Source of the DNA: Sandaracinaceae bacterium
Lineage (GTDB): Bacteria > Myxococcota_A > Polyangia > Polyangiales > JADJQN01
Assembly: GCA_947483975.1 (NCBI GenBank)
Contig: CANKOL010000006.1
Location: 1 to 37,382, forward strand
Length of the DNA: 37,382 nt
Direction of reading: 5' to 3'
The stretch's first letter is position 1, and each line of letters starts with the position of its first letter. The position numbers and the translations under genes were made by a program. The notes below the pieces were generated by a model, which saw only the letters and a program-made list of their open reading frames with translations, did no database searches and was not told where the DNA came from. This document shows positions 1 to 37,382 of the stretch, piece by piece.

Positions 1-16
1 CGCGGTCGAGCCCGCC

Positions 17-691
17 GTGGAGCTCGGCGACGTGCACGCCGCGCCGTGCCTCCTCGGCTTCGCGCTGCGCGTCGCCGAGGGCGAGCGCGTCGCGCTCGTC
101 GGCCCGAACGGCGTCGGCAAGACGACGCTGCTGCGGCTCGTCGCCAAGCTCCTGCGCCCCGCGCGCGGCGAGGTCCGCGCGAGCGATTCCGTCGGCTATG
201 TGCCGCAGGACTATCGCGCGAGCTTCCTCCCGTGGCTGCGCGCCGACCGCAACGTGCTCCTCGCGCTCGAGGCGCGCGGTGCCCTCGACGCCGCGGCGCG
301 CGCGCGCTTGGACGCGCTGCTCGACGCGCTCGGCGTCGACCGCGCGTCCCTCGCGAAGTACCCGCAGACCCTGTCGGGCGGGCAGCAGCAGCTCCTCGCG
401 CTCGCCCGCGCGCTCGTCGGGCGCCCACGCCTGCTGCTCCTCGACGAGCCGTTCTCCGCCCTCGACGCTGCGCATCGCGCGCTCGCCCGCACCGTCGTCG
501 TCGAGGCGAGCCGGCAGACGGGCGCGACGCTCCTGCTCGTCAGCCACGACCTCGAGGACGTCGCCGCCGTCGCCGAGCGCGTCGTCGCCCTCGACGGGCG
601 ACCCGCGCGCATCACGACGGACGCTCCGACCGCGTCCGTCGCCACCGCCCCGCTCGCGCGCCTGGCGGCTGGCTCCCTCGAGGAGACGTGA
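17..691 (+). CDS. ABC transporter ATP-binding protein, SsuB/TauB-like (true start may lie upstream of the window)
   Basis: Walker A GPNGVGKTT, Q-loop YVPQ, signature LSGGQQQ, Walker B LLLLDEPF, H-loop VSHD. The frame is open back to the window edge. Confidence 0.9.
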   Translation: MELGDVHAAPCLLGFALRVAEGERVALVGPNGVGKTTLLRLVAKLLRPARGEVRASDSVGYVPQDYRASFLPWLRADRNVLLALEARGALDAAARARLDALLDALGVDRASLAKYPQTLSGGQQQLLALARALVGRPRLLLLDEPFSALDAAHRALARTVVVEASRQTGATLLLVSHDLEDVAAVAERVVALDGRPARITTDAPTASVATAPLARLAAGSLEET

Positions 692-1332
692 TGGGCTGGC
701 TGCGCACCTGCGCGCTCGAGCTTGCGCGGCCGCTCCTGTGGCTCGACGTCGGCGCGACGCTCGCGCGTGTGCTCGTCGGGGTCGCGCTCGCGACCGCCCT
801 CGGCTGGGTGCTCGGGCTCGCGCTCGGCCGCAACGCGAGGCTCTGGCGCGTCGCCGAGCCGCTCGTCGACTTCCTCCGCGCCATCCCGCCTGTGCTCGCT
901 TTCCCTGTTTGCCTGGTGCTCTTCGGCTACACCGAGCAGGCCCGCGTCGCCGCCATCGTCTTCGGCACGACCGGCATCGTGCTGCTCCACGTTGCGAACG
1001 GTGTCGCCCGCGCGCCCTCTGCGCGGCGCGACACGGCCCGCCTCGCCGGCCTGCGGGGCCTCGCGCTCGTCTGGCGCGTCGACGTGTTCGAGGCGCTCCC
1101 CGCGCTCTTCCTCGGCCTGCGCCTCGCGCTCACGGCGGGCCTGGTCATCGCCGTCGTCAGCGAGATGCTGGTCGGCGCAGAGCACGGCCTCGGCGCCCGC
1201 GCCCTCGACGCGCTGATCGCCTATCGCTCGGACCTCCTCGGCCTCGTCGTCTTGCTCGCCGGTGGCACGGGCTTCGCGCTCTCGGCCCTCGTCGCCGCCG
1301 TCGAGCGGCGCGTCGTGCACTGGCAGCGTTGA
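691..1332 (+). CDS. ABC transporter permease, SsuC/TauC-like
   Basis: ATG at 691 overlaps the upstream stop (TGATG), with AGGAG at 681-685. Hydrophobic helices with 'TLARVLVG..LA', 'FLRAIPP' and 'AVVSEMLVGAEHGLG'. This is the C-terminal part of the 46..1332 ORF. Confidence 0.88.
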   Translation: MGWLRTCALELARPLLWLDVGATLARVLVGVALATALGWVLGLALGRNARLWRVAEPLVDFLRAIPPVLAFPVCLVLFGYTEQARVAAIVFGTTGIVLLHVANGVARAPSARRDTARLAGLRGLALVWRVDVFEALPALFLGLRLALTAGLVIAVVSEMLVGAEHGLGARALDALIAYRSDLLGLVVLLAGGTGFALSALVAAVERRVVHWQR

Positions 1333-1539
1333 GCCTGTGCCCGGACGCCCGCACTTCCGCCGTCCCGTCGGGCCCTTGACCTGCACTCGTGGGTAGCGCC
1401 CTGGCTCGTTTTGGGGCAGCCTGGCTCACCCTGGAAGTCGAGGATGAGGCGGGTGTATCACGCACATTTCGGCCGGTCGGTGCGCAGCATAGCGGCGTAC
1501 GCGAGCTGCTCGTTTCCCCTGCGAGGGGTGGAGTAGGCC

Positions 1540-3537
1540 GTGCGCTCGAATACGCTGAAGGTGCTCGCCGTTGACGCCAGCGCCGAGGAACTCACCGCGC
1601 TTCGCGCCACGCTGCGCGAGCTTCTCCCGTCGACCACGCTGCTGACCGCGCTCGACGGCGCGAGCGCCCTCATGCTCGCCACGACCGAGGACCCCGACGT
1701 CATTTTGCTCGACCTCGCCCTGCCTGGCCCTACGGGCCTCGAGGTGTGTCGGCGCCTCAAGGCGGACGAGCGCCTGAAGGACATCCCCTTGGTCTGCATG
1801 ACCGCCCAGCGCACCGACCGAGAGCACAGGCTCCAGGCGGTCGAGGCGGGGGCCGATGGCTTCCTGTCGAAGCCCCTCGACGACGGGGAGGTCGTCGCGC
1901 TCCTGCGCAGCATGGCCAAGCTGCGGGCGGCGTACCGCCTGCGCAGCCTCGGGCGAGAGGAACTCGCCGCCCTCGTCGCCGAGCGCACCCGCGAGCTCGA
2001 GCTCGAGCTCGTCGCACGAACGCACGTCGAGCAGGCGCTGCGCGAGAGCGAGACGCGCTACCGAGCGCTCGTCGCCGGGGCGAACGACGGAATCTTCCTG
2101 ATCTCCCCTGAGGGCGACCTCGTCGAGGTGAACGAGTCCTTCGCGCGGATGCACGGCTGGACGCGCGAGGAGCTGCAGCGGCTGACCCTGGCTGACCTCG
2201 ACACGCCCGCGACGGCGGCGCTCGCTCCGGCGCGGATCCGCCGGATCCTGAGCGGCGAGCCTCTGACCTTCGAGGTCGAGCACCTCCACAAGGAGGGGCA
2301 CTCGTTCTCCCTCGAGGTCTCGAGCAGCCTCGTCCACGTCGGGGGAAACCCCTACATCCTGGCGGTCCACCGCGACATCACCGAGCGTAAGCGGCTGCAA
2401 GCGGGCCTCGAGCGAAGCGACCGGCTCGCGAGCCTCGGCATGCTGGCGGCGGGCGTCGCCCACGAGATCAACAACCCGCTCGCCTATGTGCTGTCGAACA
2501 CCTCGTTCGCGATCGACGAGCTGCGCGTTCCCGGCGCGATCGATGACCCGCTGCGGCTTCGAGAGATCGTCACCGCGCTCGTCGAGGCGGTCGACGGCGC
2601 GCACCGCGTCCGGCGTATCGTCCGCGATCTCAAGGCGCTCTCCCGCCCCGACGAGGACCGCACGAGCCGGGTCGACGTCGAGAAGGTGCTCGAGTCTTCG
2701 CTCGCCATGATCGCCAACGAGATCCGCCCGCGGGCACGCCTCGTGCGGGACTTCGCCGGAGTCCCGCCGATCGAGGCGAACGACGCGCGCCTCGGTCAGG
2801 TGCTCCTCAACCTGCTGGCGAACGCAGCGCAGGCGATCCCCGAGGGGCACCCGAACCGCCACGAGATTCGCGTGTCGACGCGCATCGAGCCGGAGGGCCG
2901 CCTCTGCATCGAGATCCGCGACACCGGCGGCGGCATCCCCGCCAACATCCTGGCGCGCATCTTCGACCCGTTCTTCACCACCAAGCCCGTGGGGGTCGGC
3001 ACTGGGCTAGGCCTCGCGATCTGCCACAGCCTCATCGAGCAGATGGGCGGCGAGATCTTAGTCGAGAGCGCCGTCGGCAAGGGCACGACGTTCCGCGTCC
3101 TGCTGCCGACCGTCGGCCCCTCGCAGCACGCCGCGCCGACGAGCGAGGCGCCCGTCCTGCTGCGGCGCGGTCAGGTGCTCGTCGTCGACGACGAGCCGCT
3201 CGTCGGCAAGGCGCTCGTGCGCCTGCTGTCCCGCGAGCACGACGTCACGCTGCTGGCCTCGGCCCGCGACGCGCTCGACAGGCTGCGCGGCGGCGAGCAC
3301 TTCGACGCGATCGTGTGCGACCTGATGATGCCCGAACTGAGCGGCATGGACCTGCACGACGAGGTCTTCGCGTTCGCCCCGGACCAGGCGCAGCGCATGA
3401 TCTTCGTGACCGGTGGCGCCTACAGCACGGCCTCCCGCACGTTCCTCGAGCGCGTCCCGAACATCCGCCTCGACAAGCCCATCAACGAGGCAGAGCTTCG
3501 TCGCGCGCTCCACACGCACCTGGCCGAGCGCCCCTAA
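1540..3537 (+). CDS. Hybrid sensor histidine kinase, REC-PAS-HisKA-HATPase-REC
   Basis: N-terminal receiver (VILLDLALPG, FLSKP), PAS (VNESFARMHG...RDITERK), H-box GVAHEINNPL, N-box NLLANAAQA, G1/F/G2 boxes (DTGGG, FDPFFTTK, GTGLGL), C-terminal receiver (VVDDE, IVCDLMMP, DKP). No TM helices, so probably cytoplasmic. Confidence 0.95.
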   Translation: MRSNTLKVLAVDASAEELTALRATLRELLPSTTLLTALDGASALMLATTEDPDVILLDLALPGPTGLEVCRRLKADERLKDIPLVCMTAQRTDREHRLQAVEAGADGFLSKPLDDGEVVALLRSMAKLRAAYRLRSLGREELAALVAERTRELELELVARTHVEQALRESETRYRALVAGANDGIFLISPEGDLVEVNESFARMHGWTREELQRLTLADLDTPATAALAPARIRRILSGEPLTFEVEHLHKEGHSFSLEVSSSLVHVGGNPYILAVHRDITERKRLQAGLERSDRLASLGMLAAGVAHEINNPLAYVLSNTSFAIDELRVPGAIDDPLRLREIVTALVEAVDGAHRVRRIVRDLKALSRPDEDRTSRVDVEKVLESSLAMIANEIRPRARLVRDFAGVPPIEANDARLGQVLLNLLANAAQAIPEGHPNRHEIRVSTRIEPEGRLCIEIRDTGGGIPANILARIFDPFFTTKPVGVGTGLGLAICHSLIEQMGGEILVESAVGKGTTFRVLLPTVGPSQHAAPTSEAPVLLRRGQVLVVDDEPLVGKALVRLLSREHDVTLLASARDALDRLRGGEHFDAIVCDLMMPELSGMDLHDEVFAFAPDQAQRMIFVTGGAYSTASRTFLERVPNIRLDKPINEAELRRALHTHLAERP

Positions 3538-3679
3538 TCACGGCTCGACGCCACCGCGTCGCCTGACTCCCGGCCCGTAGCGCGCCCCGCGTCAGCGCCC
3601 GAGCGCCGCCGCGTTGACTTCCAGACGTCCGCCAGCACGCTCCCGGGTCAGGTTACTTCCTTCCCCCGGAGCCTCGCCG

Positions 3680-6088
3680 ATGCGCTCTTCCCGACTGTTC
3701 GCAGTGTTCGCCGTCAGCTCGCTCCTCGTCTCTGCCGCCTGTGGCGGGACCCCGGAGGACCGCCCCGACAGCGCCGTCGACGCCGCCACCCCCGACGCTG
3801 CGCTCGACGCTTCGAGGCCTGATGGTGCCGTCGACGCTGGATCGGACGGCGCGGTGCTGGCCGACGCGGGCGATGACGCCGCGCTTCCCGAGCTCGACGC
3901 GGGCGATGACGCCGCGCTTCCCGACGTCGACGCCGGCTGCACCTCGAGCGCAGCCTGCGAGGACGGCGACCCCTGCACGCTCGACACCTGCGACTCCGGC
4001 ACCTGCAACTCGGTGCCTGTCGACCCTGACGACGGCGACCCCTGCACCGTGGACGGGTGCGATCCGGTCGTGGGCGTCACGCACACCGCCGTGCTGACGG
4101 ACGACAGCGACGTCTGCACCGTGGACGGCTGCGATCCGGTCACCGGCGTCACGCACACCGCGGTATTCACCGACGATAGCGACGCCTGCACCGTGGACTC
4201 GTGCGACCCGGTCACCGGCGTCGCGCACACGCCGGTCAGCGTCGACGACAGCAACGCCTGCACGGCCGACTCCTGCGCTCCCGCGACGGGCATCGCCCAC
4301 ACGCCCGTCAGCGTCGACGACAGCAACGCTTGCACGGCCGACTCCTGCGCGCCGCTGACGGGCATCGCGCACACGCCCGTCAGCGTCGACGACAGCAACG
4401 CCTGCACGACCGACTCCTGCGCGCCGGCGACGGGCATCGCGCACACGCCCGTGAGCGTCGACGACGGCAGCGTCTGCACCGTGGACTCCTGCGACCCGAC
4501 GACGGGCGTCGCGCACACGCCGGTCAGCACCGACGACGGCAACGGTTGCACGACCGACTCCTGCGACGCGACGACCGGCGTCGCGCACACTCCGGTGAGC
4601 GTCGATGACAGCAACGCGTGCACGCTGGACTCCTGTGCGCCCGCGACCGGCGCGGTGACGAACCTTCCGCTCACCCTCGGAACCCCCTGCAGCCAAGGCC
4701 TCGGCGTCGTGTGTGACGGCCTCGGCGCCTGCGTCGCCTACCCGGCGGTCGCCTCCACCACCCCGGCGGACGCCACCTCCGCGGTCGCGACCACCAGCCT
4801 CGCGGTGACGTTCACGACGGCGATGCGCCCCACGACCCTCACGGCTCAGACCGTGGCAGGCGCCTGCACCGGCAGCGTCCAGGTCTCGCTCGACAACTTC
4901 GCGACCTGCATCGCGCTCGCCTCGGCTTCCCCGGTCATGTCTGGCGGGGACACCGTCGCGACGCTGACCGCCGCCCCCGGGTTGCTCGTCAACCGCACCT
5001 ATCAGATCCGCGTGACGACCGCCGCCGCCGGCGCGACGGGCCTCCCGCTCGCCGCTCAGTTCACGACGCCCCTCGGCTTCATCACGGGCAGCCCCGACCT
5101 CTGCGCCGGGTCCGTGGTGATCGCGCAGGTGTACGGCGCTGGCGGGAACGTAGGCGCGCTCGTGCGCAACGACTACGTCGTGCTCCACAATCGCGGCGGT
5201 TCCGCCGTGAACCTCACCGGCTGGTCGGTGCAGTACGCGAGCGCGACGGGGACGAGTTGGGGGGTGGGCGCCCTCGCCGGAAGCATCGCCTCCGGGGGTT
5301 ACTACCTCGTCCAGGGCGCGAGCGGCGGTGCTGTTGGGGCCTTGCTGCCCACTCCGGACGCCACGACCAGCAGCAATCTGAGCGGCACGGTGGGCAAGGT
5401 CGCCCTCGTCACGAACACGACGGCCCTTGCGGTCGCGTGTCCGACGGGCGCTCCGATCGTCGACTTCGTCGGTTACGGCGCGACGACCTGCTTCGAGGGC
5501 ACCACCGCGACCCCCGCGCCTTCCAACACGACCGCCGTCCTCCGCGCGCAGACCGCCTGCGCCGACGTCAACAGCAACGGCGTCGACTTCGCGGTGGGAG
5601 CGCCCACCCCGCTGAACAGCGCCAGCCCCGTCGCGGTCTGCGCCTGCGCCGCGCTCGACGAGTCGGGCGTCGCCGCCGAGGCCGACTATTGCAACGTCCA
5701 GTTCCCGCTCTCGCTGAGCCTCGCGGCCGGCGCTGCGAGCGGCAACGTCTTCGGGCAGCTCTACGAGCTCGGCACGACCGAAGCGGCCGGCTCCTCGTCG
5801 GCCGTCCGCGCCCAGCTCGGCTTCGGCCCCCCCACCGCGAACCCCGAGTACGAGGCCGGCTGGTCGTGGACCAACGCCACCTACAACGTCCAGGTCGGCG
5901 CGAACGACGAGTACCAGGCGTCCTTCACGGCGCCCGGCTCCGGCTCGTACCGGTACGCCTACCGCTTCAGCCTCGACAGCGGCGTCAGCTGGACCGTCTG
6001 CGACCAGAACGCGGGCGACGGCGGAGCCGGTTCGAACGCCGGCCTCACGTTCGACCTCGCGAGCCTGCCCGTGCTGACCGTGCCGTAG
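3680..6088 (+). CDS. Secreted lipoprotein: acidic linker, ten ~24-aa Dictyostelium (CTDC)-like repeats, Ig-like domain, lamin-tail domain, C-terminal beta-sandwich
   Basis: ATG 3680 gives a signal peptide ending in lipobox LVSAA-C. Lamin-tail motif 'VVIAQVYGAGGN...NDYVVLHNRG...VNLTGWSVQYAS'. The C-terminal 'VFGQLYE.GTTE...AQLGFGP...NDEYQASFTAP..G.YRYAYRFSLD' module resembles domains of extracellular amylopullulanases. Confidence 0.85.
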   Translation: MRSSRLFAVFAVSSLLVSAACGGTPEDRPDSAVDAATPDAALDASRPDGAVDAGSDGAVLADAGDDAALPELDAGDDAALPDVDAGCTSSAACEDGDPCTLDTCDSGTCNSVPVDPDDGDPCTVDGCDPVVGVTHTAVLTDDSDVCTVDGCDPVTGVTHTAVFTDDSDACTVDSCDPVTGVAHTPVSVDDSNACTADSCAPATGIAHTPVSVDDSNACTADSCAPLTGIAHTPVSVDDSNACTTDSCAPATGIAHTPVSVDDGSVCTVDSCDPTTGVAHTPVSTDDGNGCTTDSCDATTGVAHTPVSVDDSNACTLDSCAPATGAVTNLPLTLGTPCSQGLGVVCDGLGACVAYPAVASTTPADATSAVATTSLAVTFTTAMRPTTLTAQTVAGACTGSVQVSLDNFATCIALASASPVMSGGDTVATLTAAPGLLVNRTYQIRVTTAAAGATGLPLAAQFTTPLGFITGSPDLCAGSVVIAQVYGAGGNVGALVRNDYVVLHNRGGSAVNLTGWSVQYASATGTSWGVGALAGSIASGGYYLVQGASGGAVGALLPTPDATTSSNLSGTVGKVALVTNTTALAVACPTGAPIVDFVGYGATTCFEGTTATPAPSNTTAVLRAQTACADVNSNGVDFAVGAPTPLNSASPVAVCACAALDESGVAAEADYCNVQFPLSLSLAAGAASGNVFGQLYELGTTEAAGSSSAVRAQLGFGPPTANPEYEAGWSWTNATYNVQVGANDEYQASFTAPGSGSYRYAYRFSLDSGVSWTVCDQNAGDGGAGSNAGLTFDLASLPVLTVP
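3863..3924 (+). repeat. Exact 29-bp direct repeat, 33-bp period (DAGDDAALP x2)
   Basis: gacgcgggcgatgacgccgcgcttcccga at 3863-3891 and 3896-3924. Confidence 0.9.
3956..4675 (+). repeat. Coding tandem repeat, 72-bp period, ten units
   Basis: A more divergent first unit at 3956, then units starting at 4028, 4100, 4172 ... 4604. Consensus DDSNACTxDSCxPxTGxAHTPVSV. Confidence 0.93.
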
Positions 6089-6339
6089 GTCGCCCTTGCC
6101 GGCGGGTGGAGTCGGTGCGCCGCGCCGACGCCGCCCTCGGCGGTAGAGGTCGGTTGCGCACGCGCTATCAGCGACTGGGACGGTCCTGATACTTTGCGCG
6201 CGTGTTTCTCTCTCCTCGCGCGGCTTTGCCGCTCCCGCGCTCGTCCAGCCCAGGCTGCCGGGCGCGAGCGGGATACCTCATCGAGGGGCAGTTCACGGCG
6301 GGCGCCCTCTGCGACGGCGCCGCGGTTCACGCGCGCCGT

Positions 6340-6510
6340 GGTTGCCACGAATTCGTCGCCCTATACTCGTGAAAAACAACGTGATAACGAGCGCTTGCAG
6401 TGCATCACTCTCCCTCCCACGCGGTCGCTCGCGGGGGCCGAATTCCTGTGCGTATTCACACGCACTTGGCCTGTCCGTCTTGACAGGGCCGAGCCGGGGG
6501 ATAGGTGCTC
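6340..6510 (+). promoter_or_regulatory. Probable promoter/operator region of the cytochrome operon
   Basis: AT-richer non-coding stretch. TTGACA at 6480-6485 sits inside inverted repeat CCTGTC-N6-GACAGG (6470-6487). A second inverted repeat GTGCGT-N6-ACGCAC is at 6448-6465, and TATACT is at 6362-6367. Confidence 0.45.
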
Positions 6511-6598
6511 GTCGACCGAGCAGCAGCAGCTGGACAGCTGTCGGCGCTGGTGACGTAGCTGAGGCGAATACCTCCACTACTCGCAGGAGACCGTGCCG

Positions 6599-7192
6599 AT
6601 GAGGGAGTCAGGTCGCAGCCGTGCCTCGATGAGTGCTCGCCCCACAATGGGGTTGTGGGCTGCAATCGTCCTATTGTTCGCCTTGCCGGTCGTGGCTTCG
6701 TGCGGCGGCGGGGGAGAGCCCGCTCATGCGCAGGGCGGGGAGCACGCCGGTGAGCCGTCGGTCCCCGACGCCGACATCGTCATTCCGCCGCGCACGACGC
6801 AACTCGCCACGTACCCCTGCGTCGAGCAGTGCCACGCCGACCGCGTGCCGAACGCCACCCCCCGTCCGCTCCGCGAGTTCCACTCCGCCAAGCACATCGA
6901 GCATGGCGACACGACCTTCTGGTGCAACTTCTGTCACAACTTCGACAACCTGAACACGCTCCACCTGCTCGACGGCCGCACGGCGTCGTTCGACGAGTCG
7001 CAGCGCCTCTGTGGTGAGTGTCACGGGGACAAGCGCCGGGACTGGGCCCTCGGCATCCACGGGCTGCAGACGGGCGCCTGGAACGGCGAGAAGACCCGCC
7101 GCAGCTGCACCGCCTGCCACGACCCGCATTCGCCACGCCGTCCGAGGTTCCAAGCCCTGCCGGCGCCGCACCCCCGCACAGGAGCGCGATGA
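6599..7192 (+). CDS. Tetraheme c-type cytochrome lipoprotein, CbcS-like
   Basis: AGGAG at 6585-6589 precedes ATG 6599 (alternative starts GTG 6593, ATG 6629). Lipobox VVAS-C. Heme motifs CVEQCH (CX3CH), CNFCH, CGECH, CTACH. Stop overlaps the next ATG. Confidence 0.88.
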   Translation: MRESGRSRASMSARPTMGLWAAIVLLFALPVVASCGGGGEPAHAQGGEHAGEPSVPDADIVIPPRTTQLATYPCVEQCHADRVPNATPRPLREFHSAKHIEHGDTTFWCNFCHNFDNLNTLHLLDGRTASFDESQRLCGECHGDKRRDWALGIHGLQTGAWNGEKTRRSCTACHDPHSPRRPRFQALPAPHPRTGAR

Positions 7193-8163
7193 GCGACGAT
7201 CAGAATACCTGCAGCGAGATCACGGACCAGAACCTCATCGACGATGAGGAACTCGCCGCGTCGCTGGTCGCCGGCGTCGAGATGGCACAGGCCACTCGAC
7301 GAAGCTTCCTCGCAACGATGGCTAGCGCTGCGGGGGCCGCGGTCGTCGCCTCCACCGGCTGCGACAGCGCTGTTTTCGAGAAGTACACTCAGAAGCACTA
7401 CAAGGAACTGTCGGCCGCCGACAAACTGAAGGTCATCGCGCGCATCGAGGCCGAGGCTCATGAGCGCTTCGGCATCGACGTGAAGGTGTCCGACCCGCAG
7501 CCGCTGCCAGGTGTCGGCTTCGCCTACGCGCTGAACCTGTCCTACTGCATCGGCTGTCGACGTTGTGAATACGCCTGCGCCCGCGAGAACAATACCTCGC
7601 GCGACCCCGAGATTCACTACATCCGCGTCCTCGCCATCGAGAAGGGCACGATGTCGGTCGAGGAGTCGGAGAGCAACTACACGGGAGCGGTCCCGGAGCC
7701 CGACAAGTACTACATGCCGGTGCAGTGTCACCAGTGTGACCATCCGCCATGCGTCCGCGCGTGCCCGGTTGAAGCGACGTGGAAAGAGAAGGACGGTCTC
7801 GTCGTCGTCGACTACGACTGGTGCATCGGCTGCCGCTACTGTGAGGCTGCCTGCCCATATTGGGCACGACGCTTCAACTTCGCTGAGCCGACGATCCGTC
7901 CGTCCGAGATCAATCCCATCCAGGGCCTCCTGAGCAACCGGGTCCGGTCGGTCGGCGTGATGGAGAAGTGCACGTTCTGTCTGCACCGCACGCGCAAGGG
8001 CCTCTACCCAGCGTGCCTCGAGGTCTGCCCGACGGGCTCGCGCAAGTTCGGGAATCTGCTCGACCCGAACAGCGAGGTCCGCCAGATCATCCAGAGCAAG
8101 CGCATCTTCGTGTTCAAAGAGGAGCTCGGGACCATCCCGCGCTTCTACTACTACTTCGACTGA
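7189..8163 (+). CDS. 4x[4Fe-4S] electron-transfer subunit, NrfC/DsrO/CbcT family, Tat-exported
   Basis: ATGA overlap with the upstream gene. Twin-arginine TRRSFL followed by a hydrophobic stretch. Cys groups CIGCRRCEYAC, CHQCDHPPCVRACP, CIGCRYCEAACP, KCTFC...PACLEVCP. C-terminal 'KEELGTIPRFYY'. Confidence 0.93.
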   Translation: MSDDQNTCSEITDQNLIDDEELAASLVAGVEMAQATRRSFLATMASAAGAAVVASTGCDSAVFEKYTQKHYKELSAADKLKVIARIEAEAHERFGIDVKVSDPQPLPGVGFAYALNLSYCIGCRRCEYACARENNTSRDPEIHYIRVLAIEKGTMSVEESESNYTGAVPEPDKYYMPVQCHQCDHPPCVRACPVEATWKEKDGLVVVDYDWCIGCRYCEAACPYWARRFNFAEPTIRPSEINPIQGLLSNRVRSVGVMEKCTFCLHRTRKGLYPACLEVCPTGSRKFGNLLDPNSEVRQIIQSKRIFVFKEELGTIPRFYYYFD

Positions 8164-8192
8164 GCGAGCGCTCCTTGACCCACACGCAATCC

Positions 8193-8819
8193 ATGCCTTC
8201 CCACGTGCTCGGACGTCTTGCGGCGGTTCTCTCGGTGGGGCTCGCTCTGCTCACCGCGTGCGAACCCAAGCCGACCTCCGAAAACCGTCCGCTGGCCGTC
8301 CGCGCGGCGGGAAAGCGCCTCGAGGACATCGCAGCCGGTGACATCTCCGGCAAGATCGGCGGGCGGCAGTTTCGCGCCGCTGATGTGAAGGTCCGAGTCG
8401 AGACGATGGCAGGTCGCGAGCGGGTCGATCTGCTCGTGTCGAGCGACCGCTTGACGCACTGCGGCCTGCCGGACCAGGCCCACGGTGCACGGGTGTGGGT
8501 TCGCTGGAAGGGTACCGTGCCGACTGACGGTACACCTCAGCGCCTCGAGCCTGGGCAGCATGGCGCGATGAGTGTCAACTATGAGTTCTTCGAGCATGAC
8601 CAGTGGGTGGCGCACAGCGGCGGTGCTGCGGTGGTCAGCATCACGCAGGCGTTTGGCGGGTACAGTGGTCGGCTGTGGATCTGCTTCGACGATGGGCGCG
8701 ATAGCTGCGTGACGGGCACCTTCACTGGCACCGAGTGTCGCTCCGAACTCGACGTCGATGACTCGGTCTGGGGAGCGGGAAGAGCAGAGATTCAGACTCC
8801 GACCAAGCGTGCTGAGTAG
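8193..8819 (+). CDS. Hypothetical lipoprotein (208 aa) inside the cytochrome operon
   Basis: ATG 8193, hydrophobic signal ending LLTA-C. The mature part looks beta-rich, has four Cys and no heme motif. C-terminal part of the 7968..8819 ORF. Confidence 0.75.
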   Translation: MPSHVLGRLAAVLSVGLALLTACEPKPTSENRPLAVRAAGKRLEDIAAGDISGKIGGRQFRAADVKVRVETMAGRERVDLLVSSDRLTHCGLPDQAHGARVWVRWKGTVPTDGTPQRLEPGQHGAMSVNYEFFEHDQWVAHSGGAAVVSITQAFGGYSGRLWICFDDGRDSCVTGTFTGTECRSELDVDDSVWGAGRAEIQTPTKRAE

Positions 8820-9031
8820 GTCTTCAGATGTGATGTGAAGGTGCGCGAGCGCGTCGGTGGCACGAGCCTCCACTAGCCTCTCGAGCGAGCGCGTGCCCCA
8901 GCCGTGACCCCATCCGTGGGCGCGAAGCTGCGGTCACCGGCCCAGCAAGCGCTCGCAGGACGCTCGAACGAGAGAGGCACCGGCGTGCCACCGAGCACGG
9001 GTTGGGTGGTCTCGCAGAGGAAGGAAAGTAC

Positions 9032-9166
9032 GTGTCTGTTCTGCGTGCGCAGCCAGTGGATGTCGGTCCGGACGCGCTCGGCGACCTGGTGGCTGCGCGT
9101 GCTCCGCGGGCAGACGTTTTCCTCGCGGCGCAGCGGACGTTCGCGCCGGCCGTGGGGTGCTCATGA
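9032..9166 (+). CDS. Candidate 44-aa small ORF (MSVLRAQPVDVGPDALGDLVAARAPRADVFLAAQRTFAPAVGCS)
   Basis: Purine-rich GAGGAAGGAAAG at 9017-9028 precedes GTG 9032. Its TGA (9164-9166) overlaps ATG 9163 of the next gene. Too short to appear in the ORF track. Confidence 0.35.
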   Translation: MSVLRAQPVDVGPDALGDLVAARAPRADVFLAAQRTFAPAVGCS

Positions 9167-10434
9167 CCGCCGTGTGGCGTGTGCGCGCGCTCGGGTTCGC
9201 GGTGCTCGGCGCAGCCTGGATGCTCGGGGGCGTGCCGGTTGCCGCGGCGGATGAGACCTGCGTCGAGTGTCATCGTATGCAGCGCGTAGCGCGGCTGCGC
9301 GCACCCGCCGAGCAGCTCCCCGAGAGCATCCACGGGCGCAATCACGTCACCTGCAGCGATTGCCACGGAGGGCGTCCCGACGAGCCATCCGCGCGAGCCC
9401 ACGACCTCGAGGCCGGCTTCAGGGCTCGCTTCGCGGCTGGTGCGCAGCCGGCCATCTGCGGTGGCTGTCACTCGGATGCCCTGCGAATGGGGGCGGTCGA
9501 GCCCGGCCTCCCGACCGACCAGCTCCAACTCTACAACAGCAGCGTCCATGGGCGCGCGTTCGCTGCGGGCAACACGCGCGCTGCGACGTGCGCTGCCTGT
9601 CATGGTGCGCACGATGTGCGAGCCGTGAGCGATCCGGCGTCGCCGGTCAGTCTGCACAACATTGCCGGCACGTGTGGTCGTTGCCACTCCGATCGGACGC
9701 TCATGAGCGGGCTCGGTATGCCGCATGACGAGGAGCGCCAATGGCGCCACAGCGTGCACGGGCGGGCGTACGAGCGATGGATTGCGCGCTCCGGACCAGG
9801 TGCCTTGGCGCGCGACGAGCGGCACCCGCCGACGTGCAGCGACTGTCACTCCGACCACGCCGTAGCCGACCGGACCGCCGCCGTCGCGGGCTGTAGGCGG
9901 TGCCATGGAGAAATGTGGCAGTCCTTCGAGGCTGGGCCCCACAAGGTGGGCTTCGATCGGATGGGCTTCTTGCCCTGTGTGGATTGCCACGGGAGCCACG
10001 AGGTCTCGTCGTCGGACGCGAGCTTCATCGGCGTCGACCGCGACACGGTGTGCAGACGCTGCCACTCCGAGGGCCAGCGGATGTTCGAGACCATTCGGGA
10101 GCTCGGCGTCGAGGTCGGCGCGGCTGAGCACGCCGCCGACAACGCGCGGGCGGCCCTCGTCGGCGCGCCGGTTGGCGCACTCGAGTCCAAGCTTCGCCCC
10201 ATCGACGAGGCCCGCCACGCTCTCCGCCTCGCGATTCACTCGCTGAACAAAGACCGGATCCGCGCGGCCGCCACGCTGCTGAAGACGAGGGCGGAGAGGA
10301 TCCCAGTGCCGACTGACTCGTCGTCGGCCGTGGTCGCGGTGGTGGCGAGCTGGGGGCCACCGGCGGCGCTGGTCCTCGTGGGTGTCGCCCTGTTGGTCTT
10401 CGCCTTCTGGCGGCGGCGCGGAGGAAAGAAATGA
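9163..10434 (+). CDS. Nonaheme c-type cytochrome with signal peptide and C-terminal membrane anchor
   Basis: Nine CXXCH motifs (CVECH, CSDCH, CGGCH, CAACH, CGRCH, CSDCH, CRRCH, CVDCH, CRRCH) with recurring S(I/V)HG ligand motifs. Signal ends VAAA-D. Helical stalk, then TM helix and RRRGGKK. Confidence 0.92.
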   Translation: MTAVWRVRALGFAVLGAAWMLGGVPVAAADETCVECHRMQRVARLRAPAEQLPESIHGRNHVTCSDCHGGRPDEPSARAHDLEAGFRARFAAGAQPAICGGCHSDALRMGAVEPGLPTDQLQLYNSSVHGRAFAAGNTRAATCAACHGAHDVRAVSDPASPVSLHNIAGTCGRCHSDRTLMSGLGMPHDEERQWRHSVHGRAYERWIARSGPGALARDERHPPTCSDCHSDHAVADRTAAVAGCRRCHGEMWQSFEAGPHKVGFDRMGFLPCVDCHGSHEVSSSDASFIGVDRDTVCRRCHSEGQRMFETIRELGVEVGAAEHAADNARAALVGAPVGALESKLRPIDEARHALRLAIHSLNKDRIRAAATLLKTRAERIPVPTDSSSAVVAVVASWGPPAALVLVGVALLVFAFWRRRGGKK

Positions 10435-12626
10435 CCTCGGGTCCCCGCTGGCCGCTCGTGATCGCGGGTGTTCTGTCCCTCGTGGCGGGTGCGATCGTCT
10501 TCGCGACGCCTCGCATACAACACCGTTTGAACAGCTCCGCCTACTGCGCGAGTTGTCACACGGAAGCCGCGTCTCACACAGGTCGTCACTCACGGACGAC
10601 CTGCCAATCGTGTCATCCGCTCCCGACGGGCCAAACGGTTCGCCTCGTGTGGGCGGCGGTCTCGGGCGGTCGCGGGATGCCTCCGCACGGGCGGCTCGAC
10701 GAGACCTCCTGTACGACTTGCCACGAGAAGAACGAGCGCACATGGAGCGCGCTCGTTCGCACGGAGGGGCATTCTTCTCACGCGATCGCCCCGGTCTTGG
10801 TCCGCTGCGTGCGTTGCCACTCCTCGGGGCTCCACGCGAAGCCGACCGCGCGCGAGCGGTGCGAGTCGTGCCATCAGAACACGATCACGCGCCGGGACGG
10901 AGTTGCGACGGTCGAGTGCCAACGCTGTCACCTCTTTGGGCCGCGTCGTGGCCCCGAGCAGGCCAGGCTGCCGGGCTCTTGGGGCGCCGACATCTCAGGG
11001 GCGAACGTGCATGGCTCGGCCGACTGCCGCCTGTGCCACAATCCGCATCGACCGGCGGCGCAGCAAGAGGCCGCGCGCGCGGTCGTCTGCACGAGTTGCC
11101 ACCGCGGTGAGCTCGCGCGTTCGGTCACGCACGCCCCCGCGAATCACCAAGACTGCAACAAGTGTCACCGGCCTCATGGGCTGAGGGCTGAGCTCGCGAC
11201 CGCTTGTGCGGTGTGTCATACGGCACCGCGTTCGCGAGGCACGCTCCACGACCCCGGCGTCCCGCCGGAGATGCGGAACGTCGCGAGCATCGCCCCCATC
11301 CTCGCCGCGCGTACCGGGCCGCCGCCGCCCGTTCCCGGCGTGACCCACGGCGGGCGCTGCGCGAACTGCCACGAGCCGCACGCGTGGACGCCCAACCGCA
11401 ACATCTGTCGGAGCTGTCACGCGGACAAGGCGGCGAAGGTCGATCGCTTGCCGGCCAACACGCACAGCTGCATCGGTTGTCACGAGCCGCACTCCCCGCC
11501 GCCGGCCGCGAGTGTGTGTGGCGAGTGCCACACAGCGAACGCGTCGACTATCCGTTCTGCACCGGCGCGCCATCGTGACTGCCTCTCGTGCCACCAGGCC
11601 CACGAAGGTCGACCGAACGCCGCGACCGTCTGCGGCGCGCGCTGCCACCAGGCTCAAGCCAACGCGCTACGCGATGGGCAGCCGCGACACCGCGCGTGCA
11701 CGACCTGCCACGGCGCCCACGCCAATCCCATCGCGGGCGCGGCGACTCGTTGCCAGACCTGCCACTCGAGCGAGTGGACGCAGTTCAGCCAAGGCAACAA
11801 GCACCAGACCTGCGCTCGCTGCCACTCGAATCATCAGTTTACGCGGGCGAACGCCCAGGGGCGTTGTCAGACCTGCCACCAAGCGCCGGGCGCGCCCGGA
11901 GCCTCTCATCGTGGGCAGTGTCTGACGTGTCACACGCCGCACGCCGCGGGGCGCGGACCCGCAGCGAATTGCGCGTCCTGCCACGGTAGTCGGATCCGGC
12001 CGACCGTGCCGCAACACGCCGCGAACTGCGCTGGCTGCCACAAGCCTCATCTCGCGGCAGCGACCGCCAGCACCCAGTGCGGGACGTGCCACGCGGACAA
12101 GGCCCGCGTCGCCGCCGCCTGGCCGACGAACGCGCCCCACGGCCCAGGTCGTTGTGCCGAGTGTCACACGGCCCACGACGAGGGCCGCCCGCGGCAATGC
12201 GCGTCCTGCCACGCCAACAAGGCGAATCCGGGCCACATGGGCGCCCACCCAAACTGTATCGGCTGCCACGCGCCGCACGTGGCCCCCCCCGCCGGCCCGA
12301 GCCCCGCGCGCTGGTGGGGCCGGTGTGGCACCTGCCACACGGCTGAGGCGCGGATGGCCGCGACCGGTCGGCCCGAGCACCAGCAGTGCGCCAACTGCCA
12401 CAATCGGCCAGGCCGCGTGCCGCCGACCTGCATCAGCTGTCACACCCGGATCACCACGGTCGGCGCCCATCAGCGCCCCGAGCATCGTGACTGCCTCACT
12501 TGTCACACGAGTCACGGAACCACTCCGCCGACTCGCGCCAAGTGTGTCGCGTGCCATACGGATCGACGCACCCACTTCGCAGACGCGCCTCAGTGCCAAT
12601 CCTGCCACCCGTTCCGACCCGATTGA
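10431..12626 (+). CDS. 33-heme c-type cytochrome, N-terminally membrane-anchored, NapC/NirT-like head plus diheme repeats
   Basis: Hand count of 32 CXXCH plus one CX3CH (CGARCH) in 731 aa. Single N-terminal hydrophobic helix. ATGA overlap with the upstream gene. Confidence 0.93.
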   Translation: MTSGPRWPLVIAGVLSLVAGAIVFATPRIQHRLNSSAYCASCHTEAASHTGRHSRTTCQSCHPLPTGQTVRLVWAAVSGGRGMPPHGRLDETSCTTCHEKNERTWSALVRTEGHSSHAIAPVLVRCVRCHSSGLHAKPTARERCESCHQNTITRRDGVATVECQRCHLFGPRRGPEQARLPGSWGADISGANVHGSADCRLCHNPHRPAAQQEAARAVVCTSCHRGELARSVTHAPANHQDCNKCHRPHGLRAELATACAVCHTAPRSRGTLHDPGVPPEMRNVASIAPILAARTGPPPPVPGVTHGGRCANCHEPHAWTPNRNICRSCHADKAAKVDRLPANTHSCIGCHEPHSPPPAASVCGECHTANASTIRSAPARHRDCLSCHQAHEGRPNAATVCGARCHQAQANALRDGQPRHRACTTCHGAHANPIAGAATRCQTCHSSEWTQFSQGNKHQTCARCHSNHQFTRANAQGRCQTCHQAPGAPGASHRGQCLTCHTPHAAGRGPAANCASCHGSRIRPTVPQHAANCAGCHKPHLAAATASTQCGTCHADKARVAAAWPTNAPHGPGRCAECHTAHDEGRPRQCASCHANKANPGHMGAHPNCIGCHAPHVAPPAGPSPARWWGRCGTCHTAEARMAATGRPEHQQCANCHNRPGRVPPTCISCHTRITTVGAHQRPEHRDCLTCHTSHGTTPPTRAKCVACHTDRRTHFADAPQCQSCHPFRPD

Positions 12627-12663
12627 TGCTGCGCAGCGCGCGCGCACGCCCTGGAGGCTCCCA

Positions 12664-13962
12664 ATGCTCATCGTCCGCTACCTGAACTTCTGGCTCCAGA
12701 TGGTCCTGTTCGCAGCGCGCGGCGGGAAGCGGTTCTATGCGTGGGTCCTCTCGCTCGCGCTCGTCGCGGTCTTCGGCGCGTATCACTACTACGAGCACGT
12801 GGTCGTTGGGCTCAGCGTCACCAACATGAGTGACCAGGTGAGCTGGGGCATCGGGATCGCGAACTTCGTGTACTTCGTCGGCGTCGCGGCGTCCGCGGCG
12901 CTGATCATCACGCCCGCCTACGTGTTCATGCGCAAGGACATCAAGGAGGTTGTGCTCATCGCGCAGGTCCTCGCGTTCGTCGCGGTCGTCCTCTGCCTGC
13001 TGTTCATCGTCACCGACATGGGCCGTCCCGAGCGCCTCTGGCACATCATGCCGCTGCTCGGGAAGCTCAACCTGCCGGGCTCCCTCCTCGCTTGGGACGT
13101 GGTCGTGTTCAATGGATACATCGTCCTGAACCTGCACATCCCCGGCTACCTCCTCTGGAAGCGCTACAACGGCGTCGAGCCGAACCCGTGGGCGTACCTC
13201 CCGTTCATCTTCATCGCGATGGGCTGGGCCGTGAGCCTCCACGTCGTGACCGCGTTCCTGCTGGGTGGCCTCGGCAGCCGCCACTTCTGGAACACTGCCA
13301 TCCTCGCCCCACGCTTCCTCATCACGACGGGCGCGTCTGGCCCGGCGCTGCTGACGCTGATCTTCTACGCCGTGCGCCGACTCACCCCGCTTCACGTCAA
13401 GGACAGCGTCTTCGAGTACCTGCGGACGGTCATGCAGGTGACGCTGCCGATCAACTTCTTCCTGATCGGCTGCGAGGTCTTCTACGAGTTCTACACGGGC
13501 AAGCTGACCTCGGCGTCCGCGCAGTATCTCTACTTCGGGCTCCATGGGTACCATGGCCTCACGGTCATCATCTGGTCGGCCGTCGCGATGAACACGATCG
13601 CGATGGCCCTCTTGCTCAGCAGCCGGACGAAGCTCCTCTCGTGGGTTCACTTCCTCGCGTGCGGGCTCACGATCTTCGGGATTTGGATCGAGAAGGGAAT
13701 GGGCCTGATCTTCCCCGGGTTCACGCCGACTCCACTCGGCGAAATCGTCGAATATTTCCCCTCGCTAGCCGAGACGTCGGTGAACGTCGGCGTGCTCGCC
13801 GTGGGAATACTGCTCTTCACCCTCATGGCGAAGGTCGTGATCGGGATTCAGTCGGGAGAACTCCGCCTGCCGGGGGGGGACGCGCTGCCCACTCTTCCAG
13901 TGCCGAGCGAGGATTCGGCGCCTGTCGACACGGTCTCCCCGGAGCCGACGCCGACTGCGTGA
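12664..13962 (+). CDS. NrfD/PsrC-family quinol-interacting membrane subunit (DsrP/CbcU-like), copy 1
   Basis: GGAGG at 12653-12657 precedes ATG 12664. About 10 TM helices. Motifs 'GLSVTNMSDQVSWG..IANF..FVG.AA', 'DMGRPERLWH', 'S.L.WD', 'IWIEKG', 'EYFPS..E'. Confidence 0.93.
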   Translation: MLIVRYLNFWLQMVLFAARGGKRFYAWVLSLALVAVFGAYHYYEHVVVGLSVTNMSDQVSWGIGIANFVYFVGVAASAALIITPAYVFMRKDIKEVVLIAQVLAFVAVVLCLLFIVTDMGRPERLWHIMPLLGKLNLPGSLLAWDVVVFNGYIVLNLHIPGYLLWKRYNGVEPNPWAYLPFIFIAMGWAVSLHVVTAFLLGGLGSRHFWNTAILAPRFLITTGASGPALLTLIFYAVRRLTPLHVKDSVFEYLRTVMQVTLPINFFLIGCEVFYEFYTGKLTSASAQYLYFGLHGYHGLTVIIWSAVAMNTIAMALLLSSRTKLLSWVHFLACGLTIFGIWIEKGMGLIFPGFTPTPLGEIVEYFPSLAETSVNVGVLAVGILLFTLMAKVVIGIQSGELRLPGGDALPTLPVPSEDSAPVDTVSPEPTPTA

Positions 13963-14400
13963 GCCGCTGAGCTACGCTGCCGTCGACCCAGCTCGTCGTT
14001 CACGAGGCGCACTCCGTGTTCGGAGCCAGTGAAGGACCGAAGGGCGGACGTTTGTGGGCGCCGCCGTCGACGCCGTGTAGGAACTCAGAAGGGCGGCGAC
14101 GAGCGCGACCGTCGGGGCCCCTGTTCTCGGCGCGGCGGCCTCGTCGGCGATAGCGGGTCCTTCTCGTGGGCGGTCGGTCAAGAAGAACAGGGTCCAGCTC
14201 CTCGGTGGGTCTCAGGCCCCTGACGATCAGGTGCCGATTCCACCGAACGTCGCCGTGCGCAGGTGCCCCTTCCGCGAGGAATCCGGCGGAGGGCCTCGTC
14301 CCATCACCTCACCGTGCTCGGGCGGGGCTTCGCGGTGCCCTCGGCCCTGGTCCGGCGAGCGCCGTCGCACGCCGTCGCACGCTTCCTGACCCACGAACGA

Positions 14401-14483
14401 CAACGCCTCGCTCGATGGTCGAGCGAGGCGTTGGGTGTTGGTCCCGGCGTTCCAGGGCGAGACGCGCTGCCGTCCGTCTCGCC
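14401..14483. terminator. Two hairpins between the convergent NrfD genes (terminator or 3'-stabilising structures)
   Basis: Perfect 15-bp stem CAACGCCTCGCTCGA-tgg-TCGAGCGAGGCGTTG (14401-14433) and 9-bp stem GGCGAGACG-N10-CGTCTCGCC (14456-14483), just downstream of the stop at 14497. No U-tract. Confidence 0.6.
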
Positions 14484-14496
14484 TCGAGTCACACGC

Positions 14497-15888
14497 TCAG
14501 GGCTTGCTCTCGCGTGGGGTACGCGCACCGCTGCGCGGAACGTATGCGGGCTGTTGCGCGTGGGGCTGGTGCGGCGCGAACGCCTTGCCGAGGCGCGCAG
14601 GCTGCGGCTGAGGCTTGTAGAGGCCGGGGCGGACAGGTTCGGGGCGCGGTTGGAAGAACGCTCGGTGGGCGAAGGGATCTGGAAGCCGGAGCTCCCCGGT
14701 CTGGATGCCGACCGCCACCTTGGCCATGATCGTGAAGATCAGGGTGCCGATCGCAAGCACGCCGCAGCTGACCGCGATCTCCCCGAGTGACGGCGAGTAT
14801 TCGACGATCTCACCGAGCGGCGTGGGAATGAAGCCCGGGAAGATGAGTCCCATCCCCTTCTCGATCCAGATGCCGAACACTGCCAGGCCACAGGCCGTCA
14901 AGTGCATCGGGGTCAGGATCTTCGTGCGCTTGTTGACGAGGAGGGCGATGGCGAGGACGTCCATCACGATGGCCGTCCAGAAGATCTTCGTGAGGAAGCC
15001 GTTGCTGCCAAACCCGAAGTAGAGATAGCGGCCCGACGCGGCGGACAGCATTCCCATATACAACTCGTGGAAGGCCTCGCAGCCGAGGAGGAAGAGGTTC
15101 ACGGGCAGCGTGACCTTCATGACCTCCTTGAGGTACACGAAGACGCTGTCCTTCACCTTCAGCGGCGTGTTCAGCCGTACGATGTAGAAGATGAACGTGA
15201 GCAGCGCCGGGCCGGACGCGCCAGCGCTGATCAGAAATCGCGGGGCGAGGATCGCGGTGTGCCAGAAGTGCCTGGCGCCGAGGCCGGCGAGCAGGAACGC
15301 AGTCACCACGTGAATGCTCAGTGCCCAGCCGATGGAGATGAACACGAACGGCAGATATGCCCAGCCGTTGGGCTCGATCCCGTTGTAGCGCTTCCATAGG
15401 AGGTAGCCCGGGATGTGCAGGTTCAGGACGATGTAGCCGTTGAACACCAGCACGTCCCACGAGAGCATCGAACTCGGGAGGTTGAGCTTCCCGATGGGCG
15501 GCATGAGGTGCCAAAGCCGCTCGGGACGGCCCACATCGGTGACGATGAACATCAGGCAGAGGATGATCGCGACGAACGCGAGGATCTCGCCGAGCAGCAC
15601 GACCTCTTTGATGTCGGCGCGGTGGTAGACGTACGCCGGTGTGACGAGCACCGCCGCGGCCGCCGCAACACCCACGAAGTACACGAAATTCGCGATGCCG
15701 AGGCCCCAGCTCACCTGGTCGTTCATGTTGGTGACGCTGAGACCGATCGTGATGTGCTCGTAGTAGTGAAACGCACCGTACAGCGCGATCAGCGAGAGCG
15801 ACACGACCCAAGCGTAGAAGAGCCTCCCTCCGCGCGCGGCGAAGGTGACCATGTGAAGCAAATACGACAGATAGCGGACGATCAGCAT
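14497..15888 (-). CDS. NrfD/PsrC-family membrane subunit (DsrP/CbcU-like), copy 2
   Basis: Collinear paralogue of 12664..13962, from the shared MLIVRYL start to GIQxGELRLP. Contains 'DVGRPERLWH'. GGAG precedes the ATG. Longer Pro/Gln-rich tail. Confidence 0.93.
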   Translation of the reverse strand: MLIVRYLSYLLHMVTFAARGGRLFYAWVVSLSLIALYGAFHYYEHITIGLSVTNMNDQVSWGLGIANFVYFVGVAAAAAVLVTPAYVYHRADIKEVVLLGEILAFVAIILCLMFIVTDVGRPERLWHLMPPIGKLNLPSSMLSWDVLVFNGYIVLNLHIPGYLLWKRYNGIEPNGWAYLPFVFISIGWALSIHVVTAFLLAGLGARHFWHTAILAPRFLISAGASGPALLTFIFYIVRLNTPLKVKDSVFVYLKEVMKVTLPVNLFLLGCEAFHELYMGMLSAASGRYLYFGFGSNGFLTKIFWTAIVMDVLAIALLVNKRTKILTPMHLTACGLAVFGIWIEKGMGLIFPGFIPTPLGEIVEYSPSLGEIAVSCGVLAIGTLIFTIMAKVAVGIQTGELRLPDPFAHRAFFQPRPEPVRPGLYKPQPQPARLGKAFAPHQPHAQQPAYVPRSGARTPRESKP

Positions 15889-16177
15889 CGGCAGTCTCCG
15901 GCCCGCGCCATCCCCGTCACCGAGAGAACGCGACTAACCTGCGACGTGCGGGTAAGCCCATTTGCCGCCGCTAGCAGGCGGACCAGGCGTCCGCCTTGCG
16001 TCGCGTCGCCCGTCGTGTCGGGGGGCGAATGCAGGAATTCACACGGGTTCATGCGCCACATTCCTGCTCGTTTCCGCTATTTTCACTGGGTCGCACTCCG
16101 TCGTCGGACACGGCCCGGCTCGCCGCACGCAGGGAGACGACTCCCCCGGTCGACCGTCCGCTCGACGCTGGTCCACG

Positions 16178-17038
16178 TCAGATGGTGGTCTTGGAAGGGA
16201 CCGCGATCTTACGAAGCAGCTCGGCGCTCGAGTTGCCCATCATGTCGACGACCGAAGACGGCACGACGACGACGGTCGAATTGTGCCGCATTCCCTCGAG
16301 CAGCACGCTCATCGCCCGCAGATGCAAGGCGGTCGGGTTGTCGATGTACGACTTTGACGACTCGGCGAACATCTCCGAGACCTTGCGCTCAGACTGGGCG
16401 AGGATGATTCGGGCCTGGCCTTCCTTGTCCGCCTGCGCCTGCATCGACATGGCGTCCTGCAGGCCCTGCGGGATCCGCACGTCCCGGATCTCGACCGCGA
16501 CGACCTGAATGCCCCAAGGCTCGGTCCTCGCGTCGATGATGCCGCGGAGCATCTCGTCTACCTTGTCGCGGCCGGAGAGCATCAGCGCGAGCTCGGTCTT
16601 GCCGATGACCTCACGCAACGCAGTCTGGGCCGCCCAGAAGATGGCGTCGCGGTAGTACTCGAGCTCGAGCGCCGCCTTCGCGGGATCGACGACGCGCCAG
16701 AAGAGAACGGCGTCCACGTCCATCGGGACGGTGTCCTTGGTCAGCGTCTGCTCAGCGTTGAACGGCGTCGCCACGGTGCGGGTGTCCACCCACATCGTGA
16801 TCGTGTCGAAGAGCGGGAGCACGAAGAACATTCCCGGGCCCTTGAGGCCGTGGAACTTACCGAGGCGCAGGACGACGGCCTTTTGCCACTGCTTGCCGAC
16901 GCGCACGCTGAGCGCGATCAGCACCGCGAGGGCGACGAGGACACCGGGGATGAGTGGATCTCGGAGCGTGGCCCCGACCAACCCAGCCAGCCCGAGGAGT
17001 GCCAGCACGATACTGACGATCAGCGGATGGAGAACCAT
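16178..17038 (-). CDS. SPFH/band-7 (stomatin/slipin) family membrane protein
   Basis: N-terminal TM hairpin; 'AVVLRLGKF...GPG.FFVLP..D', 'LTKDTVP.DVDAVLFW.V.DP', 'AQTALREVIG', 'WGI.V..VEIRDV.IP..LQDAM..QAQA'. Confidence 0.93.
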   Translation of the reverse strand: MVLHPLIVSIVLALLGLAGLVGATLRDPLIPGVLVALAVLIALSVRVGKQWQKAVVLRLGKFHGLKGPGMFFVLPLFDTITMWVDTRTVATPFNAEQTLTKDTVPMDVDAVLFWRVVDPAKAALELEYYRDAIFWAAQTALREVIGKTELALMLSGRDKVDEMLRGIIDARTEPWGIQVVAVEIRDVRIPQGLQDAMSMQAQADKEGQARIILAQSERKVSEMFAESSKSYIDNPTALHLRAMSVLLEGMRHNSTVVVVPSSVVDMMGNSSAELLRKIAVPSKTTI

Positions 17039-17265
17039 GTGAGCGAGACTCCTTTTGAACCAGGCGCTACCGAACCGCGCACACTAGCGCGCGGAGCGGC
17101 CCGAACGATCACCTGAAGTCTGCCGGTATGGGTTGAGCGACGTCAATAGTGATGGACCTCGGCCTCGACCGAGGCAGCCCATGCTCCGTTTGGCCCCGAG
17201 ATCTCGGGCGGGCGCGCTGGCTTTCGCGACGCCGTGGGCGTCGGCTCGACAGTCAGACGACGTCG

Positions 17266-17655
17266 GTGAAAAGTCTCGCCGTGAAATACGAGCCCGAGTC
17301 GCGGTCGCTTCAGTTCGCATCCGCGGACGAATTGGACGCGTTTCATCGCGAGCTCACCGGTCTGCTCCGGGAGGTGACGATCTCGGTCAGCTCGACCACG
17401 AAAGACGCCAACGAGGCCCGCGACCGTGCCCGCGAAGTCCTGCGCGAGTTCAAGGTCGTGACGCGCATCCTCAACGCCATCCGCAAGCGCGCCGACCGCC
17501 CCGACCGCGTCGAACCAGGGCGCGCCGGGCCTCGCGTGGAGGCCGAGCCGGAGGGAGGCGACGCGGTCGTGGCGGAGCCCGCCATGAGTAGCGACGCGAG
17601 CGGTGCGTCGGATCCGGGGCCTGCTCCCGAGGTCGCGCGCTTGCGGCCGGAGTAG
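17266..17655 (+). CDS. Hypothetical protein (helical core, acidic/Pro-rich tail)
   Basis: Coding-like codon bias from GTG 17266/17281 within the 17149..17655 ORF. No recognisable motif; start uncertain. Confidence 0.55.
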   Translation: MKSLAVKYEPESRSLQFASADELDAFHRELTGLLREVTISVSSTTKDANEARDRAREVLREFKVVTRILNAIRKRADRPDRVEPGRAGPRVEAEPEGGDAVVAEPAMSSDASGASDPGPAPEVARLRPE

Positions 17656-17693
17656 GCCCGTGGCAGTGGGACGCAGTGCTCCGCCCGAGTGAG

Positions 17694-18092
17694 ATGTCGG
17701 CAGCTCGGCGCGCTCTGACCGGAGCGTTCGTCGCGCTCTGCGTCGTGGCGCAGCTCGTGACGACCGCCCACATGGTGCTCGTCCAGCACGCGTTCTGCTC
17801 GCTCGACGGGGAGGCCGTCGACGCCCCTCGGAGCGCCCGCCCTTCGGCTCCCTGCGCGCACTCGCAGGACGTCGACTCGCTCGGCACCGCTCACGACGAG
17901 CCGGCGATCGACGCGCACAACCACTGCGAGCTCGCGGTGGACCGCTCGAGCAGGTTGGCGCTCGCGCCCGCGCTCGCCGTCGTCGTGCAGGCGTCGGCGC
18001 TCGTCGAGAGCGTCCCCGCGCCTGTCTCCGTGAACCTCGCGCCCGGCGCGGGCGTCTTGCACTTCGCGCCCAAGACCTCTCCTCCCGCCTGA
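17694..18092 (+). CDS. DUF2946-like exported His/Cys-rich leader protein with C-terminal xSPP motif
   Basis: Signal-like N-terminus, 'AH...QHAFC', 'AHDE..DAHNHC', hydrophobic/Pro linker, ends APKTSPPA. First gene before an outer-membrane metal-uptake operon. Confidence 0.7.
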   Translation: MSAARRALTGAFVALCVVAQLVTTAHMVLVQHAFCSLDGEAVDAPRSARPSAPCAHSQDVDSLGTAHDEPAIDAHNHCELAVDRSSRLALAPALAVVVQASALVESVPAPVSVNLAPGAGVLHFAPKTSPPA

Positions 18093-18229
18093 CGCGCTCC
18101 CTGCGGGGAGTGAACGTCAAACGTCGGCTGGGCTCGCACATGCGGGTTCGGCCGACCAGGCATGGGTGACGAGGATTGGCCCGTCGCGCGCTGTTGGCGC
18201 GCGCGGCGCGGCTGTGAGCGAGGGTATCG

Positions 18230-19597
18230 ATGGAGCATCGAGGCGGTCGATTGGTTTCGCTGGTTTCGCTGGTTTGGCTGGGAGGCGTGTGTGCTGCGGT
18301 GCTGCTCACGAGCGGGCGGGCCCGCGCGCAGGACGCGGGGCCTGTGGTGGCCGACGCGGGGGTCGACGCAGGCGTAGCGCCGGCGACGCAGCCTGAAGAC
18401 GGGGCGGATGCGGCTGCGGGAGCGCCGGCGGACACCAGCGCGGAAGAGGCCGAGATCGCCGCCGAGATGGCCGCGATGCAGGAGGCCCAAGCGGCCGAGG
18501 GGGGCGGCGCGGACAGTCCTCCGCCGGCGAGCGAGTCGAGCGGAGCGACGGGTTCTTCGCGCGGCTTGAGCAACCTGATGAACCCCGCGATCAGCGCTGC
18601 GGGCACGCTCGTCGGTGGCTTCAGCTCCCGCGCGGACGGGACGGTCGGCGGCGCGCCGGATGATCTGCGCTCCGGGATCGACGTGCAGGAGGTCGAGATC
18701 CGCGCGAGCGCCATCGTCGATCCGTTCTTCCGCGCCGACGTCAGCATCACCGGAAACACCGAGGGAATCGCCGTCGAGGAGGCGTTCATCACGACGCTCG
18801 AGCTCCCACGCTTGACGCTCCGCGCCGGGCAGTTCGCGGCGAACCTCGGCCGACACAACATCCTGCACACGCACGCCTTCCCGTTCATCACCGCGCCGCT
18901 GCCGTGGCGCGCGCTGCTCGGGCCGGAGGGGCTGCGCAGCCCCGGCGTGTCGGCCGATCTGCTGTTGCCGCTGCCGTTCTACGCGGAGCTCAACGCGCAG
19001 GTCTTCGCCGGCGAGTGGTCGCTGCTCGAGGGCAGCATCCCGGACGACCCGCTCACCGTCGCCAACGAGAGCGTCCCCGACCGACGCAGCGACCGCGACC
19101 TCGCGTACGTCGGGCACCTGAAGACGCTGTTCGACCTCGGCGAGCCGACGACCCTCGAGCTCGGCGTGAGCTACCTGGGCGGTCGCAACGGCTTCGGAGG
19201 CTTCACGAACGTCGTCGCGGGGGACGTCACGCTCAAGTGGCGCCCGCTCGAGTCGGAGCGCTACTTCGGCTTCGACTGGACGACCGAGTACCTCTGGGTG
19301 CAGCGCGGCGAGGCGCCGAGCGACCGAACGACGGGCGGCGCGTACACGGCGATGCGCCTGCAGTTCGGGCAGCAGTGGTGGATTCAAGTCCGCGGCGCGC
19401 TGCTCGGGCTCCCCGCGGGGGACGCGGGGCGCGTCTGGCGCGCAGAGGCGCTCGCCGCGTTCGTCCCGAGCGAGTTCTCGGCGATTCGCCTGCAGTACGC
19501 GATCGAAGCCGATGAGTCCGGCGCCGCGCCGCCGGTCCACGAGGTCTTCGCGCAGATGGTCTTCTCGGTCGGCCCACACCCCGCACACGCGTATTGA
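18230..19597 (+). CDS. Outer-membrane beta-barrel associated with Zn/Mn-type ABC uptake operons
   Basis: Signal peptide ending ARA-Q, acidic linker, 'MNPAIS', 'VQEVE...AIVDPFFRAD', 'VEEAFITT..LP', 'GRHN.LHTHAFPF', 'PSEFSAIRLQY', C-terminal GPHPAHAY. Sits directly upstream of the binding protein and permease. Confidence 0.8.
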   Translation: MEHRGGRLVSLVSLVWLGGVCAAVLLTSGRARAQDAGPVVADAGVDAGVAPATQPEDGADAAAGAPADTSAEEAEIAAEMAAMQEAQAAEGGGADSPPPASESSGATGSSRGLSNLMNPAISAAGTLVGGFSSRADGTVGGAPDDLRSGIDVQEVEIRASAIVDPFFRADVSITGNTEGIAVEEAFITTLELPRLTLRAGQFAANLGRHNILHTHAFPFITAPLPWRALLGPEGLRSPGVSADLLLPLPFYAELNAQVFAGEWSLLEGSIPDDPLTVANESVPDRRSDRDLAYVGHLKTLFDLGEPTTLELGVSYLGGRNGFGGFTNVVAGDVTLKWRPLESERYFGFDWTTEYLWVQRGEAPSDRTTGGAYTAMRLQFGQQWWIQVRGALLGLPAGDAGRVWRAEALAAFVPSEFSAIRLQYAIEADESGAAPPVHEVFAQMVFSVGPHPAHAY

Positions 19598-19614
19598 TCG
19601 AAGGAGTGAACCCC

Positions 19615-20541
19615 ATGATTCGCAAAGCGTTCTTCGCAGTGCTCGCGCTCGGCGCCACCTGGCTCGGCGCATCTCCCGCGTTCGCCGAGCTTCGCGTCGT
19701 CACGACGACGACCGACCTCGGCTATCTCGTGCGCACGATCGGCGGCGATCACGTGCAGCTCGACACCATCTGTCAGGGCTCGCAGGACCCGCACTTCGTG
19801 CAGGCGCGCCCGAGCTACATGGTGTTGCTCAGTCGCGCGGACTTGGTCGTGGCCGTCGGGCTCGAGCTCGAGGTCGGCTGGCTGCCGTCGCTCGTGCAGG
19901 GCGCGCGAAATCCGGCGATCAACCCCGGTCGCCCCGGCTACCTCGAGGCGGCGACTGCCATCCATCCGATCGACGTGCCGACTGGAGGCGTCGATCGCTC
20001 GCGCGGCGACATTCACCCGTTCGGCAATCCGCACTTCTGGCTCGATCCGGCGAACGTGAAGCTCGCAGCGCACGCGATCGCCGAGCGCATGGCGCAGCTC
20101 GACGCGACGAACGCGGCGCTCTTTCGCGCGAACGACCGCGCGTTCGAGCAGCGGATCGACCGCGCGATGGTGCGCTGGACCGCGCAGATGGCGCCCTATC
20201 GCAACGCGAAGGTCGCGTCGTATCACGCGACGTTCAACTACTTCTTTCACCGCTTCGGGCTGAGCGCGATTGGCTATCTCGAGGACCGGCCGGGAATCCC
20301 GCCTTCGCCGGCGCATCTCGTGGACCTGATCCGGCAGATTCGGGAGCAGCACGTACCGGTGATCTTCCACGAGAGCTTCTACAACCGCTCGACCTCCGAC
20401 ATGGTCGCGGGGCGCTCCGGCGCGCACGTGCTCGCGCTCCCGACCTCGGTCGGCGGAGCGGCGGGCATCGGCTCCTACGAGCAGCTGATCGACTATCTCG
20501 TCTCGCACTTCATCGCCGGCATGGGGCAGGCGCACCCATGA
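19615..20541 (+). CDS. Metal ABC transporter substrate-binding protein, ZnuA/TroA family
   Basis: AAGGAG at 19601-19606 precedes ATG 19615. Signal AFA-E. 'VVTTT', 'QDPH', 'GLELEVGWL', 'HPFGNPHFWLDP', 'YHATFNYF', 'EDRPGIPPSPAHL'. Confidence 0.93.
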   Translation: MIRKAFFAVLALGATWLGASPAFAELRVVTTTTDLGYLVRTIGGDHVQLDTICQGSQDPHFVQARPSYMVLLSRADLVVAVGLELEVGWLPSLVQGARNPAINPGRPGYLEAATAIHPIDVPTGGVDRSRGDIHPFGNPHFWLDPANVKLAAHAIAERMAQLDATNAALFRANDRAFEQRIDRAMVRWTAQMAPYRNAKVASYHATFNYFFHRFGLSAIGYLEDRPGIPPSPAHLVDLIRQIREQHVPVIFHESFYNRSTSDMVAGRSGAHVLALPTSVGGAAGIGSYEQLIDYLVSHFIAGMGQAHP

Positions 20542-21368
20542 TGGACGCGCTGATCTTCCTCGGTCCGGCGCTCGCGATGTGCCTCGTGATCGCGAGCATC
20601 CACGTCTATCTCGGGATGCACGTGCTCGCGCGCGAGGTGATCTTCGTCGACCTCTCGCTCGCGCAGCTCGCGGCGCTCGGCGCGACGGTCGCGTCGCTCT
20701 GGGTCGAGGAGGAGGAGCCCGGCTGGCAGGCGCACGGCGCCGCGCTCGCCTTCGCGGTGATCGGCGCCGCGATCTTCGCGTTCACGCGGCGCGCGCGGAA
20801 GTACGTCTCGCAGGAGGCGATCGTCGGCATCGTCTACGCGGTGGCGAGCGCGGTGACCGTGCTCGTCGTCAGCCACTCGCCGCACGGGGCGGAGCACATC
20901 AAGGACATCCTCGTCGGCTCGCTGCTCAACACGACGTGGACGAACGTCTGGCAGACGGCGGCGGTGTACGTCGTGCTCGGCGTGCTGCAGGCGGTGTTCA
21001 GGCGCCGCTTCATCAGCATCTCGTGGACGCCCGACGAGGCGGAGAAGGAGAGCAAGTACGTCGAGCTCTGGGACCTGCTCTTCTATTTGCTCTTCGGCAT
21101 CGTCATCACGATCAGCGTGCAGTTCGCGGGGATCTTGCTCGTGTTCTCGTTCCTCATCGTGCCGGCGGTCATCACGCGGCTCTTCTCGAAGAGCATCCCC
21201 AAGCGGCTCTTCGCCGGCTGGGGAGTCGCGACGGCGGCGAGCGCGCTCGGCATCTGGGCGTCGTGGACGTGGGACTTCCCGACGGGCGCGGCGGTCGTCG
21301 CGGCGTTCGGCGCGCTCTTGCTCGTCGCGGGCTTGGCGCGGGCGGTCGTGCCGCGCGCGGCGGCGTAG
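20538..21368 (+). CDS. Metal ABC transporter permease, ZnuB/MntB (ABC-3) family
   Basis: ATGA overlap with the binding-protein gene. 'YLGMHVLAREVIFVDLSLAQLAALG', 'EAIVGIVY', 'GILLVFSFLIVPA', 'DFPTGAAVV'. Confidence 0.92.
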   Translation: MMDALIFLGPALAMCLVIASIHVYLGMHVLAREVIFVDLSLAQLAALGATVASLWVEEEEPGWQAHGAALAFAVIGAAIFAFTRRARKYVSQEAIVGIVYAVASAVTVLVVSHSPHGAEHIKDILVGSLLNTTWTNVWQTAAVYVVLGVLQAVFRRRFISISWTPDEAEKESKYVELWDLLFYLLFGIVITISVQFAGILLVFSFLIVPAVITRLFSKSIPKRLFAGWGVATAASALGIWASWTWDFPTGAAVVAAFGALLLVAGLARAVVPRAAA

Positions 21369-21394
21369 CGGCGGCGCCCCGGCAACGAGGGGCC

Positions 21395-21423
21395 GTAACA
21401 CGGAGCGTGGTCGCGCCGTCCAA
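21395..21423 (+). promoter_or_regulatory. Candidate ECF-sigma-type promoter (GTAAC-N17-CGTC) for the sigma factor gene
   Basis: GTAAC at 21395-21399, a 17-nt spacer, then CGTCCAA at 21417-21423. GTG start at 21429 with no SD directly before it. Confidence 0.45.
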
Positions 21424-21428
21424 CGCCC

Positions 21429-22349
21429 GTGAACACGACAACCACTCAGAGTGAGCGCGGCGCTCGGGTTCTCCCGAGGGTCTCCAAGACGGCTCTCGCG
21501 GCGGACACGAGCGAGAGCGCCCTGGCAGCCTACCTGCGCGAGCTGGGTAGGCACCCGGTGCTGACGTCGGACGAGCAGATCGAGATCGCGCGGCAGCTCG
21601 TCAAGACGGGCGATCCGCGGCTCGCGTCGCGCCTCGTCACGACGAACCTGCGGCTGGTCGTGAAGATGGCGAGGGAGCTTCGCAAGGGCGAGGTGCCGCT
21701 GCTCGACCTGATCCAAGAGGGCAACCTCGGGCTGATGCACGCGGTGAGCAAGTTCGACCCCGAGAAGGGCGTGAAGCTCACGACCTACGCGGCCTGGTGG
21801 ATCCGCGCGTACATCCTCAAATCCTCGATGCGCGACGCGCGCCTCGTGCGCCTCGGCACCTCGCAGACGCAGCGCAAGCTCTTCTTCAAGCTGCGCAAGG
21901 AGACCGCGCGGCTCGAGGCGCTCGGGCTCGATGCGTCGCCCGAGGCACTCGCGGCGCGCCTCGAGGTGTCGGTGAGCGAGGTCATCGACATGCGCGACCG
22001 GCTGTCTCGGCGCGATGTGTCGCTCGACGAGCCTCTGCACGACGATGGCGCGGGGACGGCGATCGAGGTGCTGCCGGCGAACGATGTGCGGTCCGACGAG
22101 CAGCTGGAGTCGGGCGAGCGCATCGGGCTCGTCGAGGCGTCGGTGCGCGAGTTCGGCGAGACGCTGACGGGGCGCGACCGGCTCGTCTTCGAGAAGCGAA
22201 TGCTCGCGGAAGAGCCGGTGACGCTGCGCGAGCTCGGCGCGCTCCTGAAGGTCAGTCGCGAGCGCGCGCGGCAGATCGAGAAGGCGATCGCGAAGAAGCT
22301 CGAGCGAGCGCTGCGGGCGCGCGTGCCGGCGGAGCTGCTCGCGGCTTGA
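21429..22349 (+). CDS. RNA polymerase sigma factor, RpoH (sigma-32)-like
   Basis: Region 1.2 'LAAYLREL', region 2 'NLRLVVK...DLIQEGNLGL..AV.KFDPEKGVKL.TYAAWWIRA', RpoH box QRKLFFKLR, region 4 'TLRELG..L.VSRERARQIE'. Confidence 0.93.
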   Translation: MNTTTTQSERGARVLPRVSKTALAADTSESALAAYLRELGRHPVLTSDEQIEIARQLVKTGDPRLASRLVTTNLRLVVKMARELRKGEVPLLDLIQEGNLGLMHAVSKFDPEKGVKLTTYAAWWIRAYILKSSMRDARLVRLGTSQTQRKLFFKLRKETARLEALGLDASPEALAARLEVSVSEVIDMRDRLSRRDVSLDEPLHDDGAGTAIEVLPANDVRSDEQLESGERIGLVEASVREFGETLTGRDRLVFEKRMLAEEPVTLRELGALLKVSRERARQIEKAIAKKLERALRARVPAELLAA

Positions 22350-22436
22350 GGGCGGGGCGCGCGCGGAGACGAGCCGCGCCGCCGCCTAGCTGAGCCCTGG
22401 TCGGCTTCTCGACGGCGCCGCTCGGAGCGCTGGCGC

Positions 22437-23079
22437 TCAGGACAGGGTGGAGCCGATGAAGGGGAGCGCGTCGGTCGAGTCGGAGAGCTTGCGCCCGCCG
22501 CGGTCGAAGAGCGGAGAGGGGACCAAGCCCGCGCGGTGCGCGCGCATCGTCGACGCGGTCTTCACGCAGTCGAGGCCGTACTTGAGCCAGGGAATCCGCG
22601 TGCTCGTAGGCAGCTCGTCGAAGGAGCGCGCGGGGCCGCTGACCTCGCCGATCGGGTAGCCGAGGTGAATGGACCATGTACTTCCAGAGTGGCATTCCGC
22701 CCGGGAGCGCGCCGCGCGTCAGCAGGCGCGAGCCGAGTACGACGTCGCAGCCGCCGAACGCGACCATCGACGCTATCGCGGGCACGAGCTCGGGCTTGTA
22801 GTGGAAGTCGGGGTGAACCATCACGAGGACGTCCGCGCCGAGCCGCAGCGCCTCGCGATAGCCGGTCTTCTGGGCGGCGCCGTAGCCGCGGTTCTTCGGG
22901 TGTCGAAAGACGTGGCAGCCGAGCCTGCGCCCGAGCTCCGCGGAGCCGTCGCTGCCGCCGTCGTCGACGAAGATCAGCTGGTCTACGAAGCCGCGCGGGA
23001 TGGCAGCGATGGTGCGCTCGAGCGTCGTGACGACGTTGGGGCCCGGGAGCACCACCGCGACCTTCTTTTTGCCAAGCAT
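22437..23079 (-). pseudogene. Glycosyltransferase family 2 (polyprenol-phosphate glycosyltransferase-like) with internal deletion and frameshift
   Basis: The N-terminal half is recognisable (FVDDGGSDG, NRGYGAAQKTGY, MVHPD, VVLGSR...GGMPLWKY). At ~22671 homology jumps frame to IHLGYPIGEVSGPARSF...KYGLDCVKTA, ending at TGA 22439-22437. The usual NRxLT...EYHTGYRA...F.FD block is missing. Confidence 0.8.
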
Positions 23080-23129
23080 TCTGGGGGTCGACGCGAACCC
23101 AGCCGAGGTACGCGCGAAGCGCGCAGAGC

Positions 23130-23455
23130 GACCGGCCGCTCGGGGCAGGCCCTCGTCGAGACCGATCGCACCGAGCGGTGGCCTGACGCTCGGGCGGAGG
23201 GCCTCGGCCCCGCGCCAGATCAGCGCGGGCCCAGCCGCGGGCGCCGTCTGCGGCGTCTCGCCGAGCGCCTCACGGAGGTGTCAGCGGCGCCCCCACCATC
23301 GCCTTCTGGACGACGAGCGGCACGTCGGGCGGCACGTTCTCGCGCACGCCGCCCGAGAGATCGTCGAGCACGACGACGTCGTGCCGACGCGCGCGGAGGG
23401 CACGCACGAGGTGCGCGCCGAGGAACCCCGCGCCGCCGGTGACGAGGACCGTCAA
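23130..23455 (-). pseudogene. NAD-dependent epimerase/dehydratase remnant
   Basis: TTG 23455 overlaps the upstream stop. Rossmann start TVLVTGGAGFLGAHLV...VVVLDDLSGG.REN, stop at 23272-23270 after 61 codons. A degenerate C-terminus-like segment (LREALGETPQT...IGLDEGLP) follows in another frame. Left boundary approximate. Confidence 0.75.
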
Positions 23456-25674
23456 ATCACGTCGATGAGCATCTGATAGGCGCCGCCCGGAGTGCGGGCG
23501 AAGGGATGGCGCACGCGCACGTAGTAGGTGCCCGCGGGCAGCACGGCGGTCGTCAGGGACGAGCACAGCATGGCGATGCCGGAGTTGTCGTCCGACGCGA
23601 GCGGCATCGGGGGCGGCATCGCGGCGTCGAGTGCGGTGCAGGACATCGCGCCGTCGAACACCTCGACGAGCGTGTCGGCGATGCAGCCGCCGGCGCCGTC
23701 GCTGGTCGTGATCGCGAGCCGCGCGGGGGCCGCGAGGTTGATCTGCACGGTGTCGTAGTCGGTCGCGCCGCCGACCGTCAGGTCGCCCGTGAAGAGCGTG
23801 TCGCCCGACGCGGGGCCCTGCGCGTCGCAGAAGAGGCCGTTCGGCGAGGTGTCCGCGATGGTCGTCACGGCGCTGCAGACGCCGCCGAGACAGGCCGCCC
23901 CGGTCGCGCAGCGCGCGGTCGTCGAGGCCGCGTCGCACATCCCGCCGGCCGCGATGAACGTGCCGAGCGTGACCGTCAGGTCGTAGGTGCCGGTGCCGTC
24001 CACGATGACGTAGTAGCGACCGGCCGCGAGCGCGCCGGTGGTCGTCTCGAGGCGGCGGTCGGCGAAGGTGTCGCAGACGAGGTCGGCGGTGGCGCCGCAG
24101 CTGCCCGCACCGCGGATGTACACGGTCGTCTGGAAGCCGATGCCGGCGCCCGTCGCCCGCGCCGAGAGGAAGCCCGGAGCGGCGAGGTCGACGTAGTAGA
24201 GGCGCTCGTCCGTGCCGCCGTCGCGCGCGCAGCTCGGGGCGAGGTCGCTCGTGACGCCCATCGTCCCGAGCGTCGCGTTGACCGGGGTGCCGGGCGTGAT
24301 CGCCGTCGCCGTCGCGCAGACCGCGGCCGCCGGGTCGATGCAGGTCTCTGCGCCCGCCGTGCCGGCGCAGCTGAGGCCAGTGTCGCAGCGGCTCGCGAAG
24401 CCCGTTGGGTCGCACGCGCCGTCGAGCGCCACGATGTCACGGAGGCGCGCGGCGACCTCGAACTCGCCGGTGGTGAAGCTCATCGCCGTGCCGTAGCCGT
24501 CGACGACGATGAAGTAGGTGCCCGTCGCGTTCTGCACGACGACCTCTTCGGTCGCGTCGGCCGCGCGCGCGTCCGAGCAGCCGACCGCGGAGCCCGCGTC
24601 GCCGCACGCCGTCTCGACGGTGAGCACGACGTCGAAGCTGTCGGCCGCGAAGTTCGTCGGCGTCGAGGTGACGACGAGGTCGTACGCGCCCGCGGGCACG
24701 GCGACGCTGAACACGCGGTCGGGAGCCGCGCCGTCGCTCGAGCAGGACGGGGCGTAGAGGTCCTCGGCGCCGACGGTCGTGCCGCCGGTGGCAGCCGCGC
24801 CGAGCGTCAGCGCGCGCGCCGCGTCTCCACAGATCGACGAGGGCGAGCGGCACGCGTAGGCACCCGTCGCGTCGGCCGTGCAGGTCGAGCCGTCGACGCA
24901 CGCGCCGGTCGCGCCCATCGGGTCGCAGGTGCCGCCGACGGGGATGCGCCGCGTGACCGTGATGCCGACCTCGTACGCGCCGGACTCGCCGCCTGCGCCG
25001 TCGACGAACGCGAAGTACGTGCCCGCGGGGAGCGCGCTGAGCGTGAGCGTGTCGCCCGCAGGCGCCGCCGCCGCGCAGCCGAGCTCCGTCGTGCGATCGG
25101 CGCACGCCGAGCGAACGTAGACGGCGGCGTTGAACGCCGTCGCGGGGAAGTCCGTCGTGAGGGCGACGTCCGACTCCTCGTAGACCGTGAACACGAACGT
25201 GTTCTCGCCGGAAGTGCCGCCGCCGCAGGAGCCGCTCGCGGCGCTCGCGACGCCGGTGGTGTCGCCGTGGAGGTTCGTCCCGGGGGTGAGCGTGCGGGGG
25301 GCGGCGCCACCGGGGCAGACGCTCGCCTCGACGTTGCACGTCGCGTCGCAGCCGTCGCCCGCGGTCGTGTTGCCGTCGTCGCACTGCTCGGGCGCGGTCA
25401 GGACGCCGTCGCCGCAGAGGGTCGCGGGACCGAGGTCGACGTCGACCCAGCCCAGGTCGATGGCGCCGAGGTCGGGATCGAACGCTCCGTCAGTGCCGCC
25501 GCCGTCTCGAGGCGGTCCGAGATCGCGATCGACGAACGGCGCGTCGTCGACGGCGCCGTCGGGCAGCTCACCGCCGCCGTCCGTCGCGACCTTGGATGAG
25601 GAGCAGCCGACGCTGAAGAGCAGCGCGGGTGCGAGGAGAGACGCGGCGAGAAAGACGATGGAAGTGCGGCGCAT
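23452..25674 (-). CDS. Cys-rich lipoprotein (740 aa) with one DUF4215-type repeat and four PPC-like beta domains
   Basis: GGAGG precedes ATG 25674. Lipobox FSVG-C. 'CGDGVL...EQCDDGNT..GDGC..TC.VE'. Repeated G(T/R)Y(F/Y)xxVDG and GTYYVRV modules separated by Cys-rich linkers. Confidence 0.85.
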   Translation of the reverse strand: MRRTSIVFLAASLLAPALLFSVGCSSSKVATDGGGELPDGAVDDAPFVDRDLGPPRDGGGTDGAFDPDLGAIDLGWVDVDLGPATLCGDGVLTAPEQCDDGNTTAGDGCDATCNVEASVCPGGAAPRTLTPGTNLHGDTTGVASAASGSCGGGTSGENTFVFTVYEESDVALTTDFPATAFNAAVYVRSACADRTTELGCAAAAPAGDTLTLSALPAGTYFAFVDGAGGESGAYEVGITVTRRIPVGGTCDPMGATGACVDGSTCTADATGAYACRSPSSICGDAARALTLGAAATGGTTVGAEDLYAPSCSSDGAAPDRVFSVAVPAGAYDLVVTSTPTNFAADSFDVVLTVETACGDAGSAVGCSDARAADATEEVVVQNATGTYFIVVDGYGTAMSFTTGEFEVAARLRDIVALDGACDPTGFASRCDTGLSCAGTAGAETCIDPAAAVCATATAITPGTPVNATLGTMGVTSDLAPSCARDGGTDERLYYVDLAAPGFLSARATGAGIGFQTTVYIRGAGSCGATADLVCDTFADRRLETTTGALAAGRYYVIVDGTGTYDLTVTLGTFIAAGGMCDAASTTARCATGAACLGGVCSAVTTIADTSPNGLFCDAQGPASGDTLFTGDLTVGGATDYDTVQINLAAPARLAITTSDGAGGCIADTLVEVFDGAMSCTALDAAMPPPMPLASDDNSGIAMLCSSLTTAVLPAGTYYVRVRHPFARTPGGAYQMLIDVI

Positions 25675-25766
25675 GAGTTCCTCCGAGAAGCTCGAGCGGC
25701 GCCAGCGTAACACGGAGGGAACGCGCGCCCATTGCTCCGCCGCGGCGCCTCGCCGCAGGAGCGAAC

Positions 25767-27167
25767 TCAGGGGCCGCAGCCGCCCGCACCGCCTGCCGGC
25801 GTCGGGACGAGCGCGACGTCGAGGGACGGCGGCGGGCACGCCGAGAAGTCGAAGAGGTCGAGCGGCACGTCGGCGTTCGCGTCCCGCCCGGTCAGCGCCG
25901 GCAGATCGTGCAGGAGCTCGATGAAGCGCAGGAGCGAGGTGTGCTCGTACGTCTTGTGCGAGACGTAGTGCGGGCGCGCCCAAGGCGAGATGACGACGAG
26001 CGGCACGCGCACGCCGAGCTGGTTGAACTCCGCCTGGTCCGCGCTCGCGAGGCACGCCTCGGGCGGCGGCAGATGGTCGCCCAGCCCGCCCGCCTCGTCG
26101 TAGGTGTGGAAGATGGCGAGCGTCGGCCAGAGCGGGCTGCGGAACGCCGCCATGTCGATGCGCCGCGACCACGCCTCGCCGGGCTGCACGTCGTTCGGCG
26201 GGTGCTCGTCCTGCGTGCCGGCGGGATCGACGAAGGAGACGCTCGGCAGCGTGCCCTCCGCGAGATCGCGGAGGAACTGCGCGAACGTGAACACGCCCGC
26301 GTGCGTGCGGTCCCAGCCGAGCGAGTCCATGCGCGGCGCGCCGTCGCTGTACGCGCCCCAGCTCACGCCCTGCGCGTCGAGCGCGCTGAAGAGCGTCGGA
26401 ACAGCGCCGAGGGCGCGGTCGCCGGTGTTCTTCACGCCGTACGAGCTGCCCGCGTAGAGGTAGTCGCGGTTCGCCCAGGTCCCGGAGAGAATGGCGCTGA
26501 AGTAATGATCGGCGATCGCGAATTGTCCGGCGCGCCAGTAATAATAGGGAAGATCGGGCTGGTCGTAGCTGCCCATCGTGTACTGCCCGTTCGAGCCGCC
26601 GACGGCCGCGACGCGCACGAAGCCGTCCATCGCCCCGCCGTTCCACGCCGCGCGCATCGCGGTCCATTGGTGCGGCGGATCTGCTTCGAGGCAGGTGGAG
26701 TCAGCGGGGAAGGGCTCGACGCGCGTGCCGTCGCTCGCGAGCGAAGCCCAGCTCGCAGGGACGGGCTCCGCGTCGGGCTGCGTCGTCTCGCTGAGGTGCC
26801 CGAGCAGGTGATCGAACGAGCGGTTCTCCTGCATGACGATGACGATGTGCGTCAGCGGGATCGCGCGCCGCGCCGCCTCGTCGAGGCCGAGCGTCTCGGC
26901 GACCGTCGCGCCCGCCGCGAACTCGCACGCAGCGCGCGCTGTGGCGAAGGGGTCGGGCGGCAGCGCCGGAGAGGGCGCGCACGCGGACGCGTCCCACGGC
27001 AAGGCGCCCGCGTCGGCGGCGCTCGCGTCGCGCGCGGCTCCGTCGCGAAGTCCGCCCGCGTCGTCGGTGCCCATCGCCCACGGTGGCAGGGGGTCGGAGC
27101 CGCACGCGGCGAGGAGCGAGAGCAGCGCGAGCGCAGTGTGGAAGCGGACGGAAATGCGAAACGGCAT
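25767..27167 (-). CDS. Phosphoesterase / non-specific phospholipase C family lipoprotein
   Basis: Lipobox LLAA-C. HIVIVMQENRSFDH, 'DPPH.W', 'NGGAMDGF', 'FAIADHYFS', 'GTWANR', 'DEHPP', 'TYDEAGG..DH.PPP', 'LGVRVP.VVISPW', 'EHTSLLRFIE'. Alternative start GTG 27173. Confidence 0.92.
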   Translation of the reverse strand: MPFRISVRFHTALALLSLLAACGSDPLPPWAMGTDDAGGLRDGAARDASAADAGALPWDASACAPSPALPPDPFATARAACEFAAGATVAETLGLDEAARRAIPLTHIVIVMQENRSFDHLLGHLSETTQPDAEPVPASWASLASDGTRVEPFPADSTCLEADPPHQWTAMRAAWNGGAMDGFVRVAAVGGSNGQYTMGSYDQPDLPYYYWRAGQFAIADHYFSAILSGTWANRDYLYAGSSYGVKNTGDRALGAVPTLFSALDAQGVSWGAYSDGAPRMDSLGWDRTHAGVFTFAQFLRDLAEGTLPSVSFVDPAGTQDEHPPNDVQPGEAWSRRIDMAAFRSPLWPTLAIFHTYDEAGGLGDHLPPPEACLASADQAEFNQLGVRVPLVVISPWARPHYVSHKTYEHTSLLRFIELLHDLPALTGRDANADVPLDLFDFSACPPPSLDVALVPTPAGGAGGCGP

Positions 27168-27253
27168 GGACACGCCGCAGCGTGCCTCATGCCGTCTCTC
27201 GTTTCTACCGAGGAGCGCGCTGCGCGACTAGCGCACAGCGCGCGTCACGCGGC

Positions 27254-30200
27254 TCAGGGCGTGTAGCGGTAGCCGGTGCCGGTGACTGCGGAGGCGCCGG
27301 TGTTGTAGGAGGTCTGGACGCCCAGGCCGCCCGACGCGTTCTCGATGCCGATGGTCGCGCTGCTGCCCGTCGCGGCGCTCGAGCCCGTCCCGGTCGAGCA
27401 GTAGTGAATCTCGATCACGTTGCTCGTCTCGTTGAGCTGCACTTGGAAACGCAGGTTGTCCGCCGCGAAGTGCGAGGCGCTCCACTCGAAGACCTGGATG
27501 CGGCTCGGGCCGCTGCCGACGGTCGCCGTGCGGGTGCTGCCGGTGCCACCGCCGAGCAGGGCGCCGATCGACATATCGTCCCAGAGGGGCGCGATGAAGT
27601 TGTTCGGCGTCGAGGTCGAGGGGATGGCGGCGTTGCTGAACGCCGTGCTCGGCGTGCCCGTCGCGCTCGTCCAGAGCTGGAGCAGACCGTTCGAGTTCAT
27701 CGACCAGTGGGTGATGGTCGTTCCGAAGAACGTGAACGGGATCGGCAGCGCCGTGATGGCGGTGGTGGCGTCGTCGGTCGCGCCGGCGACCGTGTACGTG
27801 TTCGCGGGCGAGGTGCTGATGTCGATGCACGCGGCGGTGATCGGCGTCGCGGGCGTCGGGACGTTCACGTAGGTGAACGAGATGTTGAACGTCGAGACCC
27901 CGGTGCCGTAGGAGCGCACCCCGACGAGCCGCGTGAACGCGGTCGCGGTCGCGTTGGTCAGCGTGACGCCCTCCGGCGCGCTGTCGGTGTACGAGACGCA
28001 CGCGGTCTCCGCGCAGGTGTTCTGCGTGAAGAGCACGAGGTCTGAGCTCGCGAGGGGCGTCGTCTGGACCATGACGACCTTCCCCGGCGGGACGGTGACC
28101 GAGTACCAGAGCGCGCGGGCGCCCGCGCCGAAGCCGCAGCCCGTGCCCGTCGGGCGCACACCGCCGCCGGCCGTGCTCTCGCCCGTGTACAAGGTGGAAC
28201 CCGTGATCAGCTCAGCGCTCGCGCAGAACGCGTTCGCCGAGGCGAGCGCGCACACCGACGGCGCGCCGATGCAGGCGAAGCCAGCGTCTTGCGCGCACGC
28301 CGTGCAGCCGTCGCCGGCGACCGCGTTGCCGTCGTCGCAGGTCTCGGGACCCTCGAGGACGCCGTTGCCGCAGACGAACGTCACGTACGTGAAGGCGATG
28401 CTCCACGTCGCGACGCCGGTCGCCGACCAAGGGTGCACGGCGACGACGCGCGTCACGGTGCTCGCGGTGCTGTTGATCAGCGTGCCCTGCTCAGGCGCGC
28501 TGTCGGTGCGGTAGGTGCAAGCCGCGTCGCCGCACGCGTCCTCGGTGAGGAGGACGATGTCGGAGCCCGCGGCGGGCGTCGTCTGCGCGACGACGCGCGT
28601 GCTCGGCGGGATCTGCACGGAGTAATAGATCGCGTTGTTGCTCGCGTTCGTGCCGCAGCCGGTGCCGCTCGGGCGCGGACCGCCGGCGGCCGAGGCCTGC
28701 GCGGTGAGCGTGCTCGTCCCGGTGACGACGGTGCCCGTCGCGCAGAACCCTGCGGGCGACGCGAGGCGGCACACCGAGGGGACCGACGGCGTCGTGTTGG
28801 TGCAGACGTAGTTCGTCTCGACGGTGCAGGTCGCCGAGCAGCCGTCGCCGGCCACCAGGTTGCCGTCGTCACACGACTCGGCGCCCTCGAAGAGCCCGTT
28901 GCCGCAGACGAAAGGCACGTACGTGAACGCGACGTCGAAGAGCGCCTGCGTCGTCGACGCGTACGGGCGGATCGCCACGATGCGCGTGAACGCCGTCGCG
29001 GTCGCGTTGGTCAGCGTCGTGCGCTCGGGCGCGCTGTCGCTGTAGAGGAGGCACGCGGCGGCGCCGCAAGCGTCCTCGACCGCGAGCACGAGGTCGGAGC
29101 CCGCCGCCGGCGTCGTCACCACGTTGACGTTCGTCATCGGGGGGACGGTCACGGAGTAGTAGAGCGTGTTGACGCCGGTGCCGAAGCCGCAGCCCGTGCC
29201 GGTCGGCTTCGCGCCGCCGCCGATGGTCGCCTCACCCGTGTACGCGTCGGTCCCGGTGATGACCGCGGCCGTCGCGCAGGTGCCGTTGGTCGCGCTCGTC
29301 GCGCAGACCGAGGGCGCGCCCGAGCAGATGTAGCCGGGCTCGAGGGTGCACGTCGCCGAGCAGCCGTCCCCCGGGAGGATGCCGCCGTCGTCGCAGACCT
29401 CGGTGCCCTCGAGGACGCCGTTGCCGCAAACGAACGGAACGTACGTGAACGAGATGTCGTAGGTGCCGCTCGTCGTGCTCGAGCCGTACGCGGAGACGGC
29501 CACGATCTGCGTGATCGGGGAGGCCGTGTTGTTCACGATCGTGCCGAGCTCGGGGTCATCGCGCATGAAGCCGCACGTCGTCGCCGCGCACGAGTCCTTG
29601 GCGATCAGCACCGCGTCGAAGGTCGGCGTCACCTCGATGGTCACGGCCGTCAGCGCCGGGATCGTCATCGAGTAGAAGAGCCCCTTGGTGCCCGAGCCGC
29701 CGCCGCAGCCGGTGCCCGTCGGGCGCGTGCCGCCGTAGGCGATGTTCTCGCCGGTGATGCTCGTCGTGGCGCTGACCGCCGTCGCGCCGCCGCAGACCAC
29801 GTTGGCCGGGAGCGTGACGCAGACCGAGGGCGCGCCGCTGCAGCCGTAGCCGGCCTCGATCGCGCAGGTCGCGCTGCAGCCGTTGCCCGAGGTGATCCCG
29901 CCGTCGTCGCACGTCTCACCCACGTTGACGACGCCGTTGCCGCAGAGCGGCGTGCACACGGAGGGCGTGGTGCCCGTGCAGCCGAAGCCGGCTTCGACCG
30001 TGCACGTCGTCGAGCAACCGTCGCTCGCCGCGGTGTTGCCATCGTCGCAGGTCTCGCCGGGGGCGAGGATGGCGTCGCCGCAGACGAGCGGGATGCACGT
30101 CACCACGAACGAGTAGTCGCTCGTCGTCGCGACGCCGCTGTAGATGTCGTAGGCGACGTACTCGGTCTGCCCCGGCTCACCGAAGAAGTTGACCGTCTCG

Positions 30201-31759
30201 GTGGCCGAGACGCCCGTGCTCGAGTCGAGGCAGATGTCGGTGCCAGCGGTCGTCGTGCAGACGTTCGTGCCGTCGCCGCCGTCCCACACGAAGAGATCGA
30301 AGTCGCCCGACGCCGCGCCGCGGGTCGCCACGATCTGCACCGCGACGCGGTCCGCGCCGCTGTTGCGGAAACGGTAGATCCGCTCGGCGCCGTCGTAGTT
30401 GCTGTTGCCATCGCAGTTCGTGGCGATCGCGGTGGTGCCGCCGAGCGTCGTGCCCGTGACGGTGCCGCTCGCGCAGTCGAGGACCGTGGGCTGCGCCTCC
30501 GGGCAGTACGGATCGACGCAAGCCGCAGGGCTGCTCGCGGCGTCGCAGATGTAAGCGCAGGGCGCGCGCGCCGACTCGACGAGGCAGCCATCCGCGTCTG
30601 CGGTGCAGGTGACGAGGGTGTTGCTCGCGCAGGAGGTCGCGCTCGCGCAGGTCGTGATGAGCGAGCAGGGATCGACGCACGTCGCCGTGCCGCCGGTCGC
30701 GTCGCAGACCTCGCTGCCCGCCGCGCAGCTCGTGTCCGTGCTGACGTAGCAGCCGAACGCGTTGGGCGCGCACACGGTGAGCGTGCTGCGGTCCGTGCAC
30801 GCGCGAGCGGGCGCGCTGCCGCAGGTCGTCACGCCGAGGCAGGGGTCCGTCGCCGCGGTCGCGCAGGTCGGCGCGGGCGTCGCCGCCGCGTCGCAGAAGC
30901 CGAACGCCGCGTCCGTGCAGACGGTCCGCGTCTCGATGAGGCAGCCGAACGCGTCCGGCGCGCAGACGACCAGCGACGGTCCGTCGCAGCTCGTGCCTGC
31001 CGCCCCGCACTGCATGACGCCCGCGCACGCGTCGGTCGCCGTGCAGGTCGCCGCGGCGCCCGAGGCGTCGCACGCGCCGCCGGTGCGCGCGGTGCAGTCG
31101 GTCGTCGTCGTGACGAGGCAGCCGAAGGCGTTCGGCGCGCAGGTGACCAGCGAGCCGACGTCACAGCTCGTGCCTGCCGACGCGCAGCGCTCCGCAGCCG
31201 GAATGGCGGCACAAGGGTCGGCCGGCAGCGCGCAGACCGGCATCGCGCCGGTCGTGTCGCAGACGCCGCCCGGGGACGCGGCGCAGTCCTCGACCGTGAG
31301 GACGAGGCAGCCGTCAGCGTTGGGCGCGCAGGTGCTCAGCACGTAGCCGCTGCAGGTGCGCTCGCCGTCCGTCAGGCAGACGGTCTCCGGCGCGAGCAGC
31401 GAGCACGGGTCGACGCACGCGGCGTCGCCGCCGGCGGGCGCGTTGCAGACCTCGCCCGTCGCGCCACAGCCGGTGCGCGTCTCGACGAGGCAGCCATCGG
31501 CGTCCGCCGCGCACACGACGAGCGTGTCGGTGTCGCAGGTCGAGCCCGCGACGTCGCAGAGCGCGCGCCCGGCGCAAGCGCCCGCGTCACCGCCGCCGTC
31601 CCGCCGCATCCCGCCGTCGCCGCCGTCGGGGAGGCGTCCACCATCACCCGCGTCTGCCGTCGGGCCGCCGTCGGTCGGCGTCGGTCGAGGGTCGCCCCCG
31701 CACGCCGCAGTGACACTCACACACAAGAAGAGAGCAGCCCAGCCAGACATTACGCGCAT
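27254..31759 (-). CDS. Very large Cys-rich lipoprotein (1501 aa) with DUF4215-type repeats and a C-terminal NIDO-like domain
   Basis: GGAG precedes ATG 31759. Lipobox VTAA-C. Six CxxxxxGC(L/Y) repeats and five CG(N/D)xxxxxxExCDDG repeats. C-terminal 'DDA....LPIPFTFFG...SNG...IAPLWDD...FQVQL'. Confidence 0.88.
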   Translation of the reverse strand: MRVMSGWAALFLCVSVTAACGGDPRPTPTDGGPTADAGDGGRLPDGGDGGMRRDGGGDAGACAGRALCDVAGSTCDTDTLVVCAADADGCLVETRTGCGATGEVCNAPAGGDAACVDPCSLLAPETVCLTDGERTCSGYVLSTCAPNADGCLVLTVEDCAASPGGVCDTTGAMPVCALPADPCAAIPAAERCASAGTSCDVGSLVTCAPNAFGCLVTTTTDCTARTGGACDASGAAATCTATDACAGVMQCGAAGTSCDGPSLVVCAPDAFGCLIETRTVCTDAAFGFCDAAATPAPTCATAATDPCLGVTTCGSAPARACTDRSTLTVCAPNAFGCYVSTDTSCAAGSEVCDATGGTATCVDPCSLITTCASATSCASNTLVTCTADADGCLVESARAPCAYICDAASSPAACVDPYCPEAQPTVLDCASGTVTGTTLGGTTAIATNCDGNSNYDGAERIYRFRNSGADRVAVQIVATRGAASGDFDLFVWDGGDGTNVCTTTAGTDICLDSSTGVSATETVNFFGEPGQTEYVAYDIYSGVATTSDYSFVVTCIPLVCGDAILAPGETCDDGNTAASDGCSTTCTVEAGFGCTGTTPSVCTPLCGNGVVNVGETCDDGGITSGNGCSATCAIEAGYGCSGAPSVCVTLPANVVCGGATAVSATTSITGENIAYGGTRPTGTGCGGGSGTKGLFYSMTIPALTAVTIEVTPTFDAVLIAKDSCAATTCGFMRDDPELGTIVNNTASPITQIVAVSAYGSSTTSGTYDISFTYVPFVCGNGVLEGTEVCDDGGILPGDGCSATCTLEPGYICSGAPSVCATSATNGTCATAAVITGTDAYTGEATIGGGAKPTGTGCGFGTGVNTLYYSVTVPPMTNVNVVTTPAAGSDLVLAVEDACGAAACLLYSDSAPERTTLTNATATAFTRIVAIRPYASTTQALFDVAFTYVPFVCGNGLFEGAESCDDGNLVAGDGCSATCTVETNYVCTNTTPSVPSVCRLASPAGFCATGTVVTGTSTLTAQASAAGGPRPSGTGCGTNASNNAIYYSVQIPPSTRVVAQTTPAAGSDIVLLTEDACGDAACTYRTDSAPEQGTLINSTASTVTRVVAVHPWSATGVATWSIAFTYVTFVCGNGVLEGPETCDDGNAVAGDGCTACAQDAGFACIGAPSVCALASANAFCASAELITGSTLYTGESTAGGGVRPTGTGCGFGAGARALWYSVTVPPGKVVMVQTTPLASSDLVLFTQNTCAETACVSYTDSAPEGVTLTNATATAFTRLVGVRSYGTGVSTFNISFTYVNVPTPATPITAACIDISTSPANTYTVAGATDDATTAITALPIPFTFFGTTITHWSMNSNGLLQLWTSATGTPSTAFSNAAIPSTSTPNNFIAPLWDDMSIGALLGGGTGSTRTATVGSGPSRIQVFEWSASHFAADNLRFQVQLNETSNVIEIHYCSTGTGSSAATGSSATIGIENASGGLGVQTSYNTGASAVTGTGYRYTP
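27860..29944 (-). repeat. Four coding modules of ~172-178 aa (Cys repeat plus beta-sandwich)
   Basis: CGNG codons begin at 29944, 29428, 28906 and 28372 (spacings 516, 522, 534 bp). Each module contains 'GG.(R/K)P(T/S)GTGCG...YS..(I/V)P...F.YV'. Confidence 0.85.
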
Positions 31760-31860
31760 GAATATTCTCCGCTCCGGTGTCAGCACCGGAGTCAATCGTT
31801 CGACAGTGGGATGGAGGTGCTGCCGTGCTGCGCGAGCGCGCGCGGCCGCCCTGAGCTCGC

Positions 31861-34800
31861 TCAGGGCGTGATGGTGAAGTCGTCGACGGCAAAGCCTTCA
31901 TCGGTGCCGCTGACGTCCGTCGAGAGCACGAAACGGAAACGCACGAGCGGCAGCCCCGCGACGCTCTCCGCGGTGCGTGAGGCGGTGCGCCACACGCCCG
32001 CTGTGCCGCTGTTGCCGTTCCAGGCGTTGGTGACCGCGTCGCTGTACCAGTTGGTGCCGTCGCCGGCGACGCCGAGCTTCGTCCAGGTGCTGCCGTCTCG
32101 AGTGACCTCGAGCCAGCCGCGGTCGGAGCCCACGCGCGTCTTGTAGATGTGGAGGAACGACAGCGTGGGGTCCACGCTCACCGCGGTGAAGTCGAAGCAC
32201 GGCGAGAGCAAGTAGCTGAGCTCGCCGTTGTTGTAGGGCGCCGTCAGGCTCGTCACCCACGCCGACGTCCCCGCGCCCGCGCTCGAGATGAACAGCTTGG
32301 TCGGCGTCCCGCGCGCCCACGAGCTCAGCGTGCCATTCGTCGTCCAGCCGCCCGCGTCAGTCTCGAAGCCCTCCGAGTACGGGACGCCGTCGACCATCGC
32401 GACGATCGGCTCGATGGCCACGATGACCGAGCGAGTGTCGTTCGTCGTGACCGTGTCACCGACGAGCGAGAGCGCGACGGCGATCGTGCGCGACCCGCCC
32501 GTGAGGACGGCGGGAGTCGTGAACGTGTGTTCGTAGACTTCGCCCGGGCGCAGCGTGTGTGTGACGGACTCCGCGACGGGCGCGCCGCCGTCGATCGAGT
32601 ACGAGATGCCGAACGCGCCGACCGTCGTGATTCCGTCGTTGCGCACCGTGGCGCGGATCGGCACCGAGACTCCCGCGCACGCGACCGGAGGTGCCGCGTT
32701 GACGGCCGTCAGCGCGAGGTCTGCGAGCTGGTTGTCGAGCCTCACATCGTCGACGCCGAAGCCCTCGTATTGGAGGCTCGAGTCGGCCGACATCACGAAG
32801 CGCAGTCGCACGTCCGGCTGTCCCGCGACGTCCGTCAGGCGAAGCGAGGCCGTGCGCCAAGCGCCCGCGACTCCGCTCGTGCCGTTCCAGTACTGGCTGG
32901 TGGCGTTGTTGTACCAGTTGGTGCCTTGGCCCGAGAGGCCGAGCTTTCGCCACGCCATGCCGCCGTCCGTCGACACCTCGACCCAGCCCTCGTCGCAGCA
33001 GCTCTCGGTCGTGAAGATGTGCGAGAACGAGAGCTGCGGGTCGCCGAACACCGCCGAGAGATCGAGGCGCGGCGAGGTCAGATAGGAGAGCTCCGAGGTG
33101 TTGTAGTTGCCGAGCAGGTTCGTCACCCACGCCGACGTGCCGGACGCCGCGTGGTTGATGAACGTCGCGGCGGGCGTGCCGCGCGCCCAACTCGACGCCG
33201 TGCCGCTCGTGGTCCAGCCGCCGGCGCTCGCCTCGAAGTCCTCGAAGTACGAGAACCGCGGCCCGCAGATCCCGGCAGCGTCGGGGAAGACCGCCGCGTC
33301 CATGTCGTTGCAGTCGACGTCGCAGTACGCGCCGTCCCCGTCGAGGTCGACGAGCGCGTCGGTCGTCGCGGGGTCGCAGTCGTCGTCGATCAGGTTGCCG
33401 CAGACCTCGAGGGCCGCCGGGGAGACGCGCGCGTTCGCGTCGTTGCAGTCGCCGCAGGTGCCGACGCAGGCTGCGCCGCAGGCGAGGTCTGCGAAGCCGT
33501 CGCGGTCGTCGTCCTCGTTCACGCCGTCGAGCACGCCGTTGCAGTTGTTGTCGATTCCGTCGCAGAGCTCGACGCCGCCCGGGCGCCGCGTGGGGTCCGA
33601 GTCGTCGCAGTCGACGTTGCAGAGCGAGCCGTCCACGTCCGCGTCGAAGCGGTCGGGCGTCGCCGGGTCGCAGTCGTCGTCGAGCGTGTTGTTGCAGAGC
33701 TCCGGGCAGGTCGGGCACGTCGTCGCGCGGAAGTCGTCGCAGTCGACGTCGCACATCGAGCCGTCGCCGTCGAAGTCCGACAGGTCGGGCGTCGCCGCGT
33801 CGCAGTCGTTGTCGAGCCCGTCGCCGCAGACCTCGCGGAAGAGCGGGCTGCGCGCAGGGTCGTGGTCGTCGCAGTCGAAGTTGCAGCTCGAGCCGTCCAT
33901 GTCCGCGTCGAGCGAGTCGCGCGTCGTCGGGCTGCAGTCGTCGTCGATGCGGTTGCAGGGGACCTCGGTCATACCTGGTCCGACCGCGACGTCGTCGTCG
34001 TTGCAGTCGGTGCCGCCGCAGGTGTCGTCGCGCGCGCCGTCCCCGTCGGCGTCGGGACACTCCATGCACAGCGGCGTCAGCGCGCAGTCGATGCCGCAGT
34101 TCGTGCAGGTCTCGCCGCCCTCGCACATCCCGTTGCCGCAAGTGTCCGGCTCGACGACGCAGCGCGACGTGCAGCCGTCGCCGTCGATCGGGTTGCCGTC
34201 GTCGCACTCCTCGCCCGAGGCGGTGTTCACCACCGAGTCGCCGCAGCGCACGAGCGTGCAGTCCGCGTCGCACTCTGCGGTCTGCCCGCCGTCGTCGCAC
34301 TGCTCGCTGCCCGCGAGGACGTGATCGCCGCACACGGCGGGGACGATGCTCCGCGTGCACGTCGACGGCTCGCCCGCGCACTCCCAGCCGAACTCGACGA
34401 AGCAGAGCGCGGCGCAGCCATCGCCGTCCGCGGCGTTGCCGTCGTCGCAGATCTCGGCGGACGAGAGCACCCCGTTGCCGCAGGGGTCGGTGACGGGCGT
34501 CGGGGTGTCACGGACGGTGCAGGCGCCCAGCGTCGCCGCCACGGCTGCGGCCGCGACGAAAGGGAGCAGCGAGCGTCTCCGGCGCCCTGCGAACGCGACG
34601 CCCAGCAGCATCAGCGCGAGGAGGCCGCCGCGCGCGTCGCCGCGGCTCTGCCCAGGGACCGCGCAGCCGCAGCCGCTCGGCTGGGGCGCGGGAGGCGAGA
34701 TGCGCCCGCCGTCCGGCGACACGACGTTCATGTCGAGCGTCGATGGGCCGCCGTCCGTCGTCGGCACTTCGCCGTCGAGCGCGCCAGCGTCGGGCATGCC

Positions 34801-36240
34801 CGCGTCCGGCATCACGATCACCGGCGCCTGACACTCGCCGCGCAGGCAGGTCTCGCCCGACGGGCAGACGACGCCGGCGCACGCGCTCGCGCAGGTGCCG
34901 CCGCGGCAGATGCGCCCGGGGGCACAGAGCACGCCGAGACACGCCGCTTCGACGCAGTATCCCGTCTCTTCACACGCTTCGCCGACGGGGCAGCCCGTGA
35001 CCTCGCAGCGCGTGTTGCAGTTGCCCGCCGTGCAGACCTCGCACGACGCGCAGGTCACGACGGCGCACAGATCCTGGCAGCTGCCGCCGACGCACTCGCG
35101 TCCCGGCGGGCAGATGACGCCGTTGCACACGCCGATGCAGGCGCCCTCGACGCAGCGCTCGCCGGCGGCGCACGTCACGGAGGCGCACGCGTCTTCGAGG
35201 CAGACGCCCGTCGGTGAGCACGTGAAGCCCGTCGCGCAGCCGCCCTCGAAGCACGGCGTGATGCAGCGCCCGCGGTCGCAGATGTCGACGGAGCCGCACA
35301 TCCCGGGATCCTCGTCGACCATGCCGTCGCAGTCGTTGTCGAAGGCGTCGCAGCGCTCGGCGCTCGCGGCGACGATCGGCTCGCACTCGATGCTCGAGCC
35401 GCGGCATTGCGTGCGCCCCTCGGCGCAGACGCCGACCGCGTCGGGCAGCGTGCAGGGATTCCCCGCGTCGGGGCACTCGACGACGCCGCGCCGGATGCGG
35501 AAGCGCCAGATGCCCGGCTCACCGACGTTCGAGCCGTCGCAGACGACGCGGCTGATGCCGTCGAGCCGTGAGCCCATGATCGACACGAAATCCGTCAGGT
35601 TGCCCGCGTCGAAGCCGACCTGCGCCGGAGTGCCGCCGAAGCCGCCCGTGCCGCCGCTCGCGTCGCCCGTCTCCCACTCGCACTGCGTGTAGCGAAACTC
35701 GACGTCGAAGTCGCCCGCGATCCCGCAGTAGCGTGACTCGGTCAGGATCAACTGGAACGTCATCTGGTTGCTGTCGTCGCAGCTGAAGAAGCCGACGTGG
35801 TCCCAGGTGATGACCATCCGACCCGGCTCGACGTGCCACCACACGCCGTTCGTCGTCGGGTTCGCGCAGCCCAAGCCGCCGCCGAAGCCGCTGCACGACG
35901 CGCCTCGGATGTCGACGTCCGCCCAATAGGGCGCGATGGTCGGGCGGTCAGCGACGGGGAACGCCGTCGGCGTGAACGTCGAGAGCGGCCCCTGGAACGT
36001 GATGTTTCCGTTCGTGTTGACGTAGGCGAGCGTGTGCCGCCGTCCGAAGAACTCGAGCCCCCCAGGGAAGGCCGCCGTCAGGTCGATCATGTTCGACGAG
36101 CCATCGTCGTTCGGCGATAGACACTCCGTGCCGTAGCCGCGCACCCCGCCGAGCGTGTCGATGAGCATGGGCTGCGCGAGCGCGATGGTGGGCGAGCCAG
36201 CGAGGGCCAAAGTCAGAAGAAAGCCGACAATTCGGTTCAC
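31861..36240 (-). CDS. Large exported protein (1459 aa): NIDO domain, Cys-rich stalk, internal MYXO-CTERM plus internal lipobox, DUF4215 and MopE-like repeats, two jelly-roll (MAM-like) domains flanking a CARDB-like domain
   Basis: GTG 36240 gives a signal ending ALA-Q. NIDO motifs 'NDDGSS...YVNTNGNITF...IAPYWADVD...TFQLIL...EFRY...WETGDASGG'. Repeats 'DCxDxD....PG..E.C.xxDxDC'. Duplicated 'Y.E.FE...GGWT...SSWARGTP' domain. Confidence 0.88.
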   Translation of the reverse strand: MNRIVGFLLTLALAGSPTIALAQPMLIDTLGGVRGYGTECLSPNDDGSSNMIDLTAAFPGGLEFFGRRHTLAYVNTNGNITFQGPLSTFTPTAFPVADRPTIAPYWADVDIRGASCSGFGGGLGCANPTTNGVWWHVEPGRMVITWDHVGFFSCDDSNQMTFQLILTESRYCGIAGDFDVEFRYTQCEWETGDASGGTGGFGGTPAQVGFDAGNLTDFVSIMGSRLDGISRVVCDGSNVGEPGIWRFRIRRGVVECPDAGNPCTLPDAVGVCAEGRTQCRGSSIECEPIVAASAERCDAFDNDCDGMVDEDPGMCGSVDICDRGRCITPCFEGGCATGFTCSPTGVCLEDACASVTCAAGERCVEGACIGVCNGVICPPGRECVGGSCQDLCAVVTCASCEVCTAGNCNTRCEVTGCPVGEACEETGYCVEAACLGVLCAPGRICRGGTCASACAGVVCPSGETCLRGECQAPVIVMPDAGMPDAGALDGEVPTTDGGPSTLDMNVVSPDGGRISPPAPQPSGCGCAVPGQSRGDARGGLLALMLLGVAFAGRRRRSLLPFVAAAAVAATLGACTVRDTPTPVTDPCGNGVLSSAEICDDGNAADGDGCAALCFVEFGWECAGEPSTCTRSIVPAVCGDHVLAGSEQCDDGGQTAECDADCTLVRCGDSVVNTASGEECDDGNPIDGDGCTSRCVVEPDTCGNGMCEGGETCTNCGIDCALTPLCMECPDADGDGARDDTCGGTDCNDDDVAVGPGMTEVPCNRIDDDCSPTTRDSLDADMDGSSCNFDCDDHDPARSPLFREVCGDGLDNDCDAATPDLSDFDGDGSMCDVDCDDFRATTCPTCPELCNNTLDDDCDPATPDRFDADVDGSLCNVDCDDSDPTRRPGGVELCDGIDNNCNGVLDGVNEDDDRDGFADLACGAACVGTCGDCNDANARVSPAALEVCGNLIDDDCDPATTDALVDLDGDGAYCDVDCNDMDAAVFPDAAGICGPRFSYFEDFEASAGGWTTSGTASSWARGTPAATFINHAASGTSAWVTNLLGNYNTSELSYLTSPRLDLSAVFGDPQLSFSHIFTTESCCDEGWVEVSTDGGMAWRKLGLSGQGTNWYNNATSQYWNGTSGVAGAWRTASLRLTDVAGQPDVRLRFVMSADSSLQYEGFGVDDVRLDNQLADLALTAVNAAPPVACAGVSVPIRATVRNDGITTVGAFGISYSIDGGAPVAESVTHTLRPGEVYEHTFTTPAVLTGGSRTIAVALSLVGDTVTTNDTRSVIVAIEPIVAMVDGVPYSEGFETDAGGWTTNGTLSSWARGTPTKLFISSAGAGTSAWVTSLTAPYNNGELSYLLSPCFDFTAVSVDPTLSFLHIYKTRVGSDRGWLEVTRDGSTWTKLGVAGDGTNWYSDAVTNAWNGNSGTAGVWRTASRTAESVAGLPLVRFRFVLSTDVSGTDEGFAVDDFTITP

Positions 36241-36424
36241 GGGGTCTACCTTGGGCGAGGGCCTTGGGGGGGCTGAAGAGGCCACGCCGCGACGGAGCTG
36301 ATCGTCGAGCGGGGGCCGAGGCAATAGCACGTCGAAGCGCACCGTGGTACCGGGCCGCCCCCTCCGGCGTGCCTCGGCGACGCGTTTGGCTCGTTACGGC
36401 GCCTCTCGCCGGCCGGGCGAAGCC

Positions 36425-36751
36425 CTACTCGAGCCCAGCGTCGCGGCGGAACTCGTGGCACTGCGCGCTGCCGCGCTCGAAGTCGCGACAGGTCGTACCG
36501 CGGACCTCGTAGATGGCGCAGGCGTTCGCGGTCGCTTCGGTGCCGAGGTGCACGCACGCGCCGTCGTCCCGCGTCGCGAACGCGGCCTCACCGAAGTGTC
36601 CCGGCTGAAGCTGTGCGACGAGGTCCTCGCGCCCGAGGCTCTTCCAGCGCGCGAGGTCCTCGGCGGGGACGAGGATGCAGCCGTCGCGCCCCGTCCGGCA
36701 GCAAGCACCACAGGCGAGGCAGTCGAGCGTGAGCGGGGCGTCGGCAGACAT
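36425..36751 (-). CDS. YkgJ-family cysteine-cluster (CxxCxxCC) protein
   Basis: GGAGG precedes ATG 36751. DCLACGACC, 'GACVHL', 'CAIYEVR...CRDF'. Confidence 0.88.
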   Translation of the reverse strand: MSADAPLTLDCLACGACCRTGRDGCILVPAEDLARWKSLGREDLVAQLQPGHFGEAAFATRDDGACVHLGTEATANACAIYEVRGTTCRDFERGSAQCHEFRRDAGLE

Positions 36752-36794
36752 CAGGTTCCTCCAGCATGCGTTGGCGCGATATGCTCGCGCCACC

Positions 36795-37382
36795 ATGACG
36801 ACACCTGCGGTCGGCTCCATCGAGTTCTTCTTCGACGTCGGCTCGCCCTACAGCTACCTCGCGGCCGAGCTCATCGGAGGCGTCGCCGAGCGCACCGGCG
36901 TGCCCGTGCGCTGGCGGCCGTTCTTGCTCGGCGCCGTCTTCAAGGCGAGCGGCAACGAGATGCCCGCGCGCATCCCGGCGAAGGCGCGCTGGATGCTCGA
37001 GGACCTGCGCGCCTGGGCGCGGCTCTACGAGGTGCCGTTCCGGATGGCGTCGCGCTTCCCGCTCAACACGCTGCGCACGCAGCGCGGGCTCTGCGCGGCC
37101 GCGCTCAGCGCTGGCGAAGGCGCCGTGCCGGCGTACGCGCTCGCGCTCTTTCAGGCGTACTGGGTCGATGATCGCGATGTGTCGTCGGACGCGGAGCTCG
37201 CCGTGCTCGCCGACGCCGCTGGGCTCGACGGCGCGGCGATCGTCGCGGCGATCGACGCGCCTGCGACCAAGGACGCGCTCCGCGCCAACACCGACGACGC
37301 CGTCGCGCGCGGCGCGTTCGGCGCGCCGACGTGCTTCTATGATGGCGCTATGTTCTGGGGGCACGACCGCCTGCCGCTGCTC
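36795..37382 (+). CDS. 2-hydroxychromene-2-carboxylate isomerase / kappa-GST (DsbA-fold) family protein, 3'-truncated by the window end
   Basis: Translated by hand (absent from the ORF track because there is no stop): MTTPAVGSIEFFFDVGSPYSYLA...WRPFLLGAVFKASGN...FPLNT...GAFGAPT...MFWGHDRL. Confidence 0.92.
   Translation, partial: MTTPAVGSIEFFFDVGSPYSYLAAELIGGVAERTGVPVRWRPFLLGAVFKASGNEMPARIPAKARWMLEDLRAWARLYEVPFRMASRFPLNTLRTQRGLCAAALSAGEGAVPAYALALFQAYWVDDRDVSSDAELAVLADAAGLDGAAIVAAIDAPATKDALRANTDDAVARGAFGAPTCFYDGAMFWGHDRLPLL

Follow-up and report, generated by a model that had tools for sequence, protein, structure and literature searches.

A multiheme cytochrome cluster as the putative inner half of a quinol-to-surface electron conduit in a myxobacterial lake organism

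Results

We consider it fairly probable, from sequence comparisons, that the seven genes of Table 1 encode the inner-membrane and periplasmic half of an envelope-spanning electron system, used for extracellular electron transfer from quinol to the cell surface. The window, by which we mean the whole stretch of 37,382 nucleotides analysed, is the entire contig C6 of a genome that is 81% complete; its source is a lake organism, correctly surmised to be myxobacterium-like in the preliminary description. What is observed or computed, as reported below, is the gene content, the co-conservation, the fold of the barrel, the assignment to families and the trees.

Table 1. Features of the cluster, in window positions.
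Feature	Position	Strand	Characteristics
Tetraheme c-type lipoprotein	6599..7192	+	3 CxxCH + 1 CX3CH; CbcS/'tetrahaem'-like position
Tat-type 4x[4Fe-4S] protein, DsrO-like	7189..8163	+	twin-arginine TRRSFL; four Cys groups
Conserved cofactor-free lipoprotein	8193..8819	+	lipobox Cys + four invariant Cys (32 homologs aligned)
337-bp gap	8820..9156		equivalent site occupied by barrel + 13-heme genes in closest relatives
Nine-heme cytochrome	9157..10434	+	9 CxxCH; N-terminal signal; C-terminal membrane helix, residues 399-417
33-heme cytochrome	10431..12626	+	32 CxxCH + 1 CX3CH
NrfD1, DsrP-like membrane subunit, copy 1	12664..13962	+	DsrP NF045798
Perfect 15-bp hairpin	14401..14433		between convergent NrfD genes
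NrfD2, second DsrP-like NrfD	14497..15888	-	convergent to NrfD1; DsrP 346.5 bits (cut-off 350)

Inspection of open reading frames and motifs confirmed this seven-gene anatomy and the 46 heme motifs (4+9+33) originally counted, of which 44 are CxxCH and two are CX3CH. Both CX3CH motifs are taken as genuine by homology, because 100 of 110 aligned homologs of the 33-heme protein lack the extra residue, and because 14 of 31 tetraheme homologs carry four canonical motifs while the other 17 have the 3+1 arrangement. The run had been called partly ATGA-coupled, and such overlaps are confined to 7189 and 10431, the remaining spacings on the + strand being 29, 337 and 37 bp. The gene order is not an assembly error: two studies, neither flagged as a possible source, yielded contigs that reach from 7812 to 14211 and from 7818 to 13875 at ~97% identity; in the same comparison one further contig spans 13933-17200.

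The quinol-side core

The tetraheme lipoprotein has a hydrophobic stretch at residues 17-35 with a Cys at its end, and in most of 80 related loci its gene adjoins the FeS and NrfD genes; in the window the first NrfD gene lies 4.5 kb downstream of the tetraheme/FeS pair, adjoining it in most relatives. The top-scoring models for the FeS protein and the NrfDs are DsrO and DsrP, as in DsrMKJOP. Unlike in that complex, all scores fall below the cut-offs (165 bits against 200 for DsrO NF045797, the best NCBIfam match of the FeS protein; 334 for NrfD1, short of the cut-off as NrfD2 is), and the window has no dsrMK. Likeness to alternative complex III or Qrc is slighter, with QrcD scores of 42-47 bits against 570 (42 for NrfD1) and an ActC match at only E 5e-4; the window thus has neither an NrfD of ActC/QrcD type nor a molybdopterin-like subunit such as ActB/QrcB. 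The intervening lipoprotein is co-inherited with the module and belongs to no known family, a Pfam search being without match and its Atlas neighbours all hypothetical; its four invariant Cys probably form two disulfides.

When matched by spacing only, without a reference sequence, to the DsrP1-type quinone-site and proton-path residues described in PMC8076601, the NrfD retains nearly the whole set (NrfD/PMC8076601: Asp118/Asp106, Ser140/Ser124, Asp145/Asp129, His193/His176, Thr196/Thr179, Arg206/Arg189, Thr211/Thr194, Arg217/Arg200, Thr/Ser221/Ser204, Glu271/Glu254, Lys344/Lys329), the position of Tyr52 being occupied by Gly. The two NrfD copies are 68% identical (dN 0.18, dS 0.72, dN/dS about 0.25) and sisters in the tree (support 98/94), by which NrfD2 is a local, inverted, lineage-specific duplicate of NrfD1. 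Thus both NrfD genes of the preliminary description are present, but not as a design feature of the complex. For this pair we also weighed an ActC/ActF-like heterodimer but discarded it, since the residues retained are identical in the two copies and the pairing is local.

The large cytochromes

The 33-heme protein consists of an NrfH/NapC-like membrane helix with the first two hemes, followed by a chain of 31 hemes at ~19-residue spacing. Its N-terminal profile finds NrfH (2j7a_C, E 1.2e-11) as the best match in the PDB, residues 10-79 match the NrfH family at E 1.8e-4, and the structure model (pLDDT 81) has a helix at 7-33; in a fold search NrfH also ranked first, at E 0.19, with no match at E <= 0.001. 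By these profile and model comparisons the protein is membrane-anchored, with an NrfH/NapC-like head that is a candidate quinol site. The membrane helix and the NrfH-like spacing of two hemes are shared with the NapC/NirT/NrfH family (NrfH, CymA, ImcH); the 31 further hemes are not, nor is the Met of CxxCHxM at heme 1, which is replaced by Glu here, is absent in close homologs as well and is present only in distant ones. ImcH likewise departs from CxxCHxM (10.1101/2023.05.03.539133). The family has 32 conserved non-motif His for 33 hemes, a count that fits the need of bis-His transfer hemes. Single-sequence PDB matches of the 33-heme protein were generic only, and PDB sequence searches with the 4-, 9- and 13-heme proteins gave no informative match. 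A metagenome scan for near relatives of the 33-heme protein yielded two loci, one of them useful (79%), with one NrfD 3' of the 33-heme gene and none further in 1.9 kb.

Conservation of the cluster

A search of 300 other genomes of the order found the 33-heme gene in 37, and in 35 of these the 9-heme gene immediately precedes it. The NrfD subfamily occurs in 35 of these 37 genomes vs 85 of the 300 overall, and an NrfD is on the same contig as the 33-heme gene in 30; the NrfCD module is therefore co-conserved with the large cytochromes, as first supposed. The core and the large cytochromes have the same phylogeny. The usual cluster comprises genes for an MtrC-type decaheme, an 8-heme and a tetraheme cytochrome, the FeS protein, NrfD, the lipoprotein and a 10-heme cytochrome, then the barrel, a 12/13-heme cytochrome, in many relatives a Rieske protein and a cytochrome b (best matching ExtP), and the 9-heme and 33-heme cytochromes. 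In the closest relatives the gene order is that of the window, except that barrel and 13-heme genes stand between lipoprotein and 9-heme. In 31 of the 37 genomes, or 32 if one weak match is counted, a 33-heme copy has a beta-barrel gene no more than 20 kb away, and an MtrC-like gene was found within the fetched DNA of 18; two decahemes of relatives score 285 and 379 bits, above the OmcA/MtrC cut-off of 209. By domain content, the relatives' clusters are also linked to ImcH-like and CbcL-like genes.

Within the window, family-profile scans (24 and 14 ORFs) gave no matches to barrel, molybdoenzyme, NrfA or hydrogenase families. The reported lack of a porin therefore holds for the window, but not for this genome or its relatives. 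The lack of a catalytic subunit extends to the relatives, where none is consistently linked: 58 loci (844 kb) of 33-heme genomes lack hydrogenase, HAO-like and CWxCK NrfA-like genes, and molybdoenzyme loci among them number just two.

Neither the 337-bp gap nor the gap between the NrfD genes nor the upstream DNA yielded a remnant of barrel, 13-heme, Rieske or cytochrome b genes (best E 0.036). The 337-bp gap holds an imperfect 28-bp hairpin (8885-8956) and may split the transcript. The hairpin between the NrfD genes is a possible terminator, which the T-tail terminator scan did not list; that scan and the sigma-70 promoter scan gave no signal above chance. Contigs from RNA libraries cover pieces of five of the seven genes, and none covers most of NrfD1 or the 33-heme gene's 3' part; such contigs cannot rank the genes.

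An outer half elsewhere in the genome

Contig C3 of this genome carries barrel, 13-, 10- and 8-heme genes, so that the pairing of an outer-membrane barrel gene with an adjacent gene for a periplasmic multiheme cytochrome, absent from the window, occurs there and in relatives. The 13-heme cytochrome is 353 aa long, with 12+1 motifs. Genes for cytochrome c maturation are also present in the genome. The barrel is modelled as an all-beta, plugless outer-membrane barrel (pLDDT 88.9), with structural matches to FyuA, FimD and MtrB (Z 19.6, 18.5 and 16.3; rmsd 4.6-5.4 over 334-352 aligned residues), and its family has no match among Pfam and NCBIfam profiles. Against the OmcA/MtrC decaheme model TIGR03507 (cut-off 209.3 bits), a protein on C64 scores 314 bits and one on C320 falls below, at 185. 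Tetranucleotide ranks of 21 and 77 of 102 only argue against mis-binning of C3. In the tree the C3 genes belong to another lineage than the window genes, and since the two halves are on different contigs and from different lineages, they may not dock.

Discussion

In the scheme that we propose, the DsrP-like NrfD would oxidise quinol and pass electrons through the 4x[4Fe-4S] protein and the tetraheme lipoprotein to the membrane-tethered 9-heme and 33-heme cytochromes. They would then cross the periplasm to the 13-heme cytochrome within the outer-membrane barrel, and continue through 10-heme, 8-heme and MtrC-type surface cytochromes to an extracellular acceptor, e.g. Fe(III) or humic quinones. 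Contig C3 (and C64) would provide the outer half in trans in this organism. Contacts, direction of flow, acceptor and the joint working of both halves here are what we infer. Rather tentatively, the 33-heme protein may be a single-chain wire, anchored in the inner membrane and derived from an NrfH/NapC head, that runs across the entire periplasm and docks on the barrel-held 13-heme cytochrome, in place of diffusing shuttles. MtrA, with 10 hemes, measures 104 Å (PMC4245776). By this scaling the 33-heme protein would reach up to ~34 nm if extended. Such a length is at or above usual periplasm widths.

The preliminary description had left a choice between heme wire and capacitor. Its quinone-linked membrane complex is upheld by the NrfCD-type module tied to large periplasmic cytochromes; a pure capacitor is less favoured. 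In the latter, proposed before for Anaeromyxobacter (PMC2330069), quinol would charge the 46 hemes when oxygen is short, for later discharge to oxidases, and the barrel would be unneeded. The genome does encode oxidases (three heme-copper oxidase subunits, with an ACIII-like cluster on C84); no barrel was found in three of the 37 genomes (G056, G077, G084), one of them with ~47 kb examined around the gene; and although barrel and 13-heme genes have disappeared from the cluster of the window, all its inner genes are intact in related strains. We nevertheless regard storage as unlikely, because by itself it leaves unexplained the linkage of barrel and surface-type cytochromes in most relatives, both of which are present in this genome; the barrel and MtrC-type partners favour a wire.

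The same wiring might also run inward: electrons supplied by Fe(II), by reduced humics or by other cells would pass through the barrel to quinone, or through the linked Rieske and cytochrome b to oxygen. The host is aerobic, the Rieske and cytochrome b genes of many relatives lie inside the cluster, and NrfD complexes work in both directions (PMC8076601), all of which would suit such a flow; a Rieske/cytochrome b pair of the relatives' type was, however, not found in this genome's cluster. The relatives' clusters, on the other hand, are linked to MtrC-family, ImcH-like and CbcL-like genes, which are types known from reducers. ImcH itself comes from reducers (10.1101/2023.05.03.539133). Inward flow ranks next to storage, as a small chance.

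The core is not specific to extracellular transfer, because the same three genes stand before or after an HAO-like octaheme in 27 of the 80 other loci; a shared molybdoenzyme family is beside them in nine. It could then serve an unlinked soluble enzyme (a nitrite, sulfur or similar reductase), with the large cytochromes separate. This we find very unlikely: NrfA, DsrA and HAO-like searches of the 81%-complete genome matched nothing, a simple pattern finds no twin-arginine in the molybdoenzymes of C14, C23 and C66 or the hydrogenase of C46, and core and large cytochromes have a single phylogeny. Least credible of all is an acquired island that is decaying and has ceased to function, for the deletion of outer genes at the locus and its failure to appear in three of three same-family genomes are set against seven intact frames, the NrfD-copy dN/dS given above and, weakly, the RNA-library pieces.

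We found no description of the whole cluster in the literature; its parts, which had seemed unfamiliar in combination, are partly known. A dsrOhPh-tetrahaem locus, with tetrahaem and DsrO/DsrP homologues apart from dsrMKJ as in the window, is described in cable bacteria, other Desulfobulbales and Gamma- and Betaproteobacteria, also in genomes without sulfur metabolism, and a role in passing electrons from quinol on to cytochromes of the periplasm is proposed for it (PMC13047784). In the window, by contrast with what that source presents, the core is set among the lipoprotein, 9-heme and 33-heme genes, relatives add barrel and MtrC-type genes, and TMH1 was not noted for the window genes. The Cbc4-like layout first recognised agrees with the definition in PMC11434368, in that Geobacter Cbc4 (CbcSTU, GSU0068-0070) and Cbc6 also combine a c-type cytochrome, a DsrO-homologous FeS protein and a membrane subunit (also 10.1101/2021.04.15.440034); the likeness is one of layout, Cbc4 being given there as a three-gene cluster. 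Porin and 12-14-heme cytochrome pairs of Anaeromyxobacter (12-heme among them; cytochromes of 338-344 aa) already appear in PMC4245776, and the barrel beside a 12-14-heme cytochrome of ~340-350 aa on C3 and in relatives resembles these two-gene Pcc, Geobacter Pcc/Ext and Shewanella MtrCAB, as do the extra cytochrome genes nearby and the MtrC-family decaheme. Unlike the conduits as treated in that source, the barrel here does not belong to any Pfam or NCBIfam family and its size is below that of MtrB, and the relatives' cluster also holds the quinol-side module and the 33-heme protein.

The orphan tetraheme-DsrO/DsrP module, known also from cable bacteria, thereby gains a genetic context: in this order its genes cluster with those for a barrel and for cytochromes of surface type. 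Such a setting supports transfer from quinol to the periplasm as its role, and opens that role to test. For the 33-heme protein, with its membrane anchor, a fixed wire through the periplasm is a candidate function. The 37 carriers among the 300 genomes sampled suggest that this order has a complete and conserved gene set for extracellular electron transfer, including a barrel family missed by standard profiles, and that many myxobacteria are able to exchange electrons with extracellular solids; such a set matters to iron and humic redox cycling in lakes. If the wire reading is true, about one eighth of the genomes of this mostly aerobic myxobacterial order would have a hard-wired quinol-to-surface conduit, whose halves would be recombinable between lineages.

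Composition of the cluster

The window is an entire contig of a 5.29 Mb genome that is 81% complete and divided into 524 contigs. Judged by the names that homologs carry, the host is probably a Polyangiales-like myxobacterium. Motif counting on the window bore out the seven genes and their heme motifs, with 3+1 in the tetraheme, 9 in the 9-heme and 32+1 in the 33-heme cytochrome; both CX3CH motifs (tetraheme and 33-heme) align with the canonical CxxCH of homologs. The top model for the iron-sulfur (FeS) protein is DsrO (165 bits, below the cut-off of 200), and that for NrfD1 and NrfD2 is DsrP (334 and 346.5 bits, both below the cut-off of 350), with QrcD far lower. The DsrP1 residues named in PMC8076601 appear to recur in the NrfD proteins at equal spacing, Tyr52 excepted. 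In two lake studies that carry no flag as a source of the genome, Logan contigs span the lipoprotein/9-heme junction and reach NrfD2; short contigs of an RNA-library run, a weak signal with uncontrolled DNA carry-over, cover parts of the FeS, lipoprotein, 9-heme, 33-heme and NrfD2 genes as well as the 9/33-heme junction.

The 33-heme protein has a single N-terminal membrane helix, and the best match of its first 134 positions in a profile search is NrfH (E 1.2e-11). The motif CxxCHxM is kept in distant homologs, some named NapC/NirT, and the window protein has Glu at the Met position. Heme number is conserved, ranging from 27 to 34 across 39 homologs. Outside the motifs, 32 His positions are conserved in at least 70% of 110 family sequences; these would suffice for 32 bis-His hemes and leave one heme with another or an open sixth site. 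The structural model is locally good and globally loose (pLDDT 81, pTM 0.44), and a fold search with it returned no significant match.

A widespread core

The tetraheme-FeS-NrfD core is a widespread module. At least 584 relatives of NrfD1 were confirmed in a scan of species genomes; in DNA fetched around the best 80 of these, the FeS gene is present at 77 loci and the tetraheme gene at no fewer than 73. An HAO-like octaheme occurs at 27 of the 80 loci, and ImcH-like, CbcL-like (labels that interpret domain content), DmsE/MtrA-like or cluster genes at 26, with zero overlap; 27 loci, some of them short, have neither. The octaheme-linked loci (L037, L055, L070 and 24 more, from Planctomycetota and others) are a possible nitrite-reduction module; at several, a molybdoenzyme and a NapB-like tetraheme lie close by. 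In Verrucomicrobiota (L043, L056, L082, L101 and others) the core stands beside a NapC-type 6-heme, a cytochrome b-fused 11/13-heme, a DmsE-like 7-heme and a protein of 800 aa, unassigned to a family and possibly a barrel. The same core is published as the dsrOhPh-tetrahaem locus, for which PMC13047784 speculates on electron transfer from quinol to periplasmic cytochromes; Geobacter Cbc4 is another published counterpart, its CbcT being homologous to DsrO (PMC11434368).

The full cluster in the order

Among 300 other genomes of the order, the 33-heme gene is present in at least 37 (a floor, from a strict first-look search), the NrfD subfamily in 85 and the barrel family, candidate outer-membrane porins, in 49; the same genome-wide searches find NrfD in 35 and the barrel in 31 of the 37. 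In DNA fetched around the 33-heme gene for all 37, the 9-heme gene is immediately upstream in 35, NrfD is on the same contig in 30, the barrel lies within 20 kb in 31 (32 counting one weak match) and an MtrC-like gene is present in 18; these linkage counts are descriptive and carry no statistical test, as kin genomes are non-independent. Two of the five genomes without a linked barrel have one on another short contig, and in the other three none was found.

Most often the genes run MtrC-type decaheme, 8-heme, tetraheme, FeS, NrfD, lipoprotein, 10-heme, barrel, 12/13-heme, 9-heme, 33-heme, often with Rieske and cytochrome b genes between the 12/13-heme and 9-heme. In a second type, Rieske, cytochrome b, 9-heme and 34-heme genes are divergent from the core, with ImcH-like and CbcL-like genes and a more distant barrel in the vicinity. 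When 58 loci (844 kb) of 33-heme-carrying genomes were searched with own-genome and related catalytic queries, 2 gave molybdoenzymes and none a hydrogenase, an HAO-like protein or a CWxCK protein, in agreement with the preliminary description, which had noted no catalytic subunit.

The outer half

Three genomes that belong to a single genus are the closest relatives (FeS 78%, NrfD about 70%, 33-heme 53-57% identical) and have the window order plus two genes: tetraheme, FeS, lipoprotein, barrel, 13-heme, 9-heme, 33-heme, with NrfD next in one case. No gene remnant was detected in the 337-bp window gap at the barrel/13-heme position. A barrel is present on another contig of the genome, C3, and is linked in most relatives' clusters, so that the porin reported as missing is absent from the window only. 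The C3 barrel has no Pfam or NCBIfam match; its model, built from 49 sequences, is all-beta (pLDDT 88.9), and its top structural matches are membrane barrels only, including MtrB (Z 16.3). The strand list and matches suggest about 22 strands and no plug. According to PMC4245776, Anaeromyxobacter likewise pairs barrels with 12-14-heme cytochromes. An OmcA/MtrC-family gene lies on contig C64.

Features in the window and on other contigs (G000, genome of the window; G016, a relative)
Sequence	Positions	Strand	Feature	Remark
Window	1540-3537		EspA/EspC-like hybrid kinase	precedes next gene
Window	3614-6088		Lipoprotein-like; nine Dictyostelium-type CTDC repeats, Ig-like and lamin-tail domains	directly upstream of cluster
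Window	16178-17038	as NrfD2	SPFH/Band 7	289 bp upstream of NrfD2
Window	23452-36342		Several very large secreted proteins	DUF4215, MopE-type, nidogen, MAM, PPC domains
L113 (G000, C3)	6699-13385	minus	10-heme, barrel, 13-heme, 8-heme in a row	adjoins radical SAM and, by eye, apparent complex I genes
L115 (G000, C150)	7626-10300		Second barrel candidate (486 aa), then 13-motif cytochrome related to that of C3	weak profile match to C3 barrel family, probability 80%
L114 (G000, C100)	8867-11542		18-heme cytochrome	Geobacter CxxxxCH domains
L117 (G000, C320)	1-4128		1375-residue open frame, 10 hemes	MtrC-like part under family cut-off
G000, C46	13166-20965		NiFe hydrogenase and maturation genes	probable sensor kinase adjoining (by eye); twin-arginine motif not found in hydrogenase genes by simple pattern
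L031 (G016)	2817-6549		Apparent frameshifts in barrel and 9-heme genes	sequencing error or decay

Proposed electron path

Quinol would be oxidised at NrfD, and electrons would pass through FeS and tetraheme to the 9-heme and 33-heme proteins, and from these to a barrel-held cytochrome and surface cytochromes. We regard this outward path as the most likely, at somewhat better than even chances. Periplasmic electron storage by the cluster is unlikely, and inward electron flow through the same wiring is rather improbable. The genome also encodes cytochrome c maturation genes, found by genome scan, three heme-copper oxidase subunits, formate dehydrogenase and hydrogenase. Service of the core to an unlinked enzyme is very unlikely, as neither NrfA nor DsrA is matched in the 81% complete genome. 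That the cluster is a decaying remnant is the least credible, given that both NrfD frames are intact, with dN/dS of about 0.25 between them.

Origin of the arrangement

NrfD1 and NrfD2 are sisters in the tree (support 98/94), and a 79%-identity relative has a single copy within the DNA seen; the two NrfD genes, previously put forward as a defining feature, therefore represent a local duplication. The entire core is duplicated in two other genomes. In midpoint-rooted trees, mostly by FastTree and omitting fragments shorter than 60% of the query, each of the tetraheme, FeS, lipoprotein, 9-heme and 33-heme genes groups with the closest relatives' single genus (support 0.997-1.0), and the four C3 genes group with another family (0.85-1.0; barrel SH-aLRT 96-97). 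Three same-family genomes (90-94% complete) yielded no 33-heme, barrel, NrfD subfamily or MtrC gene. Two acquisitions with complementary loss would be the simplest reading of the window and C3 halves; alternatively, C3 may be mis-binned.

The individual parts of the cluster are of known kinds. An abundance of novel multiheme clusters, with MtrC, ExtABC and CbcL, is already described for lake Myxococcota in 10.1101/2022.03.26.485925, whose supplements may list these genes; a search of published titles and abstracts, covering few subscription journals, gave no description of the whole cluster or of an NrfH-headed 33-heme protein. The oddity of the window, no porin and two NrfD genes, is explained by rearrangement, and the underlying conserved cluster deserves testing.

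Follow-up and report, generated by a model that had tools for sequence, protein, structure and literature searches.

Only where diffusing shuttles carry the electrons is it settled how these cross the periplasm; predictions of a fixed bridge, a cytochrome with about 27 hemes, have appeared repeatedly (PMC5566968 and PMC11492766 included), so far without a defined test case. The described systems nearest to the protein introduced here are the NapC/NirT/NrfH family (NrfH, CymA, ImoA), ImcH being an extended member, with which it shares a single-helix tetraheme head of the same heme and histidine layout, and the cytochromes MtrA and STC, which have the His-CXXCH-x2-His-CXXCH diheme repeat in common with its chain. 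Beyond the head, NrfH and CymA have no hemes and Geobacter ImcH has three, whereas the members of the present 33/34-heme family have 29-30; ImcH combines three membrane helices with about seven hemes, while our protein combines one helix with 33. According to published descriptions MtrA, which is housed in its porin, cannot reach across the periplasm; compared with MtrA, the 33-heme protein has three times the hemes and a predicted inner-membrane anchor.

The PCC3 periplasmic cytochromes (median 21 hemes) likewise use few residues per heme and are clustered with porin and inner-membrane redox genes (PMC5566968), and a bridging role between inner and outer membrane has been proposed for these as well as for the predicted Desulfuromonadia wires (PMC5566968, PMC11492766). 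In the sections of these sources used here, such wires are proposals only, periplasmic, of variable heme number and from other phyla, with no NapC-derived anchor described, and PCC3 clusters are reported to encode a five-helix inner-membrane protein and an extracellular cytochrome; the 33/34-heme family would differ from them in these respects. A NapC-like, membrane-associated cytochrome of Ferrigenium straubiae, proposed as an inter-membrane nanowire (10.64898/2026.01.22.701106), is also likened to the family by description, but has nine hemes instead of 33 or 34. In Geobacter, the make-up of the Cbc4 (CbcSTU), CbcL, CbcBA, ImcH and porin-cytochrome conduit modules matches that of the family's neighbour genes; Geobacter is described with small triheme shuttles between the modules, whereas the 33/34-heme clusters encode a long, probably anchored chain. 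We have found no published description of this family in the literature; that cytochromes might span the periplasm is an idea already in print.

The window, i.e. the whole stretch of 37,382 nucleotides that was analysed, contains the following features, the three parts of the 33-heme protein being listed after its gene.

6647..7192, + strand: tetraheme cytochrome at the CbcS/DsrJ position, with a lipobox-like Cys
7189..8163, + strand: 4Fe-4S dicluster protein of the CbcT/DsrO/NrfC type, with a twin-arginine-like leader
8190..8819, + strand: lipoprotein without family assignment, encoded at 37 of the 55 loci
9163..10434, + strand: nonaheme cytochrome with a CbcA/CbcL-type heme domain, a signal peptide and a C-terminal membrane helix
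10431..12626, + strand: 33-heme cytochrome c of the 33/34-heme family (731-aa ORF)
10431..10850, + strand: NapC/NrfH-derived head, hemes 1-4, with a membrane helix at about residues 8-27 and an amphipathic helix shortened by the loss of the quinol-binding Lys segment
10851..12527, + strand: heme chain, hemes 5-31, of diheme repeats of the STC/MtrA type, in which each heme has one conserved spare His
12528..12623, + strand: conserved C-terminal cap, hemes 32-33, with invariant His715 and Phe728, common to the headless sister family
12664..13962, + strand: NrfD/DsrP-type membrane subunit at the CbcU position, the likely quinol site (DsrP model 332.8 bits, cut-off 350)
14497..15888, - strand: second NrfD/DsrP-type membrane subunit (346.5 bits, cut-off 350)
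17281..17505, + strand: small protein of about 75 aa without family, which accompanies the cluster at 22 of the 55 loci

The start codon of the 33-heme gene overlaps the stop codon of the nonaheme gene. As the sequence-only reading had it, the protein uses about 22 aa per heme (22.2) and includes a single CX3CH site: its 731 residues hold 32 CXXCH motifs and one CX3CH, the latter at residue 401 (heme 16), while 2000 composition-preserving shuffles yield a mean of 0.48 CXXCH motifs and a maximum of five. With a peptide mass of 2.36 kDa per heme, the protein falls within the class of cytochromes below 5 kDa per heme, described as all electron-transfer proteins (PMC7096707). Hydropathy reveals one hydrophobic segment only, at residues 8-27. 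The best sequence match of the protein is STC, and MtrA is among its top structural matches; the MtrA/DmsE decaheme model TIGR03508 gives 25.3 bits against a cut-off of 192.2, the repeat type alone being in common. No sigma-70-like promoter was seen, terminator-like sites do not exceed chance level, and recent tandem duplication as the source of the chain is rejected, the DNA self-matches being short and weak only.

The heme number of the family is nearly fixed at 33 or 34, and its carriers, mostly uncultured myxobacteria, make up 45 of the 401 genomes of the source's order. Relatives carry the title Polyangiales. Proteins with both head and cap have 33 or 34 hemes in 95 of 110 cases, capped headless proteins have 25-29 in 85 of 93, and the 43 hits with neither range from 19 to 151, counts which include kin that are not independent and come from searches that favour proteins of similar length. 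The sister family has a lipoprotein or helix anchor in place of the head, does without hemes 1-3 and mostly carries 27 hemes; a published estimate likewise puts at about 27 the hemes required to cross 200 Å, i.e. a 20-nm periplasm. The chain had also been called Arg-rich and acid-poor, which is correct for this protein (78 K+R against 39 D+E) but is not a trait of the family, nor a functional one, since among 75 relatives net charge varies between -48 and +61 and is negative in 22 of them. The CX3CH is likewise discarded as a special site, occurring at heme 16 in 10 of the 75 and at heme 1 in 23.

Next to 54 of the 55 distinct family genes, at no more than 700 bp, lies a gene for a nonaheme, CbcL-like or ImcH-like inner-membrane cytochrome, ImcH-like proteins proper adjoining 13 of the 55; the neighbouring membrane proteins are NrfD, cytochrome b6-like, b561-like and ImcH-like. 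The nonaheme gene is preceded by a Rieske protein and cytochrome b in 31 of 41 loci, a pair that we have not found at this locus or in the source genome (81% complete). For the 8190 lipoprotein, the family searches returned no match. A DsrJOP-type role of the tetraheme/4Fe-4S/NrfD trio in sulfur metabolism is rejected, because the DsrO and DsrP scores lie below their cut-offs (the best NCBIfam match of the 7189..8163 product is DsrO, at 164.8 bits against 200) and no dsrM/dsrK-like gene was seen within the window. The gene context, as judged from sequence, supports a role of the family in extracellular electron transfer.

A porin-cytochrome conduit family is present in 44 of the 45 carrier genomes, against 104 of the 356 other genomes of the order, and a porin gene lies within the covered flanking DNA of 34 of the 55 distinct family genes. 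In the source genome the conduit is on another contig than the 33-heme gene; its porin, flanked by two 13-heme genes, folds in the predicted model as a β-barrel of about 22 long strands. The porin gene is assigned to no family: searches of Pfam, NCBIfam and the Atlas matched it neither to MtrB or ExtB nor to any other named family, and the fold matches listed do not include MtrB. No family-profile match at 1e-60 is found in 53 of 148 porin-bearing genomes; thus, the conduit can exist without the 33/34-heme family.

The explanation that we favour, and hold to be somewhat likelier true than false, is that the 33-heme protein is a non-catalytic wire, anchored at the inner membrane, which carries electrons delivered by separate quinol oxidases to the conduit in the outer membrane. 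The N-terminal helix and the NapC-derived tetraheme head would hold the chain at the inner-membrane surface; the head would have no quinol site of its own, and electrons would come from the separately encoded, adjoining quinol-oxidising module, i.e. the nonaheme cytochrome and the tetraheme/4Fe-4S/NrfD trio in this locus, or, in relatives, a complex of Rieske protein, cytochrome b and nonaheme cytochrome, a protein like CbcL or one like ImcH. From there they would pass along about 29 further bis-His hemes, over roughly 21-24 nm if the chain is extended, and its end would deliver them to the periplasmic face of the conduit, in place of diffusing shuttles; the flow would be outward and would serve the respiration of acceptors outside the cell.

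The heme ligation that such a chain presupposes agrees with the histidine counts. A diheme repeat with about one spare His per heme had been noticed in the sequence; it holds from heme 7 on, with a His in nearly every gap, and among 35 members with 33 hemes exactly 33 spare His are conserved in at least 90%. In the 34-heme members 33 His pass this level and the 34th reaches 83%. Where the His between hemes 29 and 30 has disappeared, a new one stands before heme 27, none of 70 members being without both. The stoichiometry is that of an all bis-His chain, as had been proposed, and the individual ligands may be assigned accordingly, with the reservation that ImcH has similar His in its head, yet ligates heme 1 by His/Gln. 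At the published scale of about 7.3 Å per heme, the extended chain would measure 24 nm, inside the 20-30 nm first estimated.

As for its shape, the model (pTM 0.41, with middling Z-scores throughout) fits curved heme chains as well as it fits MtrA: residues 274-476 align with MtrA over 178 residues (Z 5.2, rmsd 3.7) and residues 332-522 with HAO/HDH (Z 5.7, rmsd 7.8). The profile also matches 3ov0, the c7 wire GSU1996, among many multihemes (E 6e-18), while the heme spacing repeats in twos and no c7 chain is among the structural matches listed. The low pTM and the matches to curved chains would suit a tethered heme capacitor or sideways bus, lying along or coiled near the inner membrane, where it stores up to 33 electrons or links quinol modules while small carriers still cross the periplasm; so would the Pro-rich long insert between hemes 10 and 11 of the 33-heme members (median gap 46), which could be a hinge, the two copies found in some genomes, each beside a different quinol module, and the adjacency to inner-membrane modules, tighter than that to porin genes. 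Storage, however, needs neither a fixed heme number nor a conserved C-terminal cap, and 95 of the 97 genomes with any long-chain match have the porin family; we regard this arrangement as unlikely, though it deserves serious weight.

The anchored wire further depends on what the head does. Its descent from NapC/NrfH, which the sequence-only reading had recognised, is supported by profile matches and by the model, where residues 10-140 align with NrfH over 115 residues (Z 4.9, rmsd 5.0). TIGR03153 matches the protein at E 1.8e-4; residues 1-140 match Pfam Cytochrom_NNT at E 3.6e-4, but their 20.7 bits lie below the curated cut-off of 24.1, and this family is absent from those listed by Pfam for the whole protein. 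Three of four distant relatives tested pass the cut-off, and for one distant relative NrfH is the best solved-structure match (E 7e-7). Unlike NapC/NirT/NrfH proteins, the members of the 33/34-heme family lack the Lys segment, and most of them have neither the heme-1 Met nor the distal Gln/Asp. According to PMC2762525, CymA and NrfH require the quinol-binding Lys of helix 2 (NrfH Lys82, CymA Lys91, ImcH Lys173) in order to interact with quinol; its segment is deleted in all 71 heads and retained in all 12 neighbouring ImcH-like proteins, a Lys at +12 from the heme-2 His occurring in 12 of 12 against none of 71, and the spacing of hemes 2 and 3 is 45 in the latter proteins against 29-35 in the heads. 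The known NapC-type heme-1 distal sites, as far as the consulted accounts describe them, are open or non-His (Met/Asp, His/Gln, His/water); in our protein Leu72 occupies the distal Gln/Asp position and, as had been pointed out, no Met lies two residues past the heme-1 motif. The head looks catalytically dead, and the earlier proposal that it takes electrons from quinol itself is not supported; given the deleted segment and the Leu, quinol chemistry most likely belongs to the neighbouring genes, which that proposal had left out.

We consider it improbable that a remodelled site allows the head to go on oxidising menaquinol at heme 1, which would make the protein a quinol oxidase complete in itself and joined to a wire (the reading nearest to the earlier proposal). 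The head does retain the membrane helix, the amphipathic helix and the heme 1-3 layout, CymA is functional without the Met (PMC13390432), and CXXCHXM is kept in 12 of 117 heads and the Gln at the ImcH heme-1 position in 9 of 71, so some family members may be quinol-active; against this, the Lys deletion extends to the Met-bearing heads, the Leu72 site has neither Gln nor Asp, headless sisters do without hemes 1-3, and the genes of a complete quinol module almost always adjoin. When the head (residues 1-270) was modelled in complex with the nonaheme cytochrome, the median was 0.18 against a mark of 0.32, which counts neither way. Three Met-bearing heads lie nearest the ImcH-like outgroup in the head tree, whose 141 columns, long outgroup branch and lack of a clade test make the order of events a hint only.

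Very improbable is a cleaved helix or a chain threaded through the porin, which would place the action of the protein at the outer membrane or outside it: signal peptidase might accept the pattern of small residues at the end of the helix, the gene directly precedes the porin gene in several loci and porin threading has been proposed in print for an 86-heme protein, but in every relative measured except one the helix is separated from the heme 1 that follows it by 8-18 residues, the NapC arrangement, and NapC anchors are uncleaved; moreover, wherever the DNA extends far enough, the next gene after the porin gene is a 12/13-heme gene of its own.

Returning to the anchored wire, we put forward a wider version tentatively, as distinctly less probable than the wire itself: a dead quinol-dehydrogenase head would anchor a length-tuned single-chain wire that joins interchangeable bc-type, CbcL-, ImcH- or CbcSTU-like modules to the conduit and, with the 27-heme lipoprotein sister, shuttle-free spanning of the periplasm and respiration of acceptors outside the cell would be common in the order. 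Extracellular electron transfer is pointed to in about a tenth (33/34-heme family) to a third (porin family) of the sampled genomes of this myxobacterial order. The family would provide the test case for a fixed bridge, with one anchored polypeptide whose chain length is conserved, gene clusters that indicate the donor and acceptor modules, and natural variants (head present or absent, 24-36 hemes, heme-1 Met present or absent), and it may offer a genetically encoded 20-nm conductor. In one lake metatranscriptome a fraction of 0.08 of the words is present, and short contigs of 91-99% likeness, from which we draw no conclusion on expression since their source may be relatives or DNA, map to several genes, two of these contigs to the 33-heme gene.

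The open reading frame at 10431..12626 (+) encodes 731 residues, with 32 CXXCH motifs and one CX3CH motif, a single hydrophobic segment (residues 8-27), 66 cysteines, every one inside a heme motif, and 37 histidines outside the motifs; composition shuffles of the protein (n=2000) yield at most five motifs each. The motif count, the hydrophobic segment and the shuffles confirm the sequence-only reading of a 33-heme cytochrome with an N-terminal helix. The start of the gene overlaps the stop of the nonaheme gene.

Our family sample consists of the first 75 among the best 120 of 346 protein-search matches (query coverage 85-100%): the heme number is 33 in 35 relatives, 34 in another 35 and 29-31 in five. 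The titled relatives (Polyangiales, Sandaracinaceae, Myxococcales and similar) are all metagenome-assembled, and their titles are the basis for naming the order. A profile of the 75 relatives (two scored candidates for each genome) reaches E 1e-150 or lower in 45 of 401 genomes sampled from the query's order, and these family matches (at least 517 bits) stand well apart from the next tier (at most 357 bits); it finds no match in the three other genomes of the same taxonomic family, including a 94% complete one of the same genus. G+C drops to 63-71% at window positions 6000-17000, versus 70-76% in the flanks, and at third codon positions the long cytochrome has a G+C of 0.80, versus a genome median of 0.91; together with the absence from the three genomes, this hints at acquisition from outside.

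The head, i.e. the N-terminal helix and hemes 1-4, had been taken as NapC/NirT-like. On its own, it falls below the Cytochrom_NNT cut-off, but three of the four distant members tested exceed it; the best solved relative of one distant member is NrfH, which also aligns to residues 10-140 of the predicted model (Z 4.9, rmsd 5.0, 115 residues), a middling match that is weighed only with the profile evidence. Because of these three observations, the ancestry of the head is assigned to NapC/NrfH. The absent heme-1 Met leaves the function of the head undecided, since CymA also lacks it (PMC13390432, available text); CXXCHXM is present in 12 of 117 heads of a wider set.

The residue that decides the function is a lysine: according to the available portions of the sources, quinol interaction needs Lys91 in CymA, equivalent to NrfH Lys82 (PMC2762525), and the ImcH counterpart is Lys173, with a Gln at heme 1 located six residues beyond it (10.1101/2023.05.03.539133). 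In NrfH, this Lys sits at +12 from the heme-2 histidine (His70, from the alignment). We have compared 71 heads of the 75 relatives (four were omitted, with the head missing or cut) with 12 ImcH-like controls from the same loci: Lys occurs at +12 in 12/12 controls versus 0/71 family heads, the heme 2-3 spacing is 45 versus 29-35, and 71/71 family heads are gapped throughout the eight alignment columns that surround the Lys. The ImcH Gln position is occupied by Leu in 53/71 heads, the query included, and by Gln in 9/71. Among the 117 heads, one has Lys at +12 within a shortened heme 2-3 spacing, and one has the long spacing without the Lys. Judged from these alignments, the head reads as an anchor whose quinol site has been lost.

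The context survey covers 69 loci, where 63 matches correspond to 55 distinct family genes; a nonaheme (41), ImcH-like or CbcL-like gene is located at most 700 bp away in 54 of them, the exception being on a 3.7-kb contig. Within the DNA examined per locus, part of the trio of tetraheme cytochrome, 4Fe-4S protein and NrfD-type subunit lies near 38 of the 55 genes, a porin gene near 34, a Rieske and cytochrome b pair near 31 and an MtrC-like decaheme near eight; the Rieske pair is absent from 10 of the 41 nonaheme loci, the window included. The gene order in the window is tetraheme lipoprotein, 4Fe-4S protein, lipoprotein of unknown kind, nonaheme with a C-terminal helix, 33-heme gene and NrfD-type subunit. 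Its trio has the same make-up as Geobacter Cbc4, as described in the available text of 10.1101/2025.04.14.648717. The features are:

3614-6088, +: large Cys-rich repeat surface protein of the myxobacterial kind (Dicty_CTDC, Big_5 and lamin-tail domains)
8190-8819, +: lipoprotein without a family, in 37/55 loci, adjoining the trio
12664-13962, +: first NrfD/DsrP-type subunit, directly after the 33-heme gene
14497-15888, -: second NrfD/DsrP-type subunit, after the first, on the opposite strand
17281-17505, +: small protein of ~75 residues without a family match, in 22/55 loci
23452-25674, 27254-31795 and 31861-36342, -: further large surface proteins of the same myxobacterial Cys-rich repeat type as at 3614-6088
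G000:C3:15701-22396 (own genome, contig C3; L109:7702-14013): conduit of 13-heme, unnamed beta-barrel, 13-heme and 8-heme genes

The two NrfD/DsrP-type paralogues are convergent, versus one 4Fe-4S/tetraheme pair. The Atlas neighbours of the 8190-8819 lipoprotein are unnamed clusters of Myxococcota and Gemmatimonadota. The ~75-residue protein, whose gene often follows that of the long cytochrome immediately or adjoins an NrfD gene, is possibly a regulator or assembly factor.

Where the window has just a short gap from the lipoprotein gene to the nonaheme gene, most relatives carry 13-heme, porin and 13-heme genes; in the query's own genome, this module is on contig C3. The C3 porin is predicted as a barrel of ~22 long strands (pLDDT 88), every fold match listed for it is an outer-membrane barrel (best E 1e-9), and neither Pfam nor NCBIfam names its family. 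This porin family occurs in 44/45 carrier genomes versus 104/356 others (148/401 in the order; kin are not independent, and the 104 include the unpublished genome G723).

We propose that quinol would be oxidized by the module of the neighbouring genes, not by the head; electrons would enter the 33-heme protein near the head and travel along a bis-His chain to the C-terminal cap, which would meet the periplasmic cytochrome of the conduit. Quinol modules of several unrelated kinds adjoin the same wire, which is never without one, as is expected of a catalytically dead connector. An outward electron direction is inferred from the likeness of the partners to Geobacter and MtrC.

Spare histidines were counted per inter-heme gap, alignment-free. 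In the 33-heme members (n=35), 33 His positions are occupied in at least 90%; the 34-heme members have 33 at this level and one at 83%. The histidine between hemes 29 and 30 is missing in 34/35 33-heme members, which carry an additional one before heme 27, and the reverse pattern occurs in 33/35 34-heme members; 0/70 lack both, and the switch between the clades was probably a single event. The counts, which assign no individual ligands, fit selection that keeps a distal His for each heme, with no obvious open site. As for the overall shape, the predicted model (mean pLDDT 81.7, pTM 0.41) is matched by MtrA at residues 274-476 (Z 5.2, rmsd 3.7, 178 residues) and by STC at 458-522, while the curved chains of hydrazine dehydrogenase and HAO rank level with MtrA, at worse rmsd. 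Local packing is of the common diheme kind, but the overall straightness suggested earlier is not supported, given the pTM and the curved-chain matches. Because the shape is left open, a role of the chain as a capacitor or sideways bus stays the main rival to the connector.

The available text of PMC7096707 groups cytochromes below 5 kDa per heme with pure electron carriers (the query has 2.36), describes length as linear in heme number, and estimates that crossing a 200 A periplasm takes ~27 hemes and that 86 hemes extend over 630 A; on this scale, 33 hemes correspond to 24 nm and 29 hemes to 21 nm. Among 253 proteins gathered without a length limit, 110 have both head and cap (24-36 hemes, with 33 or 34 in 95), 93 are capped but headless (25-29 hemes in 85, 27 in 60), seven have the head without a scored cap, and 43 have neither (19-151 hemes); the narrow ranges are partly a search effect, as score ranking favours similar lengths. 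Alignments of the headless sisters begin near residue 105 of the query and run through its C-terminal end, and a crude pattern finds a lipobox-like Cys in 31 of 45 examined; since they keep chain and cap with another anchor, hemes 1-3 are replaceable by another anchor. This sister family (P0076-P0120 and ~50 more, e.g. at loci L177, L178 and L106) has 25-29 hemes, mostly 27, is anchored by a lipoprotein or helix, and shares with the query the chain and cap, not hemes 1-3; its genes have been seen adjoining the same porin or NrfD modules.

In the portions available, long periplasmic cytochromes linking both membranes are proposed for PCC3 clusters (PMC5566968), membrane-bridging ones for Desulfuromonadia (PMC11492766), and a membrane-bound nonaheme as a bridge of both membranes (10.64898/2026.01.22.701106); a lake survey finds Myxococcota richest in unassigned multiheme clusters (10.1101/2022.03.26.485925), the available text of PMC11475568 and PMC12133095 does not mention Myxococcota, and an 86-heme cytochrome is already in print, so that a very high number of hemes is by itself no novelty. 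The parts and the idea of a periplasm-spanning cytochrome are already known; the well-conserved NapC-headed 33/34-heme architecture is undescribed in the open literature searched, as far as its accessible text goes, with subscription journals mostly outside its scope. This architecture renders the published bridge idea testable.

A second, 34-heme paralogue is located directly before ImcH-like and CbcL-like genes (L100, L104, L152, L154, L156, L160-L163); both paralogues occur together in several genomes, in two of them at most about 16 kb apart. The query's own genome encodes further large cytochromes (G000:C64, C320, C100, C150): two decahemes of MtrC/OmcA-like type, a protein of 23 hemes in which CX4CH motifs occur, and a 13-heme one whose gene adjoins another barrel-like gene. 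In the window, 18230-21368 (+) presumably encodes an outer-membrane-like protein, a metal-binding protein and the permease of a Zn/Mn ABC-type system; what we take to be a sigma-32-like factor comes next, at 21429-22349. At L176 (G709:C22), the family copy appears to be split into 15- and 17-heme frames, by sequencing errors or decay, and the cytochrome b gene upstream is fragmented. Between the CbcL-like and NrfD genes of L104 (15822-18708), four near-identical ~115-aa genes occur in tandem.

Follow-up and report, generated by a model that had tools for sequence, protein, structure and literature searches.

A MYXO-CTERM tag joined to a lipoprotein signal within one reading frame of a Sandaracinaceae bacterium: a predicted precursor of two surface proteins

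If a MYXO-CTERM tag, whose expected place is the end of a protein, lies in the middle of a reading frame and is followed directly by a lipoprotein signal, then the question arises whether such a gene specifies one protein or two. This question is raised by a gene in a stretch of 37,382 nucleotides (the window, analysed here as a whole) from a lake-water Sandaracinaceae bacterium (GCA_947483975.1 CANKOL010000006.1:1-37382), which is part of a myxobacterial assembly of 5.3 Mb with 71% GC, 524 contigs and 81% completeness. The initial annotation of the window had placed the two signals at about aa 523-574 of a 1459-aa ORF, with a NIDO and Cys-stalk half before them and a half with MopE-like and MAM-like domains behind them. 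Both points hold, as aa 522-574 correspond exactly to positions 34677-34519 with no stop in frame, and the domain profile matches agree with this division. The reading favoured here, to which a probability of about 0.63 is assigned from sequence comparisons, is that the ORF would be translated into one precursor that is cut by a myxosortase and by LspA into two lipid-anchored proteins (viz. product A and product B). The features of the gene are as follows.

31861..36240, minus strand: whole ORF, 1459 aa with a GTG start; predicted two-protein precursor of 150.8 kDa
36175..36240, minus strand: N-terminal Sec/SPase I-type signal peptide, aa 1-22 (ALA-Q), read from the sequence
35476..36174, minus strand: NIDO-like head of product A, about aa 23-255 (PF06119, E 6e-28)
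34816..35475, minus strand: Cys-rich stalk of product A, about aa 256-475
34678..34815, minus strand: Pro/Asp/Gly-rich linker (PDAG type), aa 476-521, read from the sequence; 50% conservation
34573..34677, minus strand: internal MYXO-CTERM, aa 522-556, with GCGC motif (Cys524, Cys526), membrane helix 1 and Arg cluster (TIGR03901)
34573..34584, minus strand: Arg cluster RRRR, aa 553-556; 88% conservation
34567..34580, minus strand: SD-like GGAGA (34580-34576) within Arg codons, with an in-frame CTG (Leu558) 6 nt downstream
34519..34572, minus strand: second signal (h-region plus lipobox LGA-C), aa 557-574; all 10 orthologues have C574
34521-34519, minus strand: Cys574, predicted lipid-bearing residue 1 of product B
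34081..34485, minus strand: Cys-rich acidic repeats of product B, about aa 586-720 (TIGR02232/DUF4215)
33265..34065, minus strand: MopE-type repeat stalk of product B, about aa 726-992 (PF11617, E 9e-35, 7 stretches)
31864..33264, minus strand: MAM-like/CARDB-like/MAM-like head of product B, aa 993-1459

The first half begins with a signal peptide at whose end A22 and Q23 are invariant in 10 orthologues, and the NIDO-like head behind it (mean column conservation 84%) matches PF06119 best over aa 142-250. Between the signal peptide and the tag there are 46 Cys, and the type of stalk seen in product A reaches a terminal tag in stand-alone paralogues, e.g. L004, L008 and L010-L014. In the second half, where the 885 aa after Cys574 contain 52 Cys (an even number), TIGR02232 is matched with 60.5 bits (cut-off 20.8) and PF20773 (InhA-like MAM) with an E value of 1e-10 over aa 1067-1169 of the head, whose second MAM-like copy is read from an internal sequence repeat. 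The matches to NIDO, the MopE-type repeats and InhA-like MAM exceed the Pfam cut-offs, and those to CARDB (PF07705, just under) and DUF4215 lie below them; searches of PDB sequences with the NIDO head and the MAM-CARDB-MAM head gave 0 matches. GC3 is steady (0.80-1.0) along the gene, including across the joint, and the gene stands at the head of a series of genes for Cys-rich lipoproteins, its downstream neighbours. Products A and B are most likely stalked adhesin- or receptor-type surface proteins that work together.

The joint between the two halves is real, conserved and widespread. When the gene was compared with four public sequencing runs (X1, X6, X10 and X12), a contig of X6, from another study, was found to carry the whole gene in one piece with 10 substitutions and a single gap lying upstream of the gene, and a contig of X12, from a third study, spans positions 33542-35916 with 100 substitutions and 0 gaps, bridging the joint. 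A contig of X1, which is possibly the source of the assembly, also bridges the joint with the gene in one piece, and X10 yielded short pieces, none of them across it. The initial annotation had reckoned with a fusion artefact or a one-off; the first of these doubts is answered by the contigs of the two other studies, which cross the joint without gaps, and the second by the fused orthologues; in two other relatives the halves are split. Protein searches identified nine further full-length fused proteins of 1435-1492 aa (ten counting the 1459-aa ORF), and these ten orthologues, 55-79% identical, include that of Sandaracinus amylolyticus (P0008, also P0270 and P0271; WP_053230383.1).

The tag at aa 522-556 is matched by TIGR03901 with 24.2 bits (cut-off 20), or 31.4 bits in the genome-wide search, so that the mid-protein match proposed at the outset is indeed present and above the cut-off. 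Among the ten orthologues, six exceed this cut-off, two fall below it (19.8 and 17.8) and two are unreported. Within aa 518-586 the sole residues invariant in all ten are C524, C526, G530, R553, R554 and C574, and mean conservation reaches 0.88 in the Arg cluster and 0.77 in the tag motif, as compared with about 0.5 in either helix and 0.35-0.40 in the spacers. The distance from the Arg cluster to the lipobox Cys varies from 22 to 34 aa, with no Met within it in 10 of 10; in P0004 the lipobox Cys is residue 575, and an earlier Cys after the Arg cluster sits in the h-region. The LGA-C at the joint, which we take to be a lipobox from its consensus pattern, stands behind RRRR and a 14-aa h-region, and its Cys is invariant. 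When a matrix trained on the signals of 22 stand-alone homologues was applied, the junction Cys ranked first among the 96-104 Cys in each of the ten fused orthologues, which indicates that the lipobox match is not due to chance; its scores of 9.5-18.8 bits compare with a leave-one-out median of 9.4 for the stand-alone signals. The Cys counts are even in both halves of all ten proteins (44-48 in the A half, 46-54 after the lipobox in the B half), and each half can thus pair its own disulfides, with Cys574 as the odd one that is free for lipid. An AlphaFold model of the joint (6 sequences) has two helices broken at the Arg cluster, but with a mean pLDDT of 43.9 it is too weak to be given weight. 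Helix 1 has a hydrophobicity of 2.5-2.7 in four internal tags, against a median of 2.52 in 24 terminal tags. The Arg cluster may have a dual role, serving both as the cytoplasmic stop of the tag and as the n-region of the second signal.

In terms of class membership, the Cys-containing motif, the helix and the Arg cluster of a MYXO-CTERM protein are all present, and the N-terminal signal peptide is present by reading. However, the tag lies 903 aa before the stop and not at the terminus, and the ORF is not filed as a canonical member of this class, though its tag should work like one. Similarly, the lipoprotein signal is not N-terminal: it begins at aa 553, and in 10 of 10 orthologues no Met precedes the lipobox.

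The evolutionary origin of the joint is indicated by relatives in which the two halves are separate genes. In G263 and G304, an A gene ending in a terminal tag overlaps, at ATGA, a B gene for an ordinary lipoprotein; the A gene stops at the Arg cluster, and GGAGG lies inside the Arg codons five bases upstream of ATGA. The split junction of G304 was found also in L056. Stand-alone A homologues finish in a terminal tag, and more than 20 stand-alone B homologues, most of them of 840-920 aa, start with a lipoprotein signal of the ordinary kind. When the B half was searched against 301 genomes of the order, 12 loci in 11 genomes were matched, of which 6 are fused, 2 are split but adjacent and 4 are stand-alone, lacking an A half within 1.5 kb upstream; these counts are not additive with those from the protein search, as the two sets of orthologues overlap. 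In a tree of the A half (22 rows), nine of the fused proteins group together as a clade (97/91), but the tenth, P0010, joins both split pairs (100/100). The tree of the B half, built from 20 rows without P0002 and 10 stand-alone proteins, agrees with this less strongly. A single clade of fused proteins is rejected by the AU test (p 7.6e-7 for the A half; 0.013 for the B half, 3 changes), and hence at least two fusions, or one fusion and one re-split, would have occurred. The best reading of the 1459-aa gene is accordingly that it probably arose by fusion of two surface-protein genes that were formerly coupled in translation. Since the fused and split states are in either case interchangeable, they provide the strongest argument that the fused form would yield the same two proteins.

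The initial annotation had suggested a survey for further joints of this kind, and such joints were found in this genome as well as in G233 and G051. Among the best 29 of the 36 TIGR03901 matches in this genome, 6 are internal, 3 of them above the cut-off, and all 6 are followed by a second signal. Two more joints (C19 and C162) were identified by pattern and similarity, giving 8 joints in the genome, 6 of the lipoprotein type and 2 of the SPase I type; C111, returned by the pattern scan, is a false match. The second signal of the present gene is of the lipoprotein type, but the design is broader than the initial annotation supposed, as SPase I-type second signals also occur. The joints of this genome precede unrelated halves, e.g. 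an alpha-amylase and a barrel-OmpA protein (G000:C381), and a single paralogue family occurs in both states, fused at C224, C126 and C162 but as separate genes with an ATGA or GTGA overlap at C117 and C65. Of the best 30 of 69 matches in G233, 2 are internal with a lipobox and 1 (L209) is followed by an open tail of 117 aa that carries no second signal; all 24 matches in G051 were checked, and 4 are internal, each with a second signal; the best 30 of 75 matches in G182 include no internal tag. Overall, 13 of the 113 matches examined in these four genomes have an open tail of >40 aa, and 12 of these 13 carry a second signal, as compared with about 2% for hydrophobic stretches at random positions. 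These counts should not be interpreted as a frequency for the phylum, as G233 and G051 were chosen for already having a match, the genomes were not picked blind and related genomes are not independent. The Arg codons of a terminal tag would in many cases also serve as the ribosome-binding site for an overlapping gene of an exported protein (GGAGG-N5-ATGA); one small frameshift could then fuse such a pair, and myxosortase together with LspA (or SPase I) would restore the same two proteins. Whether this hairpin of tag plus signal is a general and reversible polyprotein joint of Myxococcota is, in our view, an evenly balanced question.

If the favoured reading is correct, then the first half of the precursor (the NIDO head and stalk) would be exported by Sec, with SPase I removing aa 1-22, and the helix of the MYXO-CTERM would halt transfer so that the Arg cluster remains cytoplasmic. 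The second hydrophobic stretch would then resume export, placing both ectodomains in the periplasm on a two-helix hairpin. Lipidation of Cys574 by Lgt and cleavage before it by LspA would yield product B as a lipoprotein of 886 aa (~92 kDa), whereas cleavage by the myxosortase MrtC at the CxC tag would yield the lipid-anchored product A of ~504 aa and 52 kDa, to be taken to the surface by the type II secretion system, as for TraA; a spent hairpin of ~47 aa (4.6 kDa) would be left for degradation. Points that weigh against this reading are the loop of only about 4-5 residues, on which Lgt and LspA would have to accept a signal tethered to an upstream helix, the orthologous tags below the cut-off or unreported, the SD-like site at the joint, the frameshift in the B half of G001 and the open tail of L209. 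The genome encodes MrtC (NF040594, 233 bits, cut-off 195; one of 8 proteases scanned, 9 having been found), two LspA, Lgt-family proteins (8 matches) and GspD (517 bits, cut-off 351). The two-in-one precursor put forward in the initial annotation is in these respects strengthened by the conserved signals, the split orthologues, the even Cys counts and the enzymes, and its cleavage and lipidation are predicted from them. The fusion would also fix equal synthesis of A and B at one translocon, so that the proposed 1:1 stoichiometry is upheld for synthesis only, and a functional 1:1 complex of the two may be envisaged.

Alternatively, only one of the cuts may occur, such that either LspA frees product B and A is held in the inner membrane on the hairpin, or the myxosortase frees product A and B stays anchored by the hairpin. 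Because either cut alone parts the halves, conservation of the fused frame needs only one of them; further, the tag is below the cut-off or unreported in 4 of the 10 orthologues, and some surface display is left upon loss of MrtX in M. xanthus, according to the available text of PMC11980579. However, the CxC of the tag and the lipobox Cys are both invariant in 10 of 10 amid drifting neighbours, and helix 1 of the internal tags is as hydrophobic as that of terminal tags. A single cut is, in view of this, unlikely.

Another possibility is that product B is made mainly by a restart of translation at CTG558, with the read-through precursor being cut at the tag and its tail degraded. In this regard, the earlier statement that the joint has no SD-linked start needs to be corrected, as the weak SD-like GGAGA precedes the in-frame CTG of Leu558. 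This site is formed by CGG-AGA, in which AGA accounts for 0.6% of the Arg codons in the genome, and its energy of -6.6 kcal/mol has P=0.011 against 1500 synonymous recodings (for 1 of 11 junctions, uncorrected). Similar sites are seen in G233 (-6.3, P=0.055), in G280 (-5.5, P=0.105) and at C42 of the same genome (-9.5, P=0.005). However, the site is weak in G312 (-2.6) and absent in G001 and G004 (0 kcal/mol). Moreover, CTG is a poor start codon, and a signal restarted there would be without a basic n-region. The corresponding energies of GGAGG-N5-ATGA in the split orthologues are -9.5 and -10.0 kcal/mol. With no stop codon at the joint, the full precursor would be made even if a weak restart occurs. 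The GGAGA may thus be either a relic of the ribosome-binding site of the second gene or a weak restart, and it is here read as a relic, since one more base separates it from the start than is the case in split pairs, as would bring the old start into frame upon fusion. A main role for the restart is improbable.

It is similarly improbable that the protein stays whole, as an inner-membrane protein with a two-helix hairpin, two periplasmic ectodomains and signals that are now relics. A membrane hairpin with a short Arg loop is in itself a normal topology. However, relic signals should decay, and three Cys and the Arg pair of the joint are invariant at 55-79% identity; the split relatives encode two separately sorted proteins; and a like joint precedes barrel-OmpA halves (C381, L279), which must exit the inner membrane. 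In addition, MXAN_5598, which has an internal tag, is listed in an outer-membrane-vesicle proteome, as given in the available portion of PMC4158809. Lastly, the joint might be a misassembly or a single case of stop-codon loss. The 524 contigs and 81% completeness of the source assembly and a frameshift elsewhere in the gene of one relative (in the B half of G001) might be cited for this possibility, but it is counted as refuted by the bridging contigs of two other studies with the joint in frame, the ten fused orthologues, one of them in a closed isolate chromosome (P0008, P0271), and the split relatives. A programmed frameshift at the joint was also considered and rejected, as there is no nearby stop in the other frames and, by eye, no evident slippery run.

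In relation to earlier work, the precursor proposed here is a variant of known sorting systems. An internal MYXO-CTERM, located after an adhesin half, has been described in MXAN_5598 of Myxococcus xanthus (Guo, Haft and Wall, mBio 2025, PMC11980579), and these authors call internal tags rare, suggest a fusion, and propose processing that leaves the N part anchored at the surface. The two proteins are alike in having an internal tag between two exported halves and an origin by fusion, indicated here by split orthologues with an ATGA overlap. However, the C half of MXAN_5598 is a barrel-OmpA protein, whereas here it is a lipoprotein with MopE repeats, MAM-like domains and a conserved lipobox; the portion of PMC11980579 available to us names no second signal or export route for the C half; and the present gene has natural split orthologues and is one of 8 joints in one genome. 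Product A shares the anatomy of proteins with a terminal MYXO-CTERM, viz. signal peptide, head, Cys-rich stalk, disordered linker, CxC tag, helix and Arg cluster, in so far as this is set out in the accessible text of PMC11980579 and 10.1101/2023.06.07.544157. Cleavage of TraA by myxosortase needs two Cys, although, even for TraA, the lipid of MYXO-CTERM and the position of the cut are still at the stage of a model (both from the same partial text of PMC11980579). The traA and traB genes overlap, as their partial description indicates, in the manner of the split A and B pairs; however, the present tag is far from the end of its protein, the head is NIDO-like, and no TraA family model of NCBIfam matched the ORF or its orthologues. 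This result, together with the Cys-rich lipoproteins encoded downstream, speaks against a TraA receptor.

A gene fusion has likewise left a tripartite sorting signal mid-protein in HVO_0405 of Haloferax volcanii, where cleavage at the central signal by the sorting enzyme has been shown (PMC7157517). It differs, going by the accessible text of PMC7157517, in having an archaeosortase, a strain-specific fusion, an unstable full-length form and no second export signal. Ordinary Lgt/LspA lipoproteins, including stand-alone B proteins, have the same n-region, h-region, lipobox Cys and mature domains, but the signal of the present gene lacks a free N-terminus or Met and hangs from the helix of the tag. 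In Bradyrhizobium, the FbcH precursor of cytochromes b and c1 is encoded by one gene and split into two proteins at a signal peptide that lies internally, after a membrane helix; it differs in being cut by SPase I and in giving rise to respiratory membrane proteins, and is not known to have a sorting tag or a lipoprotein part. The statement that no characterised example of this biogenesis is known has to be narrowed, as an internal MYXO-CTERM (PMC11980579) and the central cleavage of HVO_0405 (PMC7157517) are in print, so far as the available parts of these papers go. However, it stands for the second signal peptide, and for its lipoprotein form especially: in the open-access literature no paper on a MYXO-CTERM tag plus a lipobox was found, and the term internal MYXO-CTERM occurred in 1 paper.

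If the predicted cutting takes place, then bacteria would split natural polyproteins with ordinary envelope enzymes, and maturation of a lipoprotein could begin at an internal, helix-tethered signal without a free N-terminus. Further, about 7-20% of the tagged ORFs (in 3 of the 4 genomes) would encode two differently sorted proteins, and such double products would be missed by N-terminal predictors. The fused and split pairs also indicate which surface proteins work together. According to the available text of Guo et al. (PMC11980579), no shift in the size of TraA was visible upon loss of myxosortase, only ~40 aa being removed; the cuts at the joint, in contrast, would move 50-90 kDa each, as with HVO_0405 for the archaeosortase, which makes for an easy test. 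The locus is a good test case, as it has an orthologue in an isolate (S. amylolyticus, WP_053230383.1) and natural split controls.

The search for similar joints was also extended to larger datasets. A junction profile run against 1.84 billion representatives was weak, giving 44 matches with many terminal tags among them, and a scan of metagenomes returned 78 loci whose repeat proteins are distant (29-50% identity), without an orthologous joint among them. A joint profile applied to 201 genomes, which favours the layout of MYXO-CTERM plus second signal, returned 30 loci; 21 of these were inspected, and 13 joints, in 10 families, were found among them. Four polyproteins (P0227, P0234, P0248 and P0269) have one internal and one terminal tag, P0233 carries a PEP-CTERM version of the joint, and P0244 has two internal joints, corresponding to three exported proteins.

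Besides the fused ORF of the window, the source genome (G000) holds seven joints in which a MYXO-CTERM tag is followed by a second export signal, five of them of the lipoprotein type and two of the SPase I type:

G000:C246:5407, tag plus second signal
G000:C126:12610, tag plus second signal
G000:C224:6977, tag plus second signal
G000:C42:22621, tag plus second signal
G000:C162:10723, tag plus second signal, at the contig edge
G000:C381:4387, tag plus second signal
G000:C19:14984-16138, tag plus second signal

The downstream partner is an alpha-amylase half in one of these five lipoprotein-type joints and a barrel-OmpA half in one of the two SPase I-type joints. At five other loci, in G000 and the related genome G233, the tag is terminal and its stop codon overlaps the start of the next gene (ATGA or GTGA):

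G000:C117:3252, terminal tag with stop/start overlap
G000:C65:13763, terminal tag with stop/start overlap
G000:C107:9318, terminal tag with stop/start overlap
L214 and L219 (G233), terminal tags with stop/start overlap

In several of these loci GGAG(G) lies close 5' of the overlap, within or past the Arg cluster, and the fused genes on C224, C126 and C162 have split paralogues (viz. C117, C65 and L214). It is likely that the five overlapping loci represent the state which preceded fusion.

NIDO-containing A-type halves are joined through the same type of joint to a different lipoprotein in P0017 (aa 563-620) and to a barrel-OmpA half in P0097 (aa 1228-1290), and these different partners point to independent fusions. 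A further link between the two head types is provided by L079 and L093, where a MAM-domain gene is directly followed by a NIDO-stalk gene, in an order opposite to that in the window. Further, five very long proteins (P0244, P0227, P0234, P0248 and P0269) each contain one or two internal tag-plus-signal joints, with an additional terminal tag in all except P0244, and they are candidate multi-unit polyproteins. The joint also recurs in a second sorting system, as P0233 (aa 771-850) carries four PEP-CTERM motifs, with a new signal peptide after at least one of them.

Two loci in other genomes are irregular. In the same-genus orthologue L002/L193 (G001:C2, about 762100), the B half is frameshifted within the MopE repeats, due to either sequencing error or decay. 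In L209 (G233:C1:7047552-7047656), the tag is followed by an Arg-rich open tail of 117 aa, in which no second signal was found and which probably resulted from loss of the stop codon.

In G000, two tandem LspA genes adjoin an Lgt gene (C343:3458-5512) and there are eight Lgt-family matches genome-wide; some of these LspA/Lgt-family proteins could serve the tag-lipidating step.

Downstream of the fused ORF, on the same strand, are three lipoprotein genes (window 31795-23452, minus), including:

within 31795-23452, minus, Cys-rich repeat lipoprotein of 1.5 kaa
start 25674, minus, PPC-domain lipoprotein

One of the three is, from its motifs, presumably phosphoesterase/phospholipase C-like. Upstream (36588-37382, plus) are a divergent gene, which we take to be DsbA-like with a thioredoxin fold, and a small ORF with a Cys cluster. 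Further down (18230-21368, plus) is what we assume to be a metal ABC-transporter-like cluster, including a barrel-like protein.
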